Source of the DNA: Bdellovibrionales bacterium | GTDB taxonomy: Bacteria > Pseudomonadota > Alphaproteobacteria > JAIXQD01 | Assembly (NCBI GenBank): GCA_050248995.1 | Contig: JBFWRI010000002.1 | Coordinates: 17,355 to 81,354 of the forward strand | Direction of reading: 5' to 3' | Length of the DNA stretch: 64,000 bases | In this document: piece by piece, positions 1 through 64,000 of the stretch | Layout: every line of letters starts with the position of its first letter | Position numbering within the stretch: the stretch's first letter is position 1 | Notes under the pieces: generated by a model | Told to the model about the DNA's origin: nothing | The model's database searches: none | The model's input: the letters and a program-made list of their open reading frames with translations, nothing else | Translations under genes and position numbers: made by a program

Positions 1-563
1 TTGAAGAGAAGTGCCACGCCTGCCATACGTTTGCGAAAGACCGTAATTACATCTTCTCGAAAATTGCCAAGATGAAGACCTTTAACAACCGCGAGGCCGC
101 CTTCCCGACCGGCAAAAACATGGTGAAGGAACGCCCGCCTGGTGTGGAATTCGAAACTATGAATGTTGCCGATATCCCGGAATTCATCCGCCAGTTCATC
201 CCGCCCGAATACAAAAAGGCGCGCCGTGTTTCCGGTAAGGTTGGCGAAACGGCGTTTGTAGGCGCTGCGTATGAATTGCGCCCCAGCCTGATTATCGAGG
301 CCGATCGCGCCCAGATGCCGGCGATCTTCTTCAATGAAAAGGGCGGTGCGCTAACGCTTATTTTCCCGACCAATAAGCAGAACGAGCCACAGTCACCGAC
401 CTGCAAAGATGGTCGCAGCCTGTATGCATCATACTGGGTTGTCGGATCGTCGTACTGGCTAAACCGCAACGACGCCGATGGCTGGCCCAGCAAAGACCTG
501 TTCTGCTATGGCGTTGATGACAGCGGTCTTAGCGAGCCGACGCCAGCCGGCCTGGATTACTGA
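1..563 (+). CDS. 5'-truncated CDS; c-type cytochrome-like domain protein (CxxCH motif)
   Basis: The frame is open from window position 3 with no upstream stop. A CHACH heme-binding CxxCH motif sits near the start of the visible part, and the stop is at 561-563. The rest has no recognisable family. Confidence 0.4.
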   Translation, partial: EEKCHACHTFAKDRNYIFSKIAKMKTFNNREAAFPTGKNMVKERPPGVEFETMNVADIPEFIRQFIPPEYKKARRVSGKVGETAFVGAAYELRPSLIIEADRAQMPAIFFNEKGGALTLIFPTNKQNEPQSPTCKDGRSLYASYWVVGSSYWLNRNDADGWPSKDLFCYGVDDSGLSEPTPAGLDY

Positions 564-582
564 TATTTCATGAGCAAATAAA

Positions 583-616
583 AAGCCCCGCCGGCGGAAC
601 CGAACGGGGCTTTTTG
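583..616 (+). terminator. Rho-independent terminator after the truncated cytochrome gene
   Basis: GC hairpin GCCCCG...CGGGGC followed by a TTTTT run, immediately after the stop codon. Confidence 0.6.
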
Positions 617-650
617 AATGATCGAGTAGATTAATCAGCTAATTATAAGA

Positions 651-766
651 CCTGGCAACGACCTACTCTCCCGTACCTTAAGGCACAGTACCATTGGCGC
701 TGGAGACTTTCACGGCCGAGTTCGGGATGGGATCGGGTGCAGATTCTCCGCTATGGTCACCAGGTC
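651..766 (-). rRNA. rrf: 5S ribosomal RNA
   Basis: The reverse complement reads CCTGGTGACCATAGCG...CCGAACTCGGCCGTGAAA..., typical of 5S rRNA. It lies at the 3' end of the rRNA operon. Confidence 0.85.
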
Positions 767-875
767 ATATAATTAGCTGGTTTTAAATCGTAGTGCAAAA
801 GTCAGTGACTTTATTCATGCGCGTCACGCACTGAGAAATTTCTTCGCCGCCAAATGCATGGCCTGCGAAAGTAGG

Positions 876-3625
<2,750 letters not shown>

Positions 3626-3857
3626 TTCTCAGCGTTTATACACGACCGAACGGAAAGTTACGGTCGTATAAACGGTTGTGCGTGACGCGCAGAAACAAAG
3701 CCACTGTTGGAGCACGGGTTCGTATCCCGTGCATGACATTGTGCTTGGGCCGCTCTAGACAGCCCGCGCGTCACACTACGATTTAATCTACTCTTTACAT
3801 TGACAAAGACATCCAGCGATACGCTGAAAACAGTTGCTTCCTGTTTGATGAAGGGAT

Positions 3858-3932
3858 GGTGGAGCTAGACGGAATCGAACCGACGACATCCTGCTTGCAA
3901 AGCAGGCGCTCTACCAGCTGAGCTATAGCCCC
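3858..3932 (-). tRNA. tRNA-Ala (anticodon TGC) in the 16S-23S spacer
   Basis: The reverse complement is GGGGCTATAGCTCAGCTGGTAGAGCGCCTGCTTTGCAAGCAGG...GGTTCGATTCCGTCTAGCTCCACCA, a canonical cloverleaf. Confidence 0.9.
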
Positions 3933-3959
3933 TGAATGGTCTCATCCACGCGCGGAAAA

Positions 3960-4036
3960 TGGTGGGCCTGGTAAGATTTGAACTTACGACCTCACGCTTA
4001 TCAAGCGCGCGCTCTAACCAACTGAGCTACAAGCCC
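3960..4036 (-). tRNA. tRNA-Ile (anticodon GAT) in the 16S-23S spacer
   Basis: The reverse complement is GGGCTTGTAGCTCAGTTGGTTAGAGCGCGCGCTTGATAAGCGTGAGGTCGTAAGTTCAAATCTTACCAGGCCCACCA. Confidence 0.9.
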
Positions 4037-4122
4037 GCGCTAGACGCGCAATTCTCAAACAGTGAAGGGATACAAAGACGGCGGCAAAGTTTTCGTGAGA
4101 AAACCGTCGTTACAGGCAGTCC

Positions 4123-5626
<1,504 letters not shown>

Positions 5627-6389
5627 TTGTACAATTCAAAGATTGTACTGCAGGTCACTAATTGCTCCGAAGAGCAAATATCCTGCCGAGGGTTGTTCTT
5701 GTACATAGATCAATCAGTACCGAAGTACTGATGACTACCTAAGCAACTCATCCGAAGACGAGTTCTTACTAATAACCAACTGACCGAAGTCAGTCGGCTC
5801 TTATAACTCATTCGTTTGCACGAATGAGCCATGAACGACTTGGCAAGGATACAAATCAGCGACCTTCCATTGTGCTGTATTACTACAGCACTGTGTGACA
5901 CCAATAACGATCACTTACACGTGACGAATCACGCGCAAGGCCGCCGCCTTTGCATCCCTTCATCAACATCAACAATGTCAAAGACCAGATCATGAATTGC
6001 ACAAAGAACCCCACATCAATACCGGAGCATTGAGCGGCGTTTCTTGTTTTTTCTTGATCCCCCCACCAAATCCGAAGAATTGGCAGACCCAACCGAATCA
6101 CGATCAGGCGCGCAAACTACTGAAATGATTTGGATATGTAAAGAACAATTTACGACTTTTTTATTTTTATCTGTGGGTATTCAAAAAGTACAATGTTTAT
6201 AGGCTTTTCTTACACCTTCGATCCCACCTCAGAAACACATAATGTATCCTGTCATAACTGATTTCAGAAATCAAGAAAAGCGCCAATGTTTTTATTTAAC
6301 ATATTGTTTTTAAATACTTATTTCTGTTCTTAGAAGGGTCGCGTCTACTTTATCAATTTTGGTGGTAATAAAAGTAAATCTAAGCTCAG
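5627..6389 (-). promoter_or_regulatory. rRNA operon leader and promoter region, shared with the divergent promoter of the 6390 gene
   Basis: Non-coding stretch upstream of 16S. Positions 5715-5828 hold four consecutive hairpins; 6100-6390 is strongly AT-rich. No credible ORF. Confidence 0.4.
5715..5828 (-). other. Four tandem stem-loops in the 16S leader transcript; three have loop CGAA on the plus strand, which is a C-UUCG-G tetraloop on the rRNA strand
   Basis: The four inverted repeats are:
- 5715-5730: cagtac-cgaa-gtactg.
- 5745-5764: aactcatc-cgaa-gacgagtt.
- 5779-5794: actgac-cgaa-gtcagt.
- 5807-5828: ctcattcg-tttgca-cgaatgag. Confidence 0.5.
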
Positions 6390-8042
6390 ATGGTAAGCAT
6401 GAATCAGTGCATGCGCCTTACGGTTGTATCAGGGCTTTTATTGGGTGTTTTAAGCGGGCCCGTGTGGGCACGCGACGACATTATGCCGCCACCCTCTGCC
6501 GCGCCACGCACAAAAGTGATCAGCCAGCGACTGGCCGATGGCCCGGAAGGAACATCTGCTGGCGCAAAATCTTCTCGCAACACAGCCAGCACTTCACGCG
6601 ACATGACGGGCAGTGCGCAAGCGCTTGATGGTGCAAGTCTGCGTTTGGGAAATACGGAACTGCGTCTTGCCGGCTTGATTGTGGCGCCGGTAACAACACC
6701 TGATGGTATCACTGCGCGCACTGCGCTTGATCGTCTGATTGAAGGACAAAGTTTGAATTGCGTGAGACGTGATCGCGAACGTGATGGCCGTCTTCTGGTA
6801 TCCTGCACGCGTGGTGATGGCAGTGATGTCGCTGCTGAAATGCTGCGCAACGGTGCAGCATTATACAGTCGCAGCGCAACCCTGCCAGACGCGACGGTTG
6901 CCAGCTATCGCGTCGCTGAAGGTGAAGCCCAATATAACAAGCGTGGCCTGTGGGCCAGCGTGAAATCACCCGCAGCGCCGCCGCCTGTTGTAACGGCGCA
7001 ACCCGCACCCGTGAAAGTAGCGCCGCTTCCAGCGGCACCAGCAGCAGCCGCTGCCAAAGAGCAGGCGCCACCACCAGCGAACGACAATGTTCCGGCAAAA
7101 GCAGCTGTAGCAACCGTGTCGGGCTATACAGCACCGGCACCCACCGAGAGCGGCTCGAATGTCGGCACATTTGTGATGGCCGGCGTTCTGATTGGCATCA
7201 TGCTGCTAGGGCTGGCGCTGTTCGATTTTCTGCAGCGCCGCCGCATCCGCTATGAGAGCGAACTTGAAATCCAGCAAAACCGCCAAATTGTTGCAGCCGC
7301 TATTGCCGGCGAACTGGCAGCAGCGCGCGATGTATGCGACACACGCCTGCAGACAATGGCCGGCGGCGGCGAAGCACGGTGGCCGCGCCTGCGCAGTTAT
7401 GTCTACCAGTCACATGTTGATAAGATCGGCCTAATGGGCCCATACCTGGCACGCCAGATTGCCACCATTTACGGCCAGATGGCCGACTTTGCCCCGGGCC
7501 GCGACGAGGCACCCGCCAGCCGCGAGATCGTCAACCGCAACGTACTGACAAAAACACTGGATCGCCTGTGCGGCTATATCGACACGGCGCTGGAAGGCCT
7601 GTCATACACCGAAGCCAGCGGCGAAATTTTCATGCCAAGCTTCCAGCCTGAATACCAGCAACAGGCCATCACTGATCAAACAAATGGTGGTGGCAATAAC
7701 CCGCGTGGTGGCCATAGCAAGGCGCGTATTGTGCGTACGCAGGTTCGGGCACGCCACCAGCAACTGCCCCGCCCGGCGGCCGTTCCCCAGCAGCCGCAGG
7801 CCCGCAGCAAAGAAGAAATCCACGAGGCGGTTGAAGAAGAGACGCGTGCGATCAAAGAAAAGCTGGCCAAGACGCATGGGTACAACATGGAGAGCAAGGA
7901 AAAGCCACAGCAGCCGCGTAGCGCCAAGCCCGGCCACAGTCGACGCCAACGCTTGAAGCAAGTTGCCGATATGATGGAAAAAGATATCGCCGCAATGGCG
8001 GAAGATATGTTGGCCGCTGACGAAGAAAGCCGCGCTGTATAA
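6390..8042 (+). CDS. Membrane-anchored protein with an N-terminal signal peptide and a staphylococcal-nuclease (SNase/thermonuclease)-like domain. A Pro/Ala-rich linker, one TM helix and a cytoplasmic domain of unknown function follow.
   Basis: The signal-like N-terminus is MRLTVVSGLLLGVLSGPVWA. The SNase-like block is RLGNTELRLAGLIVAP...DRERDGRLLVSCTRGDGSDVAAEMLRNGAALY...YNKRGLWA. The PA-rich linker is APPPVVTAQPAPVKVAPLPAAPAAAAA. The TM helix is FVMAGVLIGIMLLGLALFDFL. The start may instead be at internal Met 6399 or 6411. Confidence 0.6.
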   Translation: MVSMNQCMRLTVVSGLLLGVLSGPVWARDDIMPPPSAAPRTKVISQRLADGPEGTSAGAKSSRNTASTSRDMTGSAQALDGASLRLGNTELRLAGLIVAPVTTPDGITARTALDRLIEGQSLNCVRRDRERDGRLLVSCTRGDGSDVAAEMLRNGAALYSRSATLPDATVASYRVAEGEAQYNKRGLWASVKSPAAPPPVVTAQPAPVKVAPLPAAPAAAAAKEQAPPPANDNVPAKAAVATVSGYTAPAPTESGSNVGTFVMAGVLIGIMLLGLALFDFLQRRRIRYESELEIQQNRQIVAAAIAGELAAARDVCDTRLQTMAGGGEARWPRLRSYVYQSHVDKIGLMGPYLARQIATIYGQMADFAPGRDEAPASREIVNRNVLTKTLDRLCGYIDTALEGLSYTEASGEIFMPSFQPEYQQQAITDQTNGGGNNPRGGHSKARIVRTQVRARHQQLPRPAAVPQQPQARSKEEIHEAVEEETRAIKEKLAKTHGYNMESKEKPQQPRSAKPGHSRRQRLKQVADMMEKDIAAMAEDMLAADEESRAV

Positions 8043-8765
8043 TTAGTACATATGCATCCCGCCGTTAATCGACAGCGCGGAACCTGTGATAAACCCGGCC
8101 TCGTCGGCAGCAAGGAATACGACTGCGCGGGCGATCTCGTCAGCCTGGCCCAAACGGCCCACAGGAATTTTTCCGACCAGTTTTGTCAGAACATCTGCCG
8201 GCACGTTCTTCAAAAGATCGGTATCGATGTAACCGGGCGTAATCGTGTTGACGGCAATGCCCTTGGCGGCGCTTTCCAGCGCCAGTGACTTGGTGAAGCC
8301 ATGCACCCCTGCCTTAGCCGCCGAATAATTTGTCAGACCATACTGGCCGCTTTCGCCATTGATGCTCCCGATATTGATGATACGGCCAAAACCACGGGCA
8401 CGCATGCCCTCGATTACACTGCGGCAGGTGTTGAACACACTGGTCAGGTTGGTGCGGATCACGGCATCCCATTGCTCGAATGTCATCTTGTGAAGGGTCG
8501 CGTCTTTTGAGATACCGGCGTTGTTAACAAGAATTTCAATCGGGCCGTATTCATCCTCGATCTTCTTGATACCAGCTTGCACCGCAGCGAAGTCGCTGAC
8601 GTCGAATTTGGCAGTCGGAATGCCGGTTTGTTTGGTGAAAGACGTAGCGGCTGCGTCATTGCCATTATAGTTAGCCACAACCTTATAACCCGCCGCTTTC
8701 AGCGCTACAGCTGCGGCTGCGCCAATACCACGCGTCGCGCCGGTTACCAATGCCAGACGTGCCAT
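8043..8765 (-). CDS. phaB: Acetoacetyl-CoA reductase (SDR family)
   Basis: 240 aa. The SDR glycine motif is TGATRGIG, the catalytic block is YSAAKAG, and the NNAG motif is present. Length and context with phaA, phaC and phaR fit. Confidence 0.85.
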   Translation of the reverse strand: MARLALVTGATRGIGAAAAVALKAAGYKVVANYNGNDAAATSFTKQTGIPTAKFDVSDFAAVQAGIKKIEDEYGPIEILVNNAGISKDATLHKMTFEQWDAVIRTNLTSVFNTCRSVIEGMRARGFGRIINIGSINGESGQYGLTNYSAAKAGVHGFTKSLALESAAKGIAVNTITPGYIDTDLLKNVPADVLTKLVGKIPVGRLGQADEIARAVVFLAADEAGFITGSALSINGGMHMY

Positions 8766-8847
8766 AGTGCCCTCACTTTGCTTGAGTCAGCCGGTTTTAA
8801 CAGGTATTAAGCCGTCATCCAAGCACTTCTCTGTGCGGCGCAGCAAC

Positions 8848-9570
8848 TTACTGGATATTGCGCTTGATCGCATCACCGATCATACCGCCAACGCCTTGCA
8901 TCGTGTTAGCGCCGCCACCGGCTTGCCAACCCGTTTCTTTTAGGCAAGCCAGCAGTGCGCTGGTCGGACGCCAGCCGCATGCGGGCTGGCCGCCCGGCCC
9001 CTGTACGACTTCGCAATGACCAAGCTTCTGGAAACAGGCGTAACTGTCACGCCATTCGCAGGTACTCATAATATTCCCGGCTTCGGCTTTATTTAGACAA
9101 AGCTGCTTGCTGCATCCGGCAATGACGCATTCAAAGTTTTGCGGGACGGCTGATGGCGGAACAAGATTGGGGTTAGGCATTGGCACAGGCGTCGGGAGTT
9201 GCACAGTCGGCTGGGGCGGCTGCGCAACCGTTGGCGGCACTGGTGCAGCAGGGGCGGCCTGTGCTGGCTGCGATCCGGGCAGGGTAAAAGATCCATCACC
9301 CCTAGGAAGCGCTTTCTCTTCAAGGCATTTCTGCAAGGCTGGCGTTGTGCGCCAACCGCATGACCGGGCGGTATGGTTTGCGCGCTCACAGACACCGTAG
9401 GAGCGATAGCACTCGTCCGTTACCTTCGGGTTGCACTTGAATTTTGCAAACACAGACATCTCTGTTGTGACGCAGGTGTCATTGCAGATGACCACGCAGC
9501 CGCTTGTTGTGGCAGCAGACGCAGAACCAACCGAAAGAGTTAGAAGAAGCAGGGCGAACAGTATTCTCAT
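8848..9570 (-). CDS. Secreted cysteine-rich protein with two copies of an 8-Cys domain separated by a Pro-rich linker
   Basis: The signal peptide is MRILFALLLLTLSVGSASA. Domain 1 is CVVICNDTCV...KFKCNPKVTDECYRSYGVCERANHTARSCGWRTTPALQKCLEE. The linker is AAPAAPVPPTVAQPPQPTVQLPTPVPMPNPNLVPP. Domain 2 is CVIAGCSKQLC...STCEWRDSYACFQKLGHCEVV...ACGWRPTSALLACLKE. Confidence 0.6.
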   Translation of the reverse strand: MRILFALLLLTLSVGSASAATTSGCVVICNDTCVTTEMSVFAKFKCNPKVTDECYRSYGVCERANHTARSCGWRTTPALQKCLEEKALPRGDGSFTLPGSQPAQAAPAAPVPPTVAQPPQPTVQLPTPVPMPNPNLVPPSAVPQNFECVIAGCSKQLCLNKAEAGNIMSTCEWRDSYACFQKLGHCEVVQGPGGQPACGWRPTSALLACLKETGWQAGGGANTMQGVGGMIGDAIKRNIQ

Positions 9571-9932
9571 CAGTCCCTCAGTGAACGCTCGGTCCGTGTC
9601 TCGCAGCCTTCTGTAAAACTGGGCGTCATGAAAAGCACATATTTCATATCACCGATGTAACCATACTCTGTTTCGCGCGGCACAAGAACAGCATCTGTCG
9701 CTTTAACTTGAAAGCGTTCACCGCCAACCATGAACTCGCCTGCGCCGTCGATTATATAATAAAATAAGTCACTTGTATGGCAGGTCGATAGTTTGTGCTC
9801 GTGTCCCTTGGATTCAAGGTAAGATACGCAACAACGCGAAAACTGCTCATGCGAATTATAGGAATAGCCTTTCAGCTGCCCGAACAGTTCAAAGACTTTG
9901 GCCCTGTCGCGCGTGAAGTGGTATTGCGGCAC
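9570..9932 (-). CDS. Small cupin-like protein (hypothetical)
   Basis: 120 aa with a GTG start. The block YYIIDGAGEFMVGGERFQVKATDAVLVP resembles a cupin beta-barrel motif. It sits tightly packed between the two Cys-rich genes. Confidence 0.5.
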   Translation of the reverse strand: MPQYHFTRDRAKVFELFGQLKGYSYNSHEQFSRCCVSYLESKGHEHKLSTCHTSDLFYYIIDGAGEFMVGGERFQVKATDAVLVPRETEYGYIGDMKYVLFMTPSFTEGCETRTERSLRD

Positions 9933-10217
9933 TTACATCTCTCCTGTCTGCATGAGCCCTTGATGCAAGGCTGGGTCTTTTTCTTTCAGACATTGCAGCA
10001 GTTCGGGCGTACGGCGCCACGCACAGTCAGTTCCAGCCTTTTCGCACACGCCAAATTTCTGGAAACACATATCACTGGCTTCAGGTCCGCACATGAATTT
10101 GGCGATCCGGGCCATAGATTGCGTGACGCAGTTACTGACGCATACAACGATACATGAATCTTCTTTCGCTACTGCCGGGACCGCTACCAAAGCCAGCAGG
10201 AGTAAAAGAACCCGCAC
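9933..10217 (-). CDS. Secreted small protein carrying one copy of the same 8-Cys domain
   Basis: The GTG at 10217 gives the signal peptide MRVLLLLLALVAVPAVA. It lies 3 nt after the phaA stop; the longer ORF up to 10265 would overlap phaA. The domain is CIVVCVSNCV...KFMCGPEASDMCFQKFGVCEKAGTDCAWRRTPELLQCLKEK, which aligns with both repeats in the 240-aa neighbour. Confidence 0.55.
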   Translation of the reverse strand: MRVLLLLLALVAVPAVAKEDSCIVVCVSNCVTQSMARIAKFMCGPEASDMCFQKFGVCEKAGTDCAWRRTPELLQCLKEKDPALHQGLMQTGEM

Positions 10218-10219
10218 GC

Positions 10220-11392
10220 CTAGCGCTCGACCAGCAGGGCAACACCCATACCGCCGCCGATGCACAGTGCAGCAAGTCCTTTCTTGGCATCGCGGCGCTG
10301 CATTTCATGCAACAATGTCACCAGAATGCGGCAACCGCTGGCACCGATCGGGTGACCTAGTGCAATCGCGCCGCCGTTGACGTTGGTCTTTGATGTATCA
10401 ACACCCAATTCCTTAATAACGGCCAGTGACTGCGCAGCGAAAGCTTCGTTCAGCTCGATCAGGTCAACATCGTTCAGCGACCAACCGGCTTTTTCCAACG
10501 CTGCTTTCACAGCCGGCACCGGGCCAAGCCCCATGGTGGCCGGGTCAACGCCTGCCGTTGCAAAACCGGCGATGCGCGCCAGCGGCGTCAGGCCACGTTT
10601 CTTGGCTTCGTCAGCTGTCATCAGCACAACTGCTGCAGCACCGTCGTTGATGCCGCTGGCGTTACCGGCTGTTACCGTGCCATCGGGCTTAAAGGCCGGC
10701 TTCAGCTTGCCCAACGCCTCGGCTGTGCTACCGGCGCGCGGGAATTCGTCATTGGCAATCGTTATGTCTTCCTTGCGACCTTTGATGACAATCGGCAGGA
10801 TCTCATCGGCAAACTTGCCGCCCTTCATAGCGGCTTCAGCCTTTTGCTGACTGGCGGCCGAAAACTCATCCTGCTGCTGGCGCGTGATCTGGTATTGTTC
10901 GGCCAGGTTTTCAGCCGTGATGCCCATGTGGTAATTGTTGAAAACATCCCACAGGCCGTCCTTGATCATGCTGTCGACCATCCTAGCGTCGCCCATTTTG
11001 ACGCCATCACGGATATTCATGACGTGCGGCGCCTGGCTCATGCTTTCCTGACCGCCCACAACCATGATACTGGCATCGCCCGCCTTGATGGCCTGTGCGC
11101 CCAGCGCAACAGCACGCAGCCCGCTGCCGCATACCTGGTTAATCGTCACAGCTGTCTTTTCCTTCGGCACACCAGCGGCAATCGCTGCCTGACGGGCCGG
11201 GTTCTGACCAACACCTGCGGTTAGCACCTGCCCCATGATGACTTCGGTCACATCGGCGGCTGTAACCTTGGCGCGCTTTAGCGCTTCGGTGATAACTGCC
11301 GAGCCCAGCTGGACCGCCGACTGGCTGGCAAGCCCCCCGTTGAAATTGCCGATCGCGGTCCGAACGGCGCTGACGATTACGATATCTGACAT
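10220..11392 (-). CDS. phaA: Acetyl-CoA acetyltransferase (biosynthetic thiolase)
   Basis: 390 aa. Thiolase hallmarks are the active-site Cys region [10 protein letters not shown], the GHPIGASG block and the C-terminal CIGGGMG. Confidence 0.9.
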
Positions 11393-11526
11393 AAGTATCT
11401 CCCTCTGCCGATAATTTAGCGCCTTTCAACGGCGGCACCAGCCTGTCTTTTTAGGCCAGAAATCAATGGGCTTGGCCTGTTAGTCCAGTTAGGCGACTTT
11501 GCATATGCCGACACACGCAGTTAATT

Positions 11527-12534
11527 TTAAGAAAATTGCCCGCGCAGCCATGCGAGGATCGGTTCGCGCACAAGTGACGCTGATTGTCGTCCAACGATCA
11601 TGCCAACGTGCCCCAATGGCACCGGCAATGGCTCGCCCTGCGGCAGAAAATCAACCAACGGCTGCGCAGCGCGCAGTGGTACAACCTGATCGCGTTCGGG
11701 CAACACAACAAGCGCCGGCACATTGATGCCTTCAGGCTTTACAATAGTGCCATCAACGCTCCACGAACCTCGATACGTTGCGTTATTCTGGAACCAGTCA
11801 ATCAGGCATGTCTGCGCCACATGCGCCGGCAGTTCGATGCCGCCATTCAGCCAGTCTTCAATCGCCACAAACAGTTCATCACAACCATCCTTGCCGGCTT
11901 TTTTGAACTTCTCGAACACCGCCATCGGCTGCATCAGGCTGAACAGGGTCTGGATCATATCAACCGTCAACGCATTGCCCTGGTTTATCCAGGGCTGGTA
12001 ACTGGCGGTCATGTTGGCAAGGCCAAGGCGTGTGGGCACAGGATAGGCGTAAAAATCCCACGGCGTTGCCATAAGGATCAGTGCATCAACTTTTTCCAAC
12101 GCGGCCGCCGCCAGTGCACTAAGGCCACCCATGCAGTAACCCAACAGCACAACGCGCTTATACTTACGCCGCGCCTGCGCAATTACCGGCACAACGTATG
12201 TTGTGATGTAGTCATCAAATGTAAACTCTTTCTCGCTGGTGCCCGGCAAGCCCCAATCCAGCAGCCACGCCGGGAACTGCTCTGCCAGCGCCCGCATAAA
12301 ACTGTTATGCGGCAGCAAATCAAGAATGGTCGAACGGTTGATATGCGACGGCACCACCAGCAGCAGCGTATCGCCTTCAACCTGCGTATAATCAAGCACG
12401 CGCGCAGCGCCCTGTTCCCAGATAACTTTCGGCGATGATGGTGGCGCGGGGTGCGGTGCCTGCTGGTACGCCTCAACACCTTTCAGCCACAGCTGCAGGT
12501 CGCCCATGCTGGCCTGCGCGGCGGCATAGAACAT
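11527..12534 (-). CDS. phaC: PHA synthase catalytic subunit, class III/IV-like alpha/beta hydrolase
   Basis: The lipase-box-like motif is GYCMGG. Blocks LLLVVPS, LDWG, FDDYI, LMATPWDF and VPALVV...GH match the class III PhaC pattern. I chose the start at Met 12534 to avoid a 175-nt overlap with the upstream gene; the longest ORF runs to 12720. Confidence 0.7.
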   Translation of the reverse strand: MFYAAAQASMGDLQLWLKGVEAYQQAPHPAPPSSPKVIWEQGAARVLDYTQVEGDTLLLVVPSHINRSTILDLLPHNSFMRALAEQFPAWLLDWGLPGTSEKEFTFDDYITTYVVPVIAQARRKYKRVVLLGYCMGGLSALAAAALEKVDALILMATPWDFYAYPVPTRLGLANMTASYQPWINQGNALTVDMIQTLFSLMQPMAVFEKFKKAGKDGCDELFVAIEDWLNGGIELPAHVAQTCLIDWFQNNATYRGSWSVDGTIVKPEGINVPALVVLPERDQVVPLRAAQPLVDFLPQGEPLPVPLGHVGMIVGRQSASLVREPILAWLRGQFS

Positions 12535-12544
12535 TTCCGAGGGA

Positions 12545-12979
12545 TCAAACGCGGCGCTTAAGCCGTTCGAGCTCAGTTTCCATTTTGACCAGTCGTTCGT
12601 GGAGAAACTCCACGCGCCGGGCCAGCTCTGCGAATAGAACATCGCGCTCGCCAGATGCAGCCCGAGCGGCCGCGGCAGGTGCTGCCGTGCCAGTGGATTG
12701 CGCTGTTGGTTTGTGCTCATGCGGTGTCTCGGTCGGCGAAGCGGATTGAATGGCCCAGCTTGCCATAAACTTTTCCCATCCTTCCATCCAATTCGCGTTC
12801 ATCGCGGCATCGGGCGCCGGCGAAGAAGCATCGGGCGCAGGATTTTCAGACTTTGTTTCGGAAGCAGGCGCGGCGGAAGCCGGCTGTGTCATGGCTGTTG
12901 CAAAGGTTTTCCAGCCTTCCTGCCACATCTGCAGCATGTTCTGGGCAATCTGTGTATAATCAGGTTGTTGCTGTGTCAT
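12545..12979 (-). CDS. Small protein with a C-terminal coiled coil; possible PhaE-like partner of the class III synthase, or a phasin
   Basis: 144 aa lying immediately upstream of and co-oriented with phaC. An Ala/Pro-rich middle is followed by an amphipathic C-terminus, LFAELARRVEFLHERLVKMETELERLKRRV. I see no family motif. Confidence 0.35.
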   Translation of the reverse strand: MTQQQPDYTQIAQNMLQMWQEGWKTFATAMTQPASAAPASETKSENPAPDASSPAPDAAMNANWMEGWEKFMASWAIQSASPTETPHEHKPTAQSTGTAAPAAAARAASGERDVLFAELARRVEFLHERLVKMETELERLKRRV

Positions 12980-13053
12980 GCCTGAAAACTAGCAAAAAAT
13001 TGAGGCTGGCGGAAGGCATTCCAAGTTACTATAGTTAATACCCAGAGGGCCTT

Positions 13054-13578
13054 ATGACTGAACCGGTAATCATCAAGAAGTACGCCAACCGCCGTCTTTA
13101 TAATACAGCTTCAAGCACCTACGTCACGCTTGAGACGCTGGCCGAAATGGTTCGTGATAATATCGATTTTATCGTCTACGACGCCAAGAGCGGCGAAGAC
13201 CTGACGCGCTCGGTGCTGACCCAGATTATCGTTGAACAGGAAGCTAAGGGCACCAACCTGCTGCCGATCGGGTTCCTGCGCCAGTTGATCAGCATGTACG
13301 GCGGCAATATGCAATGGGCCGTGCCGGGCTATCTTGACGAGATGATGAAGCACTTCGGCGAACAGCAGAAGCAGCTGCAAAGCACCTTCCAGCAAAGTTT
13401 CGGCAAACTATTCCCACCGGGCTCGCCCATGGAAGCCATCAGCAAACAGAATATGGCCCTGTTCGAACAAATGGCCGGCTTCTTCATGCCGTTCAAGCAA
13501 GCGAACGACAAAGAGCGTGAAGAGACGCTGAACGCGTTGAAGCAAAAAATGTCGAGCATGGAACGCGGCGAAAGCTAG
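13054..13578 (+). CDS. phaR: Polyhydroxyalkanoate synthesis repressor
   Basis: The N-terminus IIKKYANRRLYNTASSTYVTLETLAEMV is the conserved PhaR DNA-binding region. The gene is divergent from the phaC side of the locus. Confidence 0.85.
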   Translation: MTEPVIIKKYANRRLYNTASSTYVTLETLAEMVRDNIDFIVYDAKSGEDLTRSVLTQIIVEQEAKGTNLLPIGFLRQLISMYGGNMQWAVPGYLDEMMKHFGEQQKQLQSTFQQSFGKLFPPGSPMEAISKQNMALFEQMAGFFMPFKQANDKEREETLNALKQKMSSMERGES

Positions 13579-14354
13579 GCTTCCGGTTTCTCGCCTGCGG
13601 CACTCTTTTTCTGCCGGCGCGCTGCATTATCCGGCGCTATCTGTGCATAATTGAATTTAATACCAGCCGCCTTCAATGTGGCGATGTTACCTGCGCTGCG
13701 GATACCTTCCAGAACCACGTCTTTGCCGTTAGCTCTGACAACCGCCGATATCTGTTTCATCATGGCAAGCGGCGGTTTTTCCGGGGTTCTCAGGGCCGCA
13801 CCGACATCCCGGCCGGAAAACTTCAGGCCATCGCTAAGCCCAACAATCGGTGAGACAACATTGGTATTTTTCCAGCGCCCCCTTGGATAATCATCCAGCA
13901 GGATTTTCCCGCCAGCGCGGTGCACGGCATCAATAAATTTGTACAGGTCTTTATCAGCGATGCCGAGTCCTTTTTCAGTCAGCTCGGCTTTCAGGCGCTT
14001 TGCAGCTTTCGGATAGTTCGCCAGCATGGCCGCAACGTTCTGTACAAAGCGCGGCTGGGCCGCTGATTGCGGGGAAATATTCGCGCTCAAGACTTCCTTA
14101 TGGCTTTTATCAAGTGTCTGCAGGACCAGTTCAAGATTGATTGCATCAAACCACTCTGTCTCACCGGTTTTCTCAAGTGCGCAGACGATGTGTCCTGACG
14201 TGCCAAGCTGGTTCTGCGTGAACAACGGATGCTCTAGGAAAGCCTCATCATACTTGTGCTCCATCGACTGGCCGTTCACCGCATAAATTGGGGCCCGGTC
14301 CAAGCTGAATTTTGCTGGGTCGATTTCCGCGTAAGCGTCCGGGATACGGTACAT
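13575..14354 (-). CDS. Standalone degenerate EAL-like domain protein
   Basis: ILLDDYPRG aligns with the EAL DDFGTGYS block. GLKFSGRDV resembles the KIDxSF block. VVLEGIRSAGNIATLKAAGIKFNYAQ resembles the AEGVE...QG block. The catalytic EAL/E residues are not conserved. Confidence 0.45.
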   Translation of the reverse strand: MYRIPDAYAEIDPAKFSLDRAPIYAVNGQSMEHKYDEAFLEHPLFTQNQLGTSGHIVCALEKTGETEWFDAINLELVLQTLDKSHKEVLSANISPQSAAQPRFVQNVAAMLANYPKAAKRLKAELTEKGLGIADKDLYKFIDAVHRAGGKILLDDYPRGRWKNTNVVSPIVGLSDGLKFSGRDVGAALRTPEKPPLAMMKQISAVVRANGKDVVLEGIRSAGNIATLKAAGIKFNYAQIAPDNAARRQKKSAAGEKPEA

Positions 14355-14417
14355 GGGCGGTAGTGTGGCACACCCGCCCCGTGGAACAAAATCCTAATTT
14401 TAGCGTGGAACAGGCTG

Positions 14418-16145
14418 TTAAACTGCCAGCGTCAGCATGCCGGTTGATTGCAGGAAGGCAGCGGCCTTTTCGTCTTCTGTCTTTTTGGTTGGCATTTCAA
14501 TCTGGGCCTGACCGAAGAAGTACCCCTGCATTTGTGTCACGCCATGGCGCTGCAGCCATGCGGCTTCTTTCTCGGTTTCAACGAATTCGGCAACCGTTTC
14601 AAGGTTCATGTTCTGCGCCATTGCCAAAATCGACTTCACCATCACCTGGTTTTGTGCGCTGTCAACGATGCCTTTGATCAGACTTCCGTCGATCTTCACC
14701 TTGTCAACTGCCAGTTGTTGCAAGTGTTGCAGCGACGTATAACCGGCACCATAATCATCCAGTGCGACCTTGGAGCCAATCTCGTGCATCAGGGCCACGA
14801 AACGGCGCGTATCTGTCAGGTCGTTGACGGCTGCTGTTTCGGTGATTTCCCAGATGATACGTTCGGCAATCGTGCGTTCGTCTTTCAGCAGGGCGTGCAG
14901 GTAATCCTGGAAGGTCGTACTTGAAACCGTGGCAGCCGACAGGTTAACCGACAGCTTCAGGGCAGGTTCGCCGCGCAGGGCGGCCATGGCAAGGCCCACG
15001 ACATAACGGTCCAGTTCCTGTGCTAGACCATTCTGTTCGAACGCCTGGATAAGCTTCCAGGCCGAAATGTAAGTACCGTCCGGCTGGCGCAGGCGCAGCA
15101 GGGCCTCATGAAACGCAATGCGGCCGTCGAAAGCTGAAACAATCGGCTGGTAGGCCAGCACCAGGTCCTGGGCTGCCATGGCTTGCCGGAAGCGTTCGAT
15201 ATCCCCGAGGCTGGCAAGGTTATGCGTGCGGCGGTCTTCTGACGGCTCATAGAAGCGATATGAACCACGTCCCCCAGCGCGTGCCGTCTTCAGCGCCTGT
15301 TCGGCGCGCGTCAGCGCTTCGATGCCATCCGTGGCAAGCAAGGGCAGCGCGATGCCGCCAGCCGAGACGGATACGTTCACAGCGCATTCCTGTGTGACAA
15401 AGTGTTCATCACGGAAGGCCTGCAGGATTTTCTGCGTTACCGCTTCGGCAGCTGTCTGATCATGATCCGGCAGCCAGATACCAAAACCGTCGCCGCCAGT
15501 ACGGGCAATCAAGGTTCCTTCTGGAAGCTGCTTTTCGAGGCGCTGAACGGCCGCACGTAGCAAATCGTTCACTGCATTCGGCCCCAGCGCCTCATTCAGG
15601 AAGGTCATGTTATCGACGCTGACGATCATCATGCTGCCGCTGATGCGGTCACGGATCACATGTGTCAGCGTTTCTTCCAGTGACTGGCGGTTCGGTCGGC
15701 CAGTCTGCGCATCGAACCGCGCGGCGAATTCTGCCACCTCGGCGCGCATTACATACGGTTCGATGAACGTTAGAATGCCGCGCGCACGCAGCGGAATGCC
15801 GCTGACGGCTGTTTCAATCCGGCCAGCATCGCGCACCCATACGTAGCGGTTATCGGCAAGCCGCAACCGGTATTCCATCTGGTAAGAACCACTCGCCGCA
15901 AGAGCGCGCACCAGTTCGGCAGCGAACGTTTCCGCATCAGCTTCATGGATGTGGCTGCGATAACTTAATCTAGCGTCGGTGGCCGAAGGCAATTCGCCGC
16001 CGCCGAATTTCTCAGATTTTGTCAGCCATAAAAGGAAACTCTGTGCCAGTGGATCACGCTCGTAAGCGGCGATCCCAGCATGCTCAAGAAGAGCCGGCGC
16101 AACATCGGCAGCCGTTTTTACTAAATGCACTTTACTATCAACCAT
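14418..16145 (-). CDS. PAS-GGDEF-EAL signalling protein; the GGDEF motif is degenerate (GGDGF) and the EAL domain is intact
   Basis: The diguanylate cyclase region has RTGGDGFGI in place of GGDEF. The EAL region has QPIVS, HEALLRL, DDYGAGYTSL, KIDGSL, AEFVETE and QGYFFG. Confidence 0.8.
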   Translation of the reverse strand: MVDSKVHLVKTAADVAPALLEHAGIAAYERDPLAQSFLLWLTKSEKFGGGELPSATDARLSYRSHIHEADAETFAAELVRALAASGSYQMEYRLRLADNRYVWVRDAGRIETAVSGIPLRARGILTFIEPYVMRAEVAEFAARFDAQTGRPNRQSLEETLTHVIRDRISGSMMIVSVDNMTFLNEALGPNAVNDLLRAAVQRLEKQLPEGTLIARTGGDGFGIWLPDHDQTAAEAVTQKILQAFRDEHFVTQECAVNVSVSAGGIALPLLATDGIEALTRAEQALKTARAGGRGSYRFYEPSEDRRTHNLASLGDIERFRQAMAAQDLVLAYQPIVSAFDGRIAFHEALLRLRQPDGTYISAWKLIQAFEQNGLAQELDRYVVGLAMAALRGEPALKLSVNLSAATVSSTTFQDYLHALLKDERTIAERIIWEITETAAVNDLTDTRRFVALMHEIGSKVALDDYGAGYTSLQHLQQLAVDKVKIDGSLIKGIVDSAQNQVMVKSILAMAQNMNLETVAEFVETEKEAAWLQRHGVTQMQGYFFGQAQIEMPTKKTEDEKAAAFLQSTGMLTLAV

Positions 16146-16408
16146 AATATACTGACCCCATAATCACTCTCCCGAACGCCCCCCTTGAGCTCAACAGTGT
16201 TCCCGCACCCTCTGGTCGGATTGCCATTGACTGTTCAGGCTTATTTCCCATCCTTAGGGTCTCAGATGGGGGTTAATGGGTATTAAATACGAGTTCGAAA
16301 CAAGTATTTAGATGTAATATTTATATTTAACAATGAGTTAAGGAAAAACCCAAGTAATTCAAATCATTGGCCACATACTTTTGTATGCGGGCCAGACTAC
16401 AAAATTCC

Positions 16409-17356
16409 CTAGAATTTGGTTGATTTGGCCGCACTCATACGAGCCGTCTGCTTGTCGATGAACGTATTGATCATACCGATGCGGTTCTCGCGGATAAGCG
16501 CCCGGATCGGGTCACCGTTATTGCGCTCTTCAGTGAAGATATAACGAATGAACGGGCCTGTGGCGCCCAGCGTCTGGTGCAGGGCCGCCGTGATCCCGGT
16601 GGCCATAATGGCCGCCGCGCCGCCGCCCATTGTCTGTTCGGCCAAGTGCAAAATACCGTACATGCTTTCTTCAATCGAGCCCGCATGAACGGTAGTAATG
16701 ACAAGGTGGCCGGTTGTGGCGGCACGCAATACCTGCTCGGCTGCCCGCGGGGTACGAATTTCTCCGACCAGCAGATAGCGGGGCGTCCAGCGCAGGCTGC
16801 TTTTAATGGCCTTGGCCCAGTCGTCTTCCTCATGGACCTGTACCTGATAACAGAAGCCGTTGTTGCCTACAGCACCGTCCAGTACATATTCCACAGGGTC
16901 TTCGATAGTCAGGGCTGTGCCGCCATGGCGCTTTAAAAAATCATTCAGTAACGAGAAGGCCGTTGTTGTTTTACCCGCACCGGTAGCGCCTGAAATAATA
17001 ACCAGGCCATCGCGACGGCCCAGCATTCTAAGGTTCTGAATGATGTGCGGGGCAAAACCAAGCTGCTCCATCGTCTGAACACCGGCGTTGATACGACGCA
17101 GCACCGCCCATGTTTCGCCGTTCGCCATCGTATTCACCGACACGCGGTAGCGGATGCTGGCGAAGGTGAAAATTCCTTCTTCTTTATCAAATCGTTCTTT
17201 CAGGTCCTGCGTCAGCAGAATGACATCCGGCAAAGCGGTCTGAGGAACGGGCAGGTTTGGATGGCCGGTTTCGCGTGCGGCCGGACGGTAACGTGCCGGC
17301 GACTGCCCGTCGAGCCGGACATAGAGATCCATCACATTCAAATCATTGAGACGCAT
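16409..17356 (-). CDS. PilT/VirB11-family secretion NTPase with no partner genes nearby
   Basis: Walker A is GATGAGKTT. The Asp/Glu box is TIEDPVEY, Walker B is LLVGEIR and the His box is ITTVHAG. 315 aa, with no adjacent pilus or T4SS genes. Confidence 0.7.
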   Translation of the reverse strand: MRLNDLNVMDLYVRLDGQSPARYRPAARETGHPNLPVPQTALPDVILLTQDLKERFDKEEGIFTFASIRYRVSVNTMANGETWAVLRRINAGVQTMEQLGFAPHIIQNLRMLGRRDGLVIISGATGAGKTTTAFSLLNDFLKRHGGTALTIEDPVEYVLDGAVGNNGFCYQVQVHEEDDWAKAIKSSLRWTPRYLLVGEIRTPRAAEQVLRAATTGHLVITTVHAGSIEESMYGILHLAEQTMGGGAAAIMATGITAALHQTLGATGPFIRYIFTEERNNGDPIRALIRENRIGMINTFIDKQTARMSAAKSTKF

Positions 17357-17437
17357 GTCGAAAGCCTATGGTTAGCTGCTTTAAAAACAGCTAATAAAGA
17401 AGGGTCTGACAAGCTGATTTTCCATTCCGTGAGCGTT

Positions 17438-18784
17438 ATGAGCCAAATTATTCAACCCCGCACCCCTTCCGGCGTTATGGAACTGCTGCCGCGTGACCAG
17501 ATCGCCTTCCAGCGCATCCTGGATATCATACGCTTGAACTACGAACGTTATGGCTTCCTGCCAATCGAAACACCTGTATTTGAAGTGGCCGATGTCCTGC
17601 TGACCAAATCTGGCGGCGAGACCGAGAAGCAAGTCTATTTTGTGCAGAAGACAGGCTCGCTGGAACAGGGCCGCAAGCCCGAGCTTGCGTTACGCTTCGA
17701 CCTGACGGTACCTCTTGCCCGCTATGTAGCCGAACATGAACATGAACTTGCATTTCCGTTCCGCCGTTACCAGATCCAGCGTGTATATCGCGGCGAACGT
17801 ACCCAGCGCGGCCGTGCCAACGAATTCTACCAGTGCGATATCGACATTATCGGCAAGGATAGCCTGAGCCCTGCTTACGATGCTGAATTGCCGGCTATTA
17901 TCAATGACGTCTTTACACAACTTGCTTTTGGGCCGTTCACCATCTGGTTCAGCAACCGCAAGGTCATGCTGGGTTTCCTGCAGGCGAATGGCATCCCGGT
18001 CGAAGCGCAGACACTGGCATTGCGCGAGCTGGACAAGCTGGACAAGAGCACGCCTGAGAAAGTCGCAGCAGCGCTTGTCGCTGCCGGACTGACCAGTGCG
18101 CTGGCCACACAGCTCATGGAACTCGTTCAGCCCGCCAGCAGCAATGATGAAGTCTTGAACCGCATTGCCCGACTGCCGCAGTCGGGCACATTGGCTGAAG
18201 GATACGAAGAATTGCAAATCATGTGCGACGCACTGGCTGCGCAGGGTGTGCCACCGAAGAACGCGCGCCTGAACCTCGGCATCATCCGCGGCCTCGATTA
18301 CTACACCGGCACGGTTTACGAAACCAAGATGGATGACCACCCCGAATTCGGGAGTGTATGTGGCGGCGGCCGGTATGACAACCTCGCCGGCTATTACACC
18401 AAATCGAAACTGCCGGGGGTGGGCCTTTCAATCGGCGCCACACGCCTGTTCGAACATTATCATGCCGCCGGCTTTTTTGCCGACACGCGCAGCACGATCC
18501 AGGTGCTGGTGACGGTGATGGACGAAACACTGCTGCCTGACTACTTGAAGATCGCTCACACATTACGGCAGGGCGGGCTTGCAACCGAGGTCTTTCTGGA
18601 CGGCGGCAAGATGGCAAAACAAATGAAATACGCTGATCGCGCCGCTATCCCCGTCGCTGTCGTCATGGGCGGCGATGAAAAGTCCAAAGGCGCCGTCACC
18701 GTGAAGAACATGAAAACCGGCAGCCAGATAGAGTGCAAGGCCGGCGACATACTGGCCACTGTAACCGCTGAACTGAAGAAATGA
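17438..18784 (+). CDS. hisS: Histidyl-tRNA synthetase
   Basis: Class II aaRS motifs are MELLPRDQ, FDLTVPLARY, YQIQRVYRGERTQRGR...FYQCD and GGGRYDNL, with a C-terminal anticodon-binding domain. The start is at internal Met 17438; the longer ORF from 17045 would overlap the divergent ATPase gene. Confidence 0.85.
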   Translation: MSQIIQPRTPSGVMELLPRDQIAFQRILDIIRLNYERYGFLPIETPVFEVADVLLTKSGGETEKQVYFVQKTGSLEQGRKPELALRFDLTVPLARYVAEHEHELAFPFRRYQIQRVYRGERTQRGRANEFYQCDIDIIGKDSLSPAYDAELPAIINDVFTQLAFGPFTIWFSNRKVMLGFLQANGIPVEAQTLALRELDKLDKSTPEKVAAALVAAGLTSALATQLMELVQPASSNDEVLNRIARLPQSGTLAEGYEELQIMCDALAAQGVPPKNARLNLGIIRGLDYYTGTVYETKMDDHPEFGSVCGGGRYDNLAGYYTKSKLPGVGLSIGATRLFEHYHAAGFFADTRSTIQVLVTVMDETLLPDYLKIAHTLRQGGLATEVFLDGGKMAKQMKYADRAAIPVAVVMGGDEKSKGAVTVKNMKTGSQIECKAGDILATVTAELKK

Positions 18785-21777
18785 GCGTCTGGCACACTCT
18801 TAGCCGCGTCGTTCTGACGACAATCTGGGTCGTCATAATTGCGGCGGTCATTTATGCCATTCACTACGAACTAACAACAAGCCGCCTGCAGGCCGAGCTG
18901 TTCTCGCGCTATGCTAAAAATATGACGTATGAGCTGCAGGACGGCCCCAACCCGAATCTGCCCTATCCCGAAGGCGGTCCATACGATGTGCGCCTGGGCT
19001 ATACTCGTCTACCCAAGATGCTCGACACTTTAACTGTGCAGGGTTTCAAGATCATTCGCCAGCCCCGCCTCTCGCAGCCGCTACAGGAATTCATGGCTAT
19101 GGGCGGGTATGCGATATACCCGGAAAAAACCAGTGCCGGCATCACCATTCTGGGCGCTCAGGGTAACGAGCTGCACAGCCGCCGCTTTCCGACCCGCACC
19201 TTTGCGGACTATGATGAGATACCTCCCCTGGTCGCACAGACGCTTCTGTTCATCGAAAACCGCGAACTACTGGACCCGGCGACGCCGTACCGCAACCCGG
19301 CTGTTGAATGGGATCGCTTCCTGTTCGCAGCGCTGGGCCAGCTGGTGAAAGTACTCAATCCGGGCATGAATATCGGCGGCGGCAGCACACTGGCAACACA
19401 GATCGAAAAGTTCCGTCACTCGGACGAAGGTCGTACGGGCGGCATCCACGACAAACTGATCCAGATGCTATCAGCCTCGGTGCGCGCTTACCGTCAAGGC
19501 CCTCTGACCATGGAAGAACGTAAACGCGTTGTTCTGGATTATATGAACAGTACGCCGCTGACAGCCCGCGCTGGTCTTGGTGAAGTCAACGGCCTTGGTG
19601 ACGGCCTGTGGGCGTGGTTTGGTACAGAACTGAATGATGTCATTGATATGCTGTCCCGTCAGGCTAATGATGTCGAGACCTTCACGCGACAAGCCGAACT
19701 ATATAAACAGGTGCTGGCCCTGTTACTGGCGCAGCGTCGCCCGTCTTACTACCTGATTACCGATCGCGAAGCATTGAATGAACTTGCCAATACTTATCTG
19801 CAACTGCTGTCAACGGCCGGGATTATCACCCCCGCCTTGCAGAAAGTCGCAACGTCATCACCGCTGCGTTTTTCAAGTGAAGTCCATATTCCCGGCGGCG
19901 AAGACTTTGTAGCCCTGAAGGCGGCTAACGCCGTGCGGCTGGCGCTGCTGCGCACTCTCAACCTGAACAGTCTGTATGAACTGGATCGCATCGATGCAAC
20001 GGTTCACAGCACGCTTGATAGCGAAAAGCAGGACAAAGTCATCAGCCTGCTGCAAGACTTGATGGATAAATCGAAGCTGGAAGAACATGGCCTGATCGGT
20101 GAGAATCTTTTGCGGACCGACAATGATGTCAGTAAGGTTATTTACAGTTTTGTGCTGTACGAGCGCACACCTTTCGGCAACGTCGTTCGTGTTCAGGCCG
20201 ATAACCTCGACAAGCCGCTTGATCTGAATGAAGGCGCCAAGCTTGATCTGGGGTCAACCGCCAAGCTGCGCACGCTTGAAACATACCTTAGCGCCCTGGC
20301 CGACCTTTATGACCGTTATAAACAGCTGCAAAAAGCCGATCTGCAGATTGCTCAGGATGACGCAGCCGATAATCTGACGCGCTGGGTAGTCGATATGCTG
20401 CGCGCCTACCCCGATATCACGTTACAGCAGCTACTGGCATCGGCCATGACACGGCGCTATTCCGCCAGCACAAATGAAACATTTTTTACGGGCGGCGGCG
20501 CTCACACGTTTGTAAACTTCCAATCAACCGATAATGGCAAGGTCGTTTCAGTTCAGGAAGCCCTGCGCATGTCGATCAACCTGCCGTTCGTGCGCCTGAT
20601 GCGCGATGTGGTTGGCTATTATATCGCGCAAGGGCCGATTGCGCGGCGCGACATACTTGGTAACCCTGATAATCCTGCGCGCCAGGCCTATCTGGCCCGC
20701 TACGCCGATCGTGAAGGACGCACTTTCCTGAACCGTTTCTACAACGCTTACAGGAACCTGACACCTGAGGCTGCACTGGACAGACTGGCTGGCCGTGGCC
20801 GAAAGACGTGGGAAGCACAGGCAACCATCTTCCGCAGCATCAAACCCAAAGCCGGCCAGACCGCCTTCCGCAACTTTATGACGGCGCGCATGACAACGCT
20901 TGGTCTGGCCACCCCGACTTTTGAGGAAGCAAGCGCACTATACGAAAACTATGGCATGGATAAGTACAACCTTGCCGACCGGGGCTATATCGCCGGCGTC
21001 AACCCGCTGGAGCTTTGGCTTGCCGCCTATATGCAAAGCAACCCCAAGGCATCGCGCGACCAGATCCTGCAGGCCAGCGTTGAAGAGCGCCAGGCTGCCT
21101 ATGAATGGCTATTCCGCACAGGATACAAGGGCGCACAGGATACGCGCATCCGTATCCTGCTGGAGCAGGATGCCTTCAACCGCATCCACCAACACTGGGA
21201 AAAACTTGGCTACCCGTTCGACCACCTTGTGCCGTCACTGGCGACATCCATTGGCAGCAGCGCTGACCGGCCGGGCGCACTGGCCGAGCTGATGGGCATC
21301 ATTCTGAATGATGGCATCCGCATGCCGACAATCCGCGTCAGCGAAATCGAATTCGCCAAGGGCACGCCCTATGAAACGCTGTTGCGCCGCGATGGCGCCC
21401 AACAGGTGCAGGGTGAACGCGTCATACGCAGCGAGGTTGCACAGACATTGAAAGCCGCGCTGGCCGATGTGGTGGAAAACGGTACCGCTAAACGCATGAA
21501 AGGCGTTGTTGTCGACGGCGCGGGCCAACCCGTACCTATTGGCGGCAAGACGGGCACAGGCGACCACCGCTTTGAACTGTTCGGCCCCGGCGGCCGCCTG
21601 ATCTCGTCGCGCGCCGTCGCCCGCACGGCAACGTTCGTCTTCTATCTGGGCGATAAATACTTCGGAACCATTACCGCGCACGTTGAAGGCGAAGAAGCCG
21701 ACAAATACGAATTCACCAGCGGTATGGTGTCGCAGGTCCTTAAAACAATTATCGGAAAAATCGGCCCGCTGTATTAG
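18781..21777 (+). CDS. Class A penicillin-binding protein, PBP1C-like (GT51 transglycosylase plus transpeptidase)
   Basis: It has an N-terminal TM anchor. GT51 motifs are GGGSTLATQIEKF (compare GGSTITQQ) and EERKRVVLDYMN (compare KEEILELYLN). The transpeptidase motifs are STAK, STN and KTGTG. The ATGA overlap with the hisS stop indicates translational coupling. Confidence 0.7.
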   Translation: MSVWHTLSRVVLTTIWVVIIAAVIYAIHYELTTSRLQAELFSRYAKNMTYELQDGPNPNLPYPEGGPYDVRLGYTRLPKMLDTLTVQGFKIIRQPRLSQPLQEFMAMGGYAIYPEKTSAGITILGAQGNELHSRRFPTRTFADYDEIPPLVAQTLLFIENRELLDPATPYRNPAVEWDRFLFAALGQLVKVLNPGMNIGGGSTLATQIEKFRHSDEGRTGGIHDKLIQMLSASVRAYRQGPLTMEERKRVVLDYMNSTPLTARAGLGEVNGLGDGLWAWFGTELNDVIDMLSRQANDVETFTRQAELYKQVLALLLAQRRPSYYLITDREALNELANTYLQLLSTAGIITPALQKVATSSPLRFSSEVHIPGGEDFVALKAANAVRLALLRTLNLNSLYELDRIDATVHSTLDSEKQDKVISLLQDLMDKSKLEEHGLIGENLLRTDNDVSKVIYSFVLYERTPFGNVVRVQADNLDKPLDLNEGAKLDLGSTAKLRTLETYLSALADLYDRYKQLQKADLQIAQDDAADNLTRWVVDMLRAYPDITLQQLLASAMTRRYSASTNETFFTGGGAHTFVNFQSTDNGKVVSVQEALRMSINLPFVRLMRDVVGYYIAQGPIARRDILGNPDNPARQAYLARYADREGRTFLNRFYNAYRNLTPEAALDRLAGRGRKTWEAQATIFRSIKPKAGQTAFRNFMTARMTTLGLATPTFEEASALYENYGMDKYNLADRGYIAGVNPLELWLAAYMQSNPKASRDQILQASVEERQAAYEWLFRTGYKGAQDTRIRILLEQDAFNRIHQHWEKLGYPFDHLVPSLATSIGSSADRPGALAELMGIILNDGIRMPTIRVSEIEFAKGTPYETLLRRDGAQQVQGERVIRSEVAQTLKAALADVVENGTAKRMKGVVVDGAGQPVPIGGKTGTGDHRFELFGPGGRLISSRAVARTATFVFYLGDKYFGTITAHVEGEEADKYEFTSGMVSQVLKTIIGKIGPLY

Positions 21778-24700
21778 CGGTTTTTGGCAGCAGCCGGTTG
21801 TGCCTTGGCCGGCGCCTGCACCGACAGGCGCTGTTCCAGTTTCTTCAGGCGGTCTTCAAACTGCCTGTCTTTCACGTTCAGCTTCTGCTGCAGGCTGCCG
21901 TTTTCCTTCTTCAGCGCTGCATTCTCGGCTTTCAGCGCTTTCAGGTCGCCTTCCAGCGCGGCCAGACGCTTCTCAACGCTATCTTTCCAATCGAACAGCT
22001 GGGCGACCTTGGTTTGCAAGCCATCCACCATATCGATCAGCTTCTTGACGGCTTCGATGACCGGCAGCACCAACTTGTCGTATTGTACTGCCATAAAGCC
22101 TTTATCGTCACGGGTGATGACTTCCGGCAATACCTTCTCGACTTCCTGCGCGATCACACCGAAGTCGTCCTTATTATCCTTGTTCCACTTATAGTGAACA
22201 GCCTGCAGGCCTTTCACCACCAGGAAGGCATCGCGTTCGAAATTCTTCACATCATGCTTCAGGCGCGCGTCAGAGCTGTGGAAGTAACCGCCGGTCAGCA
22301 GGTTACCCGTAGCCGCAATAGCATAGCTGGCGTTCACAGCAGAGCCGTTCAGGCCGATCTTGCCGGTGAAAGTCACATCACCGCCGCTGGCTACGGTAAC
22401 ACGGGTTGTGTTTGTCGTACCAATCGTAACAGCAGCAGCTTCCTGCGCCACAATGCTAAGCGTACCAGTACCGCGATGGGTTAAAGTGCTGCCAGCGTTA
22501 GCGCCTGTATTATAACGAAGCAAGCGAAGACCATAATCGGTATAGGTATCATCGCCCACAAAGTCGATATAAGCATACCTGTTGCCCGAGCCCGCGGCGT
22601 TGACGGCAACCTCAGATGCAGAAATTGTGGTCGCGCTACTGGCTGTCAGCGAACCGGTGGCAGAGATAGCCCCCGTTACAGCAAGCGACGATGTTGTTAG
22701 CGTCGCATAAATCGAATTGTTGATGTACCAATAGTGCGCCGTGTCATTGCGATGGCGGTAGGCCCAGTTACCATCAGCGTCCAAAAAGCCGATATCATTG
22801 CTGCTGTTACCATAAACACGACCGCGCAGGGTGCCATCGCTGGTGCGCAGACCCAGGTTTACAACAGAGGCATCATTTGATTGGAGACTGAATAGAGAGG
22901 CGTTATCGCCATACATATATTGCGCGCCTGCAGCGCCGAACTTCAGGTAGTTACTATAAACGTGGACCCCACCGTCAACACGCAGGTTGCCAGGCGTATA
23001 AACACCACTGGTGAAGGCGCCGCCCTGGTTCAGGCGCAGCCAGCTGTCGTTGCTGCGGAAGGCTTCCTTGCCCTGCAGGTTGACGTTGTTGCCGGTTACC
23101 GCCAGCTTAGCCACACCGTCGGTTGTGATGGTCACCGTACCAGTACCGGCATCCACCACTTCCACACTGCTGTCACCCTCGCTGATGGTGTCGGTGGCTA
23201 CCGTGCCGGTAATGGTGCCGCTGACCGTCAGGTCGCCTGTGATGTTGGTGTTACCGGCCACGTTCAGCTTATAGGCGCCCGGATCCGAGATACCGACGCC
23301 AACGTCGCCATCGGCGGCAATACGGATACCCTTGGCGCTGGCCGACCACTGGCCGATTGTCAGGCCGCCATTTTCAACGGTGCCGCTTGAATAGACCAAT
23401 GTGCTGTCGCCAGCCACGACCATCGGGTTCCACGAAGCGCCAGTGCTGTTCGGGTTAATCGCGGTCCATTGCGTGCCATCCGTGGTGCGGATACCCCATG
23501 TCGCCGTCGCGCCCGTACCACGCTGTACGTTCAGACGTGAGCTGCTCATCGAGGTAGTGCCAAGACCAACGTCACCATTGTAGTCAAGGCGCATGCGCTC
23601 GGTTACCGACGCTGCGCCATCGGCTGTTGTGTAGAATACCAGTTGGCCCGGCATATCGTTGGTGCCGGGCGTTGTGCCGACTTCGGCCGTGATGCGCGCT
23701 GTCTCGATCGCCGTAGCGCCATCATAGGCATAGTAGCGAAGGTAACCGACATCGTCGCCCGAGCTGACGGCAGCCGCCGTGGTTGTATCACCACGGTATT
23801 TATAGAAGTTGAAGGTTCCCGGTGTTGCGTCATTGCTGTTGCGCTGCGCCATGAAGCCTGAGCCACCGGTCTCGCCACGCGAACGTATATAGGCGTTGCT
23901 AAGTGTAGTAGCGCTGCTTTGCAGTATGTCTATGGCGTAAGCGGGGCCAGTGGTGCCCATACCCAGGCGGCCACCACCCGTGAAACGGGCGATTTCGGCT
24001 ACCGTTGTATCGGTCGTGCCCGTTGAACCCCCACCATGGCCGCGAATGATGACACCCGAGCTACCGGTACCGGTCGCCGTACCACTGTTCAGGTACAGCC
24101 AGCCGCCATTGGTATCGGTTGCGCCGCTTTGTGCGCCACCGGCGGTAATGAACAGACTGTTGCCGGCGCCGCTTGACGCGCGTTCGATAGCGATGGTGCG
24201 GCTTGCACCCTGGCCAAGGGTAATTATTCCTGTCGTGGGGGCCGTCGTCGTACCGATACCCAGGCCCGTCGCGGTCAGGATCATCGCTGTGCTGCCGCCG
24301 CCCGAGTTATATTGCGTGGCGTTGTGGCTACCGCCGACATACCAGGCGAAGGCACTACCTGAACGGTTGTAAAGCGTGTTACTTTGCACGCCGATGCCGT
24401 AAGAAGCGTTGTACAGGTTGACCATCTGACGCACAGCAGCACCAAAGTTCAACTCGGCCGTGCCCACGATGTCGATATCATCAACATCAACCGTCAGCGC
24501 GGCAGTGCCGTCAGCTGTTACCGCGATGCTGCCGGTGCCTGCGTCGGTTACCGTAACGCTGCTGTCACCCTGCGTGATGCTGTTGCTGGCCACTGTGCCC
24601 GTTATGGTGCCGCTGACCGTCAGGTCGCCGGTGATGTTGGTGTTACCGGCCACGTTCAACTTATAGGCGCCGGGATCCGAGATGCCGATACCGATATCGC

Positions 24701-27700
24701 CGTCAGAGGCGATGCGCAAACCCTTGGCGCTGGCCGACCATGGGCCGATCGTCAACGCGCCGGTATCAATGCTGCCGTTGCTGTATGTTAACAGGAAGTC
24801 CCCTGCGGCTGTGAGTGTATTTGACGCGCCCGCCGATGCGTTGGGGTTGATTGATAAAAATTGCGTTCCATCGGTAAACTGCGCAGCTGCAGTGGCGCTG
24901 GCGCCGGCCGAACGTATAACATGCAGCTTTGTTGTTGGCGTTGATGTACCAACACCCACCAGGCCGGCCGCCGTTACGTTCAGCGGCAGTGAGCCTACGG
25001 CAGCACTTACGCCAATCCCCAGCACATCATCGGCTGCATCGGTCACATAGAAGTTGGCAAATGGGGTTGTGCCCGTGCCATCCGATTCACGAATAACAAA
25101 GCCATACTGGTCGTCTTCAGGTCGCACTTCGATCCAGCTTTGTGTTCCGCTTCCTGAAACCGTACTAATCACAAGAGAGCCGTTGGCAGCGGTGAAGAGA
25201 TCGGCGATTTCAACCGTTTCGGCGGCACCGCGGATGCGAATACCAGCCGAATTTGACATCGTATCAATATCCAACGGAGTGGCCGGTGACTGGCCGTTGA
25301 TACCGACATAGCCACTGTTGGCTGCAATCAGCGGCGTCACGGCGACGCCCGAAGTATTGGTTGTAATGATACTAATACCCGCAGCGACATAACTTGCACC
25401 TTGCGAAGCCGCAACAGCCTGAATCCATGCCGAGTTGCGGATGGTGCCGCCGCTATCGACGCCGCGGAACATCAAGGTGCCAAGGCCGTCCGATACGCTG
25501 ATGCTGTTATCCGACGGCCGCTTATCCAGAATGAAGTAGGGCCCGGTGGCGTCGGTATTGGTGTTTATAAGAACAACCTGTGAGCCATATGACTGCGCAC
25601 TGCTCATCACGGCAACGCCGCCACTCATATACATCTGCTGCGTACCGCCCGCCGTGAAACCAAGACTGTTTTCACCAACACGGTACATACCCGTATCGTT
25701 GCTGGTATCAGATGCAAACGTATAGGCAGGTGCAGCCGCTGAACCATTGGGCGCATGGATAAAGGCCGTTGATGTAACCACGCCGGCCGTAACTGTCAGT
25801 TCATCAGCGCCGCCGTCGGCATCCAGCACGATGTTACCAGTGCCGGCATCCGTGACTGTGGCATGGCTATCGCCTTCGGTGATGGCATTGCCCGAACCGC
25901 CACCGCCACTAAGAGAATTCAGCGCGGTCCAGCTGCCGCCGCTGTCTTTGTATTCAATCGCACCGGCGTTATCACGGATACCGTAACCTGTGCTGCCAAC
26001 CGTACTATCGAAGTTGATATAGCCGCTGGCCGGATGAACAACGTTGCCCGTAAAAGTGGCCTCGCCGTTCGTTAGATTGATCGTGAAGACATGTGCTTCG
26101 AAAGCGGTTGCCGCCGCGTTCCAGCGCGACAGGTAGAAGACATCGTCCCACGACTGGATATTCATTGCCTTGCCGTTGGCACCATTGTTATCGAGGAACG
26201 CCATATTGGCGCGGATCAAGGCAGCGCCATTTACGTCAAGCTTCATGGCCGGAGAATCGGTGCCGATGCCTACATATCCGGTTGCTGAGTCCGCCGCCAT
26301 GATGGGGTTGTGAACAACGCCACTGAACGAGTCGGTTGTATCCTGCAACAACAACTTGCCAGCGCCATTCAGCGCCCAACGGAAACCTGTTCCGTTAGCT
26401 TGAAGAAGTTCGATATCCGCGTAGTCAGAAGACGAGCGAATGACGCCAGCCACATCAAATTTCGCAGATGGGGTTGATGTGCCCACACCCACATTACCGG
26501 CTGCTGTAATATTAAATGGCAGCGAGCCTGCCGCCGCATTTACACCAATGCCCAGCACATCATCCGTAGTATCTGTGACATAGAAGTTGGCATAGGTAGT
26601 CAACGTAGAACCGTCTGATGCCCGCAGAATAAGGCCCGACGCATCGTCTTCGCCCCGCAGGTCAATATAACTGCTTGTTCCGGTGCCGCCCTTGGTGCTG
26701 ATAATTAAAGGACCGTTCGCGCCGACAAAAAGATCGGCGATTTCAACCGTTTCTGCCAAGCCGCGCAGACGCAATCCCGACGAGTTTGAAGCGGTATCAA
26801 TATCCAGCTTCGCGCCACTAGCACTGGCTGTGCCGATCGCCACGTTACCGGCCGGCATCAGGGCAATATCGCCGGCGTCAGTCGACAGGCGGAACTCAGC
26901 GCCGTTACTCATTGCCAGCAGGCCGTAACGGTCATTGCCTGTATCGTAGAGCTGCACGGTCTTGCCGTCACGCATATCGAACGACGAATTCATGCGGATA
27001 TCGCCGCTGCTGGCGGCAATCGCCACGCTGCCGCTGTCATCAAGGTTGAAATCAAGATTAACCGCGCCATCCAGCGTGATGGTGCTGCCGCTGTTGCTGA
27101 TGATTTCACCGGCAGCCAGCGTTAACGGAACAGCCGCTGTAATGCCGCCGGTCAAAGCCGTCATTACCGCAACACCATCAACGGTTGTTACAACGCTGCC
27201 CGTGCCGGCGTCGGTAACGACGACGCTGCTATCACCCTCGCTAATGCTTGTCGTACTACCGCCACCACCGCAACCGGTGCAGGTACCGCTAACCGTCAGG
27301 TCACCAGCGATAGTGACGGTGCCATCCGATGCGATTGTCAGTCGGTTATCTGTGCCGTTTGTCTTAAACGCCATCAGGTTGGTGGCGTGGTCATAGCGGA
27401 TTTGGCCGACGTTATCATCGGCATCATCGCCGAACATGATGTAGTTCATATTCGCAGCCGGTGACAGGAAGTTCAGTGCGATGTCGGCGTCATCTTCTAT
27501 GGTTATCCCGTTTGAACCATATCCGTGCGGCGTACCGCCACTGGCGCCACTGTATATATGCAGCTTGGCCAGTGGGGTGATCGAGCCACCGATACCAACC
27601 CGGCCGCTGCTGTTAATGCGCATGCGCTCGGTTACCGAGCTGGCGCCATCAGCTGTGGTGAAGAACATCAGGCGGCCTGGCATATCGTTGGTGCCTGGCG

Positions 27701-30458
27701 TTCCGTCAACGGCCGCATAAATCTGCGCCCCAGGAATACCCGCCGCGCCATCATAGCCATAGAACGTCATATAACCAAGGTGATCACCCGACTGTACGAT
27801 TGAACTGTTGCGATACTTATAATAAGCCAGGCCGCCACCCGATGCGTCGTTTGATGTGTCAACAACCTGATAACTGGCGAAGTTGTCACTTGTTACCCGA
27901 ACTGTAGAGTTGGCGCCGGAGCGGTATACGTTCAGGGCCGCGCCATTCGCCGCGCCGCCGATGCCCACATCACCGCTGGCGTCGATGCGCAGGCGCTGCG
28001 TACCGGCGGTTGCAAAACTCAGCTCGTCTGTACCGCTCAGATACATGCCGTTCGTGTCATCTGACGTAAAGCTATAACTGGGCGCAGCGGCCGAACCGTC
28101 AACCGCCAGCACGCGCACGCCGGTATCATCACCAATGGTGCCACCGTCAACATCGTCACCGCTAACGGTCAGCACCGCCGGCGCCCATGCGCTGCCATTA
28201 TATTTCAGGTACTCACCGCTATTCGGGTCGGTGGTTGAAACCGCTATACCCTGAATGGCGTCCACAACCGTGGTCAGCGTAATGTTGCCCGTGCCATCGA
28301 ACGAAACGCCTGTTGCATCAGCGTCACCGCTGGCGCCGATGGTGCGGGCTGTCTGCAGGGCGGTCGCCGTGCTGGCGTTACCCGTTAAGGCGCCGACAAA
28401 ACTGGACGCCGTAACAGCGCCGGTTGTGCCGTCGATCGTCATGCGGTCCACACCGTTAGTGCGGAAAATAAGGTTGCCTGTGCCCAGCGACGCCATACGC
28501 AGGTGGCCGTTACCGCTGGCACCATAGGCCGAGATTTCAACCGGTGTCGTGGTGCTGATGCCGCCGGTCATGCGGAAGCTGCGATCTGCACCGGCCGTAC
28601 CGGCGATGCGCGCCTGTTCTTCGTTGTTGATCTTGAAGATGATCAGACCGTCTGCATCGTCAACTTCGACGCCACTGTCGCCGTCGCCAATGGTGGAGCC
28701 ACTTGATACAGCGGCCCAGGTGCCGTCACCCCGCAGGAACAGGTTTTCTTCGCCCGCCGCTGGAACCGGCACACCGCCTAGCGTCCCGTCATCACCCGAC
28801 GTTGCCCCGCTAAAGGCCGGGACTTCCGATTGCATGATAGCGGCAGCCGTGTAGGCACCCGCACCGGTGCGTTTTACGAACCCCGTGCTCGAAAGGCCGG
28901 CAAGACCAGCAAGTTCAGCACTATAGGCCTGCACGTCACTGCCAATCGCCACACCCAGATTGGTGCGAGCGCCCGCGGCTGTGCCAGCCCCTGTACCGCC
29001 TGATGCCACTGGCACCACACCTGTAATATTACTGCCATCCACACTGCCGGCACTGCCCGACACGTTACCGGTCACGTTACCCGTCAGGTTGCCAACGAAG
29101 TTCGTGGCGGTGATCGATCCGTCCGCCGTGATATCTCCGGTTACGCCCAACGATGCTGCTGTAATGTCGGTAGCAGCAAGATCGCCCACTGTCGCATCGC
29201 CGGCCGTCAACGCACCCAGTGTGGTCGCCCCGGTTACGCCAAACGTACCGGTGACTGTGGCGTTCGTTGTTACACTTAGCGAGTTAAGTGTTGAAAGGCC
29301 GCTTGAGGCTAAGGTTGTGGTCGATGTCGCGCCCAGTGTCGTGGCGCCAGCTGTCAGTGCCGCCAGCGTTGTTGCGCCATCCACTTCCAACGTGCCCGAT
29401 AAACCCGCATTCGTTCCTGAAATGTCGGTAACAACGCTAAGCGCCGCACCGCCGGTGCCACCAATGCTACCTGTGGTAATCGACGTAGCGCTGAAACTGT
29501 TGGCGCTGGCAACTGCCACAGCCGTATCGCCTTCAACCAGCAAGTCACCGTTAACAACCAGATCACCACGGAAGCGACCGTCACCACCAATGTCCAGGCT
29601 TTTACTGGTATCAACACTGGCCGTATCAAGACCGACGGCCACACGCGCCGACGAAGGATCAATACCGAAACCGAATGTACCACCGCCCTGCGCCTGCCAT
29701 GTGGCGCTGCGAGCCATCACGTTAGCGACCGACATGAATTCGACCTTATCGTCGCTGCCGCTGGCCGGCAGGTTATCGGTCGCATCATCGCAATCGGTGG
29801 CCAGAATGCCGTCAGCGCCAGCTGAAATGATGGCGATTGAGGGTTGATCGCGATCGGCCTGCAAATTTTCCCAGCGGCACATGATGTAATAGCGACCCCA
29901 CGGGTCAAGCTGGCGCACACCGCCATCGGTCGGGATCGCGCCGACAGACTCGGCCGCACCCTGCGCAGCCACTTCGGTGATGGCAACGCTGCCGCCGGAA
30001 TCTTTCGGGATGCGCGCCGCGTCAAGCGTGTTCCAGGCGACAACAGCCGGCGGATCAAGCGTTAGCGTTCCACTGTTCATCAGTGAGCGTGACGACACGA
30101 CTTCGCTGGCCATGCGAATCTGGTTACGCACCGAGTTGTCAGCGGTGATTTCCACATTCGAACGCAGAATTTGTGTGTAGCCGGTGAACAGTACCGTACC
30201 CGCGATACCAGCCAATGCGATGATGTACAGAATGGGCGCCAGCGCGAAACCAAGCATCATCCGCGCGGCCCACGATTTTTGCGGGCGCGCACGCGCACAA
30301 TTCGAGAGGCGCGATGCTTTTTTCATGACATGCCATTTTAAGGCCAAACGGGTTAACAGCTCCTTATCTCGTGCATTTATCGTCTTGAAGCGGAACGATT
30401 TTGGTGAATGAACGGTAAAAAATGGGCAGCTTTTGAGCTTTCCCGCCGGTCTATGCAC
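21774..30458 (-). CDS. Giant 2894-aa modular fibre protein with three parts:
- a TadE/TadG-like N-terminal membrane anchor;
- a long Gly/Thr/Ala/Ser/Asp-rich repetitive fibre;
- a C-terminal S74-type tail-fibre intramolecular chaperone domain plus coiled coil
   Basis: The N-terminus has a basic stretch followed by MMLGFALAPILYIIALAGIAGTVLF, which resembles the TadE_N pseudopilin motif. The body has repeated GT(S/A)GTG and TDAGTGS units and large internal duplications. The C-terminus HSSDARLKHDV...FGVIAQEVEKVLPEV...VQYDKLVLPVIEAVKKL matches the endosialidase/tail-spike chaperone (Peptidase_S74) pattern. A heptad coiled coil LAALEGDLKALKAENAALKKEN follows. The start could be at 30326 (MKKASRL...) or 30260. 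Confidence 0.8.
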   Translation of the reverse strand: MHRPAGKLKSCPFFTVHSPKSFRFKTINARDKELLTRLALKWHVMKKASRLSNCARARPQKSWAARMMLGFALAPILYIIALAGIAGTVLFTGYTQILRSNVEITADNSVRNQIRMASEVVSSRSLMNSGTLTLDPPAVVAWNTLDAARIPKDSGGSVAITEVAAQGAAESVGAIPTDGGVRQLDPWGRYYIMCRWENLQADRDQPSIAIISAGADGILATDCDDATDNLPASGSDDKVEFMSVANVMARSATWQAQGGGTFGFGIDPSSARVAVGLDTASVDTSKSLDIGGDGRFRGDLVVNGDLLVEGDTAVAVASANSFSATSITTGSIGGTGGAALSVVTDISGTNAGLSGTLEVDGATTLAALTAGATTLGATSTTTLASSGLSTLNSLSVTTNATVTGTFGVTGATTLGALTAGDATVGDLAATDITAASLGVTGDITADGSITATNFVGNLTGNVTGNVSGSAGSVDGSNITGVVPVASGGTGAGTAAGARTNLGVAIGSDVQAYSAELAGLAGLSSTGFVKRTGAGAYTAAAIMQSEVPAFSGATSGDDGTLGGVPVPAAGEENLFLRGDGTWAAVSSGSTIGDGDSGVEVDDADGLIIFKINNEEQARIAGTAGADRSFRMTGGISTTTPVEISAYGASGNGHLRMASLGTGNLIFRTNGVDRMTIDGTTGAVTASSFVGALTGNASTATALQTARTIGASGDADATGVSFDGTGNITLTTVVDAIQGIAVSTTDPNSGEYLKYNGSAWAPAVLTVSGDDVDGGTIGDDTGVRVLAVDGSAAAPSYSFTSDDTNGMYLSGTDELSFATAGTQRLRIDASGDVGIGGAANGAALNVYRSGANSTVRVTSDNFASYQVVDTSNDASGGGLAYYKYRNSSIVQSGDHLGYMTFYGYDGAAGIPGAQIYAAVDGTPGTNDMPGRLMFFTTADGASSVTERMRINSSGRVGIGGSITPLAKLHIYSGASGGTPHGYGSNGITIEDDADIALNFLSPAANMNYIMFGDDADDNVGQIRYDHATNLMAFKTNGTDNRLTIASDGTVTIAGDLTVSGTCTGCGGGGSTTSISEGDSSVVVTDAGTGSVVTTVDGVAVMTALTGGITAAVPLTLAAGEIISNSGSTITLDGAVNLDFNLDDSGSVAIAASSGDIRMNSSFDMRDGKTVQLYDTGNDRYGLLAMSNGAEFRLSTDAGDIALMPAGNVAIGTASASGAKLDIDTASNSSGLRLRGLAETVEIADLFVGANGPLIISTKGGTGTSSYIDLRGEDDASGLILRASDGSTLTTYANFYVTDTTDDVLGIGVNAAAGSLPFNITAAGNVGVGTSTPSAKFDVAGVIRSSSDYADIELLQANGTGFRWALNGAGKLLLQDTTDSFSGVVHNPIMAADSATGYVGIGTDSPAMKLDVNGAALIRANMAFLDNNGANGKAMNIQSWDDVFYLSRWNAAATAFEAHVFTINLTNGEATFTGNVVHPASGYINFDSTVGSTGYGIRDNAGAIEYKDSGGSWTALNSLSGGGGSGNAITEGDSHATVTDAGTGNIVLDADGGADELTVTAGVVTSTAFIHAPNGSAAAPAYTFASDTSNDTGMYRVGENSLGFTAGGTQQMYMSGGVAVMSSAQSYGSQVVLINTNTDATGPYFILDKRPSDNSISVSDGLGTLMFRGVDSGGTIRNSAWIQAVAASQGASYVAAGISIITTNTSGVAVTPLIAANSGYVGINGQSPATPLDIDTMSNSAGIRIRGAAETVEIADLFTAANGSLVISTVSGSGTQSWIEVRPEDDQYGFVIRESDGTGTTPFANFYVTDAADDVLGIGVSAAVGSLPLNVTAAGLVGVGTSTPTTKLHVIRSAGASATAAAQFTDGTQFLSINPNASAGASNTLTAAGDFLLTYSNGSIDTGALTIGPWSASAKGLRIASDGDIGIGISDPGAYKLNVAGNTNITGDLTVSGTITGTVASNSITQGDSSVTVTDAGTGSIAVTADGTAALTVDVDDIDIVGTAELNFGAAVRQMVNLYNASYGIGVQSNTLYNRSGSAFAWYVGGSHNATQYNSGGGSTAMILTATGLGIGTTTAPTTGIITLGQGASRTIAIERASSGAGNSLFITAGGAQSGATDTNGGWLYLNSGTATGTGSSGVIIRGHGGGSTGTTDTTVAEIARFTGGGRLGMGTTGPAYAIDILQSSATTLSNAYIRSRGETGGSGFMAQRNSNDATPGTFNFYKYRGDTTTAAAVSSGDDVGYLRYYAYDGATAIETARITAEVGTTPGTNDMPGQLVFYTTADGAASVTERMRLDYNGDVGLGTTSMSSSRLNVQRGTGATATWGIRTTDGTQWTAINPNSTGASWNPMVVAGDSTLVYSSGTVENGGLTIGQWSASAKGIRIAADGDVGVGISDPGAYKLNVAGNTNITGDLTVSGTITGTVATDTISEGDSSVEVVDAGTGTVTITTDGVAKLAVTGNNVNLQGKEAFRSNDSWLRLNQGGAFTSGVYTPGNLRVDGGVHVYSNYLKFGAAGAQYMYGDNASLFSLQSNDASVVNLGLRTSDGTLRGRVYGNSSNDIGFLDADGNWAYRHRNDTAHYWYINNSIYATLTTSSLAVTGAISATGSLTASSATTISASEVAVNAAGSGNRYAYIDFVGDDTYTDYGLRLLRYNTGANAGSTLTHRGTGTLSIVAQEAAAVTIGTTNTTRVTVASGGDVTFTGKIGLNGSAVNASYAIAATGNLLTGGYFHSSDARLKHDVKNFERDAFLVVKGLQAVHYKWNKDNKDDFGVIAQEVEKVLPEVITRDDKGFMAVQYDKLVLPVIEAVKKLIDMVDGLQTKVAQLFDWKDSVEKRLAALEGDLKALKAENAALKKENGSLQQKLNVKDRQFEDRLKKLEQRLSVQAPAKAQPAAAKNR
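23165..23375. repeat. Intragenic repeat A, copy 1; about 90% identical to 24556-24766
   Basis: Read directly from the sequence. The shared stretch is gctgaccgtcaggtcgcc...ggtgttaccggccacgttca...ataggcgcc.ggatccgaga...cccttggcgctggccgacca. It encodes SDPGAYKLNVAGNTNITGDLTVSGTITGTVA in the giant protein. Confidence 0.8.
24556..24766. repeat. Intragenic repeat A, copy 2
   Basis: Lies 1391 bp from copy 1, which is about 465 aa in the protein. The short plus-strand mirror ORFs 23011-23274 and 24460-24666 end in nearly identical peptides, confirming the duplication. Confidence 0.8.
24900..25300. repeat. Intragenic repeat B, copy 1; related to about 26470-26830
   Basis: The shared stretches are gatcggcgatttcaaccgtttc, ggtatcaatatcca and gcagc.cttac.ccaat.cccagcacatcatc...atagaagttggca. 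It encodes the module LR(L/I)RG(L/A)AETVEIADLF...ANFYVTD..DDVLGIGV. Confidence 0.7.
26470..26830. repeat. Intragenic repeat B, copy 2
   Basis: See copy 1. The spacing is about 1570 bp. Confidence 0.7.
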
Positions 30459-30591
30459 AGAAGTCTAATGAAAGATTAAAAATTCGGGACGCAGAAGAGT
30501 TGACATAACGCCCCCGTATCAGCTTTATTGCCCCACCACTGAACCCCGGGACGCGGCTACTCACGCAGCAGCACATGCCCGGCAAACAGGC

Positions 30592-30668
<77 letters not shown>

Positions 30669-30685
30669 CTATTCCATGAAAAGTT

Positions 30686-32347
30686 TTAGAAGCCTTTGGG
30701 TGGCGCTGGCGTAAACAGCCCATAGTCGTTATTCAGAACACGACGGCGCGGGCTGGCGGCCTGGCTGGCAGCTTCAGGCGTATTCAGTTCGACAGCAGCG
30801 CGATGCAGGTCTAGCGGCGCGCCAACCAGCGCCTGAAGATCACCAAGATTATAAGCAACGTTCTCGGCCGTAGCCGCAAGCTGGCCAGCCGTATCCGCAT
30901 CGATATTCACGCGCATATCATTACCAACACCATTGGCGCTACCACCAAGCAATGCCGCATCTTGCGGAACTGCATAGGGCGCTGATGGTTGCAAGCCATC
31001 AAGCAGCGACGGGTTAACCGGGATTGCCTGCAGCATTTCATACTGAAGTTTCTGGGCGCGCGCCTGCAGAGCAGCGGCGTCCTGTAAATGAAGCATGTTG
31101 TTCGGCACAGCCCCGAAGTATGCGCCTGCCGCAACATCCGGAATTTTTATTTTATTGCCGGCGGCGATTTCTTTCATCAGCGCGGTGCCGTATAGCGGCG
31201 ACTTACCGCTTATTTCTGAATCAAGCACATTCGAGAACTCGGCCGAGGCTTTTTCCATAGCATCAGCAACAGCTCCCAGTTTAGCATCCTGCGCGATTCC
31301 CGGGGGGACACCTTCACCTTCGTAGACATCGTAGATTTCATCAACTTTCTGAATCAGTTCACGCGCCTTGTTGGCTGATAATGGTTCGCCTGTCACATCA
31401 TCTTTGATAGCATGCCGAACGCGCTCAAGCTCGTAAGTAGCTATCGCATCGTTCATCGCAGTGACAAAAGAGGCCTGTTCTTCAGGCGACAATAAGTTTG
31501 CAAGCGCAGCCTGAAGTGTGTCATCAAGGTTATTAGTATATGACACATCACCATCGAGGTCAGCGACACCGGCTATTGCATTTAAGTCGCCTACATTTAA
31601 GCCGTTTGCGCCATCACCAACGACACCACGTGCATGTAACGGCGAGACAGGGACGCTAGGGTCGTTATCAACATCCGGACCTAGGCCGATGCGATTGAAG
31701 CCCGGAGAGACATTAGCGGGAAGATCGTCATCAAGGTCAGGCCGGGGGCCGAGGCCGTCCGGTTGCGGTTTGGTGGAATTCTGTTTTGCACCAGCGCCGG
31801 GCTTGCCGCCTTTGTTCTTGTTAAAAAACTTCAGCAGCGGTTTAAGAACCCAGTGGAACAAGACAATCGCCAGACAGACGAGCGCTGCACCCGATGTAAA
31901 GCTGGCAAGCAGGCCGGACACTGACATTGCTGCGCCAGCATTTCCACCAATACCGAATAACGTCAGAGCCTGCGGCGGCAACATCCCGATCACCACATTG
32001 CTGGTCAGGGCAACAGCCGCACCGCCACCAGCGATCATGGCACCGTTAGAAACCAGTACGCTTCTAAATTCCAAATCTTTCTTTTGCTTCGCTGCTGCTT
32101 CCGATGCGGCCGCATTGTTGGCCAGCGCTGCTTCTGTTGCCGCGCCGCTTTGTGCCTGAATCTGTGCTTGCTGGGCAAGCAGGTGCATCATCTGTTCATG
32201 GCGCGCATCAGCGGCTTCATTTGCTTCGCGCGCCTGCTGCTCCATCCGCGCCGCGAAATCGACAGGCGTCCCCGCTGCCGGCGCCGCAGCATTACTTGCG
32301 GGTGGTGCTTGTGTTCGAGGATCTTGCGTTGTTGTTACCAAAGCCAA
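30686..32347 (-). CDS. Hypothetical Ala/Gly-rich membrane protein (553 aa)
   Basis: It uses a TTG start with no clear SD. The Ala/Gln-rich N-terminus is followed by 2-3 TM helices (GAMIAGGGAAVALTSNVVIGML and LVCLAIVLFHWVL) and a long acidic soluble region. I see no family motif. The gene is separated from its neighbours by AT-rich spacers. Confidence 0.55.
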   Translation of the reverse strand: MALVTTTQDPRTQAPPASNAAAPAAGTPVDFAARMEQQAREANEAADARHEQMMHLLAQQAQIQAQSGAATEAALANNAAASEAAAKQKKDLEFRSVLVSNGAMIAGGGAAVALTSNVVIGMLPPQALTLFGIGGNAGAAMSVSGLLASFTSGAALVCLAIVLFHWVLKPLLKFFNKNKGGKPGAGAKQNSTKPQPDGLGPRPDLDDDLPANVSPGFNRIGLGPDVDNDPSVPVSPLHARGVVGDGANGLNVGDLNAIAGVADLDGDVSYTNNLDDTLQAALANLLSPEEQASFVTAMNDAIATYELERVRHAIKDDVTGEPLSANKARELIQKVDEIYDVYEGEGVPPGIAQDAKLGAVADAMEKASAEFSNVLDSEISGKSPLYGTALMKEIAAGNKIKIPDVAAGAYFGAVPNNMLHLQDAAALQARAQKLQYEMLQAIPVNPSLLDGLQPSAPYAVPQDAALLGGSANGVGNDMRVNIDADTAGQLAATAENVAYNLGDLQALVGAPLDLHRAAVELNTPEAASQAASPRRRVLNNDYGLFTPAPPKGF

Positions 32348-32462
32348 TTATCCCGTTAAAAAATCGCCTAAACCAATGATAATCATACCGTATGTGTAAT
32401 ATCTAGTTATATTTTAGTTTCCCAGAGCTTAATAATCCAGATTTGAGTGTATTTTCAGGTTG

Positions 32463-35400
32463 TTATGAGCCTCGGCCGCCCACGCCACCCCCATTGCTGC
32501 CACCGCCATTATCTTGCCCACCACCACGACCTAATGGCGCGTTAGCTCCACCACTTCCGCTAGGAGCAGGTTCTGCGGCAGCAGGAGCTGCGGGAGCTGC
32601 CGGCGGCGGGGAGTTACTAGGCTTAATCACTGCCTCAACCCTATCCTGAACACCCCCTGTAAAGGTTGCACCTTTCCTAGCTTCCTGGAACTTACTCTCT
32701 GACTCCTCAATGATATGCTGCTGCTCGCCAATCTTGCCTTTGATTTCAGCCTGCCTGCCAGCATTGGGCTCGGCATAAAGTTCTTTTGTTAAACGCGCGC
32801 GTTCCTTAACCGCAGCCGAACGACGCCCCCAGTGCTCACTTGCTTCAGCACGCGCTTCAGCACGCGCTTCACCAATGCGACCTTGTGCAGTCATGCGCCG
32901 CGAAACTGGTGACGCTATTTTGCCACCAAGATGGCCAAGACCACTGCTTGCTGTTGCGCCGGCACGACCCAGCATGCGGCCAATTGGGCCACCACCGCCT
33001 GAGCCACCGCCACCTTTTCCGCCGCCGCCACCACCCTTATCGCCACCGCCACTACCACGGCCGCTGATTTTGGGCGTATCGCCATCTTCAACAGCGTCGC
33101 CACTACCGCCCCTGCCACCACCACCGCCGCCTTTGAGCAGACCTTTCGTGGCGGGCGCGACAACACTTTTGTGAACAGCATCTGCTGTGGTGCCGATGGC
33201 CTTCATACCGCCCTGCGCCATATCAACAACGGCAGCTTCGTTGATATCGCTGTGGGCGTTGTAGAACGAGTAGCCCTGCTGGCCGAACCAACCCATCGAC
33301 TTGTTGGCGATTTCATCGATGATCTTGAAGCTGGCCTGGCACATGCTGAAGGCGTTGAACGCATAGATCAGCGCGAAGATGATAGATGTGATAACAAATA
33401 CCTTGCCATCACCCCACACGGCATCCAGCGCCGAGCGGAACATCCAGTTCAGCAGGAACATGCCGATGGTCAGCATGATAATCGAACAGATCAGGCCGAT
33501 AACCAGCAGCACAGGCCGCAGCGCGATACTGAACAACATCGAATAACCGGCCTTGGCGTTCCCCATAATACCTTCCGCCTTGGGCGACAGGTGCGCCAGT
33601 GCGAACAACGGCATACCTACAATCGCTTCCAGCACGGCCAACAACCACGAGAACGTAGACAGCAGGAAACGGATCATTGGTGTCAGCGGTAGAATAAAGG
33701 CCAGCATCAGCGCGCCGCTGAACAGCAGCGGCCCCATCATGAACACCATGGCCAGGCCGCCAGTGCCGAAAATCATCGACAGGCCGATGAATGACAGCGC
33801 GATCCAGTACAGGGCGTGGCCGAACGCAAACAGGTTCGGCAGCGGGTCGCGCATACTGGGCGCAACTAGGTTCATGAAATAGTCTTTATCGAAGCTGAAG
33901 AAATTGCGGATGCTGGCAAGAACGCCAGAAATACCACCGGCAGTCGCGGTTTCGTTCTCGCCGTCATCAAAGGGCTCAAACCTTCTGTCATCTGTTAAAG
34001 AGACAATGTTTGATATCATACTGGGTCTTTCTTCCAGCGCCTCATAACCAATTTGCAATGCGTTTGTCACCATTGCCGAGTAGGGTTTACCGGCATGAGC
34101 GTAGCCCTGGCTGTCATCAGCGCCGCGTAAGCTGCGCATGAAACGGCACCTGTTATTAGGCACGCCGTCGACCACACTACCTAAACCTTCGCACTTCAGC
34201 TTATCAGTCTCCGTTTTACTTCTGAAAACACTGCCTAGCTTGACGGTCGGACTGAGGTCATAAAGATCGTGGATCTGCTTTTGCGCCATGGCGATGCGCA
34301 TATAGCGCGAACCGGCCGCCATCCAGCCTAGCGGGTTATCGCTTTCCATTTCGGTTCTAAGGTTGGAAAGGATCGCGCGATATGTTGCATCGGCCTGCTC
34401 TGTGATCGCTGCTTCATATTCCGCGACCGCTGCATAAATGGCCGCAACTGCCTGTATGTCCGTATCGGGCACCGGCTTGCCATGGCAGTTGCGCGAACGC
34501 TCGTCCGTCATCGACAGACCAACCTGCCCCACGGGTATGCCTAGCGGCATGGTTTGCGGCCAGCGCAGGTTTGTGCGCGGATAGGCATTATACATCGCCG
34601 TGAGAGGCGTAAAATTTGGAGTCGTTGCATTGGCGTCGCTGTACCGGCCCGCAAAAAGAACGCCGGCAAAACCACACACAGCATCATCGATTGCCTTAAA
34701 ATGTATATCAATCAGGGTTACCATATCTGTGCGCGCCTGACGTATAACCTCCGCTGTTGTTCGGTCAGGCCCGGTGATTGTCTCGGCTACCGTCTCGCCC
34801 GGGCTGGGCCATTTCACCGTGCCGCACAGGTTTTTATCAAGGCCAGGACCATACTTGATTTGTGTCTCGCCTGAAAACCGCAGCAGGTTGAAGTGACCGC
34901 GCACAACTTCTGAATCTGTCCCCGTCAGCAGGTTGCTGTCACCTGTTCCACTAAGCGTTTTCTGGTTGATATCGATTTGGCACAAGCGGATAAGTGTCAA
35001 ATCATGGATATGGTCTCCAAGCGTTGTCGATGGGCGGAAGGGAGCCCTTTCACCTTCGGCCGGGTCTTCGGGCGGTAGGAATGTGTCAGCTGCCGCAATC
35101 CACACCCGTGACGCAAGACCCGAACCAAGTTTAGCAACTTCCAGCACGGCATACTGTGCTGTATTCAGGCCGGTGCCCAGCGGCACCAGCAGGCCAATAG
35201 CTAACACCAGGCGCAGCGGTGCCCACACTTGATCGGCGCCGCCCAGCGGCTTACCTTCCCATGCAGCTGTTACAACAAGGTGCAACACATGATACAACAC
35301 CATGAACGACGCGAAGACTAGAATGGCGCGGCTGTAAAAGCCCAGCATGGTGCGCAGCAGTTCCTGGAATATGCCGCTCGCCTCGCCCCCTAGAGTATAC

Positions 35401-35897
35401 CCATCGAGAGTAAATCCTTCGATTTGAAGCACAAGACTATCAACGACATCACCGACCTTGTCGCTTTCGGGCGGTGTAAACATGCCGCCGCCTTCGGCCG
35501 CGTGTGCGGCGCTGGGACCGGCGATGAATAATAGTATCGCAACAACAATCCACAACGCCGTTGCGATTAGCAGGCCCCACGTAGCGATAAAGAAAATATT
35601 TTGCGGCAGCTTGTCTTTATCACGCCAATCAAATCGCGCGTACGTTTCATTAAACAGGTCAGCCAGCGTAAAACGCGCGCCCGGTGCGAAGAAGCGGTGG
35701 TTTGTTTCCAGCATGCCGCTGGTAACGAACAGCGTTGCCAGCAGGCTGACAAACATCTGGAACGACAGGCCAATGGACTGTGTGCTTTTGCCAAGTTCCG
35801 GATGAAAGAAGAAGCGCGCCCAACTGGTTTTCTTTCCAGATGGATCACCACCCGGTTGTCCCGGGCCACCGAAATTGAAAAAGTTACCAAAATTCAC
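32463..35897 (-). CDS. Hypothetical large polytopic membrane protein (1144 aa) with a central soluble domain and a Gly-rich disordered C-terminal tail
   Basis: It uses a GTG start with an AGGGGA SD-like sequence 11 nt upstream. The N-terminus MNFGNFFNFGGPGQPGG is Gly/Phe-rich. About four TM helices sit at the N-terminus, followed by a roughly 450-aa hydrophilic domain and about six further TM helices (LYWIALSFIGLSMIF, GPLLFSGALMLAFILPL and others). The C-terminus carries GGGGGGRGGSG...GGGGGGKGGGGSGGGG and PPPAAPAAPAAAEPAP tracts. Confidence 0.6.
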   Translation of the reverse strand: MNFGNFFNFGGPGQPGGDPSGKKTSWARFFFHPELGKSTQSIGLSFQMFVSLLATLFVTSGMLETNHRFFAPGARFTLADLFNETYARFDWRDKDKLPQNIFFIATWGLLIATALWIVVAILLFIAGPSAAHAAEGGGMFTPPESDKVGDVVDSLVLQIEGFTLDGYTLGGEASGIFQELLRTMLGFYSRAILVFASFMVLYHVLHLVVTAAWEGKPLGGADQVWAPLRLVLAIGLLVPLGTGLNTAQYAVLEVAKLGSGLASRVWIAAADTFLPPEDPAEGERAPFRPSTTLGDHIHDLTLIRLCQIDINQKTLSGTGDSNLLTGTDSEVVRGHFNLLRFSGETQIKYGPGLDKNLCGTVKWPSPGETVAETITGPDRTTAEVIRQARTDMVTLIDIHFKAIDDAVCGFAGVLFAGRYSDANATTPNFTPLTAMYNAYPRTNLRWPQTMPLGIPVGQVGLSMTDERSRNCHGKPVPDTDIQAVAAIYAAVAEYEAAITEQADATYRAILSNLRTEMESDNPLGWMAAGSRYMRIAMAQKQIHDLYDLSPTVKLGSVFRSKTETDKLKCEGLGSVVDGVPNNRCRFMRSLRGADDSQGYAHAGKPYSAMVTNALQIGYEALEERPSMISNIVSLTDDRRFEPFDDGENETATAGGISGVLASIRNFFSFDKDYFMNLVAPSMRDPLPNLFAFGHALYWIALSFIGLSMIFGTGGLAMVFMMGPLLFSGALMLAFILPLTPMIRFLLSTFSWLLAVLEAIVGMPLFALAHLSPKAEGIMGNAKAGYSMLFSIALRPVLLVIGLICSIIMLTIGMFLLNWMFRSALDAVWGDGKVFVITSIIFALIYAFNAFSMCQASFKIIDEIANKSMGWFGQQGYSFYNAHSDINEAAVVDMAQGGMKAIGTTADAVHKSVVAPATKGLLKGGGGGGRGGSGDAVEDGDTPKISGRGSGGGDKGGGGGGKGGGGSGGGGPIGRMLGRAGATASSGLGHLGGKIASPVSRRMTAQGRIGEARAEARAEASEHWGRRSAAVKERARLTKELYAEPNAGRQAEIKGKIGEQQHIIEESESKFQEARKGATFTGGVQDRVEAVIKPSNSPPPAAPAAPAAAEPAPSGSGGANAPLGRGGGQDNGGGSNGGGVGGRGS

Positions 35898-36073
35898 GCG
35901 CGCTAACTGTCCCCTAACAGTATCGTCCCAACCCCATCATCGGTGGCCGGGCTAAAGGCGGGGTTAATTTCGCCCCAATATCTAAAATGCCAGCCAACCT
36001 TAAACGTTGCGTAAATATAACAACCTTTGATTTTATTGAACTTTTTGCCTTAAGTGCTGCTAATAGGCTGATT

Positions 36074-36256
36074 TTATTTAAAGAAAGCTGCAGCGGCTGC
36101 GGTTTGTGCCTGCTTCTTGTCTATCTCTGCCTCGGTGCGGGCTATTTCGCCCCTCAGATCAGCCACCCGGGCCTTCAGGTCATCAATGCTGAGAGCGCTT
36201 AAATCGGCACCAATCGTGGCAATCAATGGTTTCGGGCGCGGACGATCATCTTCCAT
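36074..36256 (-). CDS. Small alphaproteobacterial coiled-coil protein (DUF1192-like)
   Basis: 60 aa. MEDDRPRPKP...DLSALSIDDLKARVADLRGEIARTEAEIDKK...AFFK matches the DUF1192 pattern. Confidence 0.5.
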   Translation of the reverse strand: MEDDRPRPKPLIATIGADLSALSIDDLKARVADLRGEIARTEAEIDKKQAQTAAAAAFFK

Positions 36257-36446
36257 AACATTCTTATTAGCATAATTGGCTTGAATTGCCAGCGGCCCCG
36301 CGCTTATATCGGCCTATCCCAACAAGCAGCGTTTTTGCTTGGTGCGCTTCCGAAAACCCGGGGGCGCCATGCGGGTGAGATTTACTTAACCGCCGGGACG
36401 CTGTTGCGGGAACCGCAGAGCATGCCCGGCAAAAAAGGAGCAAGCC

Positions 36447-37058
36447 ATGTCAAAACAACATTTTCCGCTGATGCCGAAAGCAACCGCCATGTGGCTGGTT
36501 GATAACACCACGCTGACATTCAAGCAGATCGCTGAGTTCTGCGGCCTGCATGAATTGCAGGTGAAGGCCATGGCCGACGGCGATGCCGGCAGCATGATCA
36601 CACCGACCAATCCGTTGTACAACGGCGAGCTGGACCAGGAAGAAATCACACGTTGCGAAAAGAACGTGAACGCCAAACTGCACCTGAAGAAAAGCGAGCT
36701 GCCGCAACCGCTGGCACGCGCCAAAGGCCCGCGCTACACGCCGGTCGCCAAGCGTGACGATAAGCCGAACGGTATCGCATGGCTGCTGAAGAACCATCCG
36801 GAACTCGGCGACAGCCAGATCGTACGCCTGATCGGTACGACGAAGGACACCATCCAGAAAGTGCGCGACCGCACACACTGGAATTCGAACAACATCAAAC
36901 CATCGAACCCTGTCCTGCTTGGTCTTTGCAAGCAATCAGACCTTGAAGCATCGCTGCGCCGTGCGCAGCGCAAGGCCGAACGCCTGGGCATTGAACTGCC
37001 CAAGCCCGAAGCCGCGAATGATGCAGAAGAAGCCGACGAATACGCAATCAACGAATAA
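36447..37058 (+). CDS. DUF1013-family protein, conserved in alphaproteobacteria
   Basis: The N-terminus MPKATAMWLVDNTTLTFKQIAEFCGLHELQVKAMADG matches the DUF1013 consensus as I recall it. A GGAG-like SD (aaaaaaggagcaagcc) precedes the start. Confidence 0.65.
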   Translation: MSKQHFPLMPKATAMWLVDNTTLTFKQIAEFCGLHELQVKAMADGDAGSMITPTNPLYNGELDQEEITRCEKNVNAKLHLKKSELPQPLARAKGPRYTPVAKRDDKPNGIAWLLKNHPELGDSQIVRLIGTTKDTIQKVRDRTHWNSNNIKPSNPVLLGLCKQSDLEASLRRAQRKAERLGIELPKPEAANDAEEADEYAINE

Positions 37059-37102
37059 ATGAAATGCCCCGCCAGCCGGGGCATTTCATTATGGGGCCCG
37101 TC

Positions 37103-37966
37103 ATGAAAATCATGCATATCCTGCTTGTGGTCATCATTGCCGCTGCTGTCAGCTTTGGCGTGGTGCGCTATACGCCGCAAGCCCAAACAACCGCCGCTGT
37201 CGACGAAACCGCGTATGACCGCATCAAACGTTCTGGTGTCATTCGTTGTGGTTACGCGCCCTGGGAAGGTATTTTCACCATCAACGCGAATACCGGACAG
37301 CCGGAAGGGCTTGCCTATGACTATGTGTCACTGCTTGCGAACTACCTGTCTCTCAAAGTGGAATGGGTCGAAGATACCGGATATGCCAACGCCGTTACAG
37401 CCCTGAACGCTAAACGCATTGATGTGTTCTGTCCCGGCATCTGGCCGAACGGCAGTCGTGCACGGCAGGCCGAATTTACTACCCCCATCATGTTCAACGC
37501 GGCGCACGCTTTTGTGCGATCTGACGATACGCGCTTCGATGATAATCTGCAGGCCCTAAACAATCCGGCCATTACCGTAGCATCCCCCGATGGCTACACC
37601 GCAGCGCGTATTGCCGCCACTGATTTCCCGCAAGCCAAGATTTTCGGCATATCCCAAGTATCGGGCGCGGCCGACCAGCTGGAAGCCGTGGCTACAGGCA
37701 AGGCGGATGTCACGTTTGTCGATGTGGCCGCCGGACAGGAGTATATGGCCAATAACCCTGGCAAATTAAAGATGGTCAAGGCTGACAAGCCCCTGCGCGT
37801 CTTTCCCGTCACATTGATGGTCAGCGCGGGCGAAAGCCGTCTGCGCGAAATGATTAATACCGCGACCGGAGAAATGCTTTATTCAGGGGCCATAGAAAAA
37901 ATAATCCGCAAATATGAAAAGTACCCCGGTAGCTACCTTCGTATAGCATCCGGATATGCCCAATAA
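37103..37966 (+). CDS. Polar amino-acid ABC transporter substrate-binding protein (SBP family 3), paralogue 1
   Basis: Signal peptide MKIMHILLVVIIAAAVSFG, followed by a periplasmic-binding-protein fold pattern. It is a paralogue of the ORFs at 39824, 42098 and 42933. Confidence 0.7.
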   Translation: MKIMHILLVVIIAAAVSFGVVRYTPQAQTTAAVDETAYDRIKRSGVIRCGYAPWEGIFTINANTGQPEGLAYDYVSLLANYLSLKVEWVEDTGYANAVTALNAKRIDVFCPGIWPNGSRARQAEFTTPIMFNAAHAFVRSDDTRFDDNLQALNNPAITVASPDGYTAARIAATDFPQAKIFGISQVSGAADQLEAVATGKADVTFVDVAAGQEYMANNPGKLKMVKADKPLRVFPVTLMVSAGESRLREMINTATGEMLYSGAIEKIIRKYEKYPGSYLRIASGYAQ

Positions 37967-37969
37967 ATA

Positions 37970-37997
37970 AAAACCCCGGCCAAGGCCGGGGTTTTTG
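37970..37997. terminator. Bidirectional rho-independent terminator
   Basis: AAAACCCCGGCCAAGGCCGGGGTTTTT, lying between convergent genes. Confidence 0.6.
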
Positions 37998-38017
37998 TCT
38001 CTTAGAGGAGAGAAATT

Positions 38018-38215
38018 TCAATGGCGCTTTTTGGCGCGGTTGCTGTTCGCAGCCTGCGTCAGCTGGAATATCTCCTCTTTCAGGTGTAACTTTTCCAGCT
38101 TCAAGGCATGTATCTTCTGTTCGTTATGGTAAGGATGCGCCTCTTCTGCATGTATGGCGACTTCAAGCGCTTCATGGCGGTGTTGCAGGGATTCAAGGCG
38201 CGGGGTTATATCCAT
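38018..38215 (-). CDS. DUF465 (YdcH-like) small protein
   Basis: 65 aa. HALKLEKLHLKEEI matches the DUF465 KKxKLxLKDEI pattern. Confidence 0.5.
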   Translation of the reverse strand: MDITPRLESLQHRHEALEVAIHAEEAHPYHNEQKIHALKLEKLHLKEEIFQLTQAANSNRAKKRH

Positions 38216-38403
38216 AGGCAGACTCCTTCGAAAAAGGTTGAACGCAATGGCTGTAATGTCGTGGGAACACGAACAGCAACTAACATAGCACGCAGGTGTT
38301 TAATTTTCCGCTCATTCCCCGTGCGAATCTTCTGATTTCCAGAAAAGCAACGAAAGCGTGTGTTTTGACTATCCGCGTCAGCAATTATTTTATGGGGAAA
38401 ATA

Positions 38404-39471
38404 TTAATCGCCAAAGCTAATGCCCAGTCCGCGCGCGGTTTTTACCAAAGTACCGTTCGGATCCACAGCCTGATATGCCTTGATCGCTTCTTCTACCGGT
38501 ACAGCAATGACTTTCCGGTTCTGCCAGGCCACCATATGCCCATAACGCTCGGCCCGCAGCAAATCCACCGCCGCAATTCCGAAAGCTGCCGCAATCGTGC
38601 GGTCCAGATGACCCGGCGCAGCGCCGCGCAGGGTATGCCCCAGCGATGTCAGGCGCACATCCGCCTTGGTTTTCTTCTCCAGTTCATGCGCGATATACGC
38701 GCCGATACCCCCATAACGCTGCGACCCATCAGCAAAGGTCTGCATCAGCTTTTCGCCGCCCATGGTTTTCACCGCCTCGCTGACGATCACGAGCGCATGA
38801 TGCTGACCATGCGCGCCAAGACGGCCGATATGTTCGGCCACAGCATCAAGCGAATACGGGATTTCCGGGATAAGGATAACATCTGCCTGTCCGGCCACCC
38901 CTGCAGCCAACGCCACATGCCCTGCATCACGCCCCATGACTTCCAATATCATAATGCGGTAGTGGCTGGCGGCTGTCGCCTGCAGGCGATCCAATGCCTC
39001 GGTTGCCACGGAAACCGCCGTGTCATAGCCGATAGCATTTTCTGTCATCCCAATATCGTTATCGACTGTCTTGGGAATACCGACAAACTTCAGGCCATGG
39101 GACTGTGAAAGCTTGTTGTAGATCTCAAGGCTGCCGTCACCACCCAGCACGATCATGGCATCAAGGCCTAGTTGCCGGTAACCTTCCATGACCTTGTCAA
39201 CAAGGCCTGGTGTTTTAAAAATATCACCGCGTGAATTAGACCCAAGGATGGTTCCGCCGAGCCTCCCCATGGGGCCTTCGACATCATACAATGTAAGTTC
39301 GGCCGCCTGCAGCGGACGCGTGGCCAGCCCATCAGTACCGCCGGCGATGCCAAAGACCTGCCAGCCATGGCCCAGAATAGCGCGGCGAACGACAGCCCGG
39401 ATGGCGGCGTTCAGGCCGCCACAGTCGCCCCCGGATGTCAGGACCCCTATTTTCTTGGTGCTTTCGCTCAT
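38404..39471 (-). CDS. pfkA: ATP-dependent 6-phosphofructokinase
   Basis: MSESTKKIGVLTSGGDCGGLNAAIRA, GGDGS, PKTVDNDI, MGRDAGH and HALVIVSE are PFK-A family motifs. The start is at 39471; the longer ORF to 39774 would overlap the opposite-strand DUF465 gene. Confidence 0.85.
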   Translation of the reverse strand: MSESTKKIGVLTSGGDCGGLNAAIRAVVRRAILGHGWQVFGIAGGTDGLATRPLQAAELTLYDVEGPMGRLGGTILGSNSRGDIFKTPGLVDKVMEGYRQLGLDAMIVLGGDGSLEIYNKLSQSHGLKFVGIPKTVDNDIGMTENAIGYDTAVSVATEALDRLQATAASHYRIMILEVMGRDAGHVALAAGVAGQADVILIPEIPYSLDAVAEHIGRLGAHGQHHALVIVSEAVKTMGGEKLMQTFADGSQRYGGIGAYIAHELEKKTKADVRLTSLGHTLRGAAPGHLDRTIAAAFGIAAVDLLRAERYGHMVAWQNRKVIAVPVEEAIKAYQAVDPNGTLVKTARGLGISFGD

Positions 39472-39571
39472 TTGTACCGTCCTAAGCCGTAGAAAATTAA
39501 CCAATTTTCTGGTATAAACTGGCCAACAGGTTACCACTCCCCGCAGGGATTGAACAGGAGCGTAGGAAGCC

Positions 39572-39784
39572 ATGCTTATGGGGCTTGCCGACGAAGATGA
39601 TATTCGCGCCCGACTGGCGCAGAAACAGGAAGAGCACCGCGATCTGGATGCTGTGGTCGCGCGTCTTCTTGAAACGCCCGTTGTTGACCAGCTGCAGCTG
39701 ACACGCCTTAAAAAGCGCAAGCTGGTCCTGAAAGACGAAATCGCCAAGCTTGAAGCGATGCTAATCCCCGACATTATTGCCTAA
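39572..39784 (+). CDS. DUF465 (YdcH-like) small protein, paralogue of 38018-38215
   Basis: 70 aa. TRLKKRKLVLKDEIAKLEA is the canonical DUF465 block. Confidence 0.55.
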   Translation: MLMGLADEDDIRARLAQKQEEHRDLDAVVARLLETPVVDQLQLTRLKKRKLVLKDEIAKLEAMLIPDIIA

Positions 39785-39823
39785 TCGGCAGCACTGTTTA
39801 TGATGCGCCCATCGGGGGCACCA

Positions 39824-40693
39824 ATGAAATTTTACCACTATATTCTTGTTGTGTTGCTGGCTGTAAGCGGCGGGTGGCTGGGCACAAAGATAACGCCCAT
39901 TTCACAAAATAGCACCCCTGCACAGGAAACCGCCTATGAACGCGTGATGCGCACCGGCACCCTGCGCTGCGGTTACTCACTGTGGGATGGTGGCATCAAC
40001 GAAGACCCGAACACAAAACAGCTGACGGGAGCCGCCTATGATGTGGCGAATGCTATCGGCGCAGCTGCTAATATTAAGATCGAGTGGGCAGGCCGTGTCC
40101 CATGGGGTGATGTTGTTGAAGCGCTGAAGTCAAATAAAGTTGATGCGATCTGCGCCGGCATGTGGACGAATGCACTGAAAGCCAAACAGATTGCCTTTAC
40201 AACGCCGTTTGCCTACCAAGGCGTCGAAGCTTTCGGTCAGGTCGGCACAGCACGTTTTGATAATAACCTACCCAACATCAACGCAACCGACGTCAAAGTC
40301 GCCACTATCGATAATGACAACAGTGATTACATAGCGCGCGAGGTTTTTCCGAACGCTGAACGCGTTGCCTTGAGCCAGTTAAATAGCTCGGACATGGACC
40401 TGATGATGTATGTCGGCACACGCAAGGCCGATGTCACATTCACTGCGGTCGGGCTGTGGCATCTTTTTGAAAAAGACCAACCGAGCAAGGTCAAGCGTAT
40501 CGCCCCGGGCCAAAACCTGCGCACCTTCGGCCTTTCGCCTGTTGTCGTTGATAATGCAGATCCGCGCCTGTGGCTGATGCTGGACGCTGCCGCCCACGAA
40601 GTTATGGATTCTGGTATCGTTGACAGGATTCTGGATAAATACGACACTCGGTACCCAGATATGTTCCTACGGGCCGCGAAGAATTATAAATGA
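39824..40693 (+). CDS. Amino-acid ABC transporter substrate-binding protein, paralogue 2
   Basis: Signal peptide MKFYHYILVVLLAVSGGWLG. Its overall pattern matches paralogue 1, including the shared motifs TGTLRCGY, CAGMW and ADVTF. Confidence 0.7.
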   Translation: MKFYHYILVVLLAVSGGWLGTKITPISQNSTPAQETAYERVMRTGTLRCGYSLWDGGINEDPNTKQLTGAAYDVANAIGAAANIKIEWAGRVPWGDVVEALKSNKVDAICAGMWTNALKAKQIAFTTPFAYQGVEAFGQVGTARFDNNLPNINATDVKVATIDNDNSDYIAREVFPNAERVALSQLNSSDMDLMMYVGTRKADVTFTAVGLWHLFEKDQPSKVKRIAPGQNLRTFGLSPVVVDNADPRLWLMLDAAAHEVMDSGIVDRILDKYDTRYPDMFLRAAKNYK

Positions 40694-41352
40694 CCGTTTT
40701 TGACATCCTCATCACCTACCACGAAGGCTTCCTGCAGGGCTTGTTTGTCACCCTGCAGCTGTGCGCGATTATCTGGTCGGTCGGCATTTTTGGCGGCACC
40801 GCGCTGGGCGTCGCGGCAGCTAACGACGAAGCGCTGGGTAAATTTGTCCAGTATGGTTCATTCACGTTGGCGGCCATCCCAACGCTTGTTTTCCTGTTCT
40901 GGCTACACTACCCGGCGCAAGCCGTGTTTGAGGTTGTGATCGATCCCTTCTACACGGCGGCCTTCACACTTTCGATTGTCAACCTGTTCGGTATGTCAGA
41001 AACCGTGCGTCAGGCCGTCAGGGATTTTCCGGAACAGTATCTGACAGCCGGGCGCGTGTGCGGCCTTGATAGCCGCACGATGGTCATGAAAATCCAGCTG
41101 CCCCTGCTGTTCCGCCAACTGTTGCCCAGTTACCTGACGGCGCAGGTGATGATGCTGCACGCAACACTGTTCGCCTCACTGATCTCGGTTGAAGAGATTT
41201 TCCGCGTGGCGCAGCGCATCAACGCCACCATTTACAAGCCGGTTGAAATCTATACGGCGCTGGGCGTCTTCTTCCTGCTGGTCTGCCTGCCTATCAACGG
41301 CCTGGCTGCCTTCCTGAAACACAAATACACCCGCAACATGAGCGAGAGATAA
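40690..41352 (+). CDS. Amino-acid ABC transporter permease (His/Glu/Gln/Arg/opine family)
   Basis: 220 aa and polytopic. An EAA-like loop lies near ETVRQAVRDFPEQYLTAGRVCGL. The gene overlaps the upstream SBP gene (ATGA) and abuts the ATPase gene. Confidence 0.8.
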   Translation: MTVFDILITYHEGFLQGLFVTLQLCAIIWSVGIFGGTALGVAAANDEALGKFVQYGSFTLAAIPTLVFLFWLHYPAQAVFEVVIDPFYTAAFTLSIVNLFGMSETVRQAVRDFPEQYLTAGRVCGLDSRTMVMKIQLPLLFRQLLPSYLTAQVMMLHATLFASLISVEEIFRVAQRINATIYKPVEIYTALGVFFLLVCLPINGLAAFLKHKYTRNMSER

Positions 41353-42086
41353 TGCTGAAGGCCGAAAAGATATCCTTCGCCTATCCCGACGGCACCCAGA
41401 TCTTCCATGATGTCGATATCACAGTCGGGCGCGGCGAGATTACGGCTTTACTGGGCCCCAGCGGCACCGGCAAGACCACATTACTGAAGTGCATGGCGCT
41501 GCTGGAGTGGCCGCAGCTTGGACGCATTACTATTGATAGCAAGATACGCGATTTTCCGCGCGACCCCAAGTTATCGCTGCGCGAGCCGCCATGGCCCGAA
41601 CTGACGGTTGTCTTCCAGCAGTTGTTCCTGTGGCCGCACATGACGCTACGCGAGAACATCATGCTGCCCTGCCTGAAACGCGACCCAGCCCAGACGGCAA
41701 AACGTCTTCGCGAGCTGATTGATATGTTCGACATGGGTCATTTCATCGACCGCTACCCGAATGAAACCTCACGCGGACAGCAGCAGCGCGCGGCACTGGC
41801 GCGGGCCCTGATGCTGGAGCCCAAATACATCCTATGCGACGAGATCACCTCGGCGCTGGATGTCGAGCAGATCAGCAAGGTGCTGGACTGCCTGAAGATC
41901 GTGAAAGAGCAGAACGTCGGCATCCTGCTGATCACCCACCAGCTGGGCTTTGCCCGCCGCTCGTGTGACCATGTGGTATTCATGGACGGCGGCACGGTTG
42001 TCGAAGCCGGCGGCCGTGAACGCCTGATCCAGCCACTGACCGACCGTTTCGCGCAATTTCTGAAAATGGTTGAAGCCGCGCACTAG
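41352..42086 (+). CDS. ABC transporter ATP-binding protein
   Basis: Walker A is GPSGTGKTT. The signature is SRGQQQRAALARAL, Walker B is ILCDE and the H-loop is ITHQL. Confidence 0.85.
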   Translation: MLKAEKISFAYPDGTQIFHDVDITVGRGEITALLGPSGTGKTTLLKCMALLEWPQLGRITIDSKIRDFPRDPKLSLREPPWPELTVVFQQLFLWPHMTLRENIMLPCLKRDPAQTAKRLRELIDMFDMGHFIDRYPNETSRGQQQRAALARALMLEPKYILCDEITSALDVEQISKVLDCLKIVKEQNVGILLITHQLGFARRSCDHVVFMDGGTVVEAGGRERLIQPLTDRFAQFLKMVEAAH

Positions 42087-42097
42087 GCAGCAAGAAG

Positions 42098-42931
42098 TTA
42101 TCTGGGCGCCGTTGCCATAATATCCGGCGCATACTTCGCCGCCAGAACATCACCCTCGCCTATTGTTTTCAGGGCATCGATAACGGCATTCAGCGTATTC
42201 GCCAGCTCGTCTTCGCCAAGCTTTACCGCGATGACATTCGCAAAAACCCGCACCGGCTGGCCGCCCGCCATCACCAGTTTGCGATCTGCCGTTTCGTTAT
42301 AGCGGTTGGCATTCGTCAGGTTATCGAAAGCGATGTCAGCCTTGTTCGTAGCAAGACTAAGGATGCTTTGCGAGGAGTCCGTATTCTGCGGCAGCGCCAC
42401 CTCTTCTGCATTCGGGAAACGCAGGCGACGCACATTCTGTTCGATGCTGCCATCGGTTACAGTAATGCGCACGCCGGGTTTATTTACTTCTTCCAAGGTT
42501 GCAAAGCGCTGGTCATCGGCGCGTTTTAGCGCATACAAGGCATTGTAATAAAGCGGATGCGTCATCAGTGCGATACGGGCGCGGTTACCGCCCTGCCATA
42601 CAGGCACGCACATGGCGTCGTAGCGCCCGGCATTCAGGCCTTCATGGAAGTTGCCCCAACCTACTTCCTCAACCCATTCCAGCTTAATTTCGAGCTCACG
42701 GGCGATAGCGCTCATGAAATCGTAGGCTACACCTGAATACTGACCTGTATTGACGTCTTTCAGCAAATAAGGCGGCCACACGATATAGCCGCAGCGCAAG
42801 GTGTTCGTACGCAGAACACGCTGCAACGCTGTTTCTTTTTCTGTGACTACTGCGCCGGGCGTCAGCGATACAACGCCCCAGCTGACAACAGCAGCTAAAA
42901 GGACTGTCAGCAGGATATGGAAAAACTTCAT
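42098..42931 (-). CDS. Amino-acid ABC transporter substrate-binding protein, paralogue 3
   Basis: Start at internal Met 42931, giving MKFFHILLTVLLAAVVSWGVV. It has the same family pattern (LRCGY, MCVPVW). Confidence 0.7.
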   Translation of the reverse strand: MKFFHILLTVLLAAVVSWGVVSLTPGAVVTEKETALQRVLRTNTLRCGYIVWPPYLLKDVNTGQYSGVAYDFMSAIARELEIKLEWVEEVGWGNFHEGLNAGRYDAMCVPVWQGGNRARIALMTHPLYYNALYALKRADDQRFATLEEVNKPGVRITVTDGSIEQNVRRLRFPNAEEVALPQNTDSSQSILSLATNKADIAFDNLTNANRYNETADRKLVMAGGQPVRVFANVIAVKLGEDELANTLNAVIDALKTIGEGDVLAAKYAPDIMATAPR

Positions 42932-42932
42932 G

Positions 42933-43793
42933 TCAGTTCTTCTTATAAGTTTCACCAACGCGCCAGATAACGCCCGGCGTGGTTTCGTACTTCTTGAATA
43001 TCGCTTCAACGGCACCTGACTGCAATAATTCATCGGTCGCCACATCGATCATGCTGCGCAGCTTTTCATCCTGTGGCAGGGTGAAATTCAGCGCAATCAG
43101 ATGCAGGGGTTCCTTGTATTGTACCATGCGGACCTTGCCCGGATTTTCCCGCATAAATCCTTCAGCTGTCAGCGCATCAACCAGCGTGGCATCGGCCTTG
43201 TTGGTAACGACATTCATAATCATATCCAGCGAATTGCTGTTCTGTGTCAGCATCACCTGATTGGCATCCGGCAGACGGTTTCGCGCCACCATAAAGCCGG
43301 TTTCACCATCCATGGTTGCTAATGTCACATCCGGGCTATTAAGTTTTTCTGGGCCACTGTCAAAGCGCATGTCGCCTTCGCGCACAACCGCCACCAGCGG
43401 GATAAACCCGAAGGGCTTGCTATAGAACGTCAGCTTGCCGCGTACACCATTCGGCCAGCCTTGGCCACATTCTGCATCATAGCGACCCGACTGGATATCC
43501 GTCAGGTACGTACTGAAAGCCAGCTCGCCGGCCCAGTTGATCTTCAGACCGGTAACACGGCCGATCTCCTGCGTGACTTCATAGGAAATGCCGCTGAACG
43601 CGCCGGTATTCGGATCTTTCACATGCAGTGGCGGCCAGATGAAGTAGCCACAGTTCAGCGTACCTGTGCGCACAACACGATCATACACGGTTTCCTTGCC
43701 GGCATCGCTTGCGGCTGGCCTGTTGAATTCGGAAACGCCCCAGCTAACAGCTGCGGCCAGAATAAGTGTCAGTAGGACCTGCCAGAACTTCAT
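42933..43793 (-). CDS. Amino-acid ABC transporter substrate-binding protein, paralogue 4
   Basis: Start at 43793, giving MKFWQVLLTLILAAAVSWGV, with a GGAGAGG SD 4 nt upstream. Same family. Confidence 0.72.
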   Translation of the reverse strand: MKFWQVLLTLILAAAVSWGVSEFNRPAASDAGKETVYDRVVRTGTLNCGYFIWPPLHVKDPNTGAFSGISYEVTQEIGRVTGLKINWAGELAFSTYLTDIQSGRYDAECGQGWPNGVRGKLTFYSKPFGFIPLVAVVREGDMRFDSGPEKLNSPDVTLATMDGETGFMVARNRLPDANQVMLTQNSNSLDMIMNVVTNKADATLVDALTAEGFMRENPGKVRMVQYKEPLHLIALNFTLPQDEKLRSMIDVATDELLQSGAVEAIFKKYETTPGVIWRVGETYKKN

Positions 43794-43845
43794 GAACCTC
43801 TCCATCTTGCCGGAAACCTGCAAAGACTAACCCAGAACCAACCAA

Positions 43846-43876
43846 AGAAAAACCCGCCTTGCGGGCGGGTTTTCCA
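43846..43876 (-). terminator. Terminator downstream of rplO, where the spc-type operon ends
   Basis: AAAAACCCGCCTTGCGGGCGGGTTTT hairpin with flanking A/T runs. A second small hairpin, GGACGGGGGTCC, lies at 43884-43895. Confidence 0.55.
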
Positions 43877-43897
43877 AAAGAAAGGACGGGGGTCCTT

Positions 43898-44440
43898 TTA
43901 TTTTTTGCCTTTGGCCTCAGCGGCAGCCTTGCGGGCGGCGGCCTTCTGGCCCTTAACCTTGCCGTTCTTGATTGGGGCCACAGTACGGGTGAAGATCGTC
44001 ACCTTGCCGCCAGCCTTTTCGATCGCCTTTACTGCGCCCTTGGTGGCACCTTCGATCGTCAGGTTGAACTTGCCTTTAACATCACCTTTGGCGATCAGGC
44101 GCACGCCATCACGCGCCTTGCTGGTGACGCCGGCTTGCATCAGTTGCTTGCTGGTGAAATCAGCGCCCGTCAGCACGCCCGAATCCAGAGCGGCCTGTAG
44201 GCGGTTCAGCGTCAGTTCGGCGTAATCGTTCGCAAAGATGTTCTTGAAGCCGCGCTTCGGCAGACGGCGGTGCAGCGGCATCTGGCCGCCTTCAAAGCCC
44301 TTGATCGACACGCCTGAACGGGCCTTCTGACCCTTCACGCCGCGGCCCGAGGTTTTACCCTTGCCGCTGCCGATACCACGGCCAACCGTCATCTTGTTCT
44401 TGCGGGCGCCTTCGTTATCGCGCAGTTGATTCAGTTTCAT
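43898..44440 (-). CDS. rplO: 50S ribosomal protein L15
   Basis: [16 protein letters not shown]...[15 protein letters not shown]. It carries a C-terminal K/A-rich extension and is 180 aa. Confidence 0.9.
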
Positions 44441-44444
44441 CGTC

Positions 44445-44651
44445 TTACTCCTCGACCTTTACCAGGTGACGCACCTTGAACAGCATGCCACGCAGGGCCG
44501 GCGCATCAGCGCGCTCGACCGTGTGGTGCAGGCGACGCAGACCCAGGCCCGTCAGGGTTTCCTTCATGCCGGGCTTGGTGCCGGCCGCGCTGCGGATCTG
44601 CGTGATCTTCAGCGTTTTGCCTGATGTTTTCTTTGCTGCGGTTGCCATCAC
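44445..44651 (-). CDS. rpmD: 50S ribosomal protein L30
   Basis: 68 aa. LKITQIRS..G......TLTGLGLRR is the L30 pattern. Confidence 0.85.
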
Positions 44652-44677
44652 TTAACTCCTTGTACCGGTCACTTCGC

Positions 44678-45364
44678 TCATTCGCCGACTGCGGTTGCGC
44701 CGTCGGTTGCGTATTCAGCGGTGTGCTTGCCCAGAATGTCCGAAACCTTCTTACCACGGCGTGCTGCGACGCTACGCGGTGATTCCGAATTCTTCAGGGC
44801 GGCAAACGTCGCCTTGATCATGTTGTGCGGGTTCGATGTGCCGACCGACTTGCCAACGACATCCTGCACGCCCAACGCTTCAAACACAGCGCGCATCGGG
44901 CCGCCGGCGATGATGCCGGTACCTGAAGGGGCCGAGCGAAGTACAACCTTGCCGGCGCCAAATTCACCGCGCACATCGTGGTGAATGGTGCGGCCTTCAC
45001 GCAGCGGGATGCGCTGCATGTTGCGGCGCGCCGCAGCCGTTGCCTTTGAAATCGCTTCCGGCACTTCGCGGGCCTTACCGGCACCGTGGCCGGCCTTACC
45101 CTTGCCATCGCCAACAACCACCAGCGCGGCAAAACCAAAACGCTTACCGCCCTTCACAACCTTGGCGACGCGGTTGATGCAAACCAGCTTTTCAACAAAG
45201 CCTTCGCCATCTTCACCGTCGCGCAGCTTTTCACGGCGCGGGCCACGTTCGCCACGGCCGCCTTCACGGTTGCCGCCGCGATCGCCACCACGGCCACGCT
45301 TGCCGCGCTGTTCGGGCGCCGCAGCTTCCGTTGTTGTTTCGGGTGTCTGTGTTTCGTCTGTCAT
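44678..45364 (-). CDS. rpsE: 30S ribosomal protein S5, with a low-complexity N-terminal extension
   Basis: The S5 core is [27 protein letters not shown]...GTGIIAGG. A roughly 55-aa Glu/Arg/Gly-rich region precedes it. Confidence 0.9.
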
Positions 45365-45366
45365 GA

Positions 45367-45744
45367 TTAGAACTCCATTCCGCCTTCACGCGCCGCATCG
45401 GCTAGTGCCTTGATGCGACCGTGATAAATGTAACCGCTGCGATCGAATACAACCTTGCTGACACCGGTTTTCTTGGCACGCGCAGCCAGGGCGGCGCCCA
45501 CCTGCTTGGCCGCATCAACCGTTGCACCGGTTTTAATCTTGGCCTTCAGCTCCTTGTCGTTGCTGGCAGCAGCCACAAGCGTCTTACCCGAAGCATCGTC
45601 AATAATCTGCGCATAGATATGCTGCGACGAACGAAACACGCTGAGACGCGGACGTGTGTTGTCCGGATTGCGCTGCGCAATACGCTTCAGATTGGCGCGC
45701 TGGCGGCCGCGACGGCGTGCGTGAAGTTGCTTGTTGCTCAACAT
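45367..45744 (-). CDS. rplR: 50S ribosomal protein L18
   Basis: [20 protein letters not shown] matches L18. Confidence 0.9.
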
Positions 45745-45754
45745 CGTCTACCCC

Positions 45755-46291
45755 TTACTTCTTCTTGCCGACTTTGCGCAGGATGCGCTCGCCCTGATAC
45801 TTGATGCCCTTGCCCTTATAGGGTTCCGGCTTCTTCATACCGCGGATTTCTGCAGCCACCTGCCCAACAACCTGGCGATCATTACCGGTGATGTGCAGCA
45901 GTGTCGGCTTTTCAGCTTTCACCGTGATGCCCTGCGGAACCGGATAACGGATCTCGTGGCTGAAACCGAGGTTCAACACAACCGTTGTACCCTGAACAGC
46001 AGCCTTGAAACCAACGCCTTCGATTTCCAGCGTCTTCGAAAAGCCTTCGGTCACACCCTTGACCATGTTGTTCAGGTTGGCGCGATCCGTACCCCACTGT
46101 GAGCGGTCTTTCTTGCTCTTTGACAGCGGTGACAGCACAAGGCCGGCCTGCGGATCCAGCTTCACTTCGACATTCGGACGCACCGTATATGTCAGGGATC
46201 CGTTCTTGCCCTTGATGGTAACAGTCTGGCCCTTGATTTCGGCAGTAGCGCCGTTCTTGAGGGCGACGGGATATTTACCTACGCGTGACAT
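45755..46291 (-). CDS. rplF: 50S ribosomal protein L6
   Basis: MSRVGKYPV matches L6, with two repeated L6 domains. Confidence 0.9.
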   Translation of the reverse strand: MSRVGKYPVALKNGATAEIKGQTVTIKGKNGSLTYTVRPNVEVKLDPQAGLVLSPLSKSKKDRSQWGTDRANLNNMVKGVTEGFSKTLEIEGVGFKAAVQGTTVVLNLGFSHEIRYPVPQGITVKAEKPTLLHITGNDRQVVGQVAAEIRGMKKPEPYKGKGIKYQGERILRKVGKKK

Positions 46292-46305
46292 ATCTCATTT
46301 CCCCC

Positions 46306-46704
46306 TTAGTAGACCCGGCACAATACTTCGCCACCGACATTTTCAGCGCGCGCTTCGGCTTCCGATAGCACGCCCTTCGGGGTCGACAGGATTGAAGTGC
46401 CCAGCCCGTTCATATAGCGCGGCAGATCGTTGATCGCGCTGTAGATACGGCGGCTTGGTTTGGAAACACATTCCAGAACCTCGATAGCAGGCTTGCCTTC
46501 AAAGTACTTGAGTTCGACATCCAGCAGCGCATGGCCATCTTTTTCGACGCGCACATAACCGCGGATATAGCCTTCACGCTGCAGCACATCCAAAACGTTC
46601 TGCTTCAGCCTGCTGGCGGGCACGCCCTCGGCCTTTTCAAGGCGCGCACTGTGCGCATTCTTGATGCGGGCCAGCATATCACCGAGAGGATAGTTCATTG
46701 ACAT
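46306..46704 (-). CDS. rpsH: 30S ribosomal protein S8
   Basis: DMLARIKNAHSAR...VLQREGYI matches S8. Confidence 0.9.
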   Translation of the reverse strand: MSMNYPLGDMLARIKNAHSARLEKAEGVPASRLKQNVLDVLQREGYIRGYVRVEKDGHALLDVELKYFEGKPAIEVLECVSKPSRRIYSAINDLPRYMNGLGTSILSTPKGVLSEAEARAENVGGEVLCRVY

Positions 46705-46714
46705 TGTTACCCCC

Positions 46715-47020
46715 TTACCAGCTTGACTTCGTCAGGCCCGGGATCTGCCCGAAGCCTGCAAGGTTACGCAGAATAACGCGCGCCAAACGGAAGTGACGGT
46801 AAGTCGCACGTGAGCGGCCGGTCAGTTCGCAGCGGTTGCGCTGGCGGTTCTTGGCGCTGTTGCGTGGCAGTTTAGCCAGCTTCAGCACGGCGTCAAAACG
46901 CTCTTCCATTGGGGTTTTCTTATTCATAATGATCGCCTTCAGCGCCTTGCGCTTAGCTTCGGCGCTTTTCGCCATCTTGGCGCGGCGCTTGTTTTTCTGA
47001 ACGTCACCTGTACGTGCCAT
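46715..47020 (-). CDS. rpsN: 30S ribosomal protein S14
   Basis: 101 aa. The C-terminus is RCELTGRSRATYRHFRLARV. Confidence 0.9.
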   Translation of the reverse strand: MARTGDVQKNKRRAKMAKSAEAKRKALKAIIMNKKTPMEERFDAVLKLAKLPRNSAKNRQRNRCELTGRSRATYRHFRLARVILRNLAGFGQIPGLTKSSW

Positions 47021-47032
47021 ACTGGGCTCTCC

Positions 47033-47611
47033 TTACTTCTGGAACGGCATCTGGAAGCCGGCGAGAAGCGCTTTTGCTTCATCGTCCGAATTCGCCGTTG
47101 TGCAAATCACGATATCCATGCCGCGAATGGCATCTGTCTTGTCGTAATCAATCTCCGGGAACACGATCTGTTCCTTAAGACCGAATGCATAGTTGCCTTC
47201 GCCATCGAATGACTTGTGCGACACGCCGCGGAAATCGCGCACGCGCGGCAGGGCCACGGTGATCAGGCGATCCAGGAATTCCCACATACGGTCACGGCGC
47301 AGGGTGACCTTGCAGCCGATCGGCAGGTTTTCGCGGATCTTGAACTGTGCAATCGCCTTCTTCGACTTGGTGACAACTGGCTTCTGGCCAGTGATCAGCG
47401 CCATATCGTTGACAGCATTCTGAATCTTCTTCTGGTCGCCCACAGCTTCGCCGACGCCCATGTTCAGGACGATCTTCGTCAGGCGCGGCACTTCCATGGC
47501 GTTCGCATAGCCGAACTTTTCCATCAGTTGCTTGCGCACAACATCGTTGTACTGCTGTTGCAGGCGCGGCAATTCTTTCTTGGCCGCATTCGTTTTTGTC
47601 ATATCTTTCAC
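47033..47611 (-). CDS. rplE: 50S ribosomal protein L5
   Basis: LQQQYNDVV...[20 protein letters not shown] matches L5. Confidence 0.9.
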
Positions 47612-47661
47612 TCCCGACGGTCTTTTTCCTTAAATCAGGAAGTTTACCGCCTTAAAAAGCT

Positions 47662-47985
47662 TTAGTTGTCTACCACTTCACCCGAGCGCTTTGCAACACG
47701 AACTTTGCGCCCATCCTTCAAAGCCTTAACGCCCACACGCGTTGCCTTACCGCCCTTCGGGTCGGCCAGGGCCACGTTCGAGATGTGGATCGACGCTTCC
47801 TTGCGCACGATGCCACCCTGAGGATTCTGCTGGGTCGGGCGCTGGTGCTTGGAAATCATGTTAATGCCGGAAACCAGAACGCGGTTTTCCTTCGGCATCA
47901 CAGACAGCACTTCGCCGGTCTTACCCTTGTCCTTACCGGTCAGGACCACAACGCGGTCCTTCTTTTTAATCTTCGCCATACCCAT
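47662..47985 (-). CDS. rplX: 50S ribosomal protein L24
   Basis: [23 protein letters not shown] (KOW motif). Confidence 0.9.
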
Positions 47986-48353
47986 TACAGCACCTCTGAA
48001 GCCAGTGAGATAATCTTCATGAAGCCGTCGCCGCGCAGTTCGCGGGTCACCGGCCCGAAGATACGGGTACCGATGGGCTCCTTGTCCTTGTTGATCAGCA
48101 CGCAGGCATTGCCGTCAAAACGGATTGTCGTGCCGTCAGCGCGGCGAATGTCTTTCTTCGTGCGCACGATAACAGCCTTCAGAACCTGGCCCTTCTTCAC
48201 GCGGCCGCGCGGAATGGCGTCCTTCACCGACACGACGATGACATCGCCGATGCCGGCGAACTTGCGCTTGGAACCGCCCAGCACCTTCACGCACATCACT
48301 TCGCGCGCGCCGCTATTGTCGGCCACTTCTAAACGTGATTGCATCTGGATCAT
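47985..48353 (-). CDS. rplN: 50S ribosomal protein L14
   Basis: [17 protein letters not shown] matches L14. Confidence 0.92.
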
Positions 48354-48379
48354 AACAACTCTCCTAAACCTTCAAATTC

Positions 48380-48649
48380 CTATGCAGCCTTCTTGCTGGT
48401 CTTCTTTTTGGCTACCGCCTCATCGGCCACCAGAACCCAGCACTTGCGCTTGCTGATCGGGCGGCATTCCTGAATGCTGACCTTATCACCAACCTTGGCG
48501 CTATTCGTCTCGTCATGAGCCAGGTACTTCTTCGACTGGCGCACATACTTTTTATACAGCGGGTGCATAACACGACGTTCGACCTTAACCGTGATGGTCT
48601 TGTCGGTTTTATCGCTGGTGACAACACCTTGCAGAATACGACGTGGCAT
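48380..48649 (-). CDS. rpsQ: 30S ribosomal protein S17
   Basis: [21 protein letters not shown] matches S17. Confidence 0.9.
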
Positions 48650-48885
48650 TATTTAGCTCCCTTGGTGGCGGCCTTCTTCGGGGCCGCCGGCTTTGCGTTC
48701 AGTTGCGTTTGAATACGGGCAATTTCCTTGCGCACAGCGTTGACGCGGGCGGTGTTCGCCAGCTGGCCGGTGGCACGCTGGAAGCGCATGTTGAACTGTT
48801 CTTTGCGCAGATTGACAAGCATCGACTGCAGCTCGGTCGGTGACTTGCCCTTCAGTTCAGTCGCGGTGTTCTTTGCTTTTGCCAT
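48649..48885 (-). CDS. rpmC: 50S ribosomal protein L29
   Basis: [26 protein letters not shown] matches L29. It has a K/A-rich C-terminal tail. Confidence 0.88.
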
Positions 48886-48896
48886 CTCAATTCTCC

Positions 48897-49307
48897 TTAT
48901 GCGACCCGCTTGATGAACTTGGTCTTGATCGGCAGCTTCGCCGCAGCCAGTTCAAATGCTTCGCGGGCGATCGCTTCCGAGATACCATCCAGTTCGAACA
49001 TAATGCGGCCCGGCTTGACGCGCGCCACCCAGAACTCGGGCGAGCCCTTGCCTGAACCCATGCGTACTTCGGCCGGCTTGCTTGAAACCGGCACATCCGG
49101 GAAAATACGGATCCACAGACGGCCCTGACGCTTCATGGCGCGGCTGATCGCGCGGCGGGCCGCTTCGATCTGGCGCGCGGTCACGCGTTCCGGCTCCATG
49201 GCCTTCAGGCCGAAAGCGCCGAAGTCGAGCTTTGTCGCGCCCTTGGCAACACCGTGAATGCGGCCCTTGTGCGCTTTGCGGAATTTGGTTTTCTTTGGCG
49301 ATAACAT
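48897..49307 (-). CDS. rplP: 50S ribosomal protein L16
   Basis: [16 protein letters not shown] matches L16. Confidence 0.92.
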
Positions 49308-49327
49308 CGTTTCTCTCCACTAATTCC

Positions 49328-50032
49328 TTATGCCCGCTCGTCGCTGCGACGGTCAGCGGCGCGATCCGGGCCGGCCTGACGCTTGTCTTGCGCGTACGGG
49401 TCACGTTCCATGATTTCGCCTTTGAAGATCCAGACCTTGACGCCGCAGGTACCGTAAGTCGTCTTCGCTGTGCCATGGCCGTGATCGATATCGGCGCGCA
49501 GCGTGTGCAATGGCACGCGGCCTTCGCGGTACCATTCCATACGGGCGATCTCAGCGCCACCCAGACGGCCGCTGCAGTTGATACGGATACCACCTGCGCC
49601 CAGACGCATAGCCGACTGCACCGCACGCTTCATGGCACGGCGGAATGCAACACGACGCTCCAGCTGGCCGGCAATACCTTCAGCAACCAGCTTGGCATCC
49701 AGTTCGGGCTTGCGAATTTCAACGATGTTCAGGCTGACTTCGCTGGCCGTCATCTTGGCAACATCTGAACGCAGTTTTTCGATGTCAGCACCCTTTTTGC
49801 CGATGACCACACCCGGGCGGGCCGTATAAATGACGACGCGCAGCTTCTTGGCCGGACGCTCGATCACGATGCGGCTGATACCCGCAGCCTGTAAGGCCTT
49901 TGACAGGTATTCACGGATCTTGAAATCCTCATGCAGGTAATTGGCATAATCCTTTTTGCCCGCATACCACCGGCTGTCCCAGGTGCGGTTGATATTCAGG
50001 CGCATGCCAATCGGGTTGGTTTTCTGACCCAT
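49328..50032 (-). CDS. rpsC: 30S ribosomal protein S3
   Basis: [12 protein letters not shown] (KH domain) matches S3. Confidence 0.92.
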
Positions 50033-50035
50033 ACG

Positions 50036-50515
50036 TTACTCCTTCGATGCCTTAGCGGCCGGTTTCCTGGCTGCTGTCTTCTTGGCTGCAGGTTTTGCTG
50101 CTGCATCCGTGGTTGATTTCGTTTTCTTCGCTTTCTTTTCGGTCGGCGTGCGCTCGCTGACCACGATGCGCAGCTTCGAGAATGGCTTCTCGATACGGCT
50201 GCTGCGGCCACGGCCACGGGTGTGCATGCGCTTCATCGTAAAGGCCTTGCCAACACTGGCTTCGGTGACGACCAGTTGGTCGACATCCAGCGCGTGGTTG
50301 TTCTCGGCATTGGCAATGGCCGACTGCAGGCACTTGCGCACATCGTTGGCAATGCGGCGCGGGCAGAAAGCCAGCGTACGCAGGGCAGCGGCAGCTGACT
50401 GGCCGCGGATCATCGCCGCTACCAGATCCAGCTTACGAGTGCCCGAGCGGACGACATTGGCGACTGAGAGAGCCGACTTGTCATCAACTTTACGTTTGGC
50501 TTGTGGTTTGCTCAT
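50036..50515 (-). CDS. rplV: 50S ribosomal protein L22, with a K/A-rich C-terminal extension
   Basis: The L22 core is followed by EKKAKKTKSTTDAAAKPAAKKTAARKPAAKASKE. 159 aa. Confidence 0.88.
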   Translation of the reverse strand: MSKPQAKRKVDDKSALSVANVVRSGTRKLDLVAAMIRGQSAAAALRTLAFCPRRIANDVRKCLQSAIANAENNHALDVDQLVVTEASVGKAFTMKRMHTRGRGRSSRIEKPFSKLRIVVSERTPTEKKAKKTKSTTDAAAKPAAKKTAARKPAAKASKE

Positions 50516-50526
50516 GGCTAGTCCCC

Positions 50527-50817
50527 TTACTTCTTATCCCCGCCCTTTTCGACTTTCTTCGCACCAGCGTGCGCATTGAAAGTACGGGTCGGTGAAAATT
50601 CACCAAACTTGTGGCCAATCATATTTTCCGACACTGCAACCGGCAGGTGCTTCTGACCATTGTAAACACCGAAGGTAAGCCCAACGAACTGCGGCAGAAT
50701 GGTCGAGCGACGTGACCAGATCTTGATGACTTCGTTACGGCCGGATGCGCGGGCCTTCTCTGCCTTCTCCAGCAGGTAACCGTCAACGAACGGGCCTTTC
50801 CAAACTGAACGTGCCAT
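50527..50817 (-). CDS. rpsS: 30S ribosomal protein S19
   Basis: [12 protein letters not shown]...[10 protein letters not shown] matches S19. Confidence 0.92.
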
Positions 50818-50830
50818 ATCTCTCTCCTAC

Positions 50831-51670
50831 CTACTGCGCGTCTTTGCGCTTTTTCGGACGGCGGATGATCATCCACTCGGTCCGCTTGTTGTGACGGGTC
50901 TTGGCGCCCTTTGAATTCTTGCCCCATGGCGACATCGGGTGCTTGCCCGACTTCGAACGACCCTCACCGCCACCCATCGGGTGATCGATCGGGTTCATCG
51001 CCATACCGCGGGTTTGCGGGCGAATGCCCTTCCAGCGGTTGCGGCCGGCCTTGCCCATGCTTTCGTTCATACGGTCGGGGTTCGACACCGCGCCGATGGT
51101 GGCCAGGCAATCGCCACTAACGATGCGCAGTTCGCCCGAGCTCAGCTTGACCTGAGCATAACCTTGGTCACGGCCGACCAGTTGAACATAGGTGCCAGCC
51201 GAGCGCGCCATCTGGCCGCCCTTGCCGGCCTTCAGTTCGACATTGTGAACAATGGTGCCGACAGGAATATTCTTCAGCGGCATGCAGTTGCCGGGCTTCA
51301 CGTCAACGCGCTCGCCCGAAACGATCACGTCGCCAGCCTTCAGGCGTTGTGGCGCCAGAATATAAGCTTGCTCGCCGTCCTTGTAGGTCAGCAGAGCGAT
51401 AAAGGCGCTGCGGTTCGGATCGTATTCCAGACGCTCGACCGTCGCTTCAACGTCGAACTTGCGGCGCTTGAAATCAATCATGCGGTAACGGCGCTTGGCA
51501 CCGCCGCCACGGTGACGCGACGTGATACGGCCCGTGTTGTTGCGGCCGCCCGACTTCGTCAGGCCCTCGGTCAGCTTCTTGACCGGCTCGCCTTTGTGCA
51601 GCTCTTTACGGTCCGTCAGGATCAGCTGGCGGCGGCCGTTCGAGGTGGGTTTGAATTTTCTAAGTGCCAT
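50831..51670 (-). CDS. rplB: 50S ribosomal protein L2
   Basis: [16 protein letters not shown] and the GGG...SPWG C-terminal region match L2. 279 aa. Confidence 0.95.
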
Positions 51671-51689
51671 CGTGTACCTCTAATTCCCC

Positions 51690-52016
51690 TTACAGCGCCG
51701 TGCCGATGTCGATCGTCTGGCCTTCAGCCAGCGTGACAATGGCTTTCTTGCTGTCACTGCGAAAACCCTTGTAACCACGGAAAGTCTTGGTCTTGCCCTG
51801 ATTGCGGATTGTGTTGACCGACGTCACCTTCACGCCCCAGATGGTTTCCACGGCTTCGCGGATCTGTGGCTTTGTCGCATCCAGCGGCACACGGAACACA
51901 ACCTGGTTGTGCTCTGACAGGCTTGTCGACTTTTCGGTGATCACCGGCGACAGGATCTTGGTATAAGTGCCCGAGTTAACCGTCTTGGCAGCAGCAGCTT
52001 GCTTCTTAGTTGCCAT
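51690..52016 (-). CDS. rplW: 50S ribosomal protein L23
   Basis: [11 protein letters not shown]...VVFRV matches L23. Confidence 0.88.
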
Positions 52017-52018
52017 GA

Positions 52019-52768
52019 TTACTCTCCCTTATCCTTCTTGGCCGCCGCCTTAGCCGGAGCCTTCTTCGCAGCAGCGGGCTTCTTGGCTTCGGTTTTACGT
52101 GCCGTTGTCTTCTTGGTTGCGGCAGGCGTCTTGGCGCCGCGCGTCACTTTCGTTGTCAGGCGCTTGGTCAGCGCGTCAACAGCGCTCGAGGTCAGCACCA
52201 GTGCTTCGTGGCGCAGGATGTCATAGACGTTGGCAGCGTTATCCGGCAGTACGCACACATTCGGAATGTTGCGAACCGACAGTGCAAAGTTCAGGTCGAT
52301 CTTATCACCGTCGACAAACAACAGCGAGGCGCCGAACTTGCCGATCTTCTTAGCCATATCCTTGGTCTTGATCTTGTCGCTTTTGGCTTGGTCCAGCACG
52401 AACAACTTGCCTTCGGCCTGCTTGGCCGAAAGGGCTGTGCACAGAGCAGCCTGACGGACTTTCTTTTGCAGGTCGGTCGAATGATCGCGCTTGTGCGGTC
52501 CAAAAATCACCGCACCACCGCGCCATTGCGGCGACCGGGTCGAACCCTGACGGGCGCGGCCGGTGCCTTTTTGGTTCCACGGCTTGGCCGTCGTGCCGGC
52601 GATCATGGCGATCGTCTTGGTCTGGTGGTTGCCGCTGCGGCGCTTGTTCAGCTGCCAGTTGACAGCACGCGCCAACAGGTCGGCGCGGACTTCGCGGCCG
52701 AACACCTGCTCGTTCAGCTCAACATCGCCGACGGCTTTGAAATCAAGGTTATGAACTTTCGCTTTCAT
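52019..52768 (-). CDS. rplD: 50S ribosomal protein L4, with a roughly 45-aa K/A/T-rich C-terminal extension
   Basis: The L4 core is followed by [41 protein letters not shown]. 249 aa. Confidence 0.9.
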
Positions 52769-52771
52769 CGC

Positions 52772-53545
52772 TTACTCCGTCGCACCTTCTGCTGCAGGGG
52801 CTTCGGCGGCGGGCGCCTCGGCAGCAGCTTCGGGTTGTTGCTCAGTTTTTGCTTCAGCCGCGGCAGGTGCGCTCTTCACACCAGCTGTCGGCAGATCTTT
52901 TGGCATTTTCTTCTTTACGGCGTCGCGGATCAGCACATAGCTTCCTTCAACGCCCGGAACGGTACCCGACACCATGATCAGGCCCTGTTCGTCGTCAACG
53001 GCGACAACTTGCAGGTTGATTGTTGTCACGCGTTCATCACCCAAGTGACCAGCCATCTTCTTGCCGGGGAACGTGCGACCGGGATCCTGACGGTTACCAG
53101 TCGAACCATGTGAACGGTGCGAAACCGACACACCGTGCGACGCACGCAGACCACCGAAGTTCCAGCGCTTCATGGCGCCGGCGAAACCCTTACCGATCGA
53201 GGTGCCGGTGACATCAACGAATTGACCTGCGGCAAAGTGTGAGGCGGCGAATTCGGTGCCAACATCAACCAGCTTGTCGGCGTCAACACGAAATTCAGCC
53301 AGCTTCTTCATCGGCTCAACCTTCGCCTTGGCAAAGTGGCCGCGTTCGGCTTTCGTGGTGTTCTTAGTTTTCTTGCGGCCGTAACCCAGTTGGACGGCGG
53401 TGTAACCATCGCGCTCAGCGGTACGCTGCGCAACAACGCGGCAACCGTCCATACGCAGCACGGTGACAGGAATGTGCTGGCCGGCGTTATCAAACACGCG
53501 GGTCATGCCCAGTTTTTCAGCGATCAGTCCGGTACGTTGTGCCAT
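52772..53545 (-). CDS. rplC: 50S ribosomal protein L3, with an acidic Ala/Glu-rich C-terminal tail
   Basis: [18 protein letters not shown] and FKGKGFQGVV-like blocks match L3. The C-terminal tail is [29 protein letters not shown]. Confidence 0.92.
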
Positions 53546-53556
53546 CGTCCTCTCCC

Positions 53557-53880
53557 TTACGCTGCCATCAGCTTGATTTCGACGTCGACGCCGGCGGCGA
53601 GTTCAAGCTTCATCAGCGCATCAATTGTTTGCGGCGTGGGCTCAATGATATCCAGCACACGCTTGTGTGTGCGGATTTCAAATTGCTCGCGCGACTTCTT
53701 ATCAATGTGCGGGCTGCGGTTAACCGTGAATCGCTCGATACGGGTCGGCAGCGGGATCGGCCCGCGCACAGAAGCGCCCGTACGTTTGGCGGTGGCGACA
53801 ATGTCCTTTACCGACTGGTCAACCAGGCGGGGATCAAAGGCACGCATCCGAATGCGAATGTTCTGACCAATCATATTCAT
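53557..53880 (-). CDS. rpsJ: 30S ribosomal protein S10
   Basis: [18 protein letters not shown]...RGPIPLPT matches S10. The start is at Met 53880; the longest ORF starts at 53895. Confidence 0.9.
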
Positions 53881-54223
53881 CTCTCCGTTACGCATGCGTG
53901 TTACACGCCTGCGTTGTGATTCACGTATTAACCTGTCAAAGACGCTGTTCTGTCACGCTTTTCAGCACTAGGAACAAAATCCTTGAGCGTTTTCTTCGAC
54001 ATTTCTACCGAAGGAGCGCAGTCCGTGAAGACCCCGCCCACCCAAATTTCGTGCGCTGTTATGCACAGAAAGCGGGGGTAGAATCAACAAGTAATTTTCT
54101 TTCGTGTCTCTAACCGGCCAGAAAGCCACAAAAGAGCGTAAAATAAGGAAAAATCAGGCCAAATCGGACCCCGGACAAGCCCCGGCAAGGGCCTGAAGCT
54201 GGCCGCAAGCCTAAAAAAGCCAA
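53881..54223 (-). promoter_or_regulatory. S10 operon promoter and leader region
   Basis: A 340-bp non-coding stretch upstream of rpsJ, bounded upstream by a terminator. No motifs were verified. Confidence 0.3.
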
Positions 54224-54252
54224 TAAAAAGGCCCGGTTTTAGGGCCGGGCCA
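54224..54252 (-). terminator. Rho-independent terminator after the 168-aa ORF
   Basis: On the minus strand: GGCCCGGCCCTAAAACCGGGCC followed by TTTTTATT. Confidence 0.6.
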
Positions 54253-54257
54253 GGATT

Positions 54258-54764
54258 TTAGACTTCAAACTTGGCTAAATGGACCAGATATTGGGCCTGA
54301 CGGGCTCTTTCGGCTGAAAGCGGGCTGACTTCATCAAAAGGCGCCATATCTCGGATGTCTGAGGCCTCCCTCCAGCCGCAGCCCTTAGGGAACAGCAGTT
54401 CAGTCGGGCGATGCTGAGCATCCATAATCAAGATTACGCACCATTTTGTGGGATCAATACGATTGGACGTCTTCATAACGATTTCCAGTTGCGTACCGCC
54501 GTCTTGGCGCGGCGTAACCTTCAGCACATGGCGGTAGCGGTCAGAAAATCTGGGGTCTTCCATTTCCTGCCACGCCAGCGGCACATCGCCTTTCAATCCT
54601 TTGCGGCCCAGCGGGCATTCATAGGGCTGCTGTGTATCCAGCGCGACACGAATATTGCTTTTCAGGCGTGCTTCAATGTCGCTGTAATCCCAGCGCTTAT
54701 TTTCAGCTTCATCCTGTTTCAGGAAGGCTGCGATTTTTTCAAGATCCTGCTCAACGGTGGCCAT
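54258..54764 (-). CDS. Hypothetical 168-aa protein inserted between tuf and rpsJ
   Basis: Clean ORF with its own terminator. No recognisable motif. Confidence 0.5.
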   Translation of the reverse strand: MATVEQDLEKIAAFLKQDEAENKRWDYSDIEARLKSNIRVALDTQQPYECPLGRKGLKGDVPLAWQEMEDPRFSDRYRHVLKVTPRQDGGTQLEIVMKTSNRIDPTKWCVILIMDAQHRPTELLFPKGCGWREASDIRDMAPFDEVSPLSAERARQAQYLVHLAKFEV

Positions 54765-54834
54765 GGGAATACCCCTTTATTTATATGTTTTGGCTATAGC
54801 GTCCCTATAGCATCCGCACCAGCGACTAAACAAC

Positions 54835-54868
54835 AAAAAAGAAAAACCCCGGCATTGCTGCCGGGGCT
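54835..54868 (-). terminator. Terminator after tuf
   Basis: A-run followed by CCCCGGCA-ttgc-TGCCGGGG on the plus strand. On the minus strand this is a hairpin followed by a T-run. Confidence 0.6.
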
Positions 54869-54891
54869 TTCTATTACTTATCCCTGAAAGA

Positions 54892-56079
<1,188 letters not shown>

Positions 56080-56353
56080 CTCATACTCCAATAGTTATGC
56101 GGGCCCTTGCTATCGGGCCCCGGTTAAAAGCCTAGGTTGTGCTTGTCAGCCTTTAACGCCATTCCTGACAATTGGTCGCGGTTTTACATAAAAAAACCAG
56201 CTAATGGAAGCTTTTTTTAGGCTTCGACGCACCAAGAAGAACGATGTGGATTAAGGGCAACATTATTGCCTTTTCAGAAGTATCTGAAGGAAGTTAATGC
56301 GTCAGGCTTTTAAATGCGATTAGATTGGCCGAAATTGAGGGGAGATTTTTAGA

Positions 56354-56551
56354 ATGGCAAATTCAGGTTTTATTGCTGCAGGGGCGATTGTCGCCTCGCT
56401 AGGTGGTCCGGTAGCGCGCCAGGAGCCTGGCGCCGGCCCCGTATTGGTCGCAGCTGGCGCTGTGCTTGCGCTGGTTGGTTTTTGTCTGCCTTCCAAACCA
56501 TCGGCAAAGACAACTTCAGACCCATCTGAACCCGCGCCTCCAAGCAATTAG
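56354..56551 (+). CDS. Possible small membrane protein (65 aa), weak call
   Basis: A GAGGGGAG SD-like sequence lies 8 nt upstream of the ATG. There is one hydrophobic helix, and the C-terminus is Pro/Ser-rich. It sits in the inserted region between fusA and tuf. Confidence 0.25.
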   Translation: MANSGFIAAGAIVASLGGPVARQEPGAGPVLVAAGAVLALVGFCLPSKPSAKTTSDPSEPAPPSN

Positions 56552-56554
56552 TGC

Positions 56555-56983
56555 ATGCCAAAAGGATATCTGATCTGCCCTGTCACCAATGCCTCAGCCG
56601 AGATGCAGGCCAAGATCGATGCTTTTGTCGCCAAAAAGGCTGAAGAAGGCTGGGATATCCATAACCCGAAATATGACGCCCCGCAGGATGACGAAACCGG
56701 CGTTGGCATTTATATCGCCCACTTTACGGCGCTACAGGATTGCCAACGTGTTTTCATCATCTGGGACAGTAACAGCCGGGGCAGTATTTGTGACTTCGGA
56801 GCCGTGATGTTCTCGGGTCTGCCGGTTGAGGTAGTCGACGTTGTTAACCCTGATATTCCGGGCAAAAGCTTCCTGAAAATCATGCAGGATATCGAGGCCA
56901 ACGGCCCGATTATGAAAGATGGCCGTGTTATTCGCGCCCTGCCGCCAAAGCGGGGCTCCAGCGACAAGCCCGGCCCGCAATAA
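56555..56983 (+). CDS. Nucleoside 2-deoxyribosyltransferase-like (Rossmann-like) small protein, low-confidence family assignment
   Basis: YLICPVT at the N-terminus (compare YLAGP) and RGSICDFGAVMFSGLPV (compare GTAFExGYAxAxGKPV) resemble the NDT-like fold. 142 aa, on the opposite strand inside the str cluster. Confidence 0.4.
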   Translation: MPKGYLICPVTNASAEMQAKIDAFVAKKAEEGWDIHNPKYDAPQDDETGVGIYIAHFTALQDCQRVFIIWDSNSRGSICDFGAVMFSGLPVEVVDVVNPDIPGKSFLKIMQDIEANGPIMKDGRVIRALPPKRGSSDKPGPQ

Positions 56984-56992
56984 CCCCAATAA

Positions 56993-57031
56993 AAAAGGCC
57001 GCCCATGGAGAGTATCCGGGGCGGCCTTTTA
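56993..57031. terminator. Bidirectional terminator between the 142-aa gene and fusA
   Basis: AAAAAAGGCCGCCC...GGGCGGCCTTTTAAA. Confidence 0.6.
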
Positions 57032-57049
57032 AATCATTCAACCGGCTTT

Positions 57050-59128
57050 TTAGCTCGCCAGCTTGGTGCGGACTTCGTCCACGATGTTCGGCGGCACTTG
57101 TGCATAGTGCGCGAACTGCATGGTGTACTGTGCACGGCCTTGCGTCATCGAACGCAGGGTGTTCACATAACCGAACATCTGCGCCAATGGCACCGATGCT
57201 GTCACCACGCGGGCATTGCCACGCTGGTCCATGTTGTTGATCTGGCCGCGGCGGCTGTTCAAGTCGCCGATAACATCACCCATGTAATCTTCCGGGGTAA
57301 CGACTTCGACAGACATAATCGGCTCCAGCAGGGCCGGTTTGGCCTTCTGCATGGCTTCCTTGAACGCAGCCTTGGCGGCGATTTCGAACGCCAGCGCCGA
57401 CGAGTCAACGTCGTGGTAAGCGCCGTCGGTCAGCGTGATCTTGAAATCCAGCACAGGGAAGCCGGCAATCACACCAGTCTGGCGTGCCTGCTCAAGACCC
57501 TTGACGACACCGGGGATGTATTCCTTCGGCACAGAACCGCCAACGGTCTTGTTTTCGAATTCGTAACCTGCGCCGGGTTCCTGCGGTGCCATCGTGAAGA
57601 TGATACGCGCGAACTGGCCCGAACCACCCGATTGCTTCTTGTGGGTGTAATCGTGTTCGATCTCCTTGGTGATCGTTTCACGGTAGGCCACCTGCGGCGC
57701 ACCGACGTTGGCTTCCACCTTGAATTCGCGTTTCATACGGTCGACAAGAATTTCGAGGTGGAGTTCGCCCATACCCTTGATGATGGTCTGGCCGCTTTCG
57801 TGATCGACAGCAACGCGGAACGACGGGTCTTCCGACGCCAGGCGCTGCAGGGCGACGCCCAGCTTTTCCTGGTCAGCCTTTGACTTCGGCTCCACAGCCA
57901 CTTCGATAACCGGATCAGGGAATTCCATACGTTCCAGAACAATCGGTTTGGCAGGATCGCACAGCGTGTCACCGGTCGTAGTGTTCTTCAGTGAGGCCAG
58001 CGCGACGATATCGCCCGCATAGGCTTCCTTGATTTCTTCACGGTTGTTCGAGTGCATCAGCAGCATGCGCCCGACACGCTCACGGTCGTCCTTCACCGTA
58101 TTCTGAACGTACGAACCGGCTTCCAGCTTGCCCGAATAGATACGCACGAACGTCAGCGAACCAACGAACGGGTCGTTCATGATTTTGAATGCGAGGCCCG
58201 AGAACGGCGCTTCATCTGAAGGCTGGCGGGTATCGGTGTCTTCGCTGTCGATCTTGTGGCCCTGAACGGCGCCGATATCCAGCGGCGATGGCAGATAGTC
58301 GACAACCGCATCCAGCATCGGCTGCACGCCCTTGTTCTTGAACGCCGAGCCCGTCAGAATCGGCACGAACTTGAAGCCGATGGTACCTTTGCGGATGCAC
58401 TTTTGCAGGGTTTCAACATCCGGCTCCTTGCCTTCCAGATAGGCTTCCATGGCGGCATCGTCTTCCTCGACAGCCATTTCAACCAGCGCGGCGCGGTATT
58501 CATCCGCCTTCGCCTTCAGGTCAGCGGGGATTTCTTCTTCGCGGAATTTCGCGCCCAGGCTTTCCTCTTCCCAGACAATGGCTTTCATCTTAACCAGGTC
58601 GATGACACCCTTGAAATCAGCTTCCGAACCGATTGGTAGCTGCAGGATCAGGACGCGCGCACCCAGACGGTCTTTCACCATACTGACGCAGCGGTAGAAG
58701 TCCGAACCGATACGGTCCATCTTGTTGACGAAAACCATACGCGGCACGCGGTACTTGTCAGCCTGACGCCAGACGGTTTCGGTTTGCGGCTCGACGCCCG
58801 ATACGGCGTCCAGAAGGCAGATCGCACCATCGAGAACGCGCAGCGAGCGTTCGACTTCAATCGTGAAGTCGACGTGGCCGGGGGTATCGATGATGTTCAG
58901 TCGCTTTTCACGCCAGAAGCAGGTCGTCGCGGCTGATGTAATGGTAATGCCGCGCTCTTGTTCCTGCTCCATCCAATCCATGGTCGCAGCGCCGTCGTGC
59001 ACTTCGCCGATTTTGTATGACTTACCGGTGTAGTAAAGAATACGCTCGGTGGTGGTGGTTTTGCCGGCATCGATGTGCGCCATGATGCCAAAGTTACGAT
59101 AGTCTTCGATTTTATACTGACGAGGCAT
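57050..59128 (-). CDS. fusA: Elongation factor G
   Basis: [20 protein letters not shown] with DTPGHVDF and NKMD motifs. 692 aa. Confidence 0.97.
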
Positions 59129-59161
59129 CTGACCTAATCCTTACCTGTTAGAAACTTTGAA

Positions 59162-59632
59162 TTACCACTTGTAGTGGGCAAACGCCTTGTTGGCTTCCGC
59201 CATCTTGTGCGTATCTTCACGCTTCTTCACGGATGTACCGCGACCCTGCGTGATATCCATCAGCTCGCCAACCAGACGGCCGATCATGGTTTTTTCGCCG
59301 CGCTTGCGGGCAGCATCGATGATCCAGCGCATGGCCAGCGCGATGCCGCGGTCTTCACGCACTTCAACAGGCACCTGATAGGTGGCGCCGCCGACGCGGC
59401 GGCTGCGGACTTCAACCTGCGGGCGGACGGTGTCGAGGATCTTGTGGAAGGTGGCGACAGCCGGTTCCTTCGTTTTGGTCTGCACCTGTTCCAGTGCGCC
59501 ATAGACGATGCTTTCAGCAACCGACTTCTTGCCCTGGATCATAAGGCAGTTCATGAATTTTGTGATCTTCACATCACCAAACTTGGGATCGGGAAGGACT
59601 TTACGTTTCTCTGCGCGACGACGACGTGCCAT
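59162..59632 (-). CDS. rpsG: 30S ribosomal protein S7
   Basis: [10 protein letters not shown]...PDPKFGD matches S7. Confidence 0.95.
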
Positions 59633-59647
59633 GACTGGATACCTCTC

Positions 59648-60019
59648 TTACTTCGGACGCTTGGCGCCGTACTTCGAACGACGTTGCTTGCGGTCTTTCA
59701 CGCCTTGTGTATCAAGCGTACCGCGGATGATGTGATAACGAACGCCGGGCAAATCCTTCACGCGGCCGCCACGGATCATGACGACGCTGTGTTCTTGCAG
59801 GTTGTGGCCAACGCCGGGGATGTAGCAAATGACTTCTTCCTTGTTTGTCAGGCGCACCTTGGCAACCTTACGCAGCGCCGAGTTCGGCTTCTTCGGGGTT
59901 GTCGTGTAAACACGGGTGCACACGCCGCGCTTTTGCGGACACTCGTCCAGCGCGCGTGAAATATTGCGTACCGGCAGCGGTTTGCGCGGGCGCTTGATCA
60001 ACTGGTTTACTGTAGGCAT
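59648..60019 (-). CDS. rpsL: 30S ribosomal protein S12
   Basis: [13 protein letters not shown]...[11 protein letters not shown] matches S12. Confidence 0.97.
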
Positions 60020-60261
60020 GTGCCTGTAACCTTTCTCTTCCGGCGATGATCCAAAACGTATCGAACGGGTGCCATCGCCGGTGCGGCATTTCCCGTTGTT
60101 GAATGGGGCCCATCAAGGAGCGCCATTTCATGAATTGGACGGGTATATATCGGAACTAACCCCGCCCAAGCAAGTGAAAACGATCGGGGCTTGTAATGAG
60201 ACCTATATATGTGCTCTGATATTAGAGTGATTTTCATCTAACATATTGATTTTAATAAACA
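60020..60261 (-). promoter_or_regulatory. str operon promoter region, shared with the divergent promoter of the 60262 gene
   Basis: Non-coding; 60180-60260 is AT-rich. Confidence 0.3.
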
Positions 60262-61188
60262 ATGTTTAGTTTTACTGATAACCAAGAGCTTTGGGCCTTT
60301 TCCCGCCGCCTGGAACGCTGGGCTGGCCCGGGGATTTTTGTTGGCCTGACCCCGGCAAAGCTTTTCGAACGGCCCGAACCGGCGGACGCCCTTGCCCGAA
60401 TTTCAGGCGCCAGCCTACAGACCGCAGATGGACAACGTGTTTCTGCCGATACCGACGCCGGTCGCCATGCTGTCAGATCTGTCGTCTCCGAATACATGCG
60501 GGAATTTCAATATGACGGCCGCCCCGACGAAGCACTTCGTGCCCAGCACATCACGGCACGCAATGGCGATGATCTGGGATGGATTACAGGGACCATCATT
60601 CCAGGCCACGAGTTTGATCGAACGATATCAGATATCGACGTTGCCAAGTATACATTGGCATATGCGCTTGGGCACATCATCGGTAAGCGCAACCTTCTGG
60701 GTGGTGAGCAAAAGCTGAAGGAAGCTGCATGGATGACCTTCAGCCTCATCTACAATCTGTTACACACGAATAATGCGGAACAGGGCCTGCAAACAGCGAA
60801 GCAGATCGCAGCGACCTATGCAATTGGCGCGCAAAGTTGCCCACCGTCACATCATGAAGGTCTTGGTAATGCCAGCGTTATTATGTTGCATCTGCTGCGT
60901 GATAACTTCTTCGACACAGTTCCCGGGCTGGTACAAAGCTCGGAAAAACTCATCAGCGCTGCTTATCTGATTGCGACGCGTGCGAAAGACACAATGCAGG
61001 AGCCGGAAGTCGGTGATGATGGTCGCCGCGCACCGGCACTACATGTAAAAGAAGATCTTTACGACAAGCTGAAAGCCGATCTTGCCCTGATGGGTGAAGA
61101 TGAGACGCTTACACCCGCAGCACCCGGTATTCCCGGCCTTGCACAAAGACCGAAACCACTGCCTGGCGGCCCTGGCTCGCAGGAATAA
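60262..61188 (+). CDS. Hypothetical protein (308 aa)
   Basis: Clean ORF containing a GHEFDR block. No assignable family. Confidence 0.45.
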   Translation: MFSFTDNQELWAFSRRLERWAGPGIFVGLTPAKLFERPEPADALARISGASLQTADGQRVSADTDAGRHAVRSVVSEYMREFQYDGRPDEALRAQHITARNGDDLGWITGTIIPGHEFDRTISDIDVAKYTLAYALGHIIGKRNLLGGEQKLKEAAWMTFSLIYNLLHTNNAEQGLQTAKQIAATYAIGAQSCPPSHHEGLGNASVIMLHLLRDNFFDTVPGLVQSSEKLISAAYLIATRAKDTMQEPEVGDDGRRAPALHVKEDLYDKLKADLALMGEDETLTPAAPGIPGLAQRPKPLPGGPGSQE

Positions 61189-61196
61189 GTGACCCA

Positions 61197-62123
61197 TTGC
61201 GCATGACATCGCCATCAACCCATATTCCTGCATTTGTGTTGCCTGATCGTATTGAAAACTTCGTCGATCGCCTTGAAGCGTTTATCGGCAACGGCGTTGT
61301 AATCGGTGCAACGTTCGAAGACATGGTAATGAAGCCGGCGTTTCAGGGAGCGATTGTTGATGGCCTGACCGACAAACTGGCCGAACTGCTGAACAGCGAT
61401 GATCCGGAAATCCAGGCGGAACTGGCACAATTCCCTGATGCGATGGCGGGCCTTAAAGCCGATGCGGCAGCACTGGTAGCGTTCCGTGCGCTTGATTTTG
61501 TCGATGAATATCGCGCTGGACGAGCTGACGGCACCACGTCAGAAGCAGCTAGTCTTTACAGTGCGCAGGTGGGTTACGGCAGCGAGTTTGATGACCAGAC
61601 CGGCCTTCCCGAACCGCACTGGCTGGCCCAACGCGTTACGCTTGGCCATGAAGGCGGGCACCTGATCGTACGCACAGCGGCTGAACCCCTTACAACCCCG
61701 CATGGCGGTGAAATCGACTTGGGCGCCATCGAAGAATCCTTTTGTGATGTCCTGACGCACTGGTACAACACGTTCAATAAAAACGAACCCGTGCAGTTAC
61801 GCCGCGCCATGCCGGCCATGACGGATATATGGCGTAACTGGCGCGCCGACAGGGTAATGCCTGAGAAGCCCAGTATTTACGATATGACAGCCACGTCACT
61901 CATGCTGTTCCAGCGCGCGCAGCGCGGCCATAAAGATGTTTTTGAAAAGTGCGCACAATCACGCGAACTGCTGGAAAAGGCAGCTGCTATTGTCGCTGGC
62001 ACCGCGCATGATTTTGACCTGACCCCGGAAGACGGACGTACGCTTTACCCCGCGCGGCCAAAAGTTGTTACAGCCACACGCGCCGCGCAGTATCGCCTGA
62101 AAGAACTGCTCGCTAAATCCTGA
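61197..62123 (+). CDS. Hypothetical protein (308 aa) with an HExxH motif (HEGGH); possible zinc metallopeptidase-like
   Basis: VTLGHEGGHLIV. The motif alone is weak evidence. Confidence 0.45.
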   Translation: MRMTSPSTHIPAFVLPDRIENFVDRLEAFIGNGVVIGATFEDMVMKPAFQGAIVDGLTDKLAELLNSDDPEIQAELAQFPDAMAGLKADAAALVAFRALDFVDEYRAGRADGTTSEAASLYSAQVGYGSEFDDQTGLPEPHWLAQRVTLGHEGGHLIVRTAAEPLTTPHGGEIDLGAIEESFCDVLTHWYNTFNKNEPVQLRRAMPAMTDIWRNWRADRVMPEKPSIYDMTATSLMLFQRAQRGHKDVFEKCAQSRELLEKAAAIVAGTAHDFDLTPEDGRTLYPARPKVVTATRAAQYRLKELLAKS

Positions 62124-62931
62124 AGCTGACCGGCTGCCAGCCGAAATCGTCAGCATCGACAAAGCGCGGGGCGCGGTACACAAGACCGGGGATTTCCACA
62201 TAACAAATCTCATTGGCAGGAATGTTCTGCAGGTCGCCGGCGCCATGGGCAAGACGGCCCAGCAGCAGCGCGCCACTGGCCGTTGCGCAACATGCCATCA
62301 CGATCATGACATTCGGGTTATCGCCGATATAGTTGCTGAAGCCGTACCAAAGATTATGGATAACGTTCAGGTAGAACGGCATGCCGGCGTTCACCATATA
62401 AGGGCCAAAGCGGCCGAAGATAGCAAGCCACGCCGACGCGATCAGCAGGGGTAAACTGACATAGGGCGTAATGCCGCCATTATAAAACATGGACGTGCCG
62501 CTTGCCATCAAGCCCCATACTTGCGGTGTCAGCAAAACGGCCGCCAGCGTCACATTAGCAACGCGCGGAAAACCAAGTTCGATCTGGCGCGCCGTGAGTG
62601 TGTTTGAAACAACACCGAAAATACCGACGCCGGCAAACAACAGGGACCGGATATCGATCGGGCCTGAAAGCGCCAGCGTGATGAAGGCAATCGTGCCGGA
62701 AAGCACAGCGACGAGGATTTGCTGCACCGCAGGCCGCACCAGGATTTTTCGGATACGGCTGGTTGAGGGAACGCCGACCACGCGCGCGATCTGGCAACTG
62801 ATGATGAACACAAGAAACAGCGCCGATACAGCAAGACGCAAACCGCCTTCGTGTCCGTAAAAAAGAAAAAGCCCCACCGCAAAGAACAGCGGCGGGCTGC
62901 TGAAGAACTGACGAAGATGCCCCAATATCAT
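62113..62931 (-). CDS. Hypothetical polytopic membrane protein (272 aa)
   Basis: At least seven hydrophobic helices. Its stop overlaps the end of the 61197 gene in a convergent arrangement. Confidence 0.5.
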   Translation of the reverse strand: MILGHLRQFFSSPPLFFAVGLFLFYGHEGGLRLAVSALFLVFIISCQIARVVGVPSTSRIRKILVRPAVQQILVAVLSGTIAFITLALSGPIDIRSLLFAGVGIFGVVSNTLTARQIELGFPRVANVTLAAVLLTPQVWGLMASGTSMFYNGGITPYVSLPLLIASAWLAIFGRFGPYMVNAGMPFYLNVIHNLWYGFSNYIGDNPNVMIVMACCATASGALLLGRLAHGAGDLQNIPANEICYVEIPGLVYRAPRFVDADDFGWQPVSFRI

Positions 62932-63166
62932 CGGGAAACGCCTGCACTTTATATTGTTTTATCCAGTATCGCCGGCAGACATTAAAGATGGGTTATTTCT
63001 TTGGAGCGCCCTGAAAAAGATGTACTCTAGATTGCTGCGCCGGATTGCTACAGAACCCGAAAATGCGGCCTTGAGGCATCTGCAAATGCCCGCCTATTTT
63101 GACGACAAGGCGTATTATTTATCGCGGAAATTAACGAGAGCTTACTTAACAGCGTTTTGCACAGGT

Positions 63167-64000
63167 TTATTGGTCAAATGATGGATCTGGAGTGCGCAAA
63201 GGCAGACCGGCATACCGCCCGTTTACGGCGATCGGGCCCTCGCCCCAGCGCAGGAAGTTCATAAGCTGGTCGCGGAATTCCGGGTCCTCGGCTGCGGCTG
63301 CTGCCGTCAGGCGGTCGATCGCGGCAATCGTGCGTTCGATATAGGGCTGGAAGTCATCATTCGATGAAATATCCACCATCAGGCGGTACACCCTTTCGCG
63401 GTCGCCCTCTTTGTTGACGAACCGCCTCTGGTGCAGCAGGCTGTAAAACGCTTCAATCACATGGCTTTCGGTAACAATGGCGTCAAGTGTCAGGTCTTTG
63501 TAAGCTTCTTCCACAAAGTCAGCGCCATAGACGAACATGTCTTCCTGGAACTGCAGGCGTTGATCCTCTGTCAGCAGGCGACAGTCTATAAAGGGTGCGT
63601 TCAGGTGGTCGCGCTGCTCTGCCTGCCGAAGCCAATCGCCCAGCGCCTGCGCTGTATAGTGGGGGTAGAAGAAAAAGCCTTCATTCGCTTCACTTTCCAT
63701 AACGCCTCTATAGCCAAGCTGACGCATGGCCTGCAGGTCGCGCACGACATCCAGGAACTGCTCGCGCTCGGCCGGCGGTGTGGCGCGGTACATCATCTCG
63801 GCGAAACAGATATCGGCCTCGGTTTCAACGAACATGCGCGTGTTTGTAACCGGACGGTCCATAGCGGAATCGCCAGGCTCCGGCCTGCCGTTTAAACGCA
63901 CGTAATCAGCGATATTTTCTGCATCCTGCAAAAAGCGTTTGCCATGGCAGAACTCGTGCACCGATGTCCATGTGTGCTGCCAGCGGATGTTGAAATAGGT
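63167..64000 (-). CDS. Hypothetical protein with an HExxH motif (HEFCH) near the visible N-terminus; the 5' end lies beyond the window edge
   Basis: The frame stays open from the GTG at 63961 up to position 64000 (…TYFNIRWQHTWTSVHEFCHGKRF). Confidence 0.4.
   Translation of the reverse strand, partial: TYFNIRWQHTWTSVHEFCHGKRFLQDAENIADYVRLNGRPEPGDSAMDRPVTNTRMFVETEADICFAEMMYRATPPAEREQFLDVVRDLQAMRQLGYRGVMESEANEGFFFYPHYTAQALGDWLRQAEQRDHLNAPFIDCRLLTEDQRLQFQEDMFVYGADFVEEAYKDLTLDAIVTESHVIEAFYSLLHQRRFVNKEGDRERVYRLMVDISSNDDFQPYIERTIAAIDRLTAAAAAEDPEFRDQLMNFLRWGEGPIAVNGRYAGLPLRTPDPSFDQ

What the first reader, a model, noticed from the sequence alone, without database searches (positions are those of the whole stretch)
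6390..8042. Membrane-tethered SNase-like nuclease with a periplasmic catalytic domain and a sizeable cytoplasmic domain, divergent from the rRNA operon
The order is signal peptide, then thermonuclease-like block, then a PA-rich linker (PPPVVTAQPAPVKVAPLPAAPAAAAA), a single TM helix, and a cytoplasmic region of about 300 aa that is basic and Gln/Arg-rich at its end. This is the architecture of a transmembrane signalling or anchored extracellular nuclease, not a simple secreted enzyme. The cytoplasmic domain has no recognisable family.
Basis: partly seen in the sequence, partly recalled or inferred. Interest (0 to 1): 0.55.

Follow-up and report, generated by a model that had tools for sequence, protein, structure and literature searches.

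The report
Membrane-spanning protein with a dead nuclease domain
This gene encodes a membrane-spanning protein whose outer domain has the fold of a well-known DNA-cutting enzyme but has lost the residues needed to cut, so it most likely binds something rather than degrading it, and it is joined to a highly conserved inner domain that no database describes.

Summary
The described architecture is real. ORF 6390-8042(+) encodes a signal peptide, an SNase-fold domain (Pfam PF00565, E 4e-8; model TM 0.77 to S. aureus nuclease), a Pro/Ala linker, one TM helix and a 269-aa cytoplasmic region.

"Nuclease with a catalytic domain" is not supported. The window protein has Ala at the D21 position (a Ca ligand) and no acidic residue anywhere in the stretch that should hold D40 and the general base E43. 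It keeps only 2 of 9 classical active-site residues (R35, R87). Across 113 family members, 112 lack any Asp/Glu in that stretch ("RLFGIVPPQL" replaces "RLxGIDAPE"). Intact relatives aligned the same way do show DGDT/GIDAPE/YGR.

The most conserved part is a roughly 130-aa cytoplasmic helical domain next to the membrane (pLDDT 91). It has no match in Pfam, NCBIfam, PADLOC, PDB or BFVD. The family has about 136 cluster representatives, all from uncultured Micavibrio-like Alphaproteobacteria, and pipelines label it "thermonuclease". The rRNA adjacency is incidental.

Best reading: a non-catalytic, anion- or phosphate-binding outer domain coupled across the membrane to a new interaction domain, acting as a receptor or scaffold rather than an enzyme. 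Ligand and output are unknown.

The parts
6390..8042 (+). Whole ORF, 550 aa including the stop at 8040-8042. Alternative in-frame starts lie at 6399 and 6411.
6390..6470 (+). Sec-type signal peptide, residues 1-27, with predicted cleavage at VWA|RD
   Evidence: Kyte-Doolittle profile; family N-termini end in AxA|Q
6483..6518 (+). Conserved Pro-rich motif at the mature N-terminus. It reads MPPPSAAPRTKV in the window; the family consensus is APxPxxAPRTPV.
   Evidence: Invariant or near-invariant P, R and V columns; low pLDDT, so not docked in the model
6600..6968 (+). Periplasmic SNase-fold domain, residues 71-193, with a degenerate active site. Equivalents: D19=D80, D21=A82, R35=R92, D40/E43 stretch=L96-T103 with no acidic residue, K84=R131, Y85=D132, R87=R134, Y113=R161, Y115=A163. 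C124 and C139 are an invariant Cys pair.
6969..7157 (+). Low-complexity Pro/Ala-rich periplasmic linker, residues 194-256. It is poorly conserved and predicted disordered.
7167..7232 (+). Single transmembrane helix, residues about 260-281. In the model it continues as one helix into the cytoplasmic domain.
7233..7634 (+). Conserved cytoplasmic helical domain next to the membrane, residues 282-415. Motifs: AAALxGELxAAR..C, WPRLR, IGLLGPxLARQIAxIYGQ. It is the most conserved part of the protein and matches no described family.
7635..8039 (+). Variable, mostly disordered cytoplasmic tail, residues 416-550, rich in Q, R, K and E
7962..8009 (+). Conserved acidic amphipathic motif near the C-terminus. 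It reads VADMMEKDIAAMAEDM in the window; the family consensus is (P)DYAxLIEEDMAxxSF.

Best explanation
The gene encodes a bitopic inner-membrane protein. After signal-peptide cleavage the N-terminal part lies in the periplasm and the C-terminal part in the cytoplasm.

The periplasmic domain descends from ordinary periplasmic 'GIDAPE' staphylococcal-type nucleases and has become a pseudo-nuclease. The Ca2+ ligand D40 and the general base E43 are gone in essentially the whole family, and D21 is also gone in the window copy. The two phosphate-clamping arginines (R35, R87) are kept and further basic residues have been added (an invariant Arg at the Y113 position, Arg at K84, and Arg or Lys at T22 in most members). 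The former active site is therefore predicted to be a metal-free, positively charged pocket that binds a phosphorylated or anionic ligand without cutting it. Candidate ligands are nucleic acid, nucleotide or an envelope phospholipid or glycan. An invariant Cys pair probably forms a periplasmic disulfide.

A flexible Pro/Ala linker and a single TM helix connect this domain to a strongly conserved, previously undescribed helical domain pressed against the inner face of the membrane. A disordered tail follows, carrying two conserved short amphipathic motifs that look like partner-docking sites. The protein therefore most likely works as a transmembrane receptor or scaffold, coupling a periplasmic binding event or anchorage to a cytoplasmic interaction platform, and not as an enzyme.

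Shown: the architecture, the fold, the loss of catalytic residues, the conservation pattern, and the absence of a known family for the cytoplasmic domain. Inferred: the topology, the disulfide, ligand binding, and partner docking or signalling.
For: - Architecture and topology. The same layout occurs in 118 of 154 relatives.
- Fold: pLDDT above 90 for the SNase domain; Foldseek E 1.6e-7 and TM 0.77 to S. aureus nuclease Delta+PHS, which like this family lacks the 44-49 loop.
- Loss of catalysis: in 113 full-length domains the D40 column is P82/T8/V7/A7 with a single D. The E43 column is L91/M6/V4 with no acidic residue. 112 of 113 have no D/E anywhere in columns 36-43. Identity to the nine classical residues is 0-4, with a mode of 2; the window has 2.
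- Positive control: the intact relatives L018_A and L018_B, aligned the same way, show DGDT / GIDAPE / YGR and score 56 and 44 bits with the family profile, against 14 bits for S. aureus SNase.
- Retained or added basic residues: R35 in 105/113, R87 in 78/113, the Y113 column is R in 113/113, the K84 column is R69/H21/K7, and the T22 column is R53/K30.
- Cys pair: 113 of 113.
- Roles of Ca2+, R35, R87 and E43 in SNase catalysis: PMC8436206.
- Cytoplasmic domain: it has the highest conservation in the protein. The AF2 model has pLDDT 90.9 and pTM 0.82 and is all-helical. 136 representative clusters match at E <= 1e-10.
- Tail motifs are conserved across the family.
Against: - No experiment exists, and no ligand or partner is identified.
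- R35, R87, D19 and (in most members, but not the window) an acidic residue at the D21 position remain, so a non-canonical catalytic arrangement cannot be excluded by sequence alone.
- S. aureus Nuc2 is active although it lacks 2 of the 9 residues (PMC3994088).
- The cytoplasmic domain contains no recognisable output module (kinase, HTH, cyclase or anti-sigma), so 'signalling' is unsupported beyond the architecture.
- Gene neighbours are not conserved family-wide.
Confidence: 0.6

Rival explanations
1. It is an active, membrane-tethered periplasmic nuclease, as annotated ('thermonuclease family protein', 'endonuclease YncB'). It would use a non-canonical site built from the retained R35 and R87, D19, the acidic residue at position 21 in most members, and the invariant acidic RDRDRDG hairpin.
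For: - The Pfam SNase match is above threshold.
- R35 and R87 are kept in the window and in most members, and the D21 column is E or D in 95 of 113.
- The hairpin acidic residues are conserved.
- Nuc2 is active with only 7 of 9 residues.
- Source annotations call it a thermonuclease.
Against: - The general base E43 and the Ca ligand D40 are replaced by Leu/Val and Pro/Val in 112 of 113 members.
- The window copy also lacks D21 and keeps only 2 of 9 residues.
- Close relatives that are plausibly active keep the whole site, so the loss is specific and ancient.
- The catalytic-loop replacement 'IVPPQL' is itself conserved, which indicates selection for another function.
Confidence: 0.12
2. It is a purely structural envelope tether or positional marker with no ligand sensing. 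The periplasmic domain and the N-terminal Pro-rich motif would hold on to peptidoglycan or an outer-membrane component. The cytoplasmic domain and tail would recruit a cytoplasmic partner, for example the GPP34-like protein encoded immediately upstream in one subclade, to a fixed membrane site.
For: - A long disordered Pro/Ala linker could span the periplasm.
- A Pro-rich motif is conserved at the mature N-terminus.
- A GPP34 gene lies 8-61 bp upstream on the same strand in 5 of the 6 GPP34-linked loci (of 16), and also in L017; in L003 the called ORFs overlap by 47 bp.
- Docking-like motifs are conserved in the tail.
Against: - The GPP34 linkage is confined to one subclade and is absent from the 64-kb window.
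- No peptidoglycan-binding or outer-membrane-binding motif was recognised by Pfam.
- The retention and addition of pocket arginines points to a small anionic ligand rather than a protein or glycan anchor.
Confidence: 0.18
3. It is a domesticated, fused remnant of a mobile-element gene pair (an exported nuclease plus a small membrane protein carrying the same helical domain). The membrane protein would originally control, anchor or protect against the nuclease, and the fused chromosomal form would retain a defence- or exclusion-type role.
For: - In L018 and L019 an intact signal-peptide SNase gene is followed after 4 bp by P0143 (two TM helices plus the same domain; blastp E 7e-9 to the window) inside a primase/Dam/HTH element.
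- Other stand-alone relatives lie in phage or island contexts.
Against: - Only 1 of 5 stand-alone relatives examined has an SNase neighbour.
- The fused family lies in ordinary chromosomal contexts next to housekeeping genes (rRNA, phaAB, ATP synthase).
- PADLOC finds no significant defence-family match in the three fused members scanned; the only hit is weak (P0045, SNc+LTD model, E 0.026, 11.7 bits).
- The nuclease site is dead in the fused form.
Confidence: 0.07

Closest known systems
Staphylococcal nuclease / thermonuclease (S. aureus Nuc; Pfam PF00565 SNase)
   Same: The fold is the same: a beta-barrel plus three helices, with TM 0.77 and rmsd 2.8 A. The sequence matches above the Pfam threshold. 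The R35 and R87 equivalents, D19 and the C-terminal GLW motif are kept.
   Different: - It lacks the Ca2+ ligands D21 and D40 and the general base E43, plus Y85, Y113 and Y115.
- The 44-49 loop is deleted.
- It carries a conserved Cys pair.
- It is fused through a TM helix to a 269-aa cytoplasmic region.
S. aureus Nuc2, the characterised membrane-anchored SNase (PMC3994088)
   Same: Both have an SNase-family domain held at the outer face of the cytoplasmic membrane.
   Different: - Nuc2 is a type II protein with an N-terminal signal anchor and no cytoplasmic domain. It keeps 7 of 9 active-site residues and is a Ca2+-dependent DNase.
- The window protein has a cleavable signal peptide, a TM helix after the domain, a large conserved cytoplasmic domain, and 2 of 9 residues.
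Proteobacterial exported SNase homologues with an intact site (e.g. the two genes in locus L018; the kind usually annotated YncB/thermonuclease)
   Same: They are the closest sequence relatives of the periplasmic domain (56 and 44 bits with the family profile). L018_A, the closer of the two, shares the signal peptide, the Cys pair and the 'ARAALD' helix motif. L018_B shares the signal peptide and the Cys pair, and has 'ATAALA' at the helix position.
   Different: They keep DGDT / GIDAPE / YGR and are small soluble proteins. In L018 the helical membrane domain is encoded by a separate adjacent gene instead of being fused.
SN domains of eukaryotic Tudor-SN (SND1), recalled from my own knowledge and not tested here
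   Same: They are SNase-fold domains that have lost the canonical catalytic residues and are generally treated as nucleic-acid or protein-binding modules.
   Different: They are eukaryotic, cytoplasmic or nuclear, arranged in tandem with a Tudor domain, and not membrane proteins. No specific sequence relationship was shown.

Membership tests
SNase / thermonuclease superfamily (Pfam PF00565), as a fold family | Sequence match above the curated Pfam threshold | tested here: met
   E 4.3e-8, 34 bits against a cut-off of 21; a family profile hits S. aureus thermonuclease chains at E about 3e-5
SNase / thermonuclease superfamily (Pfam PF00565), as a fold family | OB-type beta-barrel plus three helices | tested here: met
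   AF2 model pLDDT above 90 over the domain; Foldseek TM 0.77 and rmsd 2.8 A to SNase structures
Catalytically competent Ca2+-dependent SNase enzymes | Ca2+ ligands D21 and D40 | tested here: not met
   The window has A82 at D21 and no acidic residue in L96-T103. In the family the D40 column holds one D in 113.
Catalytically competent Ca2+-dependent SNase enzymes | General base E43 | tested here: not met
   The E43 column is L91/M6/V4/I3 with no acidic residue in 113 members. The controls L018_A, L018_B and SNase A show E.
Catalytically competent Ca2+-dependent SNase enzymes | Phosphate-binding R35 and R87 | tested here: met
   Window R92 and R134; family 105/113 and 78/113
Catalytically competent Ca2+-dependent SNase enzymes | Measured Ca2+-dependent hydrolysis of DNA or RNA | not testable with these tools
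   Needs purified protein
Nuc2-type membrane-anchored nucleases | [quoted passage not shown] | tested here: not met
   A cleavable-looking signal peptide, a TM helix after the domain, and a 269-aa cytoplasmic region; Nuc2 description in PMC3994088
Bitopic transmembrane sensors or regulators with known outputs (ToxR-like, anti-sigma, kinase or cyclase receptors) | A recognisable cytoplasmic output domain | tested here: not met
   No match in Pfam, NCBIfam or PADLOC. No significant PDB or BFVD fold match: best E 0.9, and the hits are generic helical bundles. The PDB profile search found nothing meaningful.
Bitopic transmembrane sensors or regulators with known outputs (ToxR-like, anti-sigma, kinase or cyclase receptors) | An extracytoplasmic ligand-binding domain joined by one TM helix to a conserved cytoplasmic domain | tested here: met
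   (architecture only; ligand binding itself was not tested)

The most novel reading that the evidence does not exclude
This is the founding member of an undescribed class of bacterial pseudoenzyme receptors. A dead SNase ectodomain would sense periplasmic nucleic acid or nucleotides without degrading them, for instance material released from prey by Micavibrio-like epibiotic predators. It would transmit that event through the TM helix to a novel helical domain next to the membrane, which recruits partners through the conserved tail motifs. The same helical domain would be an ancient membrane module that also circulates on phages and mobile elements, sometimes paired with an active exported nuclease.
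Probability: 0.15. Interest if true: 0.7.

Novelty: new variant of a known kind. Interest (0 to 1): 0.45.

Why it matters
- It corrects an annotation. About 136 cluster representatives at 50% identity carry this family's cytoplasmic domain (113 have a full-length SNase-like domain). Every named member seen here is labelled 'thermonuclease' or 'endonuclease YncB', yet 112 of those 113 domains lack the catalytic machinery.
- It defines a well-folded, strongly conserved cytoplasmic domain next to the membrane that has no family or structural relative in the libraries searched. This domain also occurs as a stand-alone membrane protein in phage and mobile-element contexts.
- If the ectodomain is a ligand sensor, this would be a rare bacterial example of an enzyme fold turned into a receptor. 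It occurs in a poorly known, largely uncultured lineage related to the predator Micavibrio.
- As it stands this is a clear but modest finding: a new architecture and a pseudoenzyme call, with no known function.

Tried and rejected
- rRNA-operon adjacency as a functional clue: rejected. Only the closest relative, L001, keeps rRNA-target-phaB-phaA. The other 15 loci do not.
- Family-wide conserved neighbours: none. GPP34 lies upstream in 6 of 16 loci and cobW lies divergently in 6 of 16. Each is confined to one subclade and neither is in the window.
- Promoter and terminator scan of 5600-8200: no more hits than shuffled controls.
- Cytoplasmic domain against Pfam, NCBIfam, PADLOC, PDB sequences, and Foldseek against PDB and BFVD: nothing significant. 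The best fold hits are generic helical bundles (E at least 0.9, TM at most 0.45 to PDB structures, at most 0.52 in BFVD).
- The second homologous-protein search, with the domain profile, returned only fragments because of the word prefilter.
- Literature searches for Micavibrio plus thermonuclease, and for inactive periplasmic SNase-like domains, found nothing relevant.
- Split SNase plus TM-domain gene pair as general 'fusion evidence': found for P0143 only, in 1 of 5 stand-alone relatives checked. It is kept as a lead and not used as proof.
- Model coordinates are not exposed to scripts, so the Cys-Cys distance, pocket electrostatics and tail docking could not be measured.
Full report
**1. 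The observation**

The ORF listing gives a 550-aa ORF at exactly 6390..8042 on the + strand. Rfam places a complete rRNA operon on the minus strand: 5S at 650-764, 23S at 874-3621, two tRNAs at 3860-4036 and 16S at 4126-5624. The ORF is therefore divergent from the operon, with a 765-bp gap.

An identical protein (P0001) starts at the third in-frame ATG (6411, 543 aa). It is in NCBI as 'MAG: thermonuclease family protein [Bdellovibrionales bacterium]'.

A Kyte-Doolittle scan finds only two hydrophobic segments:
- Residues 7-25, followed by V-W-A|R-D, which is a Sec signal peptide obeying the -3/-1 rule.
- A strong TM helix at about 260-281 (peak 2.5), followed by QRRRIRY. This puts everything after it in the cytoplasm.

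Pfam finds SNase (PF00565) at residues 106-189 with E 4.3e-8 and 34 bits against a cut-off of 21. Residues 194-256 are a linker with 29% Ala and 18% Pro. The cytoplasmic part is 269 aa, and its last 130 aa are mildly basic and rich in Gln and Arg. Every descriptive element of the finding is therefore correct.

**2. It is a real, conserved family**

The first homology search found only 11 relatives among 5.8 billion clusters, all with the same layout. A profile of the cytoplasmic block alone (A3) was searched against 1.84 billion representatives. It found 175 proteins at E <= 1e-3 and 136 at E <= 1e-10. Most are 500-700 aa with the block at about residues 280-440.

Domain and TM mapping show that 118 of the 154 proteins collected carry the SNase-like block, then a TM helix, then the cytoplasmic block. 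Most of the rest are contig-end fragments.

In reference genomes the family was found only in uncultured Alphaproteobacteria, in MAGs labelled Micavibrio, 'Bdellovibrionales' or Rhodospirillaceae. NCBI taxonomy files Micavibrio under Bdellovibrionales, which explains the label on the source MAG. Sources name these proteins 'thermonuclease family protein' or 'endonuclease YncB'.

**3. The SNase-like domain has the fold but not the active site**

With a 70-sequence alignment, AlphaFold2 models residues about 61-190 (543-aa numbering) at pLDDT above 90, as a beta-barrel plus three helices. Foldseek matches S. aureus nuclease structures at E 1.6e-7, TM 0.77 and rmsd 2.8 A over 128 columns. The best matches are the Delta+PHS variants, which lack the 44-49 loop, and this family also lacks that loop.

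In SNase, hydrolysis needs three things: a Ca2+-coordinated phosphate, polarisation by R35 and R87, and a water molecule activated by E43 (PMC8436206). From my own knowledge, the Ca2+ ligands are D21, D40 and the T41 carbonyl.

Alignment with S. aureus nuclease A gives these equivalents for the window protein:

| SNase residue | Window residue |
|---|---|
| D19 | D80 |
| D21 | A82 |
| R35 | R92 |
| D40/E43 stretch | L96-T103 (LIVAPVTT), no Asp or Glu |
| K84 | R131 |
| Y85 | D132 |
| R87 | R134 |
| Y113 | R161 |
| Y115 | A163 |

Two alignment registers are possible for the loop. Because the stretch has no Asp or Glu at all, the conclusion does not depend on register.

Across 113 full-length domains:
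- The D40 column is P82/T8/V7/A7 with one D.
- The E43 column is L91/M6/V4/I3 with no acidic residue.
- 112 of 113 have no acidic residue anywhere in columns 36-43. The motif 'RLFGIVPPQL' replaces 'RLxGIDAPE'.
- Identity to the nine classically mutagenised residues ranges from 0 to 4, with a mode of 2. The window has 2.

S. aureus Nuc2 is active with 7 of 9 of these residues (PMC3994088). Partial loss is therefore tolerated, but the loss here is far more extensive and removes the general base.

There is a positive control. Two exported SNase genes in locus L018, aligned by the same procedure, show intact DGDT, GIDAPE and YGR motifs. They are much closer to this family than S. aureus nuclease is, scoring 56 and 44 bits against 14 with the family profile. 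The loss is therefore real, specific and old.

**4. What the domain keeps and gains**

- R35 is kept in 105 of 113 members and R87 in 78 of 113.
- The Y113 column is Arg in all 113.
- The K84 column is R69/H21/K7.
- The T22 column is Arg or Lys in 83 of 113.
- D19 is kept in 103 of 113.

The inference is that the pocket changed from a Ca2+ site ringed by four carboxylates to a metal-free cluster of guanidinium groups. That suits binding, not cleavage, of a phosphate or other anionic group.

Two Cys residues (window C124 and C139, aligned to SNase E73 and I92 on the neighbouring beta4 and beta5 strands) are present in 113 of 113 members. This fits a periplasmic disulfide, although the distance could not be measured because model coordinates were not exposed.

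A Pro-rich motif (APxPxxAPRTPV; MPPPSAAPRTKV in the window) sits at the predicted mature N-terminus and is nearly invariant. It is not confidently docked in the model.

**5. The cytoplasmic part**

Per-column conservation shows that residues 298-367 and 388-407 are the most conserved parts of the whole protein, more so than the SNase-like domain. Invariant or near-invariant motifs are AAALxGELxAAR..C, WPRLR and IGLLGPxLARQIAxIYGQxxDY.

With 48 sequences, AlphaFold2 gives pLDDT 90.9 and pTM 0.82. The model has a long helix continuing from the TM segment, two short helices, and two further helices forming a compact bundle. The full-length model shows the TM helix and the first helix as one continuous helix, residues 250-317.

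Nothing recognises this domain:
- Pfam, NCBIfam and PADLOC.
- PDB by sequence and by profile.
- Foldseek against PDB (best E 0.9, TM at most 0.45, generic helical bundles) and against BFVD (best E 0.89).

The tail after residue 415 is variable and mostly disordered. It carries two conserved short motifs, 'LWxxhRxFAxxH' and an acidic amphipathic '(P)DYAxLIEEDMAxxSF' (VADMMEKDIAAMAEDM in the window), followed by a basic end. These look like docking motifs, which is an inference.

**6. Context**

Only the nearest relative keeps the rRNA-target-phaB-phaA arrangement. This is L001, a 1.64-Mb alphaproteobacterial chromosome with a 16S gene 90% identical to the window's. The rRNA adjacency therefore carries no functional weight.

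Two neighbours recur:
- A GPP34 (GOLPH3-like, PF05719) gene lies immediately upstream on the same strand in 6 of 16 loci. The gap is 8-61 bp in five of them, and in L003 the called ORFs overlap by 47 bp.
- A cobW/COG0523 GTPase gene lies divergently upstream in 6 of 16 loci.

Each is confined to one subclade, with 42-52% and 37-84% identity among the family proteins of the loci concerned. Neither gene is in the 64-kb window. L017, a frameshifted assembly of the same gene, has both. The GPP34 link is a lead for a cytoplasmic partner and no more than that.

**7. Distant stand-alone relatives of the cytoplasmic domain**

The weak tail of the profile search (E 1e-9 to 1e-5) consists of 170-260-aa proteins. 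Each has one or two N-terminal TM helices followed directly by the same domain. P0143 aligns to the window with blastp E 7e-9 through WPxLR...IGxLGPxLA..IY.

In L018 and L019, P0143 lies 4 bp downstream of an intact signal-peptide SNase gene, within a primase/Dam-methylase/HTH element. This is a split version of the window's fusion.

Four other stand-alone relatives have no SNase neighbour. P0151 sits between the terminase and portal genes of a phage (two contigs). P0146 lies in an island of small ORFs with a resolvase nearby. P0141 lies beside an HTH gene, an Imm11-like gene and a giant RTX-like ORF. The 2-kb contig carrying P0149 is too short to be informative. The nuclease/helical-domain association therefore has one independent instance. 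It suggests an origin but does not prove it.

**8. Interpretation**

The best-supported account is a bitopic receptor or scaffold. It has a non-catalytic, probably anion-binding SNase-fold ectodomain, tethered by a flexible linker and a continuous TM-to-cytoplasm helix to a new, strongly constrained interaction domain with docking motifs in its tail. I give this 0.6 overall: about 0.9 for the architecture and topology, about 0.8 for 'not a canonical nuclease', and about 0.45 for 'binds a ligand and couples it across the membrane'.

Rivals are:
- An active nuclease with a non-canonical site (0.12).
- A purely structural tether or positional marker that recruits, for example, GPP34 (0.18).
- A domesticated mobile-element nuclease/membrane-protein module with a defence-type role (0.07).

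**9. Novelty and score**

The fold is known, and pseudo-nuclease SN domains are known in eukaryotes. A bacterial family that fuses a dead SNase ectodomain through one TM helix to an undescribed cytoplasmic domain is not in the libraries or the literature searched. This is a new variant of a known kind.

It matters as an annotation correction, as the definition of a new conserved domain, and as a candidate enzyme-turned-receptor in a poorly studied predator-related lineage. There is no functional evidence yet. Interest 0.45.

Noticed in passing
L018:3906-5117 (also L019:816-2027), and L018:7602-8075: A mobile-element-like contig (D5-type primase, Dam methylase, HTH repressor) carries two signal-peptide SNase genes with intact DGDT/GIDAPE/YGR sites. 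The first is followed after 4 bp by a 230-aa protein with two TM helices and the same helical domain as the window protein's cytoplasmic part. This is a split version of the fusion.
   Followed up: partly
L024:5001-5510 and L025:3482-3991: A 169-aa stand-alone relative of the cytoplasmic domain (P0151, one N-terminal TM helix) sits between the large terminase and portal genes of a phage, seen on 12 contigs. Another relative (P0146) lies in an island of small ORFs near a resolvase in an 8.8-Mb genome (L022).
   Followed up: partly
L002, L003, L006, L007, L008, L015, L017 (gene immediately upstream of the homologue): A bacterial GPP34 (GOLPH3-like, PF05719) gene lies immediately upstream on the same strand in one subclade of the family (gap 8-61 bp in five of the six loci measured; in L003 the called ORFs overlap by 47 bp; L017 not measured). 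A cobW/COG0523 GTPase lies divergently upstream in another subclade. L007 and L017 have both. Neither gene is in the window.
   Followed up: partly
window 8848-9570 (-) and 9933-10265 (-): Two paralogous secreted, Cys-rich ORFs (240 and 110 aa; 45% identity over 71 aa, E 4e-19; the longer one holds the Cys-rich module twice, separated by a Pro-rich linker). They have no Pfam family and flank a small cupin gene between phaB and phaA.
   Followed up: partly
window 21774-30458 (-): A giant 2894-aa ORF whose only Pfam hit is a C-terminal Peptidase_S74 domain (the intramolecular chaperone of endosialidase or tail-fibre type). This suggests a very large self-cleaving fibre- or adhesin-like protein.
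   Followed up: partly
window 6390, 6399, 6411: There are three in-frame ATG codons at the start of the ORF. The NCBI model uses 6411 (543 aa) and a Logan copy is 547 aa. No clear Shine-Dalgarno sequence is visible upstream. The choice does not affect the signal peptide prediction.
   Followed up: no
window 8040-8045: The stop codon of the target gene (8040-8042) directly abuts the stop codon of the convergent phaB-like SDR gene (8043-8765, minus strand). There is no intergenic space and no terminator-like hairpin between them.
   Followed up: no
source organism (whole window); L001: The source MAG is labelled 'Bdellovibrionales bacterium', but its relatives are Alphaproteobacteria. NCBI taxonomy still files Micavibrio under Bdellovibrionales. 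The closest genome (OZ251993.1, 1.64 Mb) has a 16S gene 90% identical and shares the rRNA-target-phaB-phaA order.
   Followed up: partly

Follow-up and report, generated by a model that had tools for sequence, protein, structure and literature searches.

Two small cysteine-rich genes lie between phaA and phaB in the window analysed here (the whole stretch of DNA, 64 kb), and, judged by sequence, the domain repeated in their products is that of an already catalogued family, the eight-cysteine-cluster family (NCBIfam TIGR04289, heavy_Cys; Pfam PF27854, Heavy_Cys_CGP). Our best explanation, to which we give a probability of about 65%, is that both genes encode exported, disulfide-stabilized heavy_Cys proteins carried by housekeeping operons, with a link to PHB that is one of expression. 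We establish here the anatomy of these genes and proteins, their family membership, the split of the domain into two subtypes, the conservation and turnover of the phaA–phaB slot, and the want of a counterpart in the PDB.

On the minus strand the genes run in the order phaC-like, phaA, the 94-aa Cys-rich gene (cys94), a 120-aa cupin, the 240-aa Cys-rich gene (cys240) and phaB. The placement of the Cys-rich genes and the cupin between phaA and phaB on one strand, reported in a preliminary description of this DNA, is borne out by ORF coordinates and family profiles, which agree. The features are as follows; type A and type B are labels coined in this analysis.

8043..8765, minus strand: phaB, acetoacetyl-CoA reductase (TIGR01829, 328 bits, cutoff 302), 82 nt downstream of cys240
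8848..9570, minus strand: cys240, an ORF of 240 aa
8929..9135, minus strand: copy 2 of the domain, type B, in cys240 (CVIAGCSKQLC ... TCEW ... CGWRPTS..CLKE)
9309..9136, minus strand: Pro-rich linker of cys240
9310..9504, minus strand: copy 1 of the domain, type A, in cys240 (C-x3-C-x3-C ... FAKFKC ... CGWRTTP..CLEE)
9570..9514, minus strand: signal peptide of cys240
9570..9932, minus strand: cupin gene, 120 aa, single domain (Cupin_2, E 1.3e-7)
9933..10217, minus strand: cys94, an ORF of 94 aa
9978..10160, minus strand: copy 3, the type A eight-cysteine domain of cys94, followed by a short tail
10217..10167, minus strand: signal peptide of cys94
10220..11392, minus strand: phaA, acetyl-CoA acetyltransferase (Thiolase_N and Thiolase_C; TIGR01930, 490 bits), directly upstream of cys94
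11527..12720, minus strand: short PhaC-like alpha/beta hydrolase (TIGR01836, 117 bits, sub-threshold), head of the gene row
13054..13578, plus strand, divergent: phaR (PHB_acc_N and PHB_acc matches on an identical contig)

The spacers along phaA, cys94, cupin and cys240 measure 2, 0 and −1 nt. Translation of cys94 starts at a GTG 2 nt past the phaA stop codon, with a weak Shine-Dalgarno sequence; the cupin GTG start comes immediately after the cys94 stop; and the overlap of the cupin stop with the cys240 start, noticed earlier, can be read directly as TGATG, shared between the TGA of one gene and the ATG of the next. A promoter and terminator scan of the gene row gave nothing above chance. Given spacers of 0–2 nt or overlaps and no excess of promoters or terminators, co-transcription of cys94 and cys240 with the pha genes is the natural inference, in line with the earlier proposal. 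The PhaC-like hydrolase gene is syntenic in related loci. The cupin has no signal peptide and resembles PDB 5njn, a ‘putative cupin_2 domain-containing isomerase’ (E 2.5e-8).

The three copies of the domain, two in the 240-aa protein and one in the 94-aa protein as first described, keep all eight cysteines in register when aligned, a comparison set beforehand as a test of the repeat. BLASTP of cys94 against cys240 matched copy 1 with an E value of 1e-20 and copy 2 with 3e-8, a likeness far beyond chance. The Pro-rich linker said to separate the two copies of cys240 is present, the protein ends in a Gly-rich tail after its type B domain, and there is no fourth copy within the 64-kb window. The cysteine pattern of the preliminary description stood as to the eight cysteines and their order but not as to all spacings: copy 2 is C-x4-C-x4-C, not C-x3-C-x3-C, and the interval given as x5 is x6. 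Its invariant WRxTP was mistaken too, since copy 2 reads WRPTS. The corrected pattern is C-x(3/4)-C-x(3/4)-C-x12-C-x7-C-x6-C for the first six cysteines, continuing from the sixth as -x(6/9/11)-C-x-W-R-x-T-x2-L-x2-C-L-[KE]-E. Compared with a 98%-identical strain, all five nonsynonymous changes fall outside both cys240 domains, and the six changes inside them are all synonymous, a pattern that speaks for selection.

The domain had been taken to be novel, a view that the profile searches overturned. The 240-aa protein and its 98%-identical relative each carry a precomputed PF27854 match (E ≤ 1e-5, not assigned to a particular copy), and TIGR04289 matches copy 2 at cys240 residues 147–191 with an E value of 7.8e-9 and 36 bits, against a curated cutoff of 50. 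A profile built from the three copies, the search proposed for deciding the matter, retrieved over 500 cluster representatives; of the best 149, 141 are TIGR04289-positive, so that the copies lead back to recognized members rather than to a new family. The eight shared cysteine columns are present in 201 of 227 domain instances of relatives. Like that family, the window domains span about 55–65 residues, with eight cysteines in the same order and at nearly the same spacing, and occur singly or in tandem in proteins predicted to be extracytoplasmic; copy 2 carries the family motif TCEW…CY…CE…CGW.T..L..CL. It represents type B, the common subtype (C-x4-C-x4-C). Copies 1 and 3 represent type A (C-x3-C-x3-C…IAKFxC), a rare divergent subtype found in 6 of 150 representatives, which differs from the family in its x3/x3 rather than x4/x4 N-terminal spacing and in a conserved (I/M)A(K/R)FxC helix that replaces the variable loop and TCEW. 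A profile–profile comparison with hhalign (probability 98.7%, E 4e-16, 54 columns) indicates that types A and B are homologous. TIGR04289 found nothing at E ≤ 1 in copies 1 and 3 or the 94-aa protein, and PF27854 is absent from the type-A-only relatives P0079, P0148 and P0151. Type A thus escapes both curated models, and one such gene, cys94, escaped gene calling too: it has no gene call on the identical Logan contig.

In word-indexed protein searches the sole match to the 240-aa protein was its 98% twin, the type A alignment retrieved only P0148, P0079 and P0151, and a scan of genome contigs with the 240-aa protein gave no relative. The family extends over bacteria and Thermococcales archaea, comprises over 500 clusters at 50% identity, and to go by N-terminal sequence style alone some eukaryotes probably carry it as well. 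Literature searches with TIGR04289, PF27854 and heavy_Cys turned up no paper on function, the CGP-CTERM literature does not discuss the heavy_Cys domain, and we found no solved structure for any heavy_Cys member.

Both Cys-rich proteins begin with classic Sec-type signals, read by eye as MRILFALLLLTLSVGSASA/A and M(V)RVLLLLLALVAVPAVA/K, which agrees with the signal peptides claimed for them. The products of cys94 and cys240 are probably Sec-exported and soluble, either periplasmic or released. A crude test found an N-terminal hydrophobic segment in about 126 of 150 relatives, and a Thermococcus barophilus protein annotated with the heavy_Cys domain was seen in the culture supernatant only (PMC10667668). 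A 110-aa reading of cys94 from 10265 is less likely, as it overlaps phaA by 46 nt; the candidate Tat signal in it, ‘HRRRY’, has its RR some 12 residues away from the hydrophobic core, and a Tat reading of the longer protein is also disfavoured by the short Sec-type signals of all type A relatives. AF2 models were confident for both cys94 (pLDDT 89.2) and the type B domain (pLDDT 94.5), and share one order of secondary-structure elements in a module of about 60 residues: a beta-hairpin, two short helices, a second beta-hairpin and a C-terminal helix. A PDB fold search with both models returned no counterpart; the models thus predict, with high confidence, a fold without a solved counterpart. 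Four disulfides presumably stabilize each domain. Cys2 and Cys4 are jointly lost in three natural variants, which suggests that they form a disulfide pair.

Several known systems resemble these proteins in part. The CGP-CTERM-anchored Cys-rich protein of Thermococcales (TIGR04292) contains this domain as a repeat and is either secreted or at the cell surface, whereas the window proteins are bacterial and carry no CGP-CTERM sorting signal; they score 40.7 bits where the cutoff is 200, and cys240, ending in …GDAIKRNIQ with no TM segment, falls outside TIGR04292. CFEM, a fungal haem-binding domain, likewise packs eight cysteines into about 60 residues and is extracellular. However, it is an all-helical basket, while the window models hold two beta-hairpins, and the Pfam CFEM model found nothing at E ≤ 1 in the window proteins. 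The resemblance, an analogy drawn by the only paper to mention the prokaryotic domain (PMC10667668), is one in name only. PHB-operon accessory proteins are cytoplasmic, unlike the two signal-peptide-bearing Cys-rich proteins, which had no Pfam or NCBIfam match to phasin, PhaR, PhaE or PhaJ.

The Kunitz/BPTI, Kazal, pacifastin and antistasin inhibitors share with heavy_Cys a similar size and cysteine density, an extracellular site and a tandem arrangement, but they have three disulfides (five in antistasin) where four are presumed in heavy_Cys, and the window proteins had no Pfam match and no PDB fold match to protease-inhibitor families. Among the best 149 relatives, the identifiable partners fused to heavy_Cys include Kunitz (two), Kazal (two), pacifastin (two) and antistasin (one) domains, a hint of protease inhibition. 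By analogy with these fusions, its one basis, we tentatively propose that the domain may bind proteins outside the cytoplasm or act there as an inhibitor, possibly of proteases, although we regard this as doubtful. Fusions to inhibitor domains occur in about 5% of relatives and may reflect a general co-occurrence of disulfide-rich extracellular modules.

A type-A-containing gene occupies the phaA–phaB slot in at least four related genomes: the window itself (identical to Logan contig L002), L001, L003 and the P0148 locus. The contents of the slot vary, comprising type A alone, type A with the cupin and an A-linker-B protein, A-linker-B, a compact A+B, or a T5orf172 gene with type A; the last is in the P0148 syntenic locus, where a T5orf172/MUG113 (GIY-YIG-related) gene separates phaA from the type A gene. 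Strain L001, whose protein is 98% identical to cys240, has neither the 94-aa gene nor the cupin, a presence/absence difference of about 600 bp (cys94 and most of the cupin) between near-identical strains, and its spacer keeps what remains of a decayed 3′ end of the cupin gene. In distant alphaproteobacterial pha loci phaA and phaB are adjacent with nothing between them, and there is no heavy_Cys gene within 14–21 kb of these pairs. Scans of genome and metagenome contigs for the PhaC-like protein returned distant loci only (35–37% identity), all without the wedge of genes. Homologues also reside elsewhere: heavy_Cys genes are translationally coupled, like the window genes, between iscA and hscB and between an FNR-like reductase gene and folD. 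Homologues do not always accompany pha genes, a point that had been raised for checking, and the specific tie to carbon storage first proposed is not supported, in view of the isc and FNR–folD slots, the loss of cys94 and cupin in L001, and the bare phaA–phaB pairs of distant relatives. With relatives in other housekeeping operons, the link to PHB seems a matter of position, not of function.

Two alternatives concern the proteins themselves. It could be argued that cys94 is non-functional, a decaying duplicate or a chance ORF, and that cys240 alone is real: the gene caller passed over it, its GTG start has only that weak Shine-Dalgarno sequence, the sister strain does without it, and cys94 had no Pfam or NCBIfam match and, as a query, zero matches in the word-indexed protein search. 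We find this scarcely credible for a reading frame with an intact signal peptide, all eight cysteines, the WRxT..CLKE motif, a confident AF2 model and 39–46% identity to the similar-length stand-alone type A proteins P0079, P0148 and P0151. The copies in isc operons raise another idea, that of a periplasmic metal- or Fe-S-binding protein with the eight cysteines as ligands. At least two genomes have a type A gene between iscA and hscB, with occupants 52% identical, and C-x3-C-x3-C bears a superficial likeness to cluster-binding motifs. We nevertheless hold it to be highly improbable: the signals are Sec-type with no twin-arginine motif by the hydrophobic core, the family occurs mostly in extracellular multi-domain proteins beside classic disulfide modules, the joint loss of Cys2 and Cys4 is what a disulfide pair predicts, and no Pfam metal-cluster family matches the window proteins.

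The remaining alternatives concern the operon link. A dedicated exported factor tied to carbon storage or thiolase metabolism, its product needed when the PHB genes are on, would account for a slot that stays filled in four related genomes despite about 40% protein identity. It would also account for an unrelated genome of 38% GC, from another lineage, in which a type B gene comes directly after a thiolase gene (45% identical to phaA), the stop of the one overlapping the start of the other, and for the acyl-CoA synthetase, thiolase or PHB depolymerase genes within 3 kb of the FNR-X-folD loci. But family members also turn up inside the isc operon and in the FNR–folD interval, distant relatives have phaA and phaB without such a gene, slot content differs between strains only 2–5% diverged in DNA (1.8% across cys240 and 5% at the 3′ end of phaA), and cytoplasmic PHB granules are out of reach of an extracytoplasmic protein; on balance we judge this reading unlikely. 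A broader version, that the thiolase link is real and that translational coupling of heavy_Cys genes to the 3′ ends of central-metabolism genes such as thiolase/phaA (in two unrelated lineages), iscA and an FNR-like gene is selected, seems to us distinctly improbable; under it, the carbon, redox or sulfur state of the cytoplasm may meter export of a binding or inhibitor protein with a new fold and four disulfides, and type A may be an unrecognized subfamily specialized for that role. Alternatively, the Cys-rich genes could be passengers of a mobile or homing-type cassette inserting at the ends of conserved housekeeping genes (thiolase, iscA, FNR), which would explain both their operon-internal position and their turnover. 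The T5orf172/MUG113 gene, the ~600-bp difference between strains and the low GC of the cupin gene (about 0.48, against 0.55–0.60 in its flanks) are in keeping with this. Yet a repeat search around the wedge found no terminal direct or inverted repeats, the wedge in the window has no endonuclease or integrase and no PADLOC or PHROG matches, the cupin remnant in L001 points to a simple deletion more than to an insertion, and the occupants are old, at 39–52% identity within a slot. We consider such a cassette very unlikely. Defence and phage readings were dropped, with zero matches to PADLOC and to PHROGs.

As to export, disulfides, co-transcription and activity, which we infer, the explanation that we favour, of exported heavy_Cys proteins riding housekeeping operons, would run as follows. 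The folded parts of cys94 and cys240 would be the heavy_Cys domain copies alone. Having no promoter of their own, both genes would be expressed by read-through and translational coupling in a transcript running from the phaC-like gene and phaA to phaB. The phaA–phaB spacer would be a lineage-specific slot whose content turns over, with family members in the isc and fnr–folD operons occupying equivalent slots. The PHB link would then most likely consist in riding a steadily expressed housekeeping operon, not in PHB chemistry, and the likeliest activity would be that of an extracytoplasmic protein-binding or inhibitor module. Separately, the persistence of the slot at about 40% identity and the independent thiolase-X pair could mean a real thiolase/PHB tie.

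Heavy_Cys is a large exported family with no published function and, by confident prediction, a fold without a solved counterpart. New here are type A, a divergent subtype unseen by both curated models, and the recurrent embedding of family members in cytoplasmic housekeeping operons (PHB, Fe-S assembly and folate/NADPH). If neither the inhibitor hint nor selection on the linkage proves true, cys94 and cys240 would be ordinary hypothetical secreted proteins in a variable intergenic slot. If the inhibitor hint is true, the domain would represent a new class of disulfide-rich inhibitor; a selected operon linkage would amount to an unusual tie of protein export to metabolic state.

Between phaA and phaB, on the minus strand, the window carries two Cys-rich genes and a cupin gene, with phaR divergent from the row:

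12720..11527, minus: short PhaC-like alpha/beta hydrolase
11392..10220, minus: phaA, thiolase
10217..9933, minus: cys94, small Cys-rich ORF, 94 aa, with a GTG start 2 nt past the phaA stop
9932..9570, minus: cupin, 120 aa
9570..8848, minus: cys240, Cys-rich ORF, 240 aa
8765..8043, minus: phaB
13054..13578, divergent from the pha row: phaR

Only 2 nt lie between phaA and cys94 and none between cys94 and the cupin, whose stop shares 1 nt with the cys240 start (TGATG); 82 nt separate cys240 from phaB. Given these tight spacers and a consensus scan that found no promoter or terminator excess across 7900..13100, the row would most naturally be read as one transcript with translational coupling, and the earlier proposal that the Cys-rich genes are co-transcribed with the PHB genes is plausible. 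The PhaC-like protein (11527..12720, minus) is short, at 397 aa, and scores 117 bits to class III PhaC against a cutoff of 365; no PhaE is evident. Its gene is overlapped at the 5' end by a 144-aa ORF (12545..12979, minus) with a coiled-coil-like C-terminus and no Pfam match. Convergent with phaB, an SNase-domain protein of 550 aa (6390..8042, plus) has a TM segment and an N-terminus that resembles a signal.

Elsewhere in the window, an rRNA operon occupies 650..5624. Its 16S rRNA (4126..5624, minus) reaches no more than 87% identity with the alphaproteobacterial entries of a plasmid/chromid collection (Skermanella, Phyllobacterium, Ensifer), which points to an uncultured alphaproteobacterium that branches deeply relative to that collection. 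The sole Pfam match of a 2894-aa ORF (21774..30458, minus), to Peptidase_S74 (the intramolecular chaperone of endosialidases and tail fibres), lies at its C-terminus and suggests a giant surface protein resembling a fibre. Large ORFs at 32463..35897 (minus, 1144 aa) and 30686..32347 (minus, 553 aa) have no Pfam match at E ≤ 1e-4.

Both Cys-rich proteins open with Sec signals of textbook type (MRILFALLLLTLSVGSASA/A and MRVLLLLLALVAVPAVA/K), neither with a lipobox. In cys240, the signal peptide is followed by a domain that we label type A, a 58-residue Pro-rich linker, a type B domain and a 26-residue Gly-rich tail. Alignment of these two domains (copies 1 and 2) with that of cys94 (copy 3) keeps all eight Cys in register, and BLASTP of the 94-aa against the 240-aa protein finds copy 1 at E 1e-20 and copy 2 at E 3e-8; a six-frame profile scan found no fourth copy in the 64-kb window. 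The three-copy, eight-Cys arrangement of the preliminary description is thus confirmed with small corrections. In its spacing pattern, copy 2 has C-x4-C-x4-C in place of C-x3-C-x3-C, the spacing given as x5 is x6, and the supposedly invariant WRxTP reads WRPTS in copy 2. On an identical public contig (L002, 9354..9638), cys94 was left out by the gene caller and is therefore missing from protein collections. An RGD tripeptide (LPRGDGS; 9295..9303, minus; cys240 residues 90–92) stands where the Pro-rich linker begins and is kept in a 98%-identical relative (P0001); it may well be due to chance.

The domain had been described as novel. Copy 2 matches the NCBIfam model TIGR04289, 'eight-cysteine-cluster domain' (E 7.8e-9; 36 bits, under the 50-bit cutoff), and, weakly, TIGR04292. 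The Pfam set scanned here had no model for the domain; the collection's precomputed annotation assigns PF27854, 'Heavy_Cys_CGP', to the 240-aa protein. With a HMMER profile built from the three copies, a threshold of E ≤ 1e-3 gave at least 500 cluster representatives, of which 23 reached E ≤ 1e-10; 141 of the 149 best were TIGR04289-positive. Most relatives, like copy 2, are of type B (consensus CxxxGCSGQLC…STCEW…YACY…CERQ…CGWT.T.EL..CL). Copies 1 and 3 differ in their N-terminal half (C-x3-C-x3-C…(I/M)A(K/R)FxC), a form found in only 6 of 150 representatives; the type-A-only proteins P0079, P0148 and P0151 have no Pfam matches on record. Profiles of the two types nevertheless align from Cys3 to the end (98.7% probability, E 4e-16). 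From these matches and this alignment, the domain is an already known one, hereafter heavy_Cys, so that its novelty is refuted by the test that the preliminary description itself had set, and type A is a divergent variant beyond the reach of current models.

AlphaFold2 with family alignments gave confident models of cys94 (pLDDT 89.2) and of copy 2 (pLDDT 94.5). Each is predicted to run from a hairpin through a short helix, a further helix and another hairpin to a C-terminal helix. In the PDB, Foldseek found no match at E ≤ 1e-3, and a sequence profile only a chance match (E 0.15). Cys2 and Cys4 are jointly missing, with the other six kept, in three natural domain variants (relatives P0061 and P0091), which suggests a C2–C4 disulfide.

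As a position, the PHB association is real within the lineage. Contig L001 has phaA–cys240–phaB without cys94 and the cupin; its cys240 is 98% identical to that of the window, and the 3' end of its phaA has 8 synonymous differences in 159 nt. Because its 45-nt spacer is a decayed leftover of the cupin 3' end, a deletion in this strain would be the simpler history. Between this one strain pair cys240 has 13 nucleotide differences: the 5 nonsynonymous changes all affect the signal peptide, the linker, the boundary between domains or the tail, and all 6 changes within the two domains are synonymous, a small sample whose direction is consistent with selection. In L003, phaA (93% identical over its last 41 residues) is followed by a compact 173-aa A+B protein and phaB. 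The P0148 locus (JGI 3300059473) is fully syntenic (T2SSE, PAS-GGDEF-EAL, EAL, PhaR, PhaC-like, phaA, …, phaB, SNase), its SNase protein in the place equivalent to that in the window. Its slot holds a type A gene of 97 aa and, between this and phaA, a T5orf172/MUG113 (GIY-YIG-related) gene in the place taken by cys94 and the cupin in the window. Farther out, alphaproteobacterial MAGs whose PhaC-like protein is 35–37% identical have phaA and phaB 49 nt apart and no domain copy within 14–21 kb.

Homologues do not always accompany pha genes. Type A genes of 92–95 aa, 52% identical to each other, lie between iscA and hscB in the isc operon (L004, 8001..8288; L013, 5441..5719), their stops overlapping the hscB start. 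Four contigs (L005, L009, L010, L017) place heavy_Cys genes, either of type B only or of the B+A form, between an FNR/TrxB-like reductase and folD, with an acyl-CoA synthetase, thiolase or PHB depolymerase within about 3 kb. A thiolase link is kept alive, as a minority view, by a second and apparently independent adjacency in a 38% GC genome (L015, 3808..5288, and L016), where a type B gene, near an autotransporter and an LRR protein, comes directly after a thiolase with 45% identity to phaA, its start overlapping the thiolase stop. The coupling in the isc and FNR–folD rows is equally tight. Every neighbourhood examined places the gene within a row of cytoplasmic housekeeping genes, which weakens a PHB-specific role and leaves the proposed functional tie to carbon storage unsupported.

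A literature search found no paper addressing the function of the domain; its sole mention is a T. barophilus protein found only in culture supernatant (PMC10667668). Among the best 149 relatives, extracellular disulfide modules predominate as identifiable fusion partners, and four classic families of protease inhibitor are among them:

Kunitz: P0003, P0017
Kazal: P0021, P0090
pacifastin: P0010, P0018
antistasin: P0055

Somatomedin B, VWC/TILa and SLH anchors also occur, and about 126 of 150 relatives have an N-terminal hydrophobic segment. On these grounds we read cys94 and cys240 as encoding a predicted exported, disulfide-stabilised binding module. Protease inhibition, predicted tentatively from the fusions (probability roughly 0.3), would be its single most likely activity. 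Metal or Fe-S binding by the eight Cys is less likely: the proteins carry Sec signals, the domain keeps company with disulfide modules, and Cys2 and Cys4 are lost together. Carriage on a mobile cassette is also less likely: a repeat search found no element termini around the wedge, and the slot occupants are old. PADLOC and PHROGs searches gave no matches. The two genes would borrow their expression from the host operon. The remaining interest lies in a widespread uncharacterised domain without a PDB counterpart, a divergent subtype overlooked by annotation, and the recurrent housing of these genes in housekeeping operons.

Follow-up and report, generated by a model that had tools for sequence, protein, structure and literature searches.

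A giant alphaproteobacterial fibre protein with predicted type IV pilin-like and Peptidase_S74 modules at its two ends

The locus and its reading frame

In the 64-kb stretch of DNA analysed here (hereafter the window), the reverse strand carries an uninterrupted open reading frame, 21774..30458 (-), which encodes 2,894 aa if counted from the first GTG. The single giant reading frame claimed in the first-pass annotation is borne out by the identical protein found in both NCBI and Logan. Specifically, NCBI protein P0001 shows 100% identity and starts with the ATG at 30326, giving 2,850 aa; in the Logan assembly the start was called at 30347, giving 2,857 aa, with 100% identity over 2,850 aa. Besides 30326, ATG starts are available at 30347 and 30260. 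The segment between the first GTG and the ATG at 30326 is probably not translated, and the features in Table 1 are numbered on the 2,850-aa protein.

Table 1. Features of the fibre gene and of its product
Feature	Positions	Strand	Basis
Fibre protein, most likely CDS, 2,850 aa	21774..30326, stop 21774-21776	-	ORF listing, identical NCBI MAG protein
In-frame upstream extension to the first GTG	30327-30458	-	translation improbable
Class III-like (prepilin-type) leader, aa 1-26, MKKASRLSNCARARPQKSWAARMMLG	30249..30326	-	family alignment statistics, PDB profile search
Pilin-like module, aa 27-236	29619..30248	-	alpha-1 helix and beta-sheet globular part
Fibre shaft, aa 237-2679	22290..29618	-	self-comparison, DNA repeats, PHROG matches
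Peptidase_S74 intramolecular chaperone/auto-protease, aa 2680-2775	22002..22289	-	Pfam PF13884, PDB matches
C-terminal heptad coiled-coil tail, aa 2776-2850	21777..22001	-	heptad test, homologue matches

A frame of this length could be an artefactual fusion of several genes, produced by mis-assembly or by a frameshift within the repeats, all the more as the sequence stems from a MAG and errors are common in long repetitive genes. Such an origin is unlikely, indeed barely credible, because the DNA repeats are too diverged for assembly collapse (internal copies are only 71-78% identical) and because dozens of genomes assembled independently show the same architecture. Logan, a second assembly pipeline, yields the same protein without a single difference, and at least 40 representatives of the family, among them the compact 455-aa P0028, show the succession of head, shaft and S74 domain.

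The flanking genes are of housekeeping type (PBP, HisRS, PFK and a ribosomal operon). None of the neighbours tested is a phage gene, the two upstream proteins giving no PHROG match; the chromosomal, non-phage setting proposed at first reading is supported. When ORFs were clustered over 40 loci of relatives, only housekeeping neighbours emerged (DUF2336, PRTase, UppP, DacC and phasin), and no phage structural gene lies beside the family gene in those loci. Genes for pilus, type II secretion (T2SS) or prepilin-peptidase functions adjoin the fibre gene neither here nor in the 40 relatives' loci; gsp genes are lacking nearby, tad genes are lacking throughout the window, and a canonical prepilin motif occurs nowhere in it. 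A DotA/TraY-like upstream gene was considered as part of a common system and rejected, as it recurs in one other locus only (L028). A tRNA-Val gene lies just upstream of the fibre gene, where no riboswitch or other RNA element was detected apart from it, and the GC content of the fibre gene is slightly above the window average. Literature searches on DUF2336 and on Peptidase_S74 combined with pilin gave no useful match.

Modules of the fibre protein

The first-pass annotation had described a basic stretch and a hydrophobic helix (MMLGFALAPILYIIALAGIAGTVLF) at the N-terminus and had likened them to a TadE_N/TadG pseudopilin anchor. Both elements are present in the ORF and the N-terminus is pilin-like; the TadE_N assignment, however, did not survive the profile searches, and the resemblance is to GspG instead. 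The leader is basic and its last residue is an invariant glycine: across the non-redundant family members, Gly occupies position -1 in 96/96 and Phe position +1 in 92/96. Among the 71 members that begin at a start residue, the leader has a median length of 17 aa (range 6-35) and a median net charge of +3. The arrangement typical of type IV pilins, a short basic leader ending in Gly and followed by about 20 hydrophobic residues from Phe or Met, is thus found here, and cleavage by a prepilin peptidase is predicted between Gly26 (30249-30251) and Phe27 (30246-30248). Downstream of the predicted site, a long alpha-1 helix (aa ~29-79) carries Gly+14 and Tyr+24, which are conserved in 96/96 and 80/96 family members, respectively, in the same register as in canonical pilins. 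At position +5 Pro replaces the Glu of pilins; in the family this position holds Pro in 83/96 members, Ala in 11/96 and Glu in 0/96. The helix is followed by a globular beta-sheet part with the motifs LDPWGRYYIMCRW and SAGADG and two invariant cysteines.

The sequence similarity of the head to pilins is below significance. A profile search of the PDB returned type IV pilins (Geopilin) only, with weak E-values of 0.2-1 and with their cleavage site lined up with the predicted one, and the hhalign probability of the head against pilins is 7%. T2SSG (GspG) was matched below threshold by 11/41 members (best E 0.0023) and is the sole Pfam family matched by more than one member; the fibre protein itself gave no Pfam match to T2SSG (PF08334). 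Searches of Pfam and NCBIfam with the N-terminal 236 aa gave nothing, even at E<=10, and the prepilin N-methylation signature (PF07963/TIGR02532/IPR012902) was found in neither the protein nor its relatives at relaxed E-values in the same two databases. The fold was taken from an AlphaFold model built with 41 sequences, an earlier 11-sequence model having been discarded for a pLDDT of only 46. In this prediction the head resembles GspG and type IV pilins, showing the lollipop shape in which an alpha-1 helix some 50 residues long packs against an antiparallel beta-sheet. Foldseek searches with the head gave no significant match in the PDB and no match among predicted viral structures. We therefore describe the head as working or folding like GspG and do not class it as a GspG member; judged by its predicted fold and by the conservation pattern of the family, it is a putative divergent type IV pilin-like module.

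The Tad/Cpa system is the commonest type IV filament in alphaproteobacteria, and its Flp/Tad pilins carry the leader motif G/XXXXE(Y/F). The head could be a TadE/TadG-like pseudopilin that carries a fibre and depends on a Tad/Cpa system for processing and display. The alphaproteobacterial lineage, on which TrcR in the window and the MAG labels agree, would suit this reading, as would the Flp pilin found among the top-expressed attack-phase genes of Micavibrio aeruginosavorus (PMC3189940), and tad genes could lie in the genome outside the 64-kb window. We consider it improbable: TadE_N (PF07811) was matched neither by the protein nor by 41 family members even at E<=1, the leader motif is absent (position +5 is Pro and a Tyr stands at +8), the best fold matches and the sub-threshold sequence matches are to GspG and to type IVa/IVb pilins, and the window offers no tad machinery.

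The shaft had been described as built of low-complexity repeats. Its composition agrees with that description in being rich in Gly, Ala, Thr and Ser (47% of residues), and TDAGTG occurs three times in the protein; the motif GT(S/A)GTG, on the other hand, has zero occurrences, and the shaft is modular and not of low complexity. A 28-aa block, SDPGAYKLNVAGNTNITGDLTVSGTITG, occurs twice, and self-comparison revealed duplicate pairs at aa 780-927/2114-2270, 1137-1292/1638-1803 and 1788-1999/2251-2473. These modules are diverged duplicates, with 43-64% identity at the protein level and 71-78% at the DNA level. Two PHROG tail-fibre families were matched, phrog_9942 (1.8e-57) and phrog_18345 (6.5e-35). 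In addition, the C-terminal 1,075 aa, that is the shaft from aa 1776 together with the S74 domain and the tail, were matched locally by 227 phage records, none of them over more than 20% of this query. By these alignments, patches of the shaft are homologous to phage tail-fibre proteins.

The C-terminus bears out the proposal of an S74 chaperone. PF13884 (IPR030392), whose cut-off is 22 bits, was matched with 49.5 bits and E 5.3e-13 over aa 2729-2780 of the 2,894-aa numbering. S74 structures were matched in the PDB as well, that of the MYRF ICA domain (7dc3) at E 1.3e-7 and that of a phage long tail fibre (6f45) at E 0.006. The SDxxxK motif that defines S74 domains (PMC10769870) is intact as SDARLK at aa 2685-2690, with Ser2685 at 22272-22274 and Lys2690 at 22257-22259. 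It is kept in 14/15 homologues that have the head in common; the exception, P0014, has no S74 end. On this sequence evidence a genuine Peptidase_S74 intramolecular chaperone stands at the C-terminus, in which Ser2685, with Lys2690, is predicted to be the catalytic and cleavage residue. A heptad coiled coil had also been claimed beyond it, and the periodicity of the last 90 residues supports the claim: in the best register hydrophobic residues fill 60% of a/d positions, which 0/2,000 shuffles attained, and homologues show weak matches to coiled-coil families at the tail. The coiled coil is predicted to lie within the fragment freed by self-cleavage.

The PHROG and phage-record matches, together with the tRNA-Val gene just upstream, raise the possibility that we are dealing with a tail-fibre gene left by a degraded prophage or belonging to a tailocin or another particle derived from phage. 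This explanation is very improbable, given the lack of any further phage gene nearby, the housekeeping flanks and the GC content only slightly above the window average. Moreover, the gene is kept beside housekeeping genes in 40 species-level genomes, the pilin-like head has no counterpart among predicted viral structures and the phage records cover only a small part of the query. The prophage remnant, the Tad-type pseudopilin and the assembly artefact were all rejected on the evidence given with each.

The head family comprises about 310 cluster representatives at E<=1e-3, of which 130 also pass E<=1e-30. In the best 150 of the 310 the head match lies at or near the N-terminus, and an S74 domain ends at least 40 representatives, with lengths from 455 to 5,301 aa. 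The 40 species-level genomes with a family member are all alphaproteobacterial MAGs, some of them labelled Micavibrio. One 4,607-aa member, P0004, is encoded on the complete 1.64-Mb chromosome OZ251993.1. The EF-G sequences nearest to ours are 76-83% identical, with equal scores for Micavibrio-labelled MAGs and for Inquilinus and Azospirillum. A tie to predatory Micavibrio may exist as far as the MAG labels go; EF-G does not separate the candidates.

A candidate surface fibre on a type IV filament

A pilin-like head, a tail-fibre-like shaft and a self-cleaving trimerisation chaperone are combined in one chain, and the product is therefore probably a cell-surface adhesion fibre shown by pilus-type machinery and not a phage part. 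With moderate confidence, we read it as a giant modular type IV pilin-like adhesin, trimerised by S74 and displayed via a type IV filament, where its place would probably be the tip.

On this model the N-terminal helix would insert into the inner membrane and prepilin peptidase would cut after Gly26. The S74 domains of three chains would nucleate trimerisation of the shaft from the C-terminus and would then cleave themselves off at Ser2685, leaving the distal tip exposed. In Bdellovibrio, the function of the fibre Bd3182 requires S74 processing (PMC10769870). The three pilin modules of the trimer would cap or prime a type IV filament, either a pilus or a T2SS-like pseudopilus. Type IV filaments grow from tip to base, the subunit capping the tip complex is one without Glu5, and where Glu5 is missing from a known pilin, that pilin caps the tip (PMC10191384). 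CofB and TcpB occupy the tip as trimers, and modular pilins, too, are probably exposed there (PMC8179133). The pilin modules proposed here would likewise be of the tip-capping kind, without Glu5, and would sit on a homotrimer as in CofB and TcpB. The filament would then bring the fibre to the cell surface, where it may serve to bind or recognise other cells or surfaces, on the model of phage tail fibres and of the S74-type MAT fibres of the predator Bdellovibrio.

Several points count against the filament model. No machinery gene is linked to the fibre gene in the 41 loci, both the N_methyl/IPR012902 signature and Glu5 are absent, and the head resembles pilins in sequence only below significance. 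In addition, the folded shaft of about 2,440 residues is estimated to be several times as long as the periplasm is wide, and the model gives no explanation for folding from the C-terminus first followed by passage through a secretin.

The same missing linkage (0/41 loci) and the same missing Glu5 and N_methyl signature would fit a different reading, in which the N-terminal helix stays uncleaved as a signal anchor, or else serves for docking to another envelope element, export proceeds independently of type IV filaments and the pilin-like fold is a relic anchor. The MAT fibres of Bdellovibrio, which sit on the cell surface via a conserved N-terminal domain (PMC10769870), offer a parallel. We hold this rather unlikely, in view of Gly-1 and Phe+1, which mark the very start of the hydrophobic helix in 96/96 and 92/96 sequences although the leaders vary between 6 and 35 aa. 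This is the pattern expected of a prepilin-peptidase site, and it would have no role in a plain signal anchor. Furthermore, the full pilin fold is conserved, including its globular part.

Returning to the filament-borne adhesin, a bolder form of it may be put forward tentatively, as a possibility to which we give less weight. The family could be an unrecognised class of type IV filament subunits, a Pro5, GspG-like "cap pilin" that is built into a homotrimer by S74 in the periplasm and primes a pilus or pseudopilus presenting a receptor-binding fibre hundreds of nanometres long. Such fibres could be used by small-genome uncultured alphaproteobacteria, including Micavibrio-like epibiotic predators, to recognise and hold other cells. 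If true, the "cap pilin" family would be the alphaproteobacterial counterpart of the MAT fibres, and the question of how such a fibre is fixed to its own cell would be answered.

Should the pilin-like head indeed prime a filament, trimeric receptor-binding fibres of the tail-fibre type, with their self-cleaving chaperone, would be mountable on type IV filaments, joining two large toolkits, that of phage host recognition and that of pilus display. The family would also offer a candidate cell-recognition adhesin for poorly known alphaproteobacteria, Micavibrio-like predators among them, in which such fibres would be prime candidates for determining prey or host specificity. Lastly, it would represent a pilin class missed by the current signatures (N_methyl and T2SSG) because Pro replaces Glu5, and surveys of modular pilins would therefore undercount such proteins.

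Comparison with known systems

The first-pass annotation regarded the combination of elements as unknown, which is too strong a claim. Pilin followed by S74 (IPR012902-IPR030392) was already listed in a database survey (Raynaud et al. 2021, PMC8179133), and S74 fibres are known in Bdellovibrio (PMC10769870). The modular type IV pilins of the survey have the same order as the fibre protein, with an N-terminal pilin module and Peptidase_S74 at the far end. They bear the N-methylation/Glu5 signature, whereas our family has Pro+5 and no N_methyl match and is set apart from them by description. The survey read S74 as "peptidase activity" and drew no link to trimeric shafts resembling tail fibres; its extreme length was 860 aa, compared with up to 5,301 aa in the fibre family.

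Among pilins proper, CofB (ETEC CFA/III) and TcpB (V. cholerae TCP) are encoded in pilus operons and consist of short beta-repeat and beta-sandwich domains with no S74 chaperone, unlike the fibre protein. GspG (EpsG/PulG; T2SSG) differs as well, being about 145 aa long, with Glu5, encoded in gsp operons and devoid of a C-terminal extension.

The S74 fibres and tailspikes of phages (K1F endosialidase, T5 pb1, S16 long tail fibre) have a C-terminal S74 domain and shaft patches homologous to those of the fibre family, and the two would follow the same logic of trimerising and then self-cleaving. The phage fibre N-terminus attaches to the virion baseplate or tail, whereas that of the fibre family is a putative pilin module with no viral structural match or phage context.

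The S74 subgroup of the mosaic adhesive trimeric (MAT) fibres of Bdellovibrio bacteriovorus is characterised and chromosomal (Caulton et al. 2024, PMC10769870). Like our family, for which a trimer is predicted, it represents a chromosomal, non-phage, trimeric fibre of the tail-fibre type that ends in S74 with SDxxxK; in both, a conserved N-terminal module goes with variable, mosaic shafts and tips, and in MAT fibres that module holds the fibre on the cell. According to the published description, MAT fibres begin with a Sec signal peptide, and their beta-rich N-terminal domain, about 130 aa long, has no structural homologue, in contrast to the prepilin-type leader and predicted alpha/beta pilin fold of the fibre family. 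MAT fibres are about 1,000 aa long, with 21 paralogues per genome, and belong to a different phylum. In conclusion, because the pilin and S74 architecture was listed in 2021 and S74 fibres of Bdellovibrio are known, we consider the fibre family a probable variant of a known architecture, for which we infer a function in surface adhesion.

Architecture of the fibre protein

The fibre protein encoded in the window is made of four parts: a prepilin-type leader with a pilin-like head (residues 27-236), a shaft, an S74 domain and a coiled-coil tail. This architecture and its conservation among the proteins sharing the head (hereafter, the family) are solid. The NCBI copy (P0001) starts at the ATG at 30326, counts 2,850 aa and is named 'MAG: tail fiber domain-containing protein [Bdellovibrionales bacterium]'; the version from the Logan assembly (2,857 aa) matches it at 100% identity across 2,850 aa. 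The open reading frame is real.

The first-pass annotation had placed an S74 chaperone followed by a coiled coil at the C-terminus, and this proved correct. Specifically, the Pfam Peptidase_S74 model scored 49.5 bits (cut-off 22), two solved structures were matched by the last 196 aa, namely the ICA domain of MYRF (7dc3, 1.3e-7) and a long tail fibre of a phage (6f45), and the heptad pattern of the final 90 residues was matched by none of 2,000 shuffles. SDxxxK, by definition the S74 catalytic motif (PMC10769870), reads SDARLK in the fibre, with Ser2685 and Lys2690 as predicted catalytic residues; it is kept in 14 of 15 head-sharing homologues, the exception being P0014, which has no S74 end.

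At the other end, the same annotation had seen a TadE/TadG-like pseudopilin. The pilus-type character of the head was borne out, but the assignment to TadE/TadG was not; TadE_N, N_methyl and all other Pfam and NCBIfam models gave no match in the head. The approximately 210 residues just after the leader are the best-conserved portion of the family. Among 96 non-redundant family sequences, Gly-1, Leu+7 and Gly+14 are invariant (96/96 each), Phe+1 is found in 92 and Tyr+24 in 80, while position +5 is occupied by Pro in 83, by Ala in 11 and never by Glu. Gly-1, Phe+1, Gly+14 and Tyr+24 fall in the same register as in canonical type IV pilins, and the leaders (71 sequences with a start residue at the beginning) are basic, variable and 6-35 aa long. 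Compared with the PDB, the head profile retrieved type IV pilins (Geopilin) only, aligned exactly at the cleavage site, with non-significant E values of 0.2-1. T2SSG, the sole Pfam family matched by more than one relative, appeared below threshold in 11 of 41 (best E 0.0023), and an hhalign comparison with a GspG sequence showed the G-F junction, DPWG..Y and GADG to be collinear, but with a probability of only 7%. Predicted viral proteins gave no structural match to the head. Taken together, these results define the head as a type IV pilin/GspG-like module, divergent and modestly similar to pilins, whose leader is of prepilin type and whose Glu5 is replaced by Pro; it is not a TadE/TadG domain.

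Shaft modules, family and host lineage

Gly, Ala, Thr and Ser account for 47% of residues. The shaft, initially described as low-complexity repeats, is indeed repetitive, being built of duplicated modules, but these have diverged to 43-64% identity as protein and 71-78% as DNA and are not simple low-complexity sequence. Repeat collapse or chimeric assembly, which would make the gene an artefact of its repeats, is therefore unlikely. As to the motifs quoted at first, TDAGTG occurs three times and a 28-aa block twice, while GT(S/A)GTG is absent.

The fibre strongly matched the PHROG tail-fibre families phrog_9942 (1.8e-57) and phrog_18345 (6.5e-35), and its C-terminal 1,075 aa showed local similarity to 227 phage records, each over at most 20% of the query. 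The shaft modules therefore share ancestry with phage tail fibres but have no close phage donor. Precomputed Pfam domains PF26696 and PF10983 (DUF2793) occur in some members (among P0005, P0010 and P0014-P0016), and P0010 carries the T4 Gp34 trimerisation domain (PF21446, 4.9e-17); given such differing domains among homologues, the shafts are mosaics of varied phage-fibre modules.

In a search of 1.84 billion proteins, the head profile retrieved 310 representatives with E<=1e-3, 130 of them reaching E<=1e-30, and in the best 150 listed matches the head is located at or near the N-terminus. An S74 end was found in at least 40 family representatives of 455 to 5,301 aa. The 455-aa protein P0028, from a metagenome contig of 2,745 nt, is a compact minimal member with pilin-like head, stalk of about 100 aa, S74 domain and coiled coil. 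Among 185,579 species genomes scanned, 40 loci with a family member were found, all in alphaproteobacterial MAGs, some labelled Micavibrio sp., M. aeruginosavorus or 'Bdellovibrionales bacterium'; Micavibrio, an alphaproteobacterial predator, is placed by NCBI under Bdellovibrionales.

The window itself is alphaproteobacterial, with TrcR present. Its 44-60 kb region is a ribosomal protein operon as read from ORF layout, EF-G being the one gene tested there. EF-G is about 77% identical alike to Micavibrio-labelled MAGs and to Rhodospirillales (Inquilinus), with Azospirillum equally close. Being remote from everything, it indicates a deep uncultured alphaproteobacterial lineage and calls for caution with the NCBI label 'Bdellovibrionales bacterium'; a predatory way of life is thus suggested as a lead rather than established.

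Gene neighbourhood

Features of the window and of relatives' loci (L numbers)
Feature	Position	Strand	Remarks
Second EAL protein	13575-14354		near PilT-like ATPase
PAS-GGDEF-EAL protein	14418-16145		beside PilT-like ATPase
T2SSE/PilT-like ATPase, 315 aa, short	16409-17356	-	131 vs 319 bits, far below PilT-family cut-off
Class A PBP-like protein, 998 aa, unusually long	18781-21777	+	weak transglycosylase and transpeptidase matches
Fibre ORF	21774-30458	-	open frame, 2,894 aa from first GTG
tRNA-Val(gac)	30592-30668	+	directly upstream of fibre gene, opposite strand
553-aa ORF, membrane-looking	30686-32347	-	upstream of fibre gene, same strand
DotA/TraY-family protein, 1,144 aa	32463-35897	-	TIGR04346, 226 bits vs cut-off 100
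EF-G	57050-59128	-	best identity 83% (76-83%) among 5.8 billion clustered proteins
tRNA-Val(gac) in relatives	L001 9608-9684; L028 5432-5506		same placement as in window
DUF2336 gene	L003 7675-8775	+	PF10098, E 7e-78

The PBP-like gene converges on the fibre gene, their stop codons overlapping by 4 nt, and HisRS is a further neighbour. No integrase was seen beside tRNA-Val(gac), and one of the two relatives sharing it lies on a complete 1.64-Mb chromosome; the placement resembles conserved synteny more than a scar left by integration. On the minus strand, the DotA/TraY gene and then the 553-aa ORF, which had no match in Pfam, NCBIfam or PHROGs, precede the fibre gene. No other type IVB secretion genes were found in the 64-kb window, and the DotA/TraY gene may be an orphan DotA or a portion of an unrecognised system. 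In the distant relative L028, a DotA-like piece (245-712) precedes the fibre gene by about 5 kb, again with tRNA-Val(gac) between them.

In about 24 of 40 relatives a DUF2336 gene, absent from the window, is found close upstream of the fibre gene, mostly in the same orientation, near PRTase, UppP or DacC and often in the order PRTase(-)/DUF2336(+)/[UppP(+)]/fibre(+); a literature search on DUF2336 found nothing. Across the window and the 40 relatives' loci, pilus, secretion and phage genes showed no consistent linkage to the fibre gene. The PilT-like ATPase is the window's sole type IV filament-related gene and does not adjoin it.

Proposed assembly and comparison with known systems

By analogy with characterised systems, prepilin peptidase would cleave the fibre after Gly26, and the C-terminal S74 domains would drive trimerisation and then self-cleavage at Ser2685. 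The three Glu5-less heads would cap or prime a type IV filament displaying the fibre. We infer this because filaments grow from tip to base with a tip complex capped by a subunit without Glu5 (PMC10191384), because the tip pilins CofB and TcpB are homotrimers and the tip is where modular pilins are expected (PMC8179133), and because Bdellovibrio MAT fibre function needs S74 processing (PMC10769870). Counted as weaknesses are the lack of machinery genes linked to the fibre gene, the modest pilin similarity, and the size of the fibre, which at several times the periplasm length (estimated from about 2,440 residues) would have to fold from its C-terminus and then exit.

The architecture would be of interest to pilus and predator biologists. 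NCBI annotates the fibre only as 'tail fiber domain-containing protein'. In its passages on pili, fiber, adhesin and secretion, the Micavibrio genome paper (PMC3189940) describes dispersed pil genes and a T2SS without annotated GspC, G, H and K, and makes no mention of such a fibre. The initial impression that these elements had never been seen together does not hold, since a 2021 survey lists the pilin plus S74 architecture, uncharacterised and read as 'peptidase' (PMC8179133). The broad design of the fibre has precedents; what is new in the family is the Pro5 pilin head without signature matches and the giant size, and as far as seen it is confined to one group of uncultured alphaproteobacteria. 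The characterised MAT fibres of Bdellovibrio are chromosomal, S74-terminated, trimeric adhesion fibres, but they carry a Sec signal and another N-terminal domain (PMC10769870).

Follow-up and report, generated by a model that had tools for sequence, protein, structure and literature searches.

The 64,000-nucleotide stretch of DNA analyzed in the present study (hereafter the window) harbours one copy of a giant fibre gene, whose reading frame is unbroken across 8.7 kb. The real start is likely either an ATG at 30326, giving 2850 aa and thus the length of the library copy P0121, or a TTG at 30347, giving the 2857 aa of the gene call on the Logan contig and preceded by AAGGAG 11 nt upstream. The gene comprises the following features, with residues numbered along the open reading frame:

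21774..30458, reverse strand: giant open reading frame, 2894 codons, GTG start
29631..30275, reverse strand: N-terminal family-defining domain, pilin/GspG-like (aa 62-276)
27969..30263, reverse strand: conserved N-terminal block of anchor and neck (aa 66-830), collinear with the closest relative, P0122
23136..28691, reverse strand: starts of five super-modules, I(S/T/G)(E/Q/D)GDSxVxVxDAGTG (aa 590, 1072, 1526, 1961 and 2425)
22341..27968, reverse strand: variable mosaic shaft (aa 831-2706), with all three repeat families inside
22119..22274, reverse strand: Peptidase_S74 intramolecular chaperone/self-cleaving domain (aa 2729-2780), Pfam PF13884
21777..22118, reverse strand: helical coiled-coil tail of the chaperone, as read from the sequence, kept in P0122, P0124 and P0128

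The flanking genes are housekeeping genes, namely hisS, a PBP-like gene, PHB genes, GGDEF/EAL genes, TrcR and ABC transporters, and a tRNA-Val gene adjoins the 5' end of the giant gene. A functional tie to a DotA/TraY-like gene 2 kb upstream was considered and dropped, as the arrangement recurred in just one other locus; it is also disfavoured by an opposite-strand tRNA gene lying between the two.

The super-modules of the shaft are spaced at 435-482 aa, and a capping-loop motif, GxVGIGTxxPxxxLxV, was found in 12 copies between aa 829 and 2699 (regular expression and motif HMM). The gene product matched PHROG tail-fibre families (E 1.8e-57 and 6.5e-35), and its shaft matched cyanophage tail fibres (tblastn) as well as Bdellovibrio Bd2133 (PDB 8ond_A, phmmer, E 8.6e-7). 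PF13884 scored 49.5 bits against a gathering cutoff of 22 at the C-terminus, a region that also matched the ICA domain of MyRF (PDB 7dc3, E 2.4e-6). The residues SDARLK (aa 2729-2734) fit the Ser-Lys catalytic motif SDxxxK as previously defined (PMC10769870). A beta-helical fold and a trimeric state of the shaft are expected from homology to Bd2133, S74 proteins and phage fibres. By analogy with the fibres of phages K1F and T5 and with Bdellovibrio Bd3182, the S74 domain would promote trimer formation and afterwards sever itself at Ser2729, and the coiled-coil tail would presumably be freed upon cleavage. The N-terminal helix and globular domain would form the cell-proximal anchor, so that the predicted order is a GspG-like anchor, a neck, about five super-modules, a receptor-side tip and Peptidase_S74, with each super-module probably built from few unit types marked by capping loops and linked by a conserved joint. 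Such a fibre would be displayed on the cell surface, where it may serve adhesion or prey recognition.

Relatives of the protein were recovered by its N-terminal domain, which defines a family whose cluster representatives number at least 154 and measure 500 to 4607 aa (HMMER); an earlier query of a word index with the first 290 aa had returned no relatives, which was misleading in view of the later HMMER result. The 36 genome loci recovered all belong to alphaproteobacterial MAGs, some of them labelled Micavibrio, and many share a chromosomal, housekeeping synteny. In the closest relative, P0122, both ends of the protein are kept (52% identity over 795 columns of the N-terminal block, blastp) and the shaft is replaced, the shaft of the window having no counterpart there. 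Searches of the literature found no published description of this family or of a pilin-anchored S74 fibre.

The strong PHROG matches, the similarity of 30-50% to cyanophage tail fibres, the S74 chaperone, which the fibres of K1F and T5 also possess, and the position of the tRNA-Val gene could suggest that the gene is a tail fibre left by a prophage, a tailocin or a gene-transfer agent, and that its repeats are ordinary phage fibre repeats. However, the ORFs of at least 150 aa scanned on both sides of the gene included no detectable phage gene, its neighbours being housekeeping genes, and its GC content and composition match those of its flanks. Moreover, the N-terminal helix and domain had no match among viral structures, and the anchor defines a chromosomal family with conserved synteny, as described above. 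A phage remnant is hence highly improbable, and a prophage tail-fibre gene was rejected on context, since the gene is not within a virion structural gene cluster: the giant fibre gene sits in a chromosomal, non-prophage context.

Three families of repeats lie inside the shaft, each with two copies at the following positions:

24556..24777, reverse strand: repeat A, copy 1, in protein-level module 24306-24965 (aa 1832-2051)
23164..23385, reverse strand: repeat A, copy 2, in protein-level module 22887-23576 (aa 2295-2524)
26469..26806, reverse strand: repeat B, copy 1, in protein-level module 26430-26918 (aa 1181-1343)
24936..25273, reverse strand: repeat B, copy 2, in protein-level module 24906-25415 (aa 1682-1851)
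27612..27702, reverse strand: core of repeat C, copy 1, in protein-level module 27147-27989 (aa 824-1104)
23583..23673, reverse strand: core of repeat C, copy 2, in protein-level module 23091-23987 (aa 2158-2456)

Copy 1 of repeat A holds the module joint GNTNITGDLTVSGTITG / I(S/T)xGDSSV. The module around copy 1 of repeat C has homologues in cyanophage tail fibres and in the beta-helix of Bdellovibrio Bd2133, and that around copy 2 bears YKYR...GTNDMPGQLVF. All repeats are direct and in frame. In self-comparison (blastn) A reached 82.9% identity over 222 nt (offset 1392 nt or 464 aa, 230 bits), B 68.3% over 341 nt (1533 nt or 511 aa, 125 bits) and C 85.9% over 92 nt (4029 nt or 1343 aa, 101 bits), whereas the best off-diagonal match across 40 codon-shuffled versions of the gene scored 34.6 bits. 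The initial annotation, which had placed three repeat families here at offsets of about 465, 520 and 1340 aa and had quoted two peptide motifs, was right on these points, each motif being found twice, and its reading of the repeats as reused protein modules of a giant fibre gene is likewise supported. Its description of them as kilobase-scale and near-identical was overstated: the longest DNA repeat extends over just 341 nt, and A, given as about 90% identical, is 83% identical, with only a 90-nt core attaining 91%. The coordinates of A were also one base off register, as pairing 23165 with 24556 yields 24% identity and 23164 yields 83%. A self-comparison had been expected to reveal repeats no shorter than 200 bp and about 90% identical; of the three families A alone comes near, being long enough but too diverged. 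No DNA repeat of at least 100 nt at 90% identity exists within the giant gene, and the longest exact match between copies is 28 nt. The repeats are interspersed, tandem arrays being limited to two trivial ones of 35 nt (TRF).

At the protein level, the A, B and C modules extend over 160-270 aligned residues with 45-59% identity; they were recovered by chunked, masked searches, whole-protein self-blastp having given the diagonal only. Nucleotide identity across whole modules is 53-60%, synonymous divergence is saturated (dS 1.57-1.90) and dN/dS amounts to 0.19-0.31. Within the core of A, 40 identical codons were counted at columns with identical residues, compared to 22.5 expected (0 of 20,000 simulations, P<5e-5), and within the core of C 24 compared to 14.5 (P about 9e-4). 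The excess is confined to these two cores, and in their flanks codon identity is exactly that expected from codon usage. This pattern points to past gene conversion or to a more recent patch at a conserved joint between modules, and selection at the nucleotide level could in principle produce it instead.

With a probability of roughly 75%, we regard the repeats as old, interspersed, in-frame duplications of shaft modules inside the hypervariable middle of an S74-type fibre gene. Duplication of the modules would be ancient, with purifying selection acting on the copies since then, and short patches at the joint would have been homogenised later, either via gene conversion or by exchange of younger patches, which would explain why only cores of 90-220 nt are conspicuous in the DNA. 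The joint in the core of repeat A may be named as a putative shuffling point, and a model in which such fibres are rebuilt by patchy conversion at a conserved joint is concrete and testable. Taken alone the repeats are ordinary, as mosaic fibre proteins typically show diverged module duplications, and 2-28 diverged internal repeat pairs were present in each of the related proteins.

The initial annotation had seen the repeats as substrates of recombination that would vary fibre length between strains and as a hazard for the assembly. In a RecA-type form of this view, active unequal exchange would expand or contract the fibre. The offsets of 464, 511 and 1343 aa, all in frame, are compatible with this, as unequal exchange would leave intact shorter or longer fibres; so are the core of A, with 91% over 90 nt and an exact run of 28 nt, the codon excess as a trace of past exchange, the range of family lengths and the 21 of 36 genome loci whose contig terminates within the gene. 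Nevertheless, the copies are a poor substrate at present, given their saturated dS, module identities of 53-60% and lack of any longer stretch at 90%. Recombinogenic intragenic repeats, as in length-variable surface genes, would be at least about 200 bp long, 90-95% or more identical and often in tandem, and A, B and C lie outside this range. Owing to the minimal length of identity required for efficient processing (MEPS) and to the mismatch-repair barrier, a divergence of 17% lowers homologous exchange by orders of magnitude, and it should suppress exchange strongly here as well. In addition, length differences among relatives accompany complete replacement of the shaft and not a change in unit number, the Logan contig shows no difference from the window, and whole-protein pattern scans of genome, viral and metagenome contigs yielded no close strain variants. 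Ongoing recombination of this kind is consequently unlikely: traces of past exchange and length variation across the family stand, whereas length switching between strains is improbable.

The same Logan contig bears on the question of whether the repeats or the gene length arose by spurious duplication or collapse during assembly. Assemblers are known to struggle with long repetitive genes, and in relatives many MAG contigs stop within the gene, so that the hazard raised in the initial annotation has some merit for the family at large. The gene of the window shows no sign of collapse, however: its reading frame of 8.7 kb is intact, and its copies differ from each other and show purifying selection. 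Logan contigs are assembled on a de Bruijn graph with k=31, all exact repeats are shorter than 31 nt, and the contig of run SRR27751816, reached via the neighbouring PBP-like gene, agrees with the window at 100% identity along 21,838 nt, a span that takes in the whole gene, although this contig possibly stems from the same reads as the assembly of the window. The probability of an artefact is negligible, and the repeats put neither the assembly nor the gene's stability at risk.

A predicted phage-tail-fibre-like surface protein of 2,850 residues with a pilin-like membrane anchor is more notable than the repeats it contains. The sequence of the anchor shows G70-F71...P75, followed by a hydrophobic helix and then by DPWGxYY...SAGxDG...GDD. 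The GF...P motif was present in all 24 aligned members of the family, with G and F invariant and a hydrophobic stretch next to them, as in class III signal sequences; position +5 is an invariant Pro and not the Glu5 of pilins. An alignment-based AF2 model of the N-terminus (pLDDT 82) displayed a helix at model positions 12 to 62 and then a beta-sheet, whereas the single-sequence model (pLDDT 40) was useless. Comparison of the anchor with three GspG sequences resulted in a probability of 64% and E 6.4e-5 (hhalign). Pfam T2SSG was the only recurrent family and was found in six of 24 members (best E 0.0017), not including the protein of the window, whose own N-terminus had nothing above threshold in Pfam, NCBIfam and PDB. 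The top match in a PDB profile search was the N-terminal helix of geopilin (E 0.17), and Foldseek of the anchor model against PDB gave no match. Of the pilus machinery sought near the gene (prepilin peptidase, assembly ATPase, platform and secretin), the one component encountered was an orphan PilT-like ATPase 4.4 kb away, and it is not conserved beside other family members. A pilin-like nature of the anchor is only moderately supported.

GspG, the major pseudopilin of type II secretion, and type IV pilins share with the anchor a basic leader ending in Gly, then Phe and about 20 hydrophobic residues, a helix of roughly 50 residues packed on a beta-sheet (AF2 model) and, in GspG, the block DPWGxY...SxGxDG...DD (hhalign). 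They differ in that the anchor has Pro at +5 and is fused to more than 2,500 fibre residues, and in that the fibre gene has no conserved adjacent pilus-assembly genes. Minor pilins located at the tip, such as GspK, also lack Glu5, and to these the anchor may be likened. Tentatively, and with considerable doubt, the family could be seen as giant 'fibre-pilins', which would be processed at the G|F site and loaded on a T2SS/type-IV-pilus-like machine, their trimer domains seeding or capping a short (pseudo)pilus that pushes a fibre of roughly 100 nm through the outer membrane. Predators or episymbionts of the Micavibrio type might recognise prey or hosts by such fibres, with shaft and tip retargeted by shuffling at the joint in repeat A. 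If the anchor is truly a pilin, it suggests a route by which a very long folded trimer could reach the cell surface, and the family would supply candidate proteins for prey or host recognition in a large group of uncultured alphaproteobacteria.

The nearest characterised relatives are the mosaic adhesive trimeric (MAT) fibres of Bdellovibrio bacteriovorus, of which an S74 subgroup includes Bd3182 and Bd2133 and for which the capping-loop consensus V-G-G/N-pi-x-x-P-x-x-x-L was given (PMC10769870). Like the giant protein they are chromosomal and combine a constant N-terminus, a beta-helical shaft of mosaic make-up and, at the C-terminus, an S74 domain with SDxxxK; the 12 motifs of the giant protein match their consensus, and Bd2133 is the direct sequence match reported above. 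Bdellovibrio is a predator, and some loci with the N-terminal domain come from MAGs that carry the label Micavibrio, also a predatory genus of bacteria. In contrast, the giant protein is 2-3 times longer and occurs in Alphaproteobacteria instead of Bdellovibrionota, in a single copy in the window and not in a set of 21 paralogues as in B. bacteriovorus. The N-termini, compared by description, differ as well, that of MAT fibres being a signal peptide and a beta-rich domain of roughly 130 aa and that of the giant protein a 51-residue helix and a mixed GspG/pilin-like domain. Fibres of the phage S74 type, which outside phages have been characterised mainly in Bdellovibrio, are herewith linked to a second bacterial lineage, which includes relatives of another predator, Micavibrio, and in which the anchor is different and pilin-like.

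With phage fibres, the giant protein shares mosaic evolution with conserved ends and an exchangeable middle or tip, the C-terminal S74 domain (K1F endosialidase, T5 pb1, cyanophage S-CBP1 and S-CBP4 fibres) and, with annotated cyanophage tail fibres, module C (YKYR...GTNDMPG...) at 30-50% identity. It lies, however, outside a phage genome, is much longer than most of these fibres and possesses a membrane, pilin-like N-terminus in place of a virion-attachment domain. MyRF resembles it in being membrane-tethered and in its S74-type trimerising, self-cleaving ICA domain, but is a eukaryotic transcription factor whose membrane span is C-terminal to the cut, so that cleavage releases the N-terminal part, whereas cleavage of the giant protein is predicted to release the chaperone only.

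All repeats lie within the giant gene, a single minus-strand ORF at 21774-30458 with 2894 codons counted from GTG. In it, self-blastn and a repeat finder recovered exactly three families of direct repeats; a weaker motif, 48 nt long, is present five times.

Direct repeat families of the giant gene (window positions).
Repeat A: 23164-23385 and 24556-24777; 82.9% identity over 222 nt; 230 bits
Repeat B: 24936-25273 and 26469-26806; 68.3% over 341 nt; 125 bits
Repeat C: 23583-23673 and 27612-27702; 85.9% over 92 nt; 101 bits

As TRF found no tandem arrays in the gene, the repeats are interspersed. In 40 codon-shuffled versions of the gene, the highest score was 34.6 bits. The positions, offsets and peptide motifs of the initial annotation proved correct, apart from a register shifted by one base in A. 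The identity of about 90% assigned to A was measured as 83%, and the description of the repeats as kilobase-scale and near-identical fits none of them, the longest being 341 nt and the best 85.9% identical. The repeats are thus real but were overstated; taken alone, they are ordinary diverged module duplications of a mosaic fibre.

The corresponding protein modules were delimited by chunked, masked blastp and codon alignments.

Duplicated modules of the giant protein (residues numbered from GTG).
Module A: aa 1832-2051 and 2295-2524; aa identity 56%, nt 60%; dS 1.57, dN/dS 0.26; longest exact run 28 nt
Module B: aa 1181-1343 and 1682-1851; aa identity 59%, nt 60%; dS 1.90, dN/dS 0.19; longest exact run 23 nt
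Module C: aa 824-1104 and 2158-2456; aa identity 45%, nt 53%; dS 1.87, dN/dS 0.31; longest exact run 21 nt

Modules A, B and C are ancient duplications maintained by purifying selection, and divergence between copies is uneven along their length. When only columns with identical residues were considered and the gene's own codon usage served as expectation, the A core (aa 1896-1968) had 40 identical codons versus 22.5 expected, a value reached in 0 of 20,000 simulations, and the C core (aa 899-958) 24 versus 14.5 (P about 9e-4); all flanks of the cores were at expectation. The A core straddles the joint of two super-modules, ...GNTNITGDLTVSGTITG... followed by the super-module start motif I(S/T)xGDSSVxVxDAGTG, which occurs five times (aa 590, 1072, 1526, 1961 and 2425). 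The excess is most economically read as a sign that the conserved joint underwent gene conversion at a later time or carries a younger patch; selection at the nucleotide level within the cores is a possible alternative source of the identical codons.

As the repeat offsets are in frame, unequal exchange could in principle delete or add 464, 511 or 1343 residues. Exchange between diverged repeats is limited by mismatch-repair barriers and by the need for minimal processing segments; since the copies of A, B and C diverge by 17-32% and share no exact run longer than 28 nt, unequal exchange between them should be rare in this gene. Pattern scans of genome, viral and metagenome contig collections returned no close strain variants of the gene. 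The hazard of assembly collapse raised at the outset does not extend to the window, where a Logan contig (run SRR27751816) equals positions 8781-30618 with 0 mismatches in 21,838 nt, all exact repeats in the gene are shorter than 31 nt and Logan assembly uses a k=31 graph; together this argues against collapse, although the Logan reads may be the same as those behind the window. For the wider family the concern is reasonable, since the contig terminates within the giant gene in 21 of 36 loci (GTDB genomes L006-L041), including contigs of 302, 208, 57 and 51 kb, even if short contigs or strain heterogeneity are alternative causes of such ends. Giant family genes appear to be common assembly breakpoints in MAGs.

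In the giant protein, an N-terminus of membrane or pilin-like type is followed by a mosaic shaft with homology to phage fibres and to the mosaic adhesive trimeric (MAT) fibres of Bdellovibrio bacteriovorus, and then by a Peptidase_S74 (S74) intramolecular chaperone domain. Its start is likely ATG 30326, giving 2850 aa as in its library copy P0121; the alternative TTG 30347, with AAGGAG 11 nt upstream, gives 2857 aa as called in the Logan assembly. The only Pfam match is Peptidase_S74 (aa 2729-2780, 49.5 bits, cutoff 22), with the catalytic motif SDARLK and a coiled coil after it. PHROGs tail-fibre families match at E 1.8e-57 and 6.5e-35, module C matches annotated cyanophage tail fibres (tblastn against phage genomes), and the C-terminal modules as query retrieved proteins from metagenomes, 280-750 aa long, of which many contain S74. 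The whole protein matched two PDB chains by phmmer, Bdellovibrio Bd2133 (8ond_A, E 8.6e-7) and the MyRF ICA domain (7dc3_A, E 2.4e-6). Because of the tail-fibre and Bd2133 matches and 12 copies of the motif GxVGIGTxxPxxxLxV, the shaft is read as a succession of MAT/phage-type units, whose beta-helical fold is deduced from homology to the beta-helix region of Bd2133. Scaled from Bd2133, in which 370 residues are reported to span ~150 Å (PMC10769870), the ~2,400 shaft residues would, as a rough estimate, give a fibre length on the order of 100 nm.

For the first 290 aa, word-index search, Pfam and PDB gave no match. They contain a domain of ~215 aa common to all family members, in which the family alignment displays (near-)invariant G-F-x-x-x-P-x-L-Y, a hydrophobic stretch and later D-P-W-G, C, W, S-A-G-x-D-G and D-D. 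AlphaFold2 with this alignment gave a confident model (pLDDT 82, pTM 0.71), in which a 51-residue N-terminal helix precedes a small sheet, an overall shape like that of type IV pilins. With hhalign, the domain aligned to three GspG sequences with 64% probability (E 6.4e-5, 125 columns), pairing the G-F start, DPWGxY and SxGxDG; T2SSG was the sole recurrent Pfam family (6 of 24 domains, best E 0.0017), and the best PDB profile match was the geopilin N-terminal helix (E 0.17). A relation to pilins or GspG is moderately supported, and the domain is termed pilin-like and not classed as a pilin because Foldseek of the model found no match in PDB or viral models, residue +5 is Pro instead of Glu and neighbourhood comparison revealed no pilus genes conserved beside family members. 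The boldest reading, a true 'fibre-pilin' that predatory or episymbiotic alphaproteobacteria export through a machine resembling a T2SS or type IV pilus, is unlikely in our judgement.

Scanning 1.84 billion representatives with index-free HMMER assigned 154 proteins to the N-terminal domain family (48 with E<=1e-30), whereas the word-index search gave nothing for a single sequence and only short fragments for a profile; a word-index negative is not reliable for a low-complexity-flanked domain of this kind. No published description of the family was found in the literature. Its proteins measure 500-4607 aa, 18 of them at least 2000 aa. A pattern scan with the domain alignment located 36 loci in GTDB species genomes, all Alphaproteobacteria MAGs, with ORFs up to >3,500 aa; several are labelled Micavibrio or Bdellovibrionales, the latter possibly Micavibrio-like too, and among them is a complete chromosome of 1.64 Mb. 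P0122 (2084 aa), the closest relative, shares 52% identity with the window protein over its first 786 aa and 46% over its last 170 aa, with no similarity detectable across the shaft, and the 4607-aa P0124 shares the ends alone. Fibre length, which the initial annotation expected to vary between strains, does differ greatly in the family; as both relatives keep the ends without the shaft, the differences go along with shaft modules being replaced wholesale and reshuffled, and not with a changed copy number of one unit. P0124, encoded in L007 (OZ251993.1, the 1.64-Mb chromosome), has a shaft with many copies of a Cys-containing unit, ...CATVGAG(A/T/S)(L/I)R(W/Y)N(G/A)(T)(A)FxGC(D/N)GT(A/S/T)W..., only ~66% identical in DNA. 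In DNA comparisons, twelve relatives each proved to contain between 2 and 28 pairs of internal direct repeats 100 nt or longer, nearly all at 65-88% identity and a single one (131 nt) reaching 90%; in this, the window gene is typical.

The giant gene has the same GC content as its flanks. On one side it is followed by a convergent PBP-like gene, hisS, a PilT-like ATPase, GGDEF/EAL and PHB genes; on the other lie tRNA-Val, a 553-aa ORF, a DotA/TraY-family protein, TrcR, ABC transporter genes, PFK and ribosomal protein genes.

Features around the giant gene (window positions).
650-5624 (-): complete rRNA operon (16S, tRNA-Ile, tRNA-Ala, 23S, 5S)
16409-17356 (-): orphan PilT/PilU-like secretion ATPase, 315 aa; T2SSE E 3e-31, under equivalog cutoffs
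18781-21777 (+): PBP1-like protein, 998 aa; weak transglycosylase/transpeptidase matches, far under NCBIfam cutoffs
30592-30668 (+): tRNA-Val
30686-32347 (-): 553-aa ORF without family match, between tRNA-Val and the DotA-like gene
32463-35897 (-): DotA/TraY-family multi-pass membrane protein, 1144 aa, long Gly-rich C-terminal tail; TIGR04346 E 7.7e-67
43.9-59.1 kb: ribosomal protein and EF-Tu/EF-G genes

The rRNA operon and the ribosomal protein and EF-Tu/EF-G genes confirm a core-chromosomal position, and by its neighbouring genes the giant gene is not in a prophage. As tRNA-Val lies on the opposite strand, the fibre gene does not form one operon with the genes upstream. The PBP1-like gene overlaps it by four bases (21774-21777); the orphan ATPase lies 4.4 kb away and is not conserved beside family members elsewhere. 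No further Dot/Icm genes were seen within the window; at one other locus (L024) a DotA-like ORF stands about 5.7 kb upstream of the fibre gene, and in L005 a VirD4-like gene immediately follows a 240-aa family member. The same housekeeping set is found upstream in 13-14 family loci, in the order Peptidase_S11, phosphoribosyltransferase, DUF2336, (BacA), giant gene (L009, L010, L012, L017, L019, L021, L022, L025 and others); DUF2336 directly adjoins the giant gene in 14 loci, to which L003 and L004 can be added. The window's own PhaR/GGDEF-EAL/hydrolase neighbourhood was found again at two metagenomic loci. The family is a vertically inherited chromosomal locus.

We infer that the cell exports the long C-terminal part, which trimerises starting at the S74 end, where the chaperone would cleave itself at Ser2729, that the N-terminal domain would keep the fibre attached and offer the distal modules for adhesion, and that conserved joints may permit module duplication, exchange and occasional homogenisation, leaving the repeat pattern in the DNA. 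More interesting than the repeats themselves is the family as a variation on the S74/MAT-type fibre theme. The 12 GxVGIGTxxPxxxLxV motifs fit the capping-loop consensus of Bdellovibrio MAT fibres and MyRF (PMC10769870). An S74-type motif ends 19 of the 59 family proteins of at least 900 aa, and many members without S74 (P0133, P0141, P0171 and others) carry other C-terminal domains, such as a Gly-rich tail or, in P0171, a His-rich repeat block; this division into S74 and non-S74 members parallels that of the Bdellovibrio MAT fibres.
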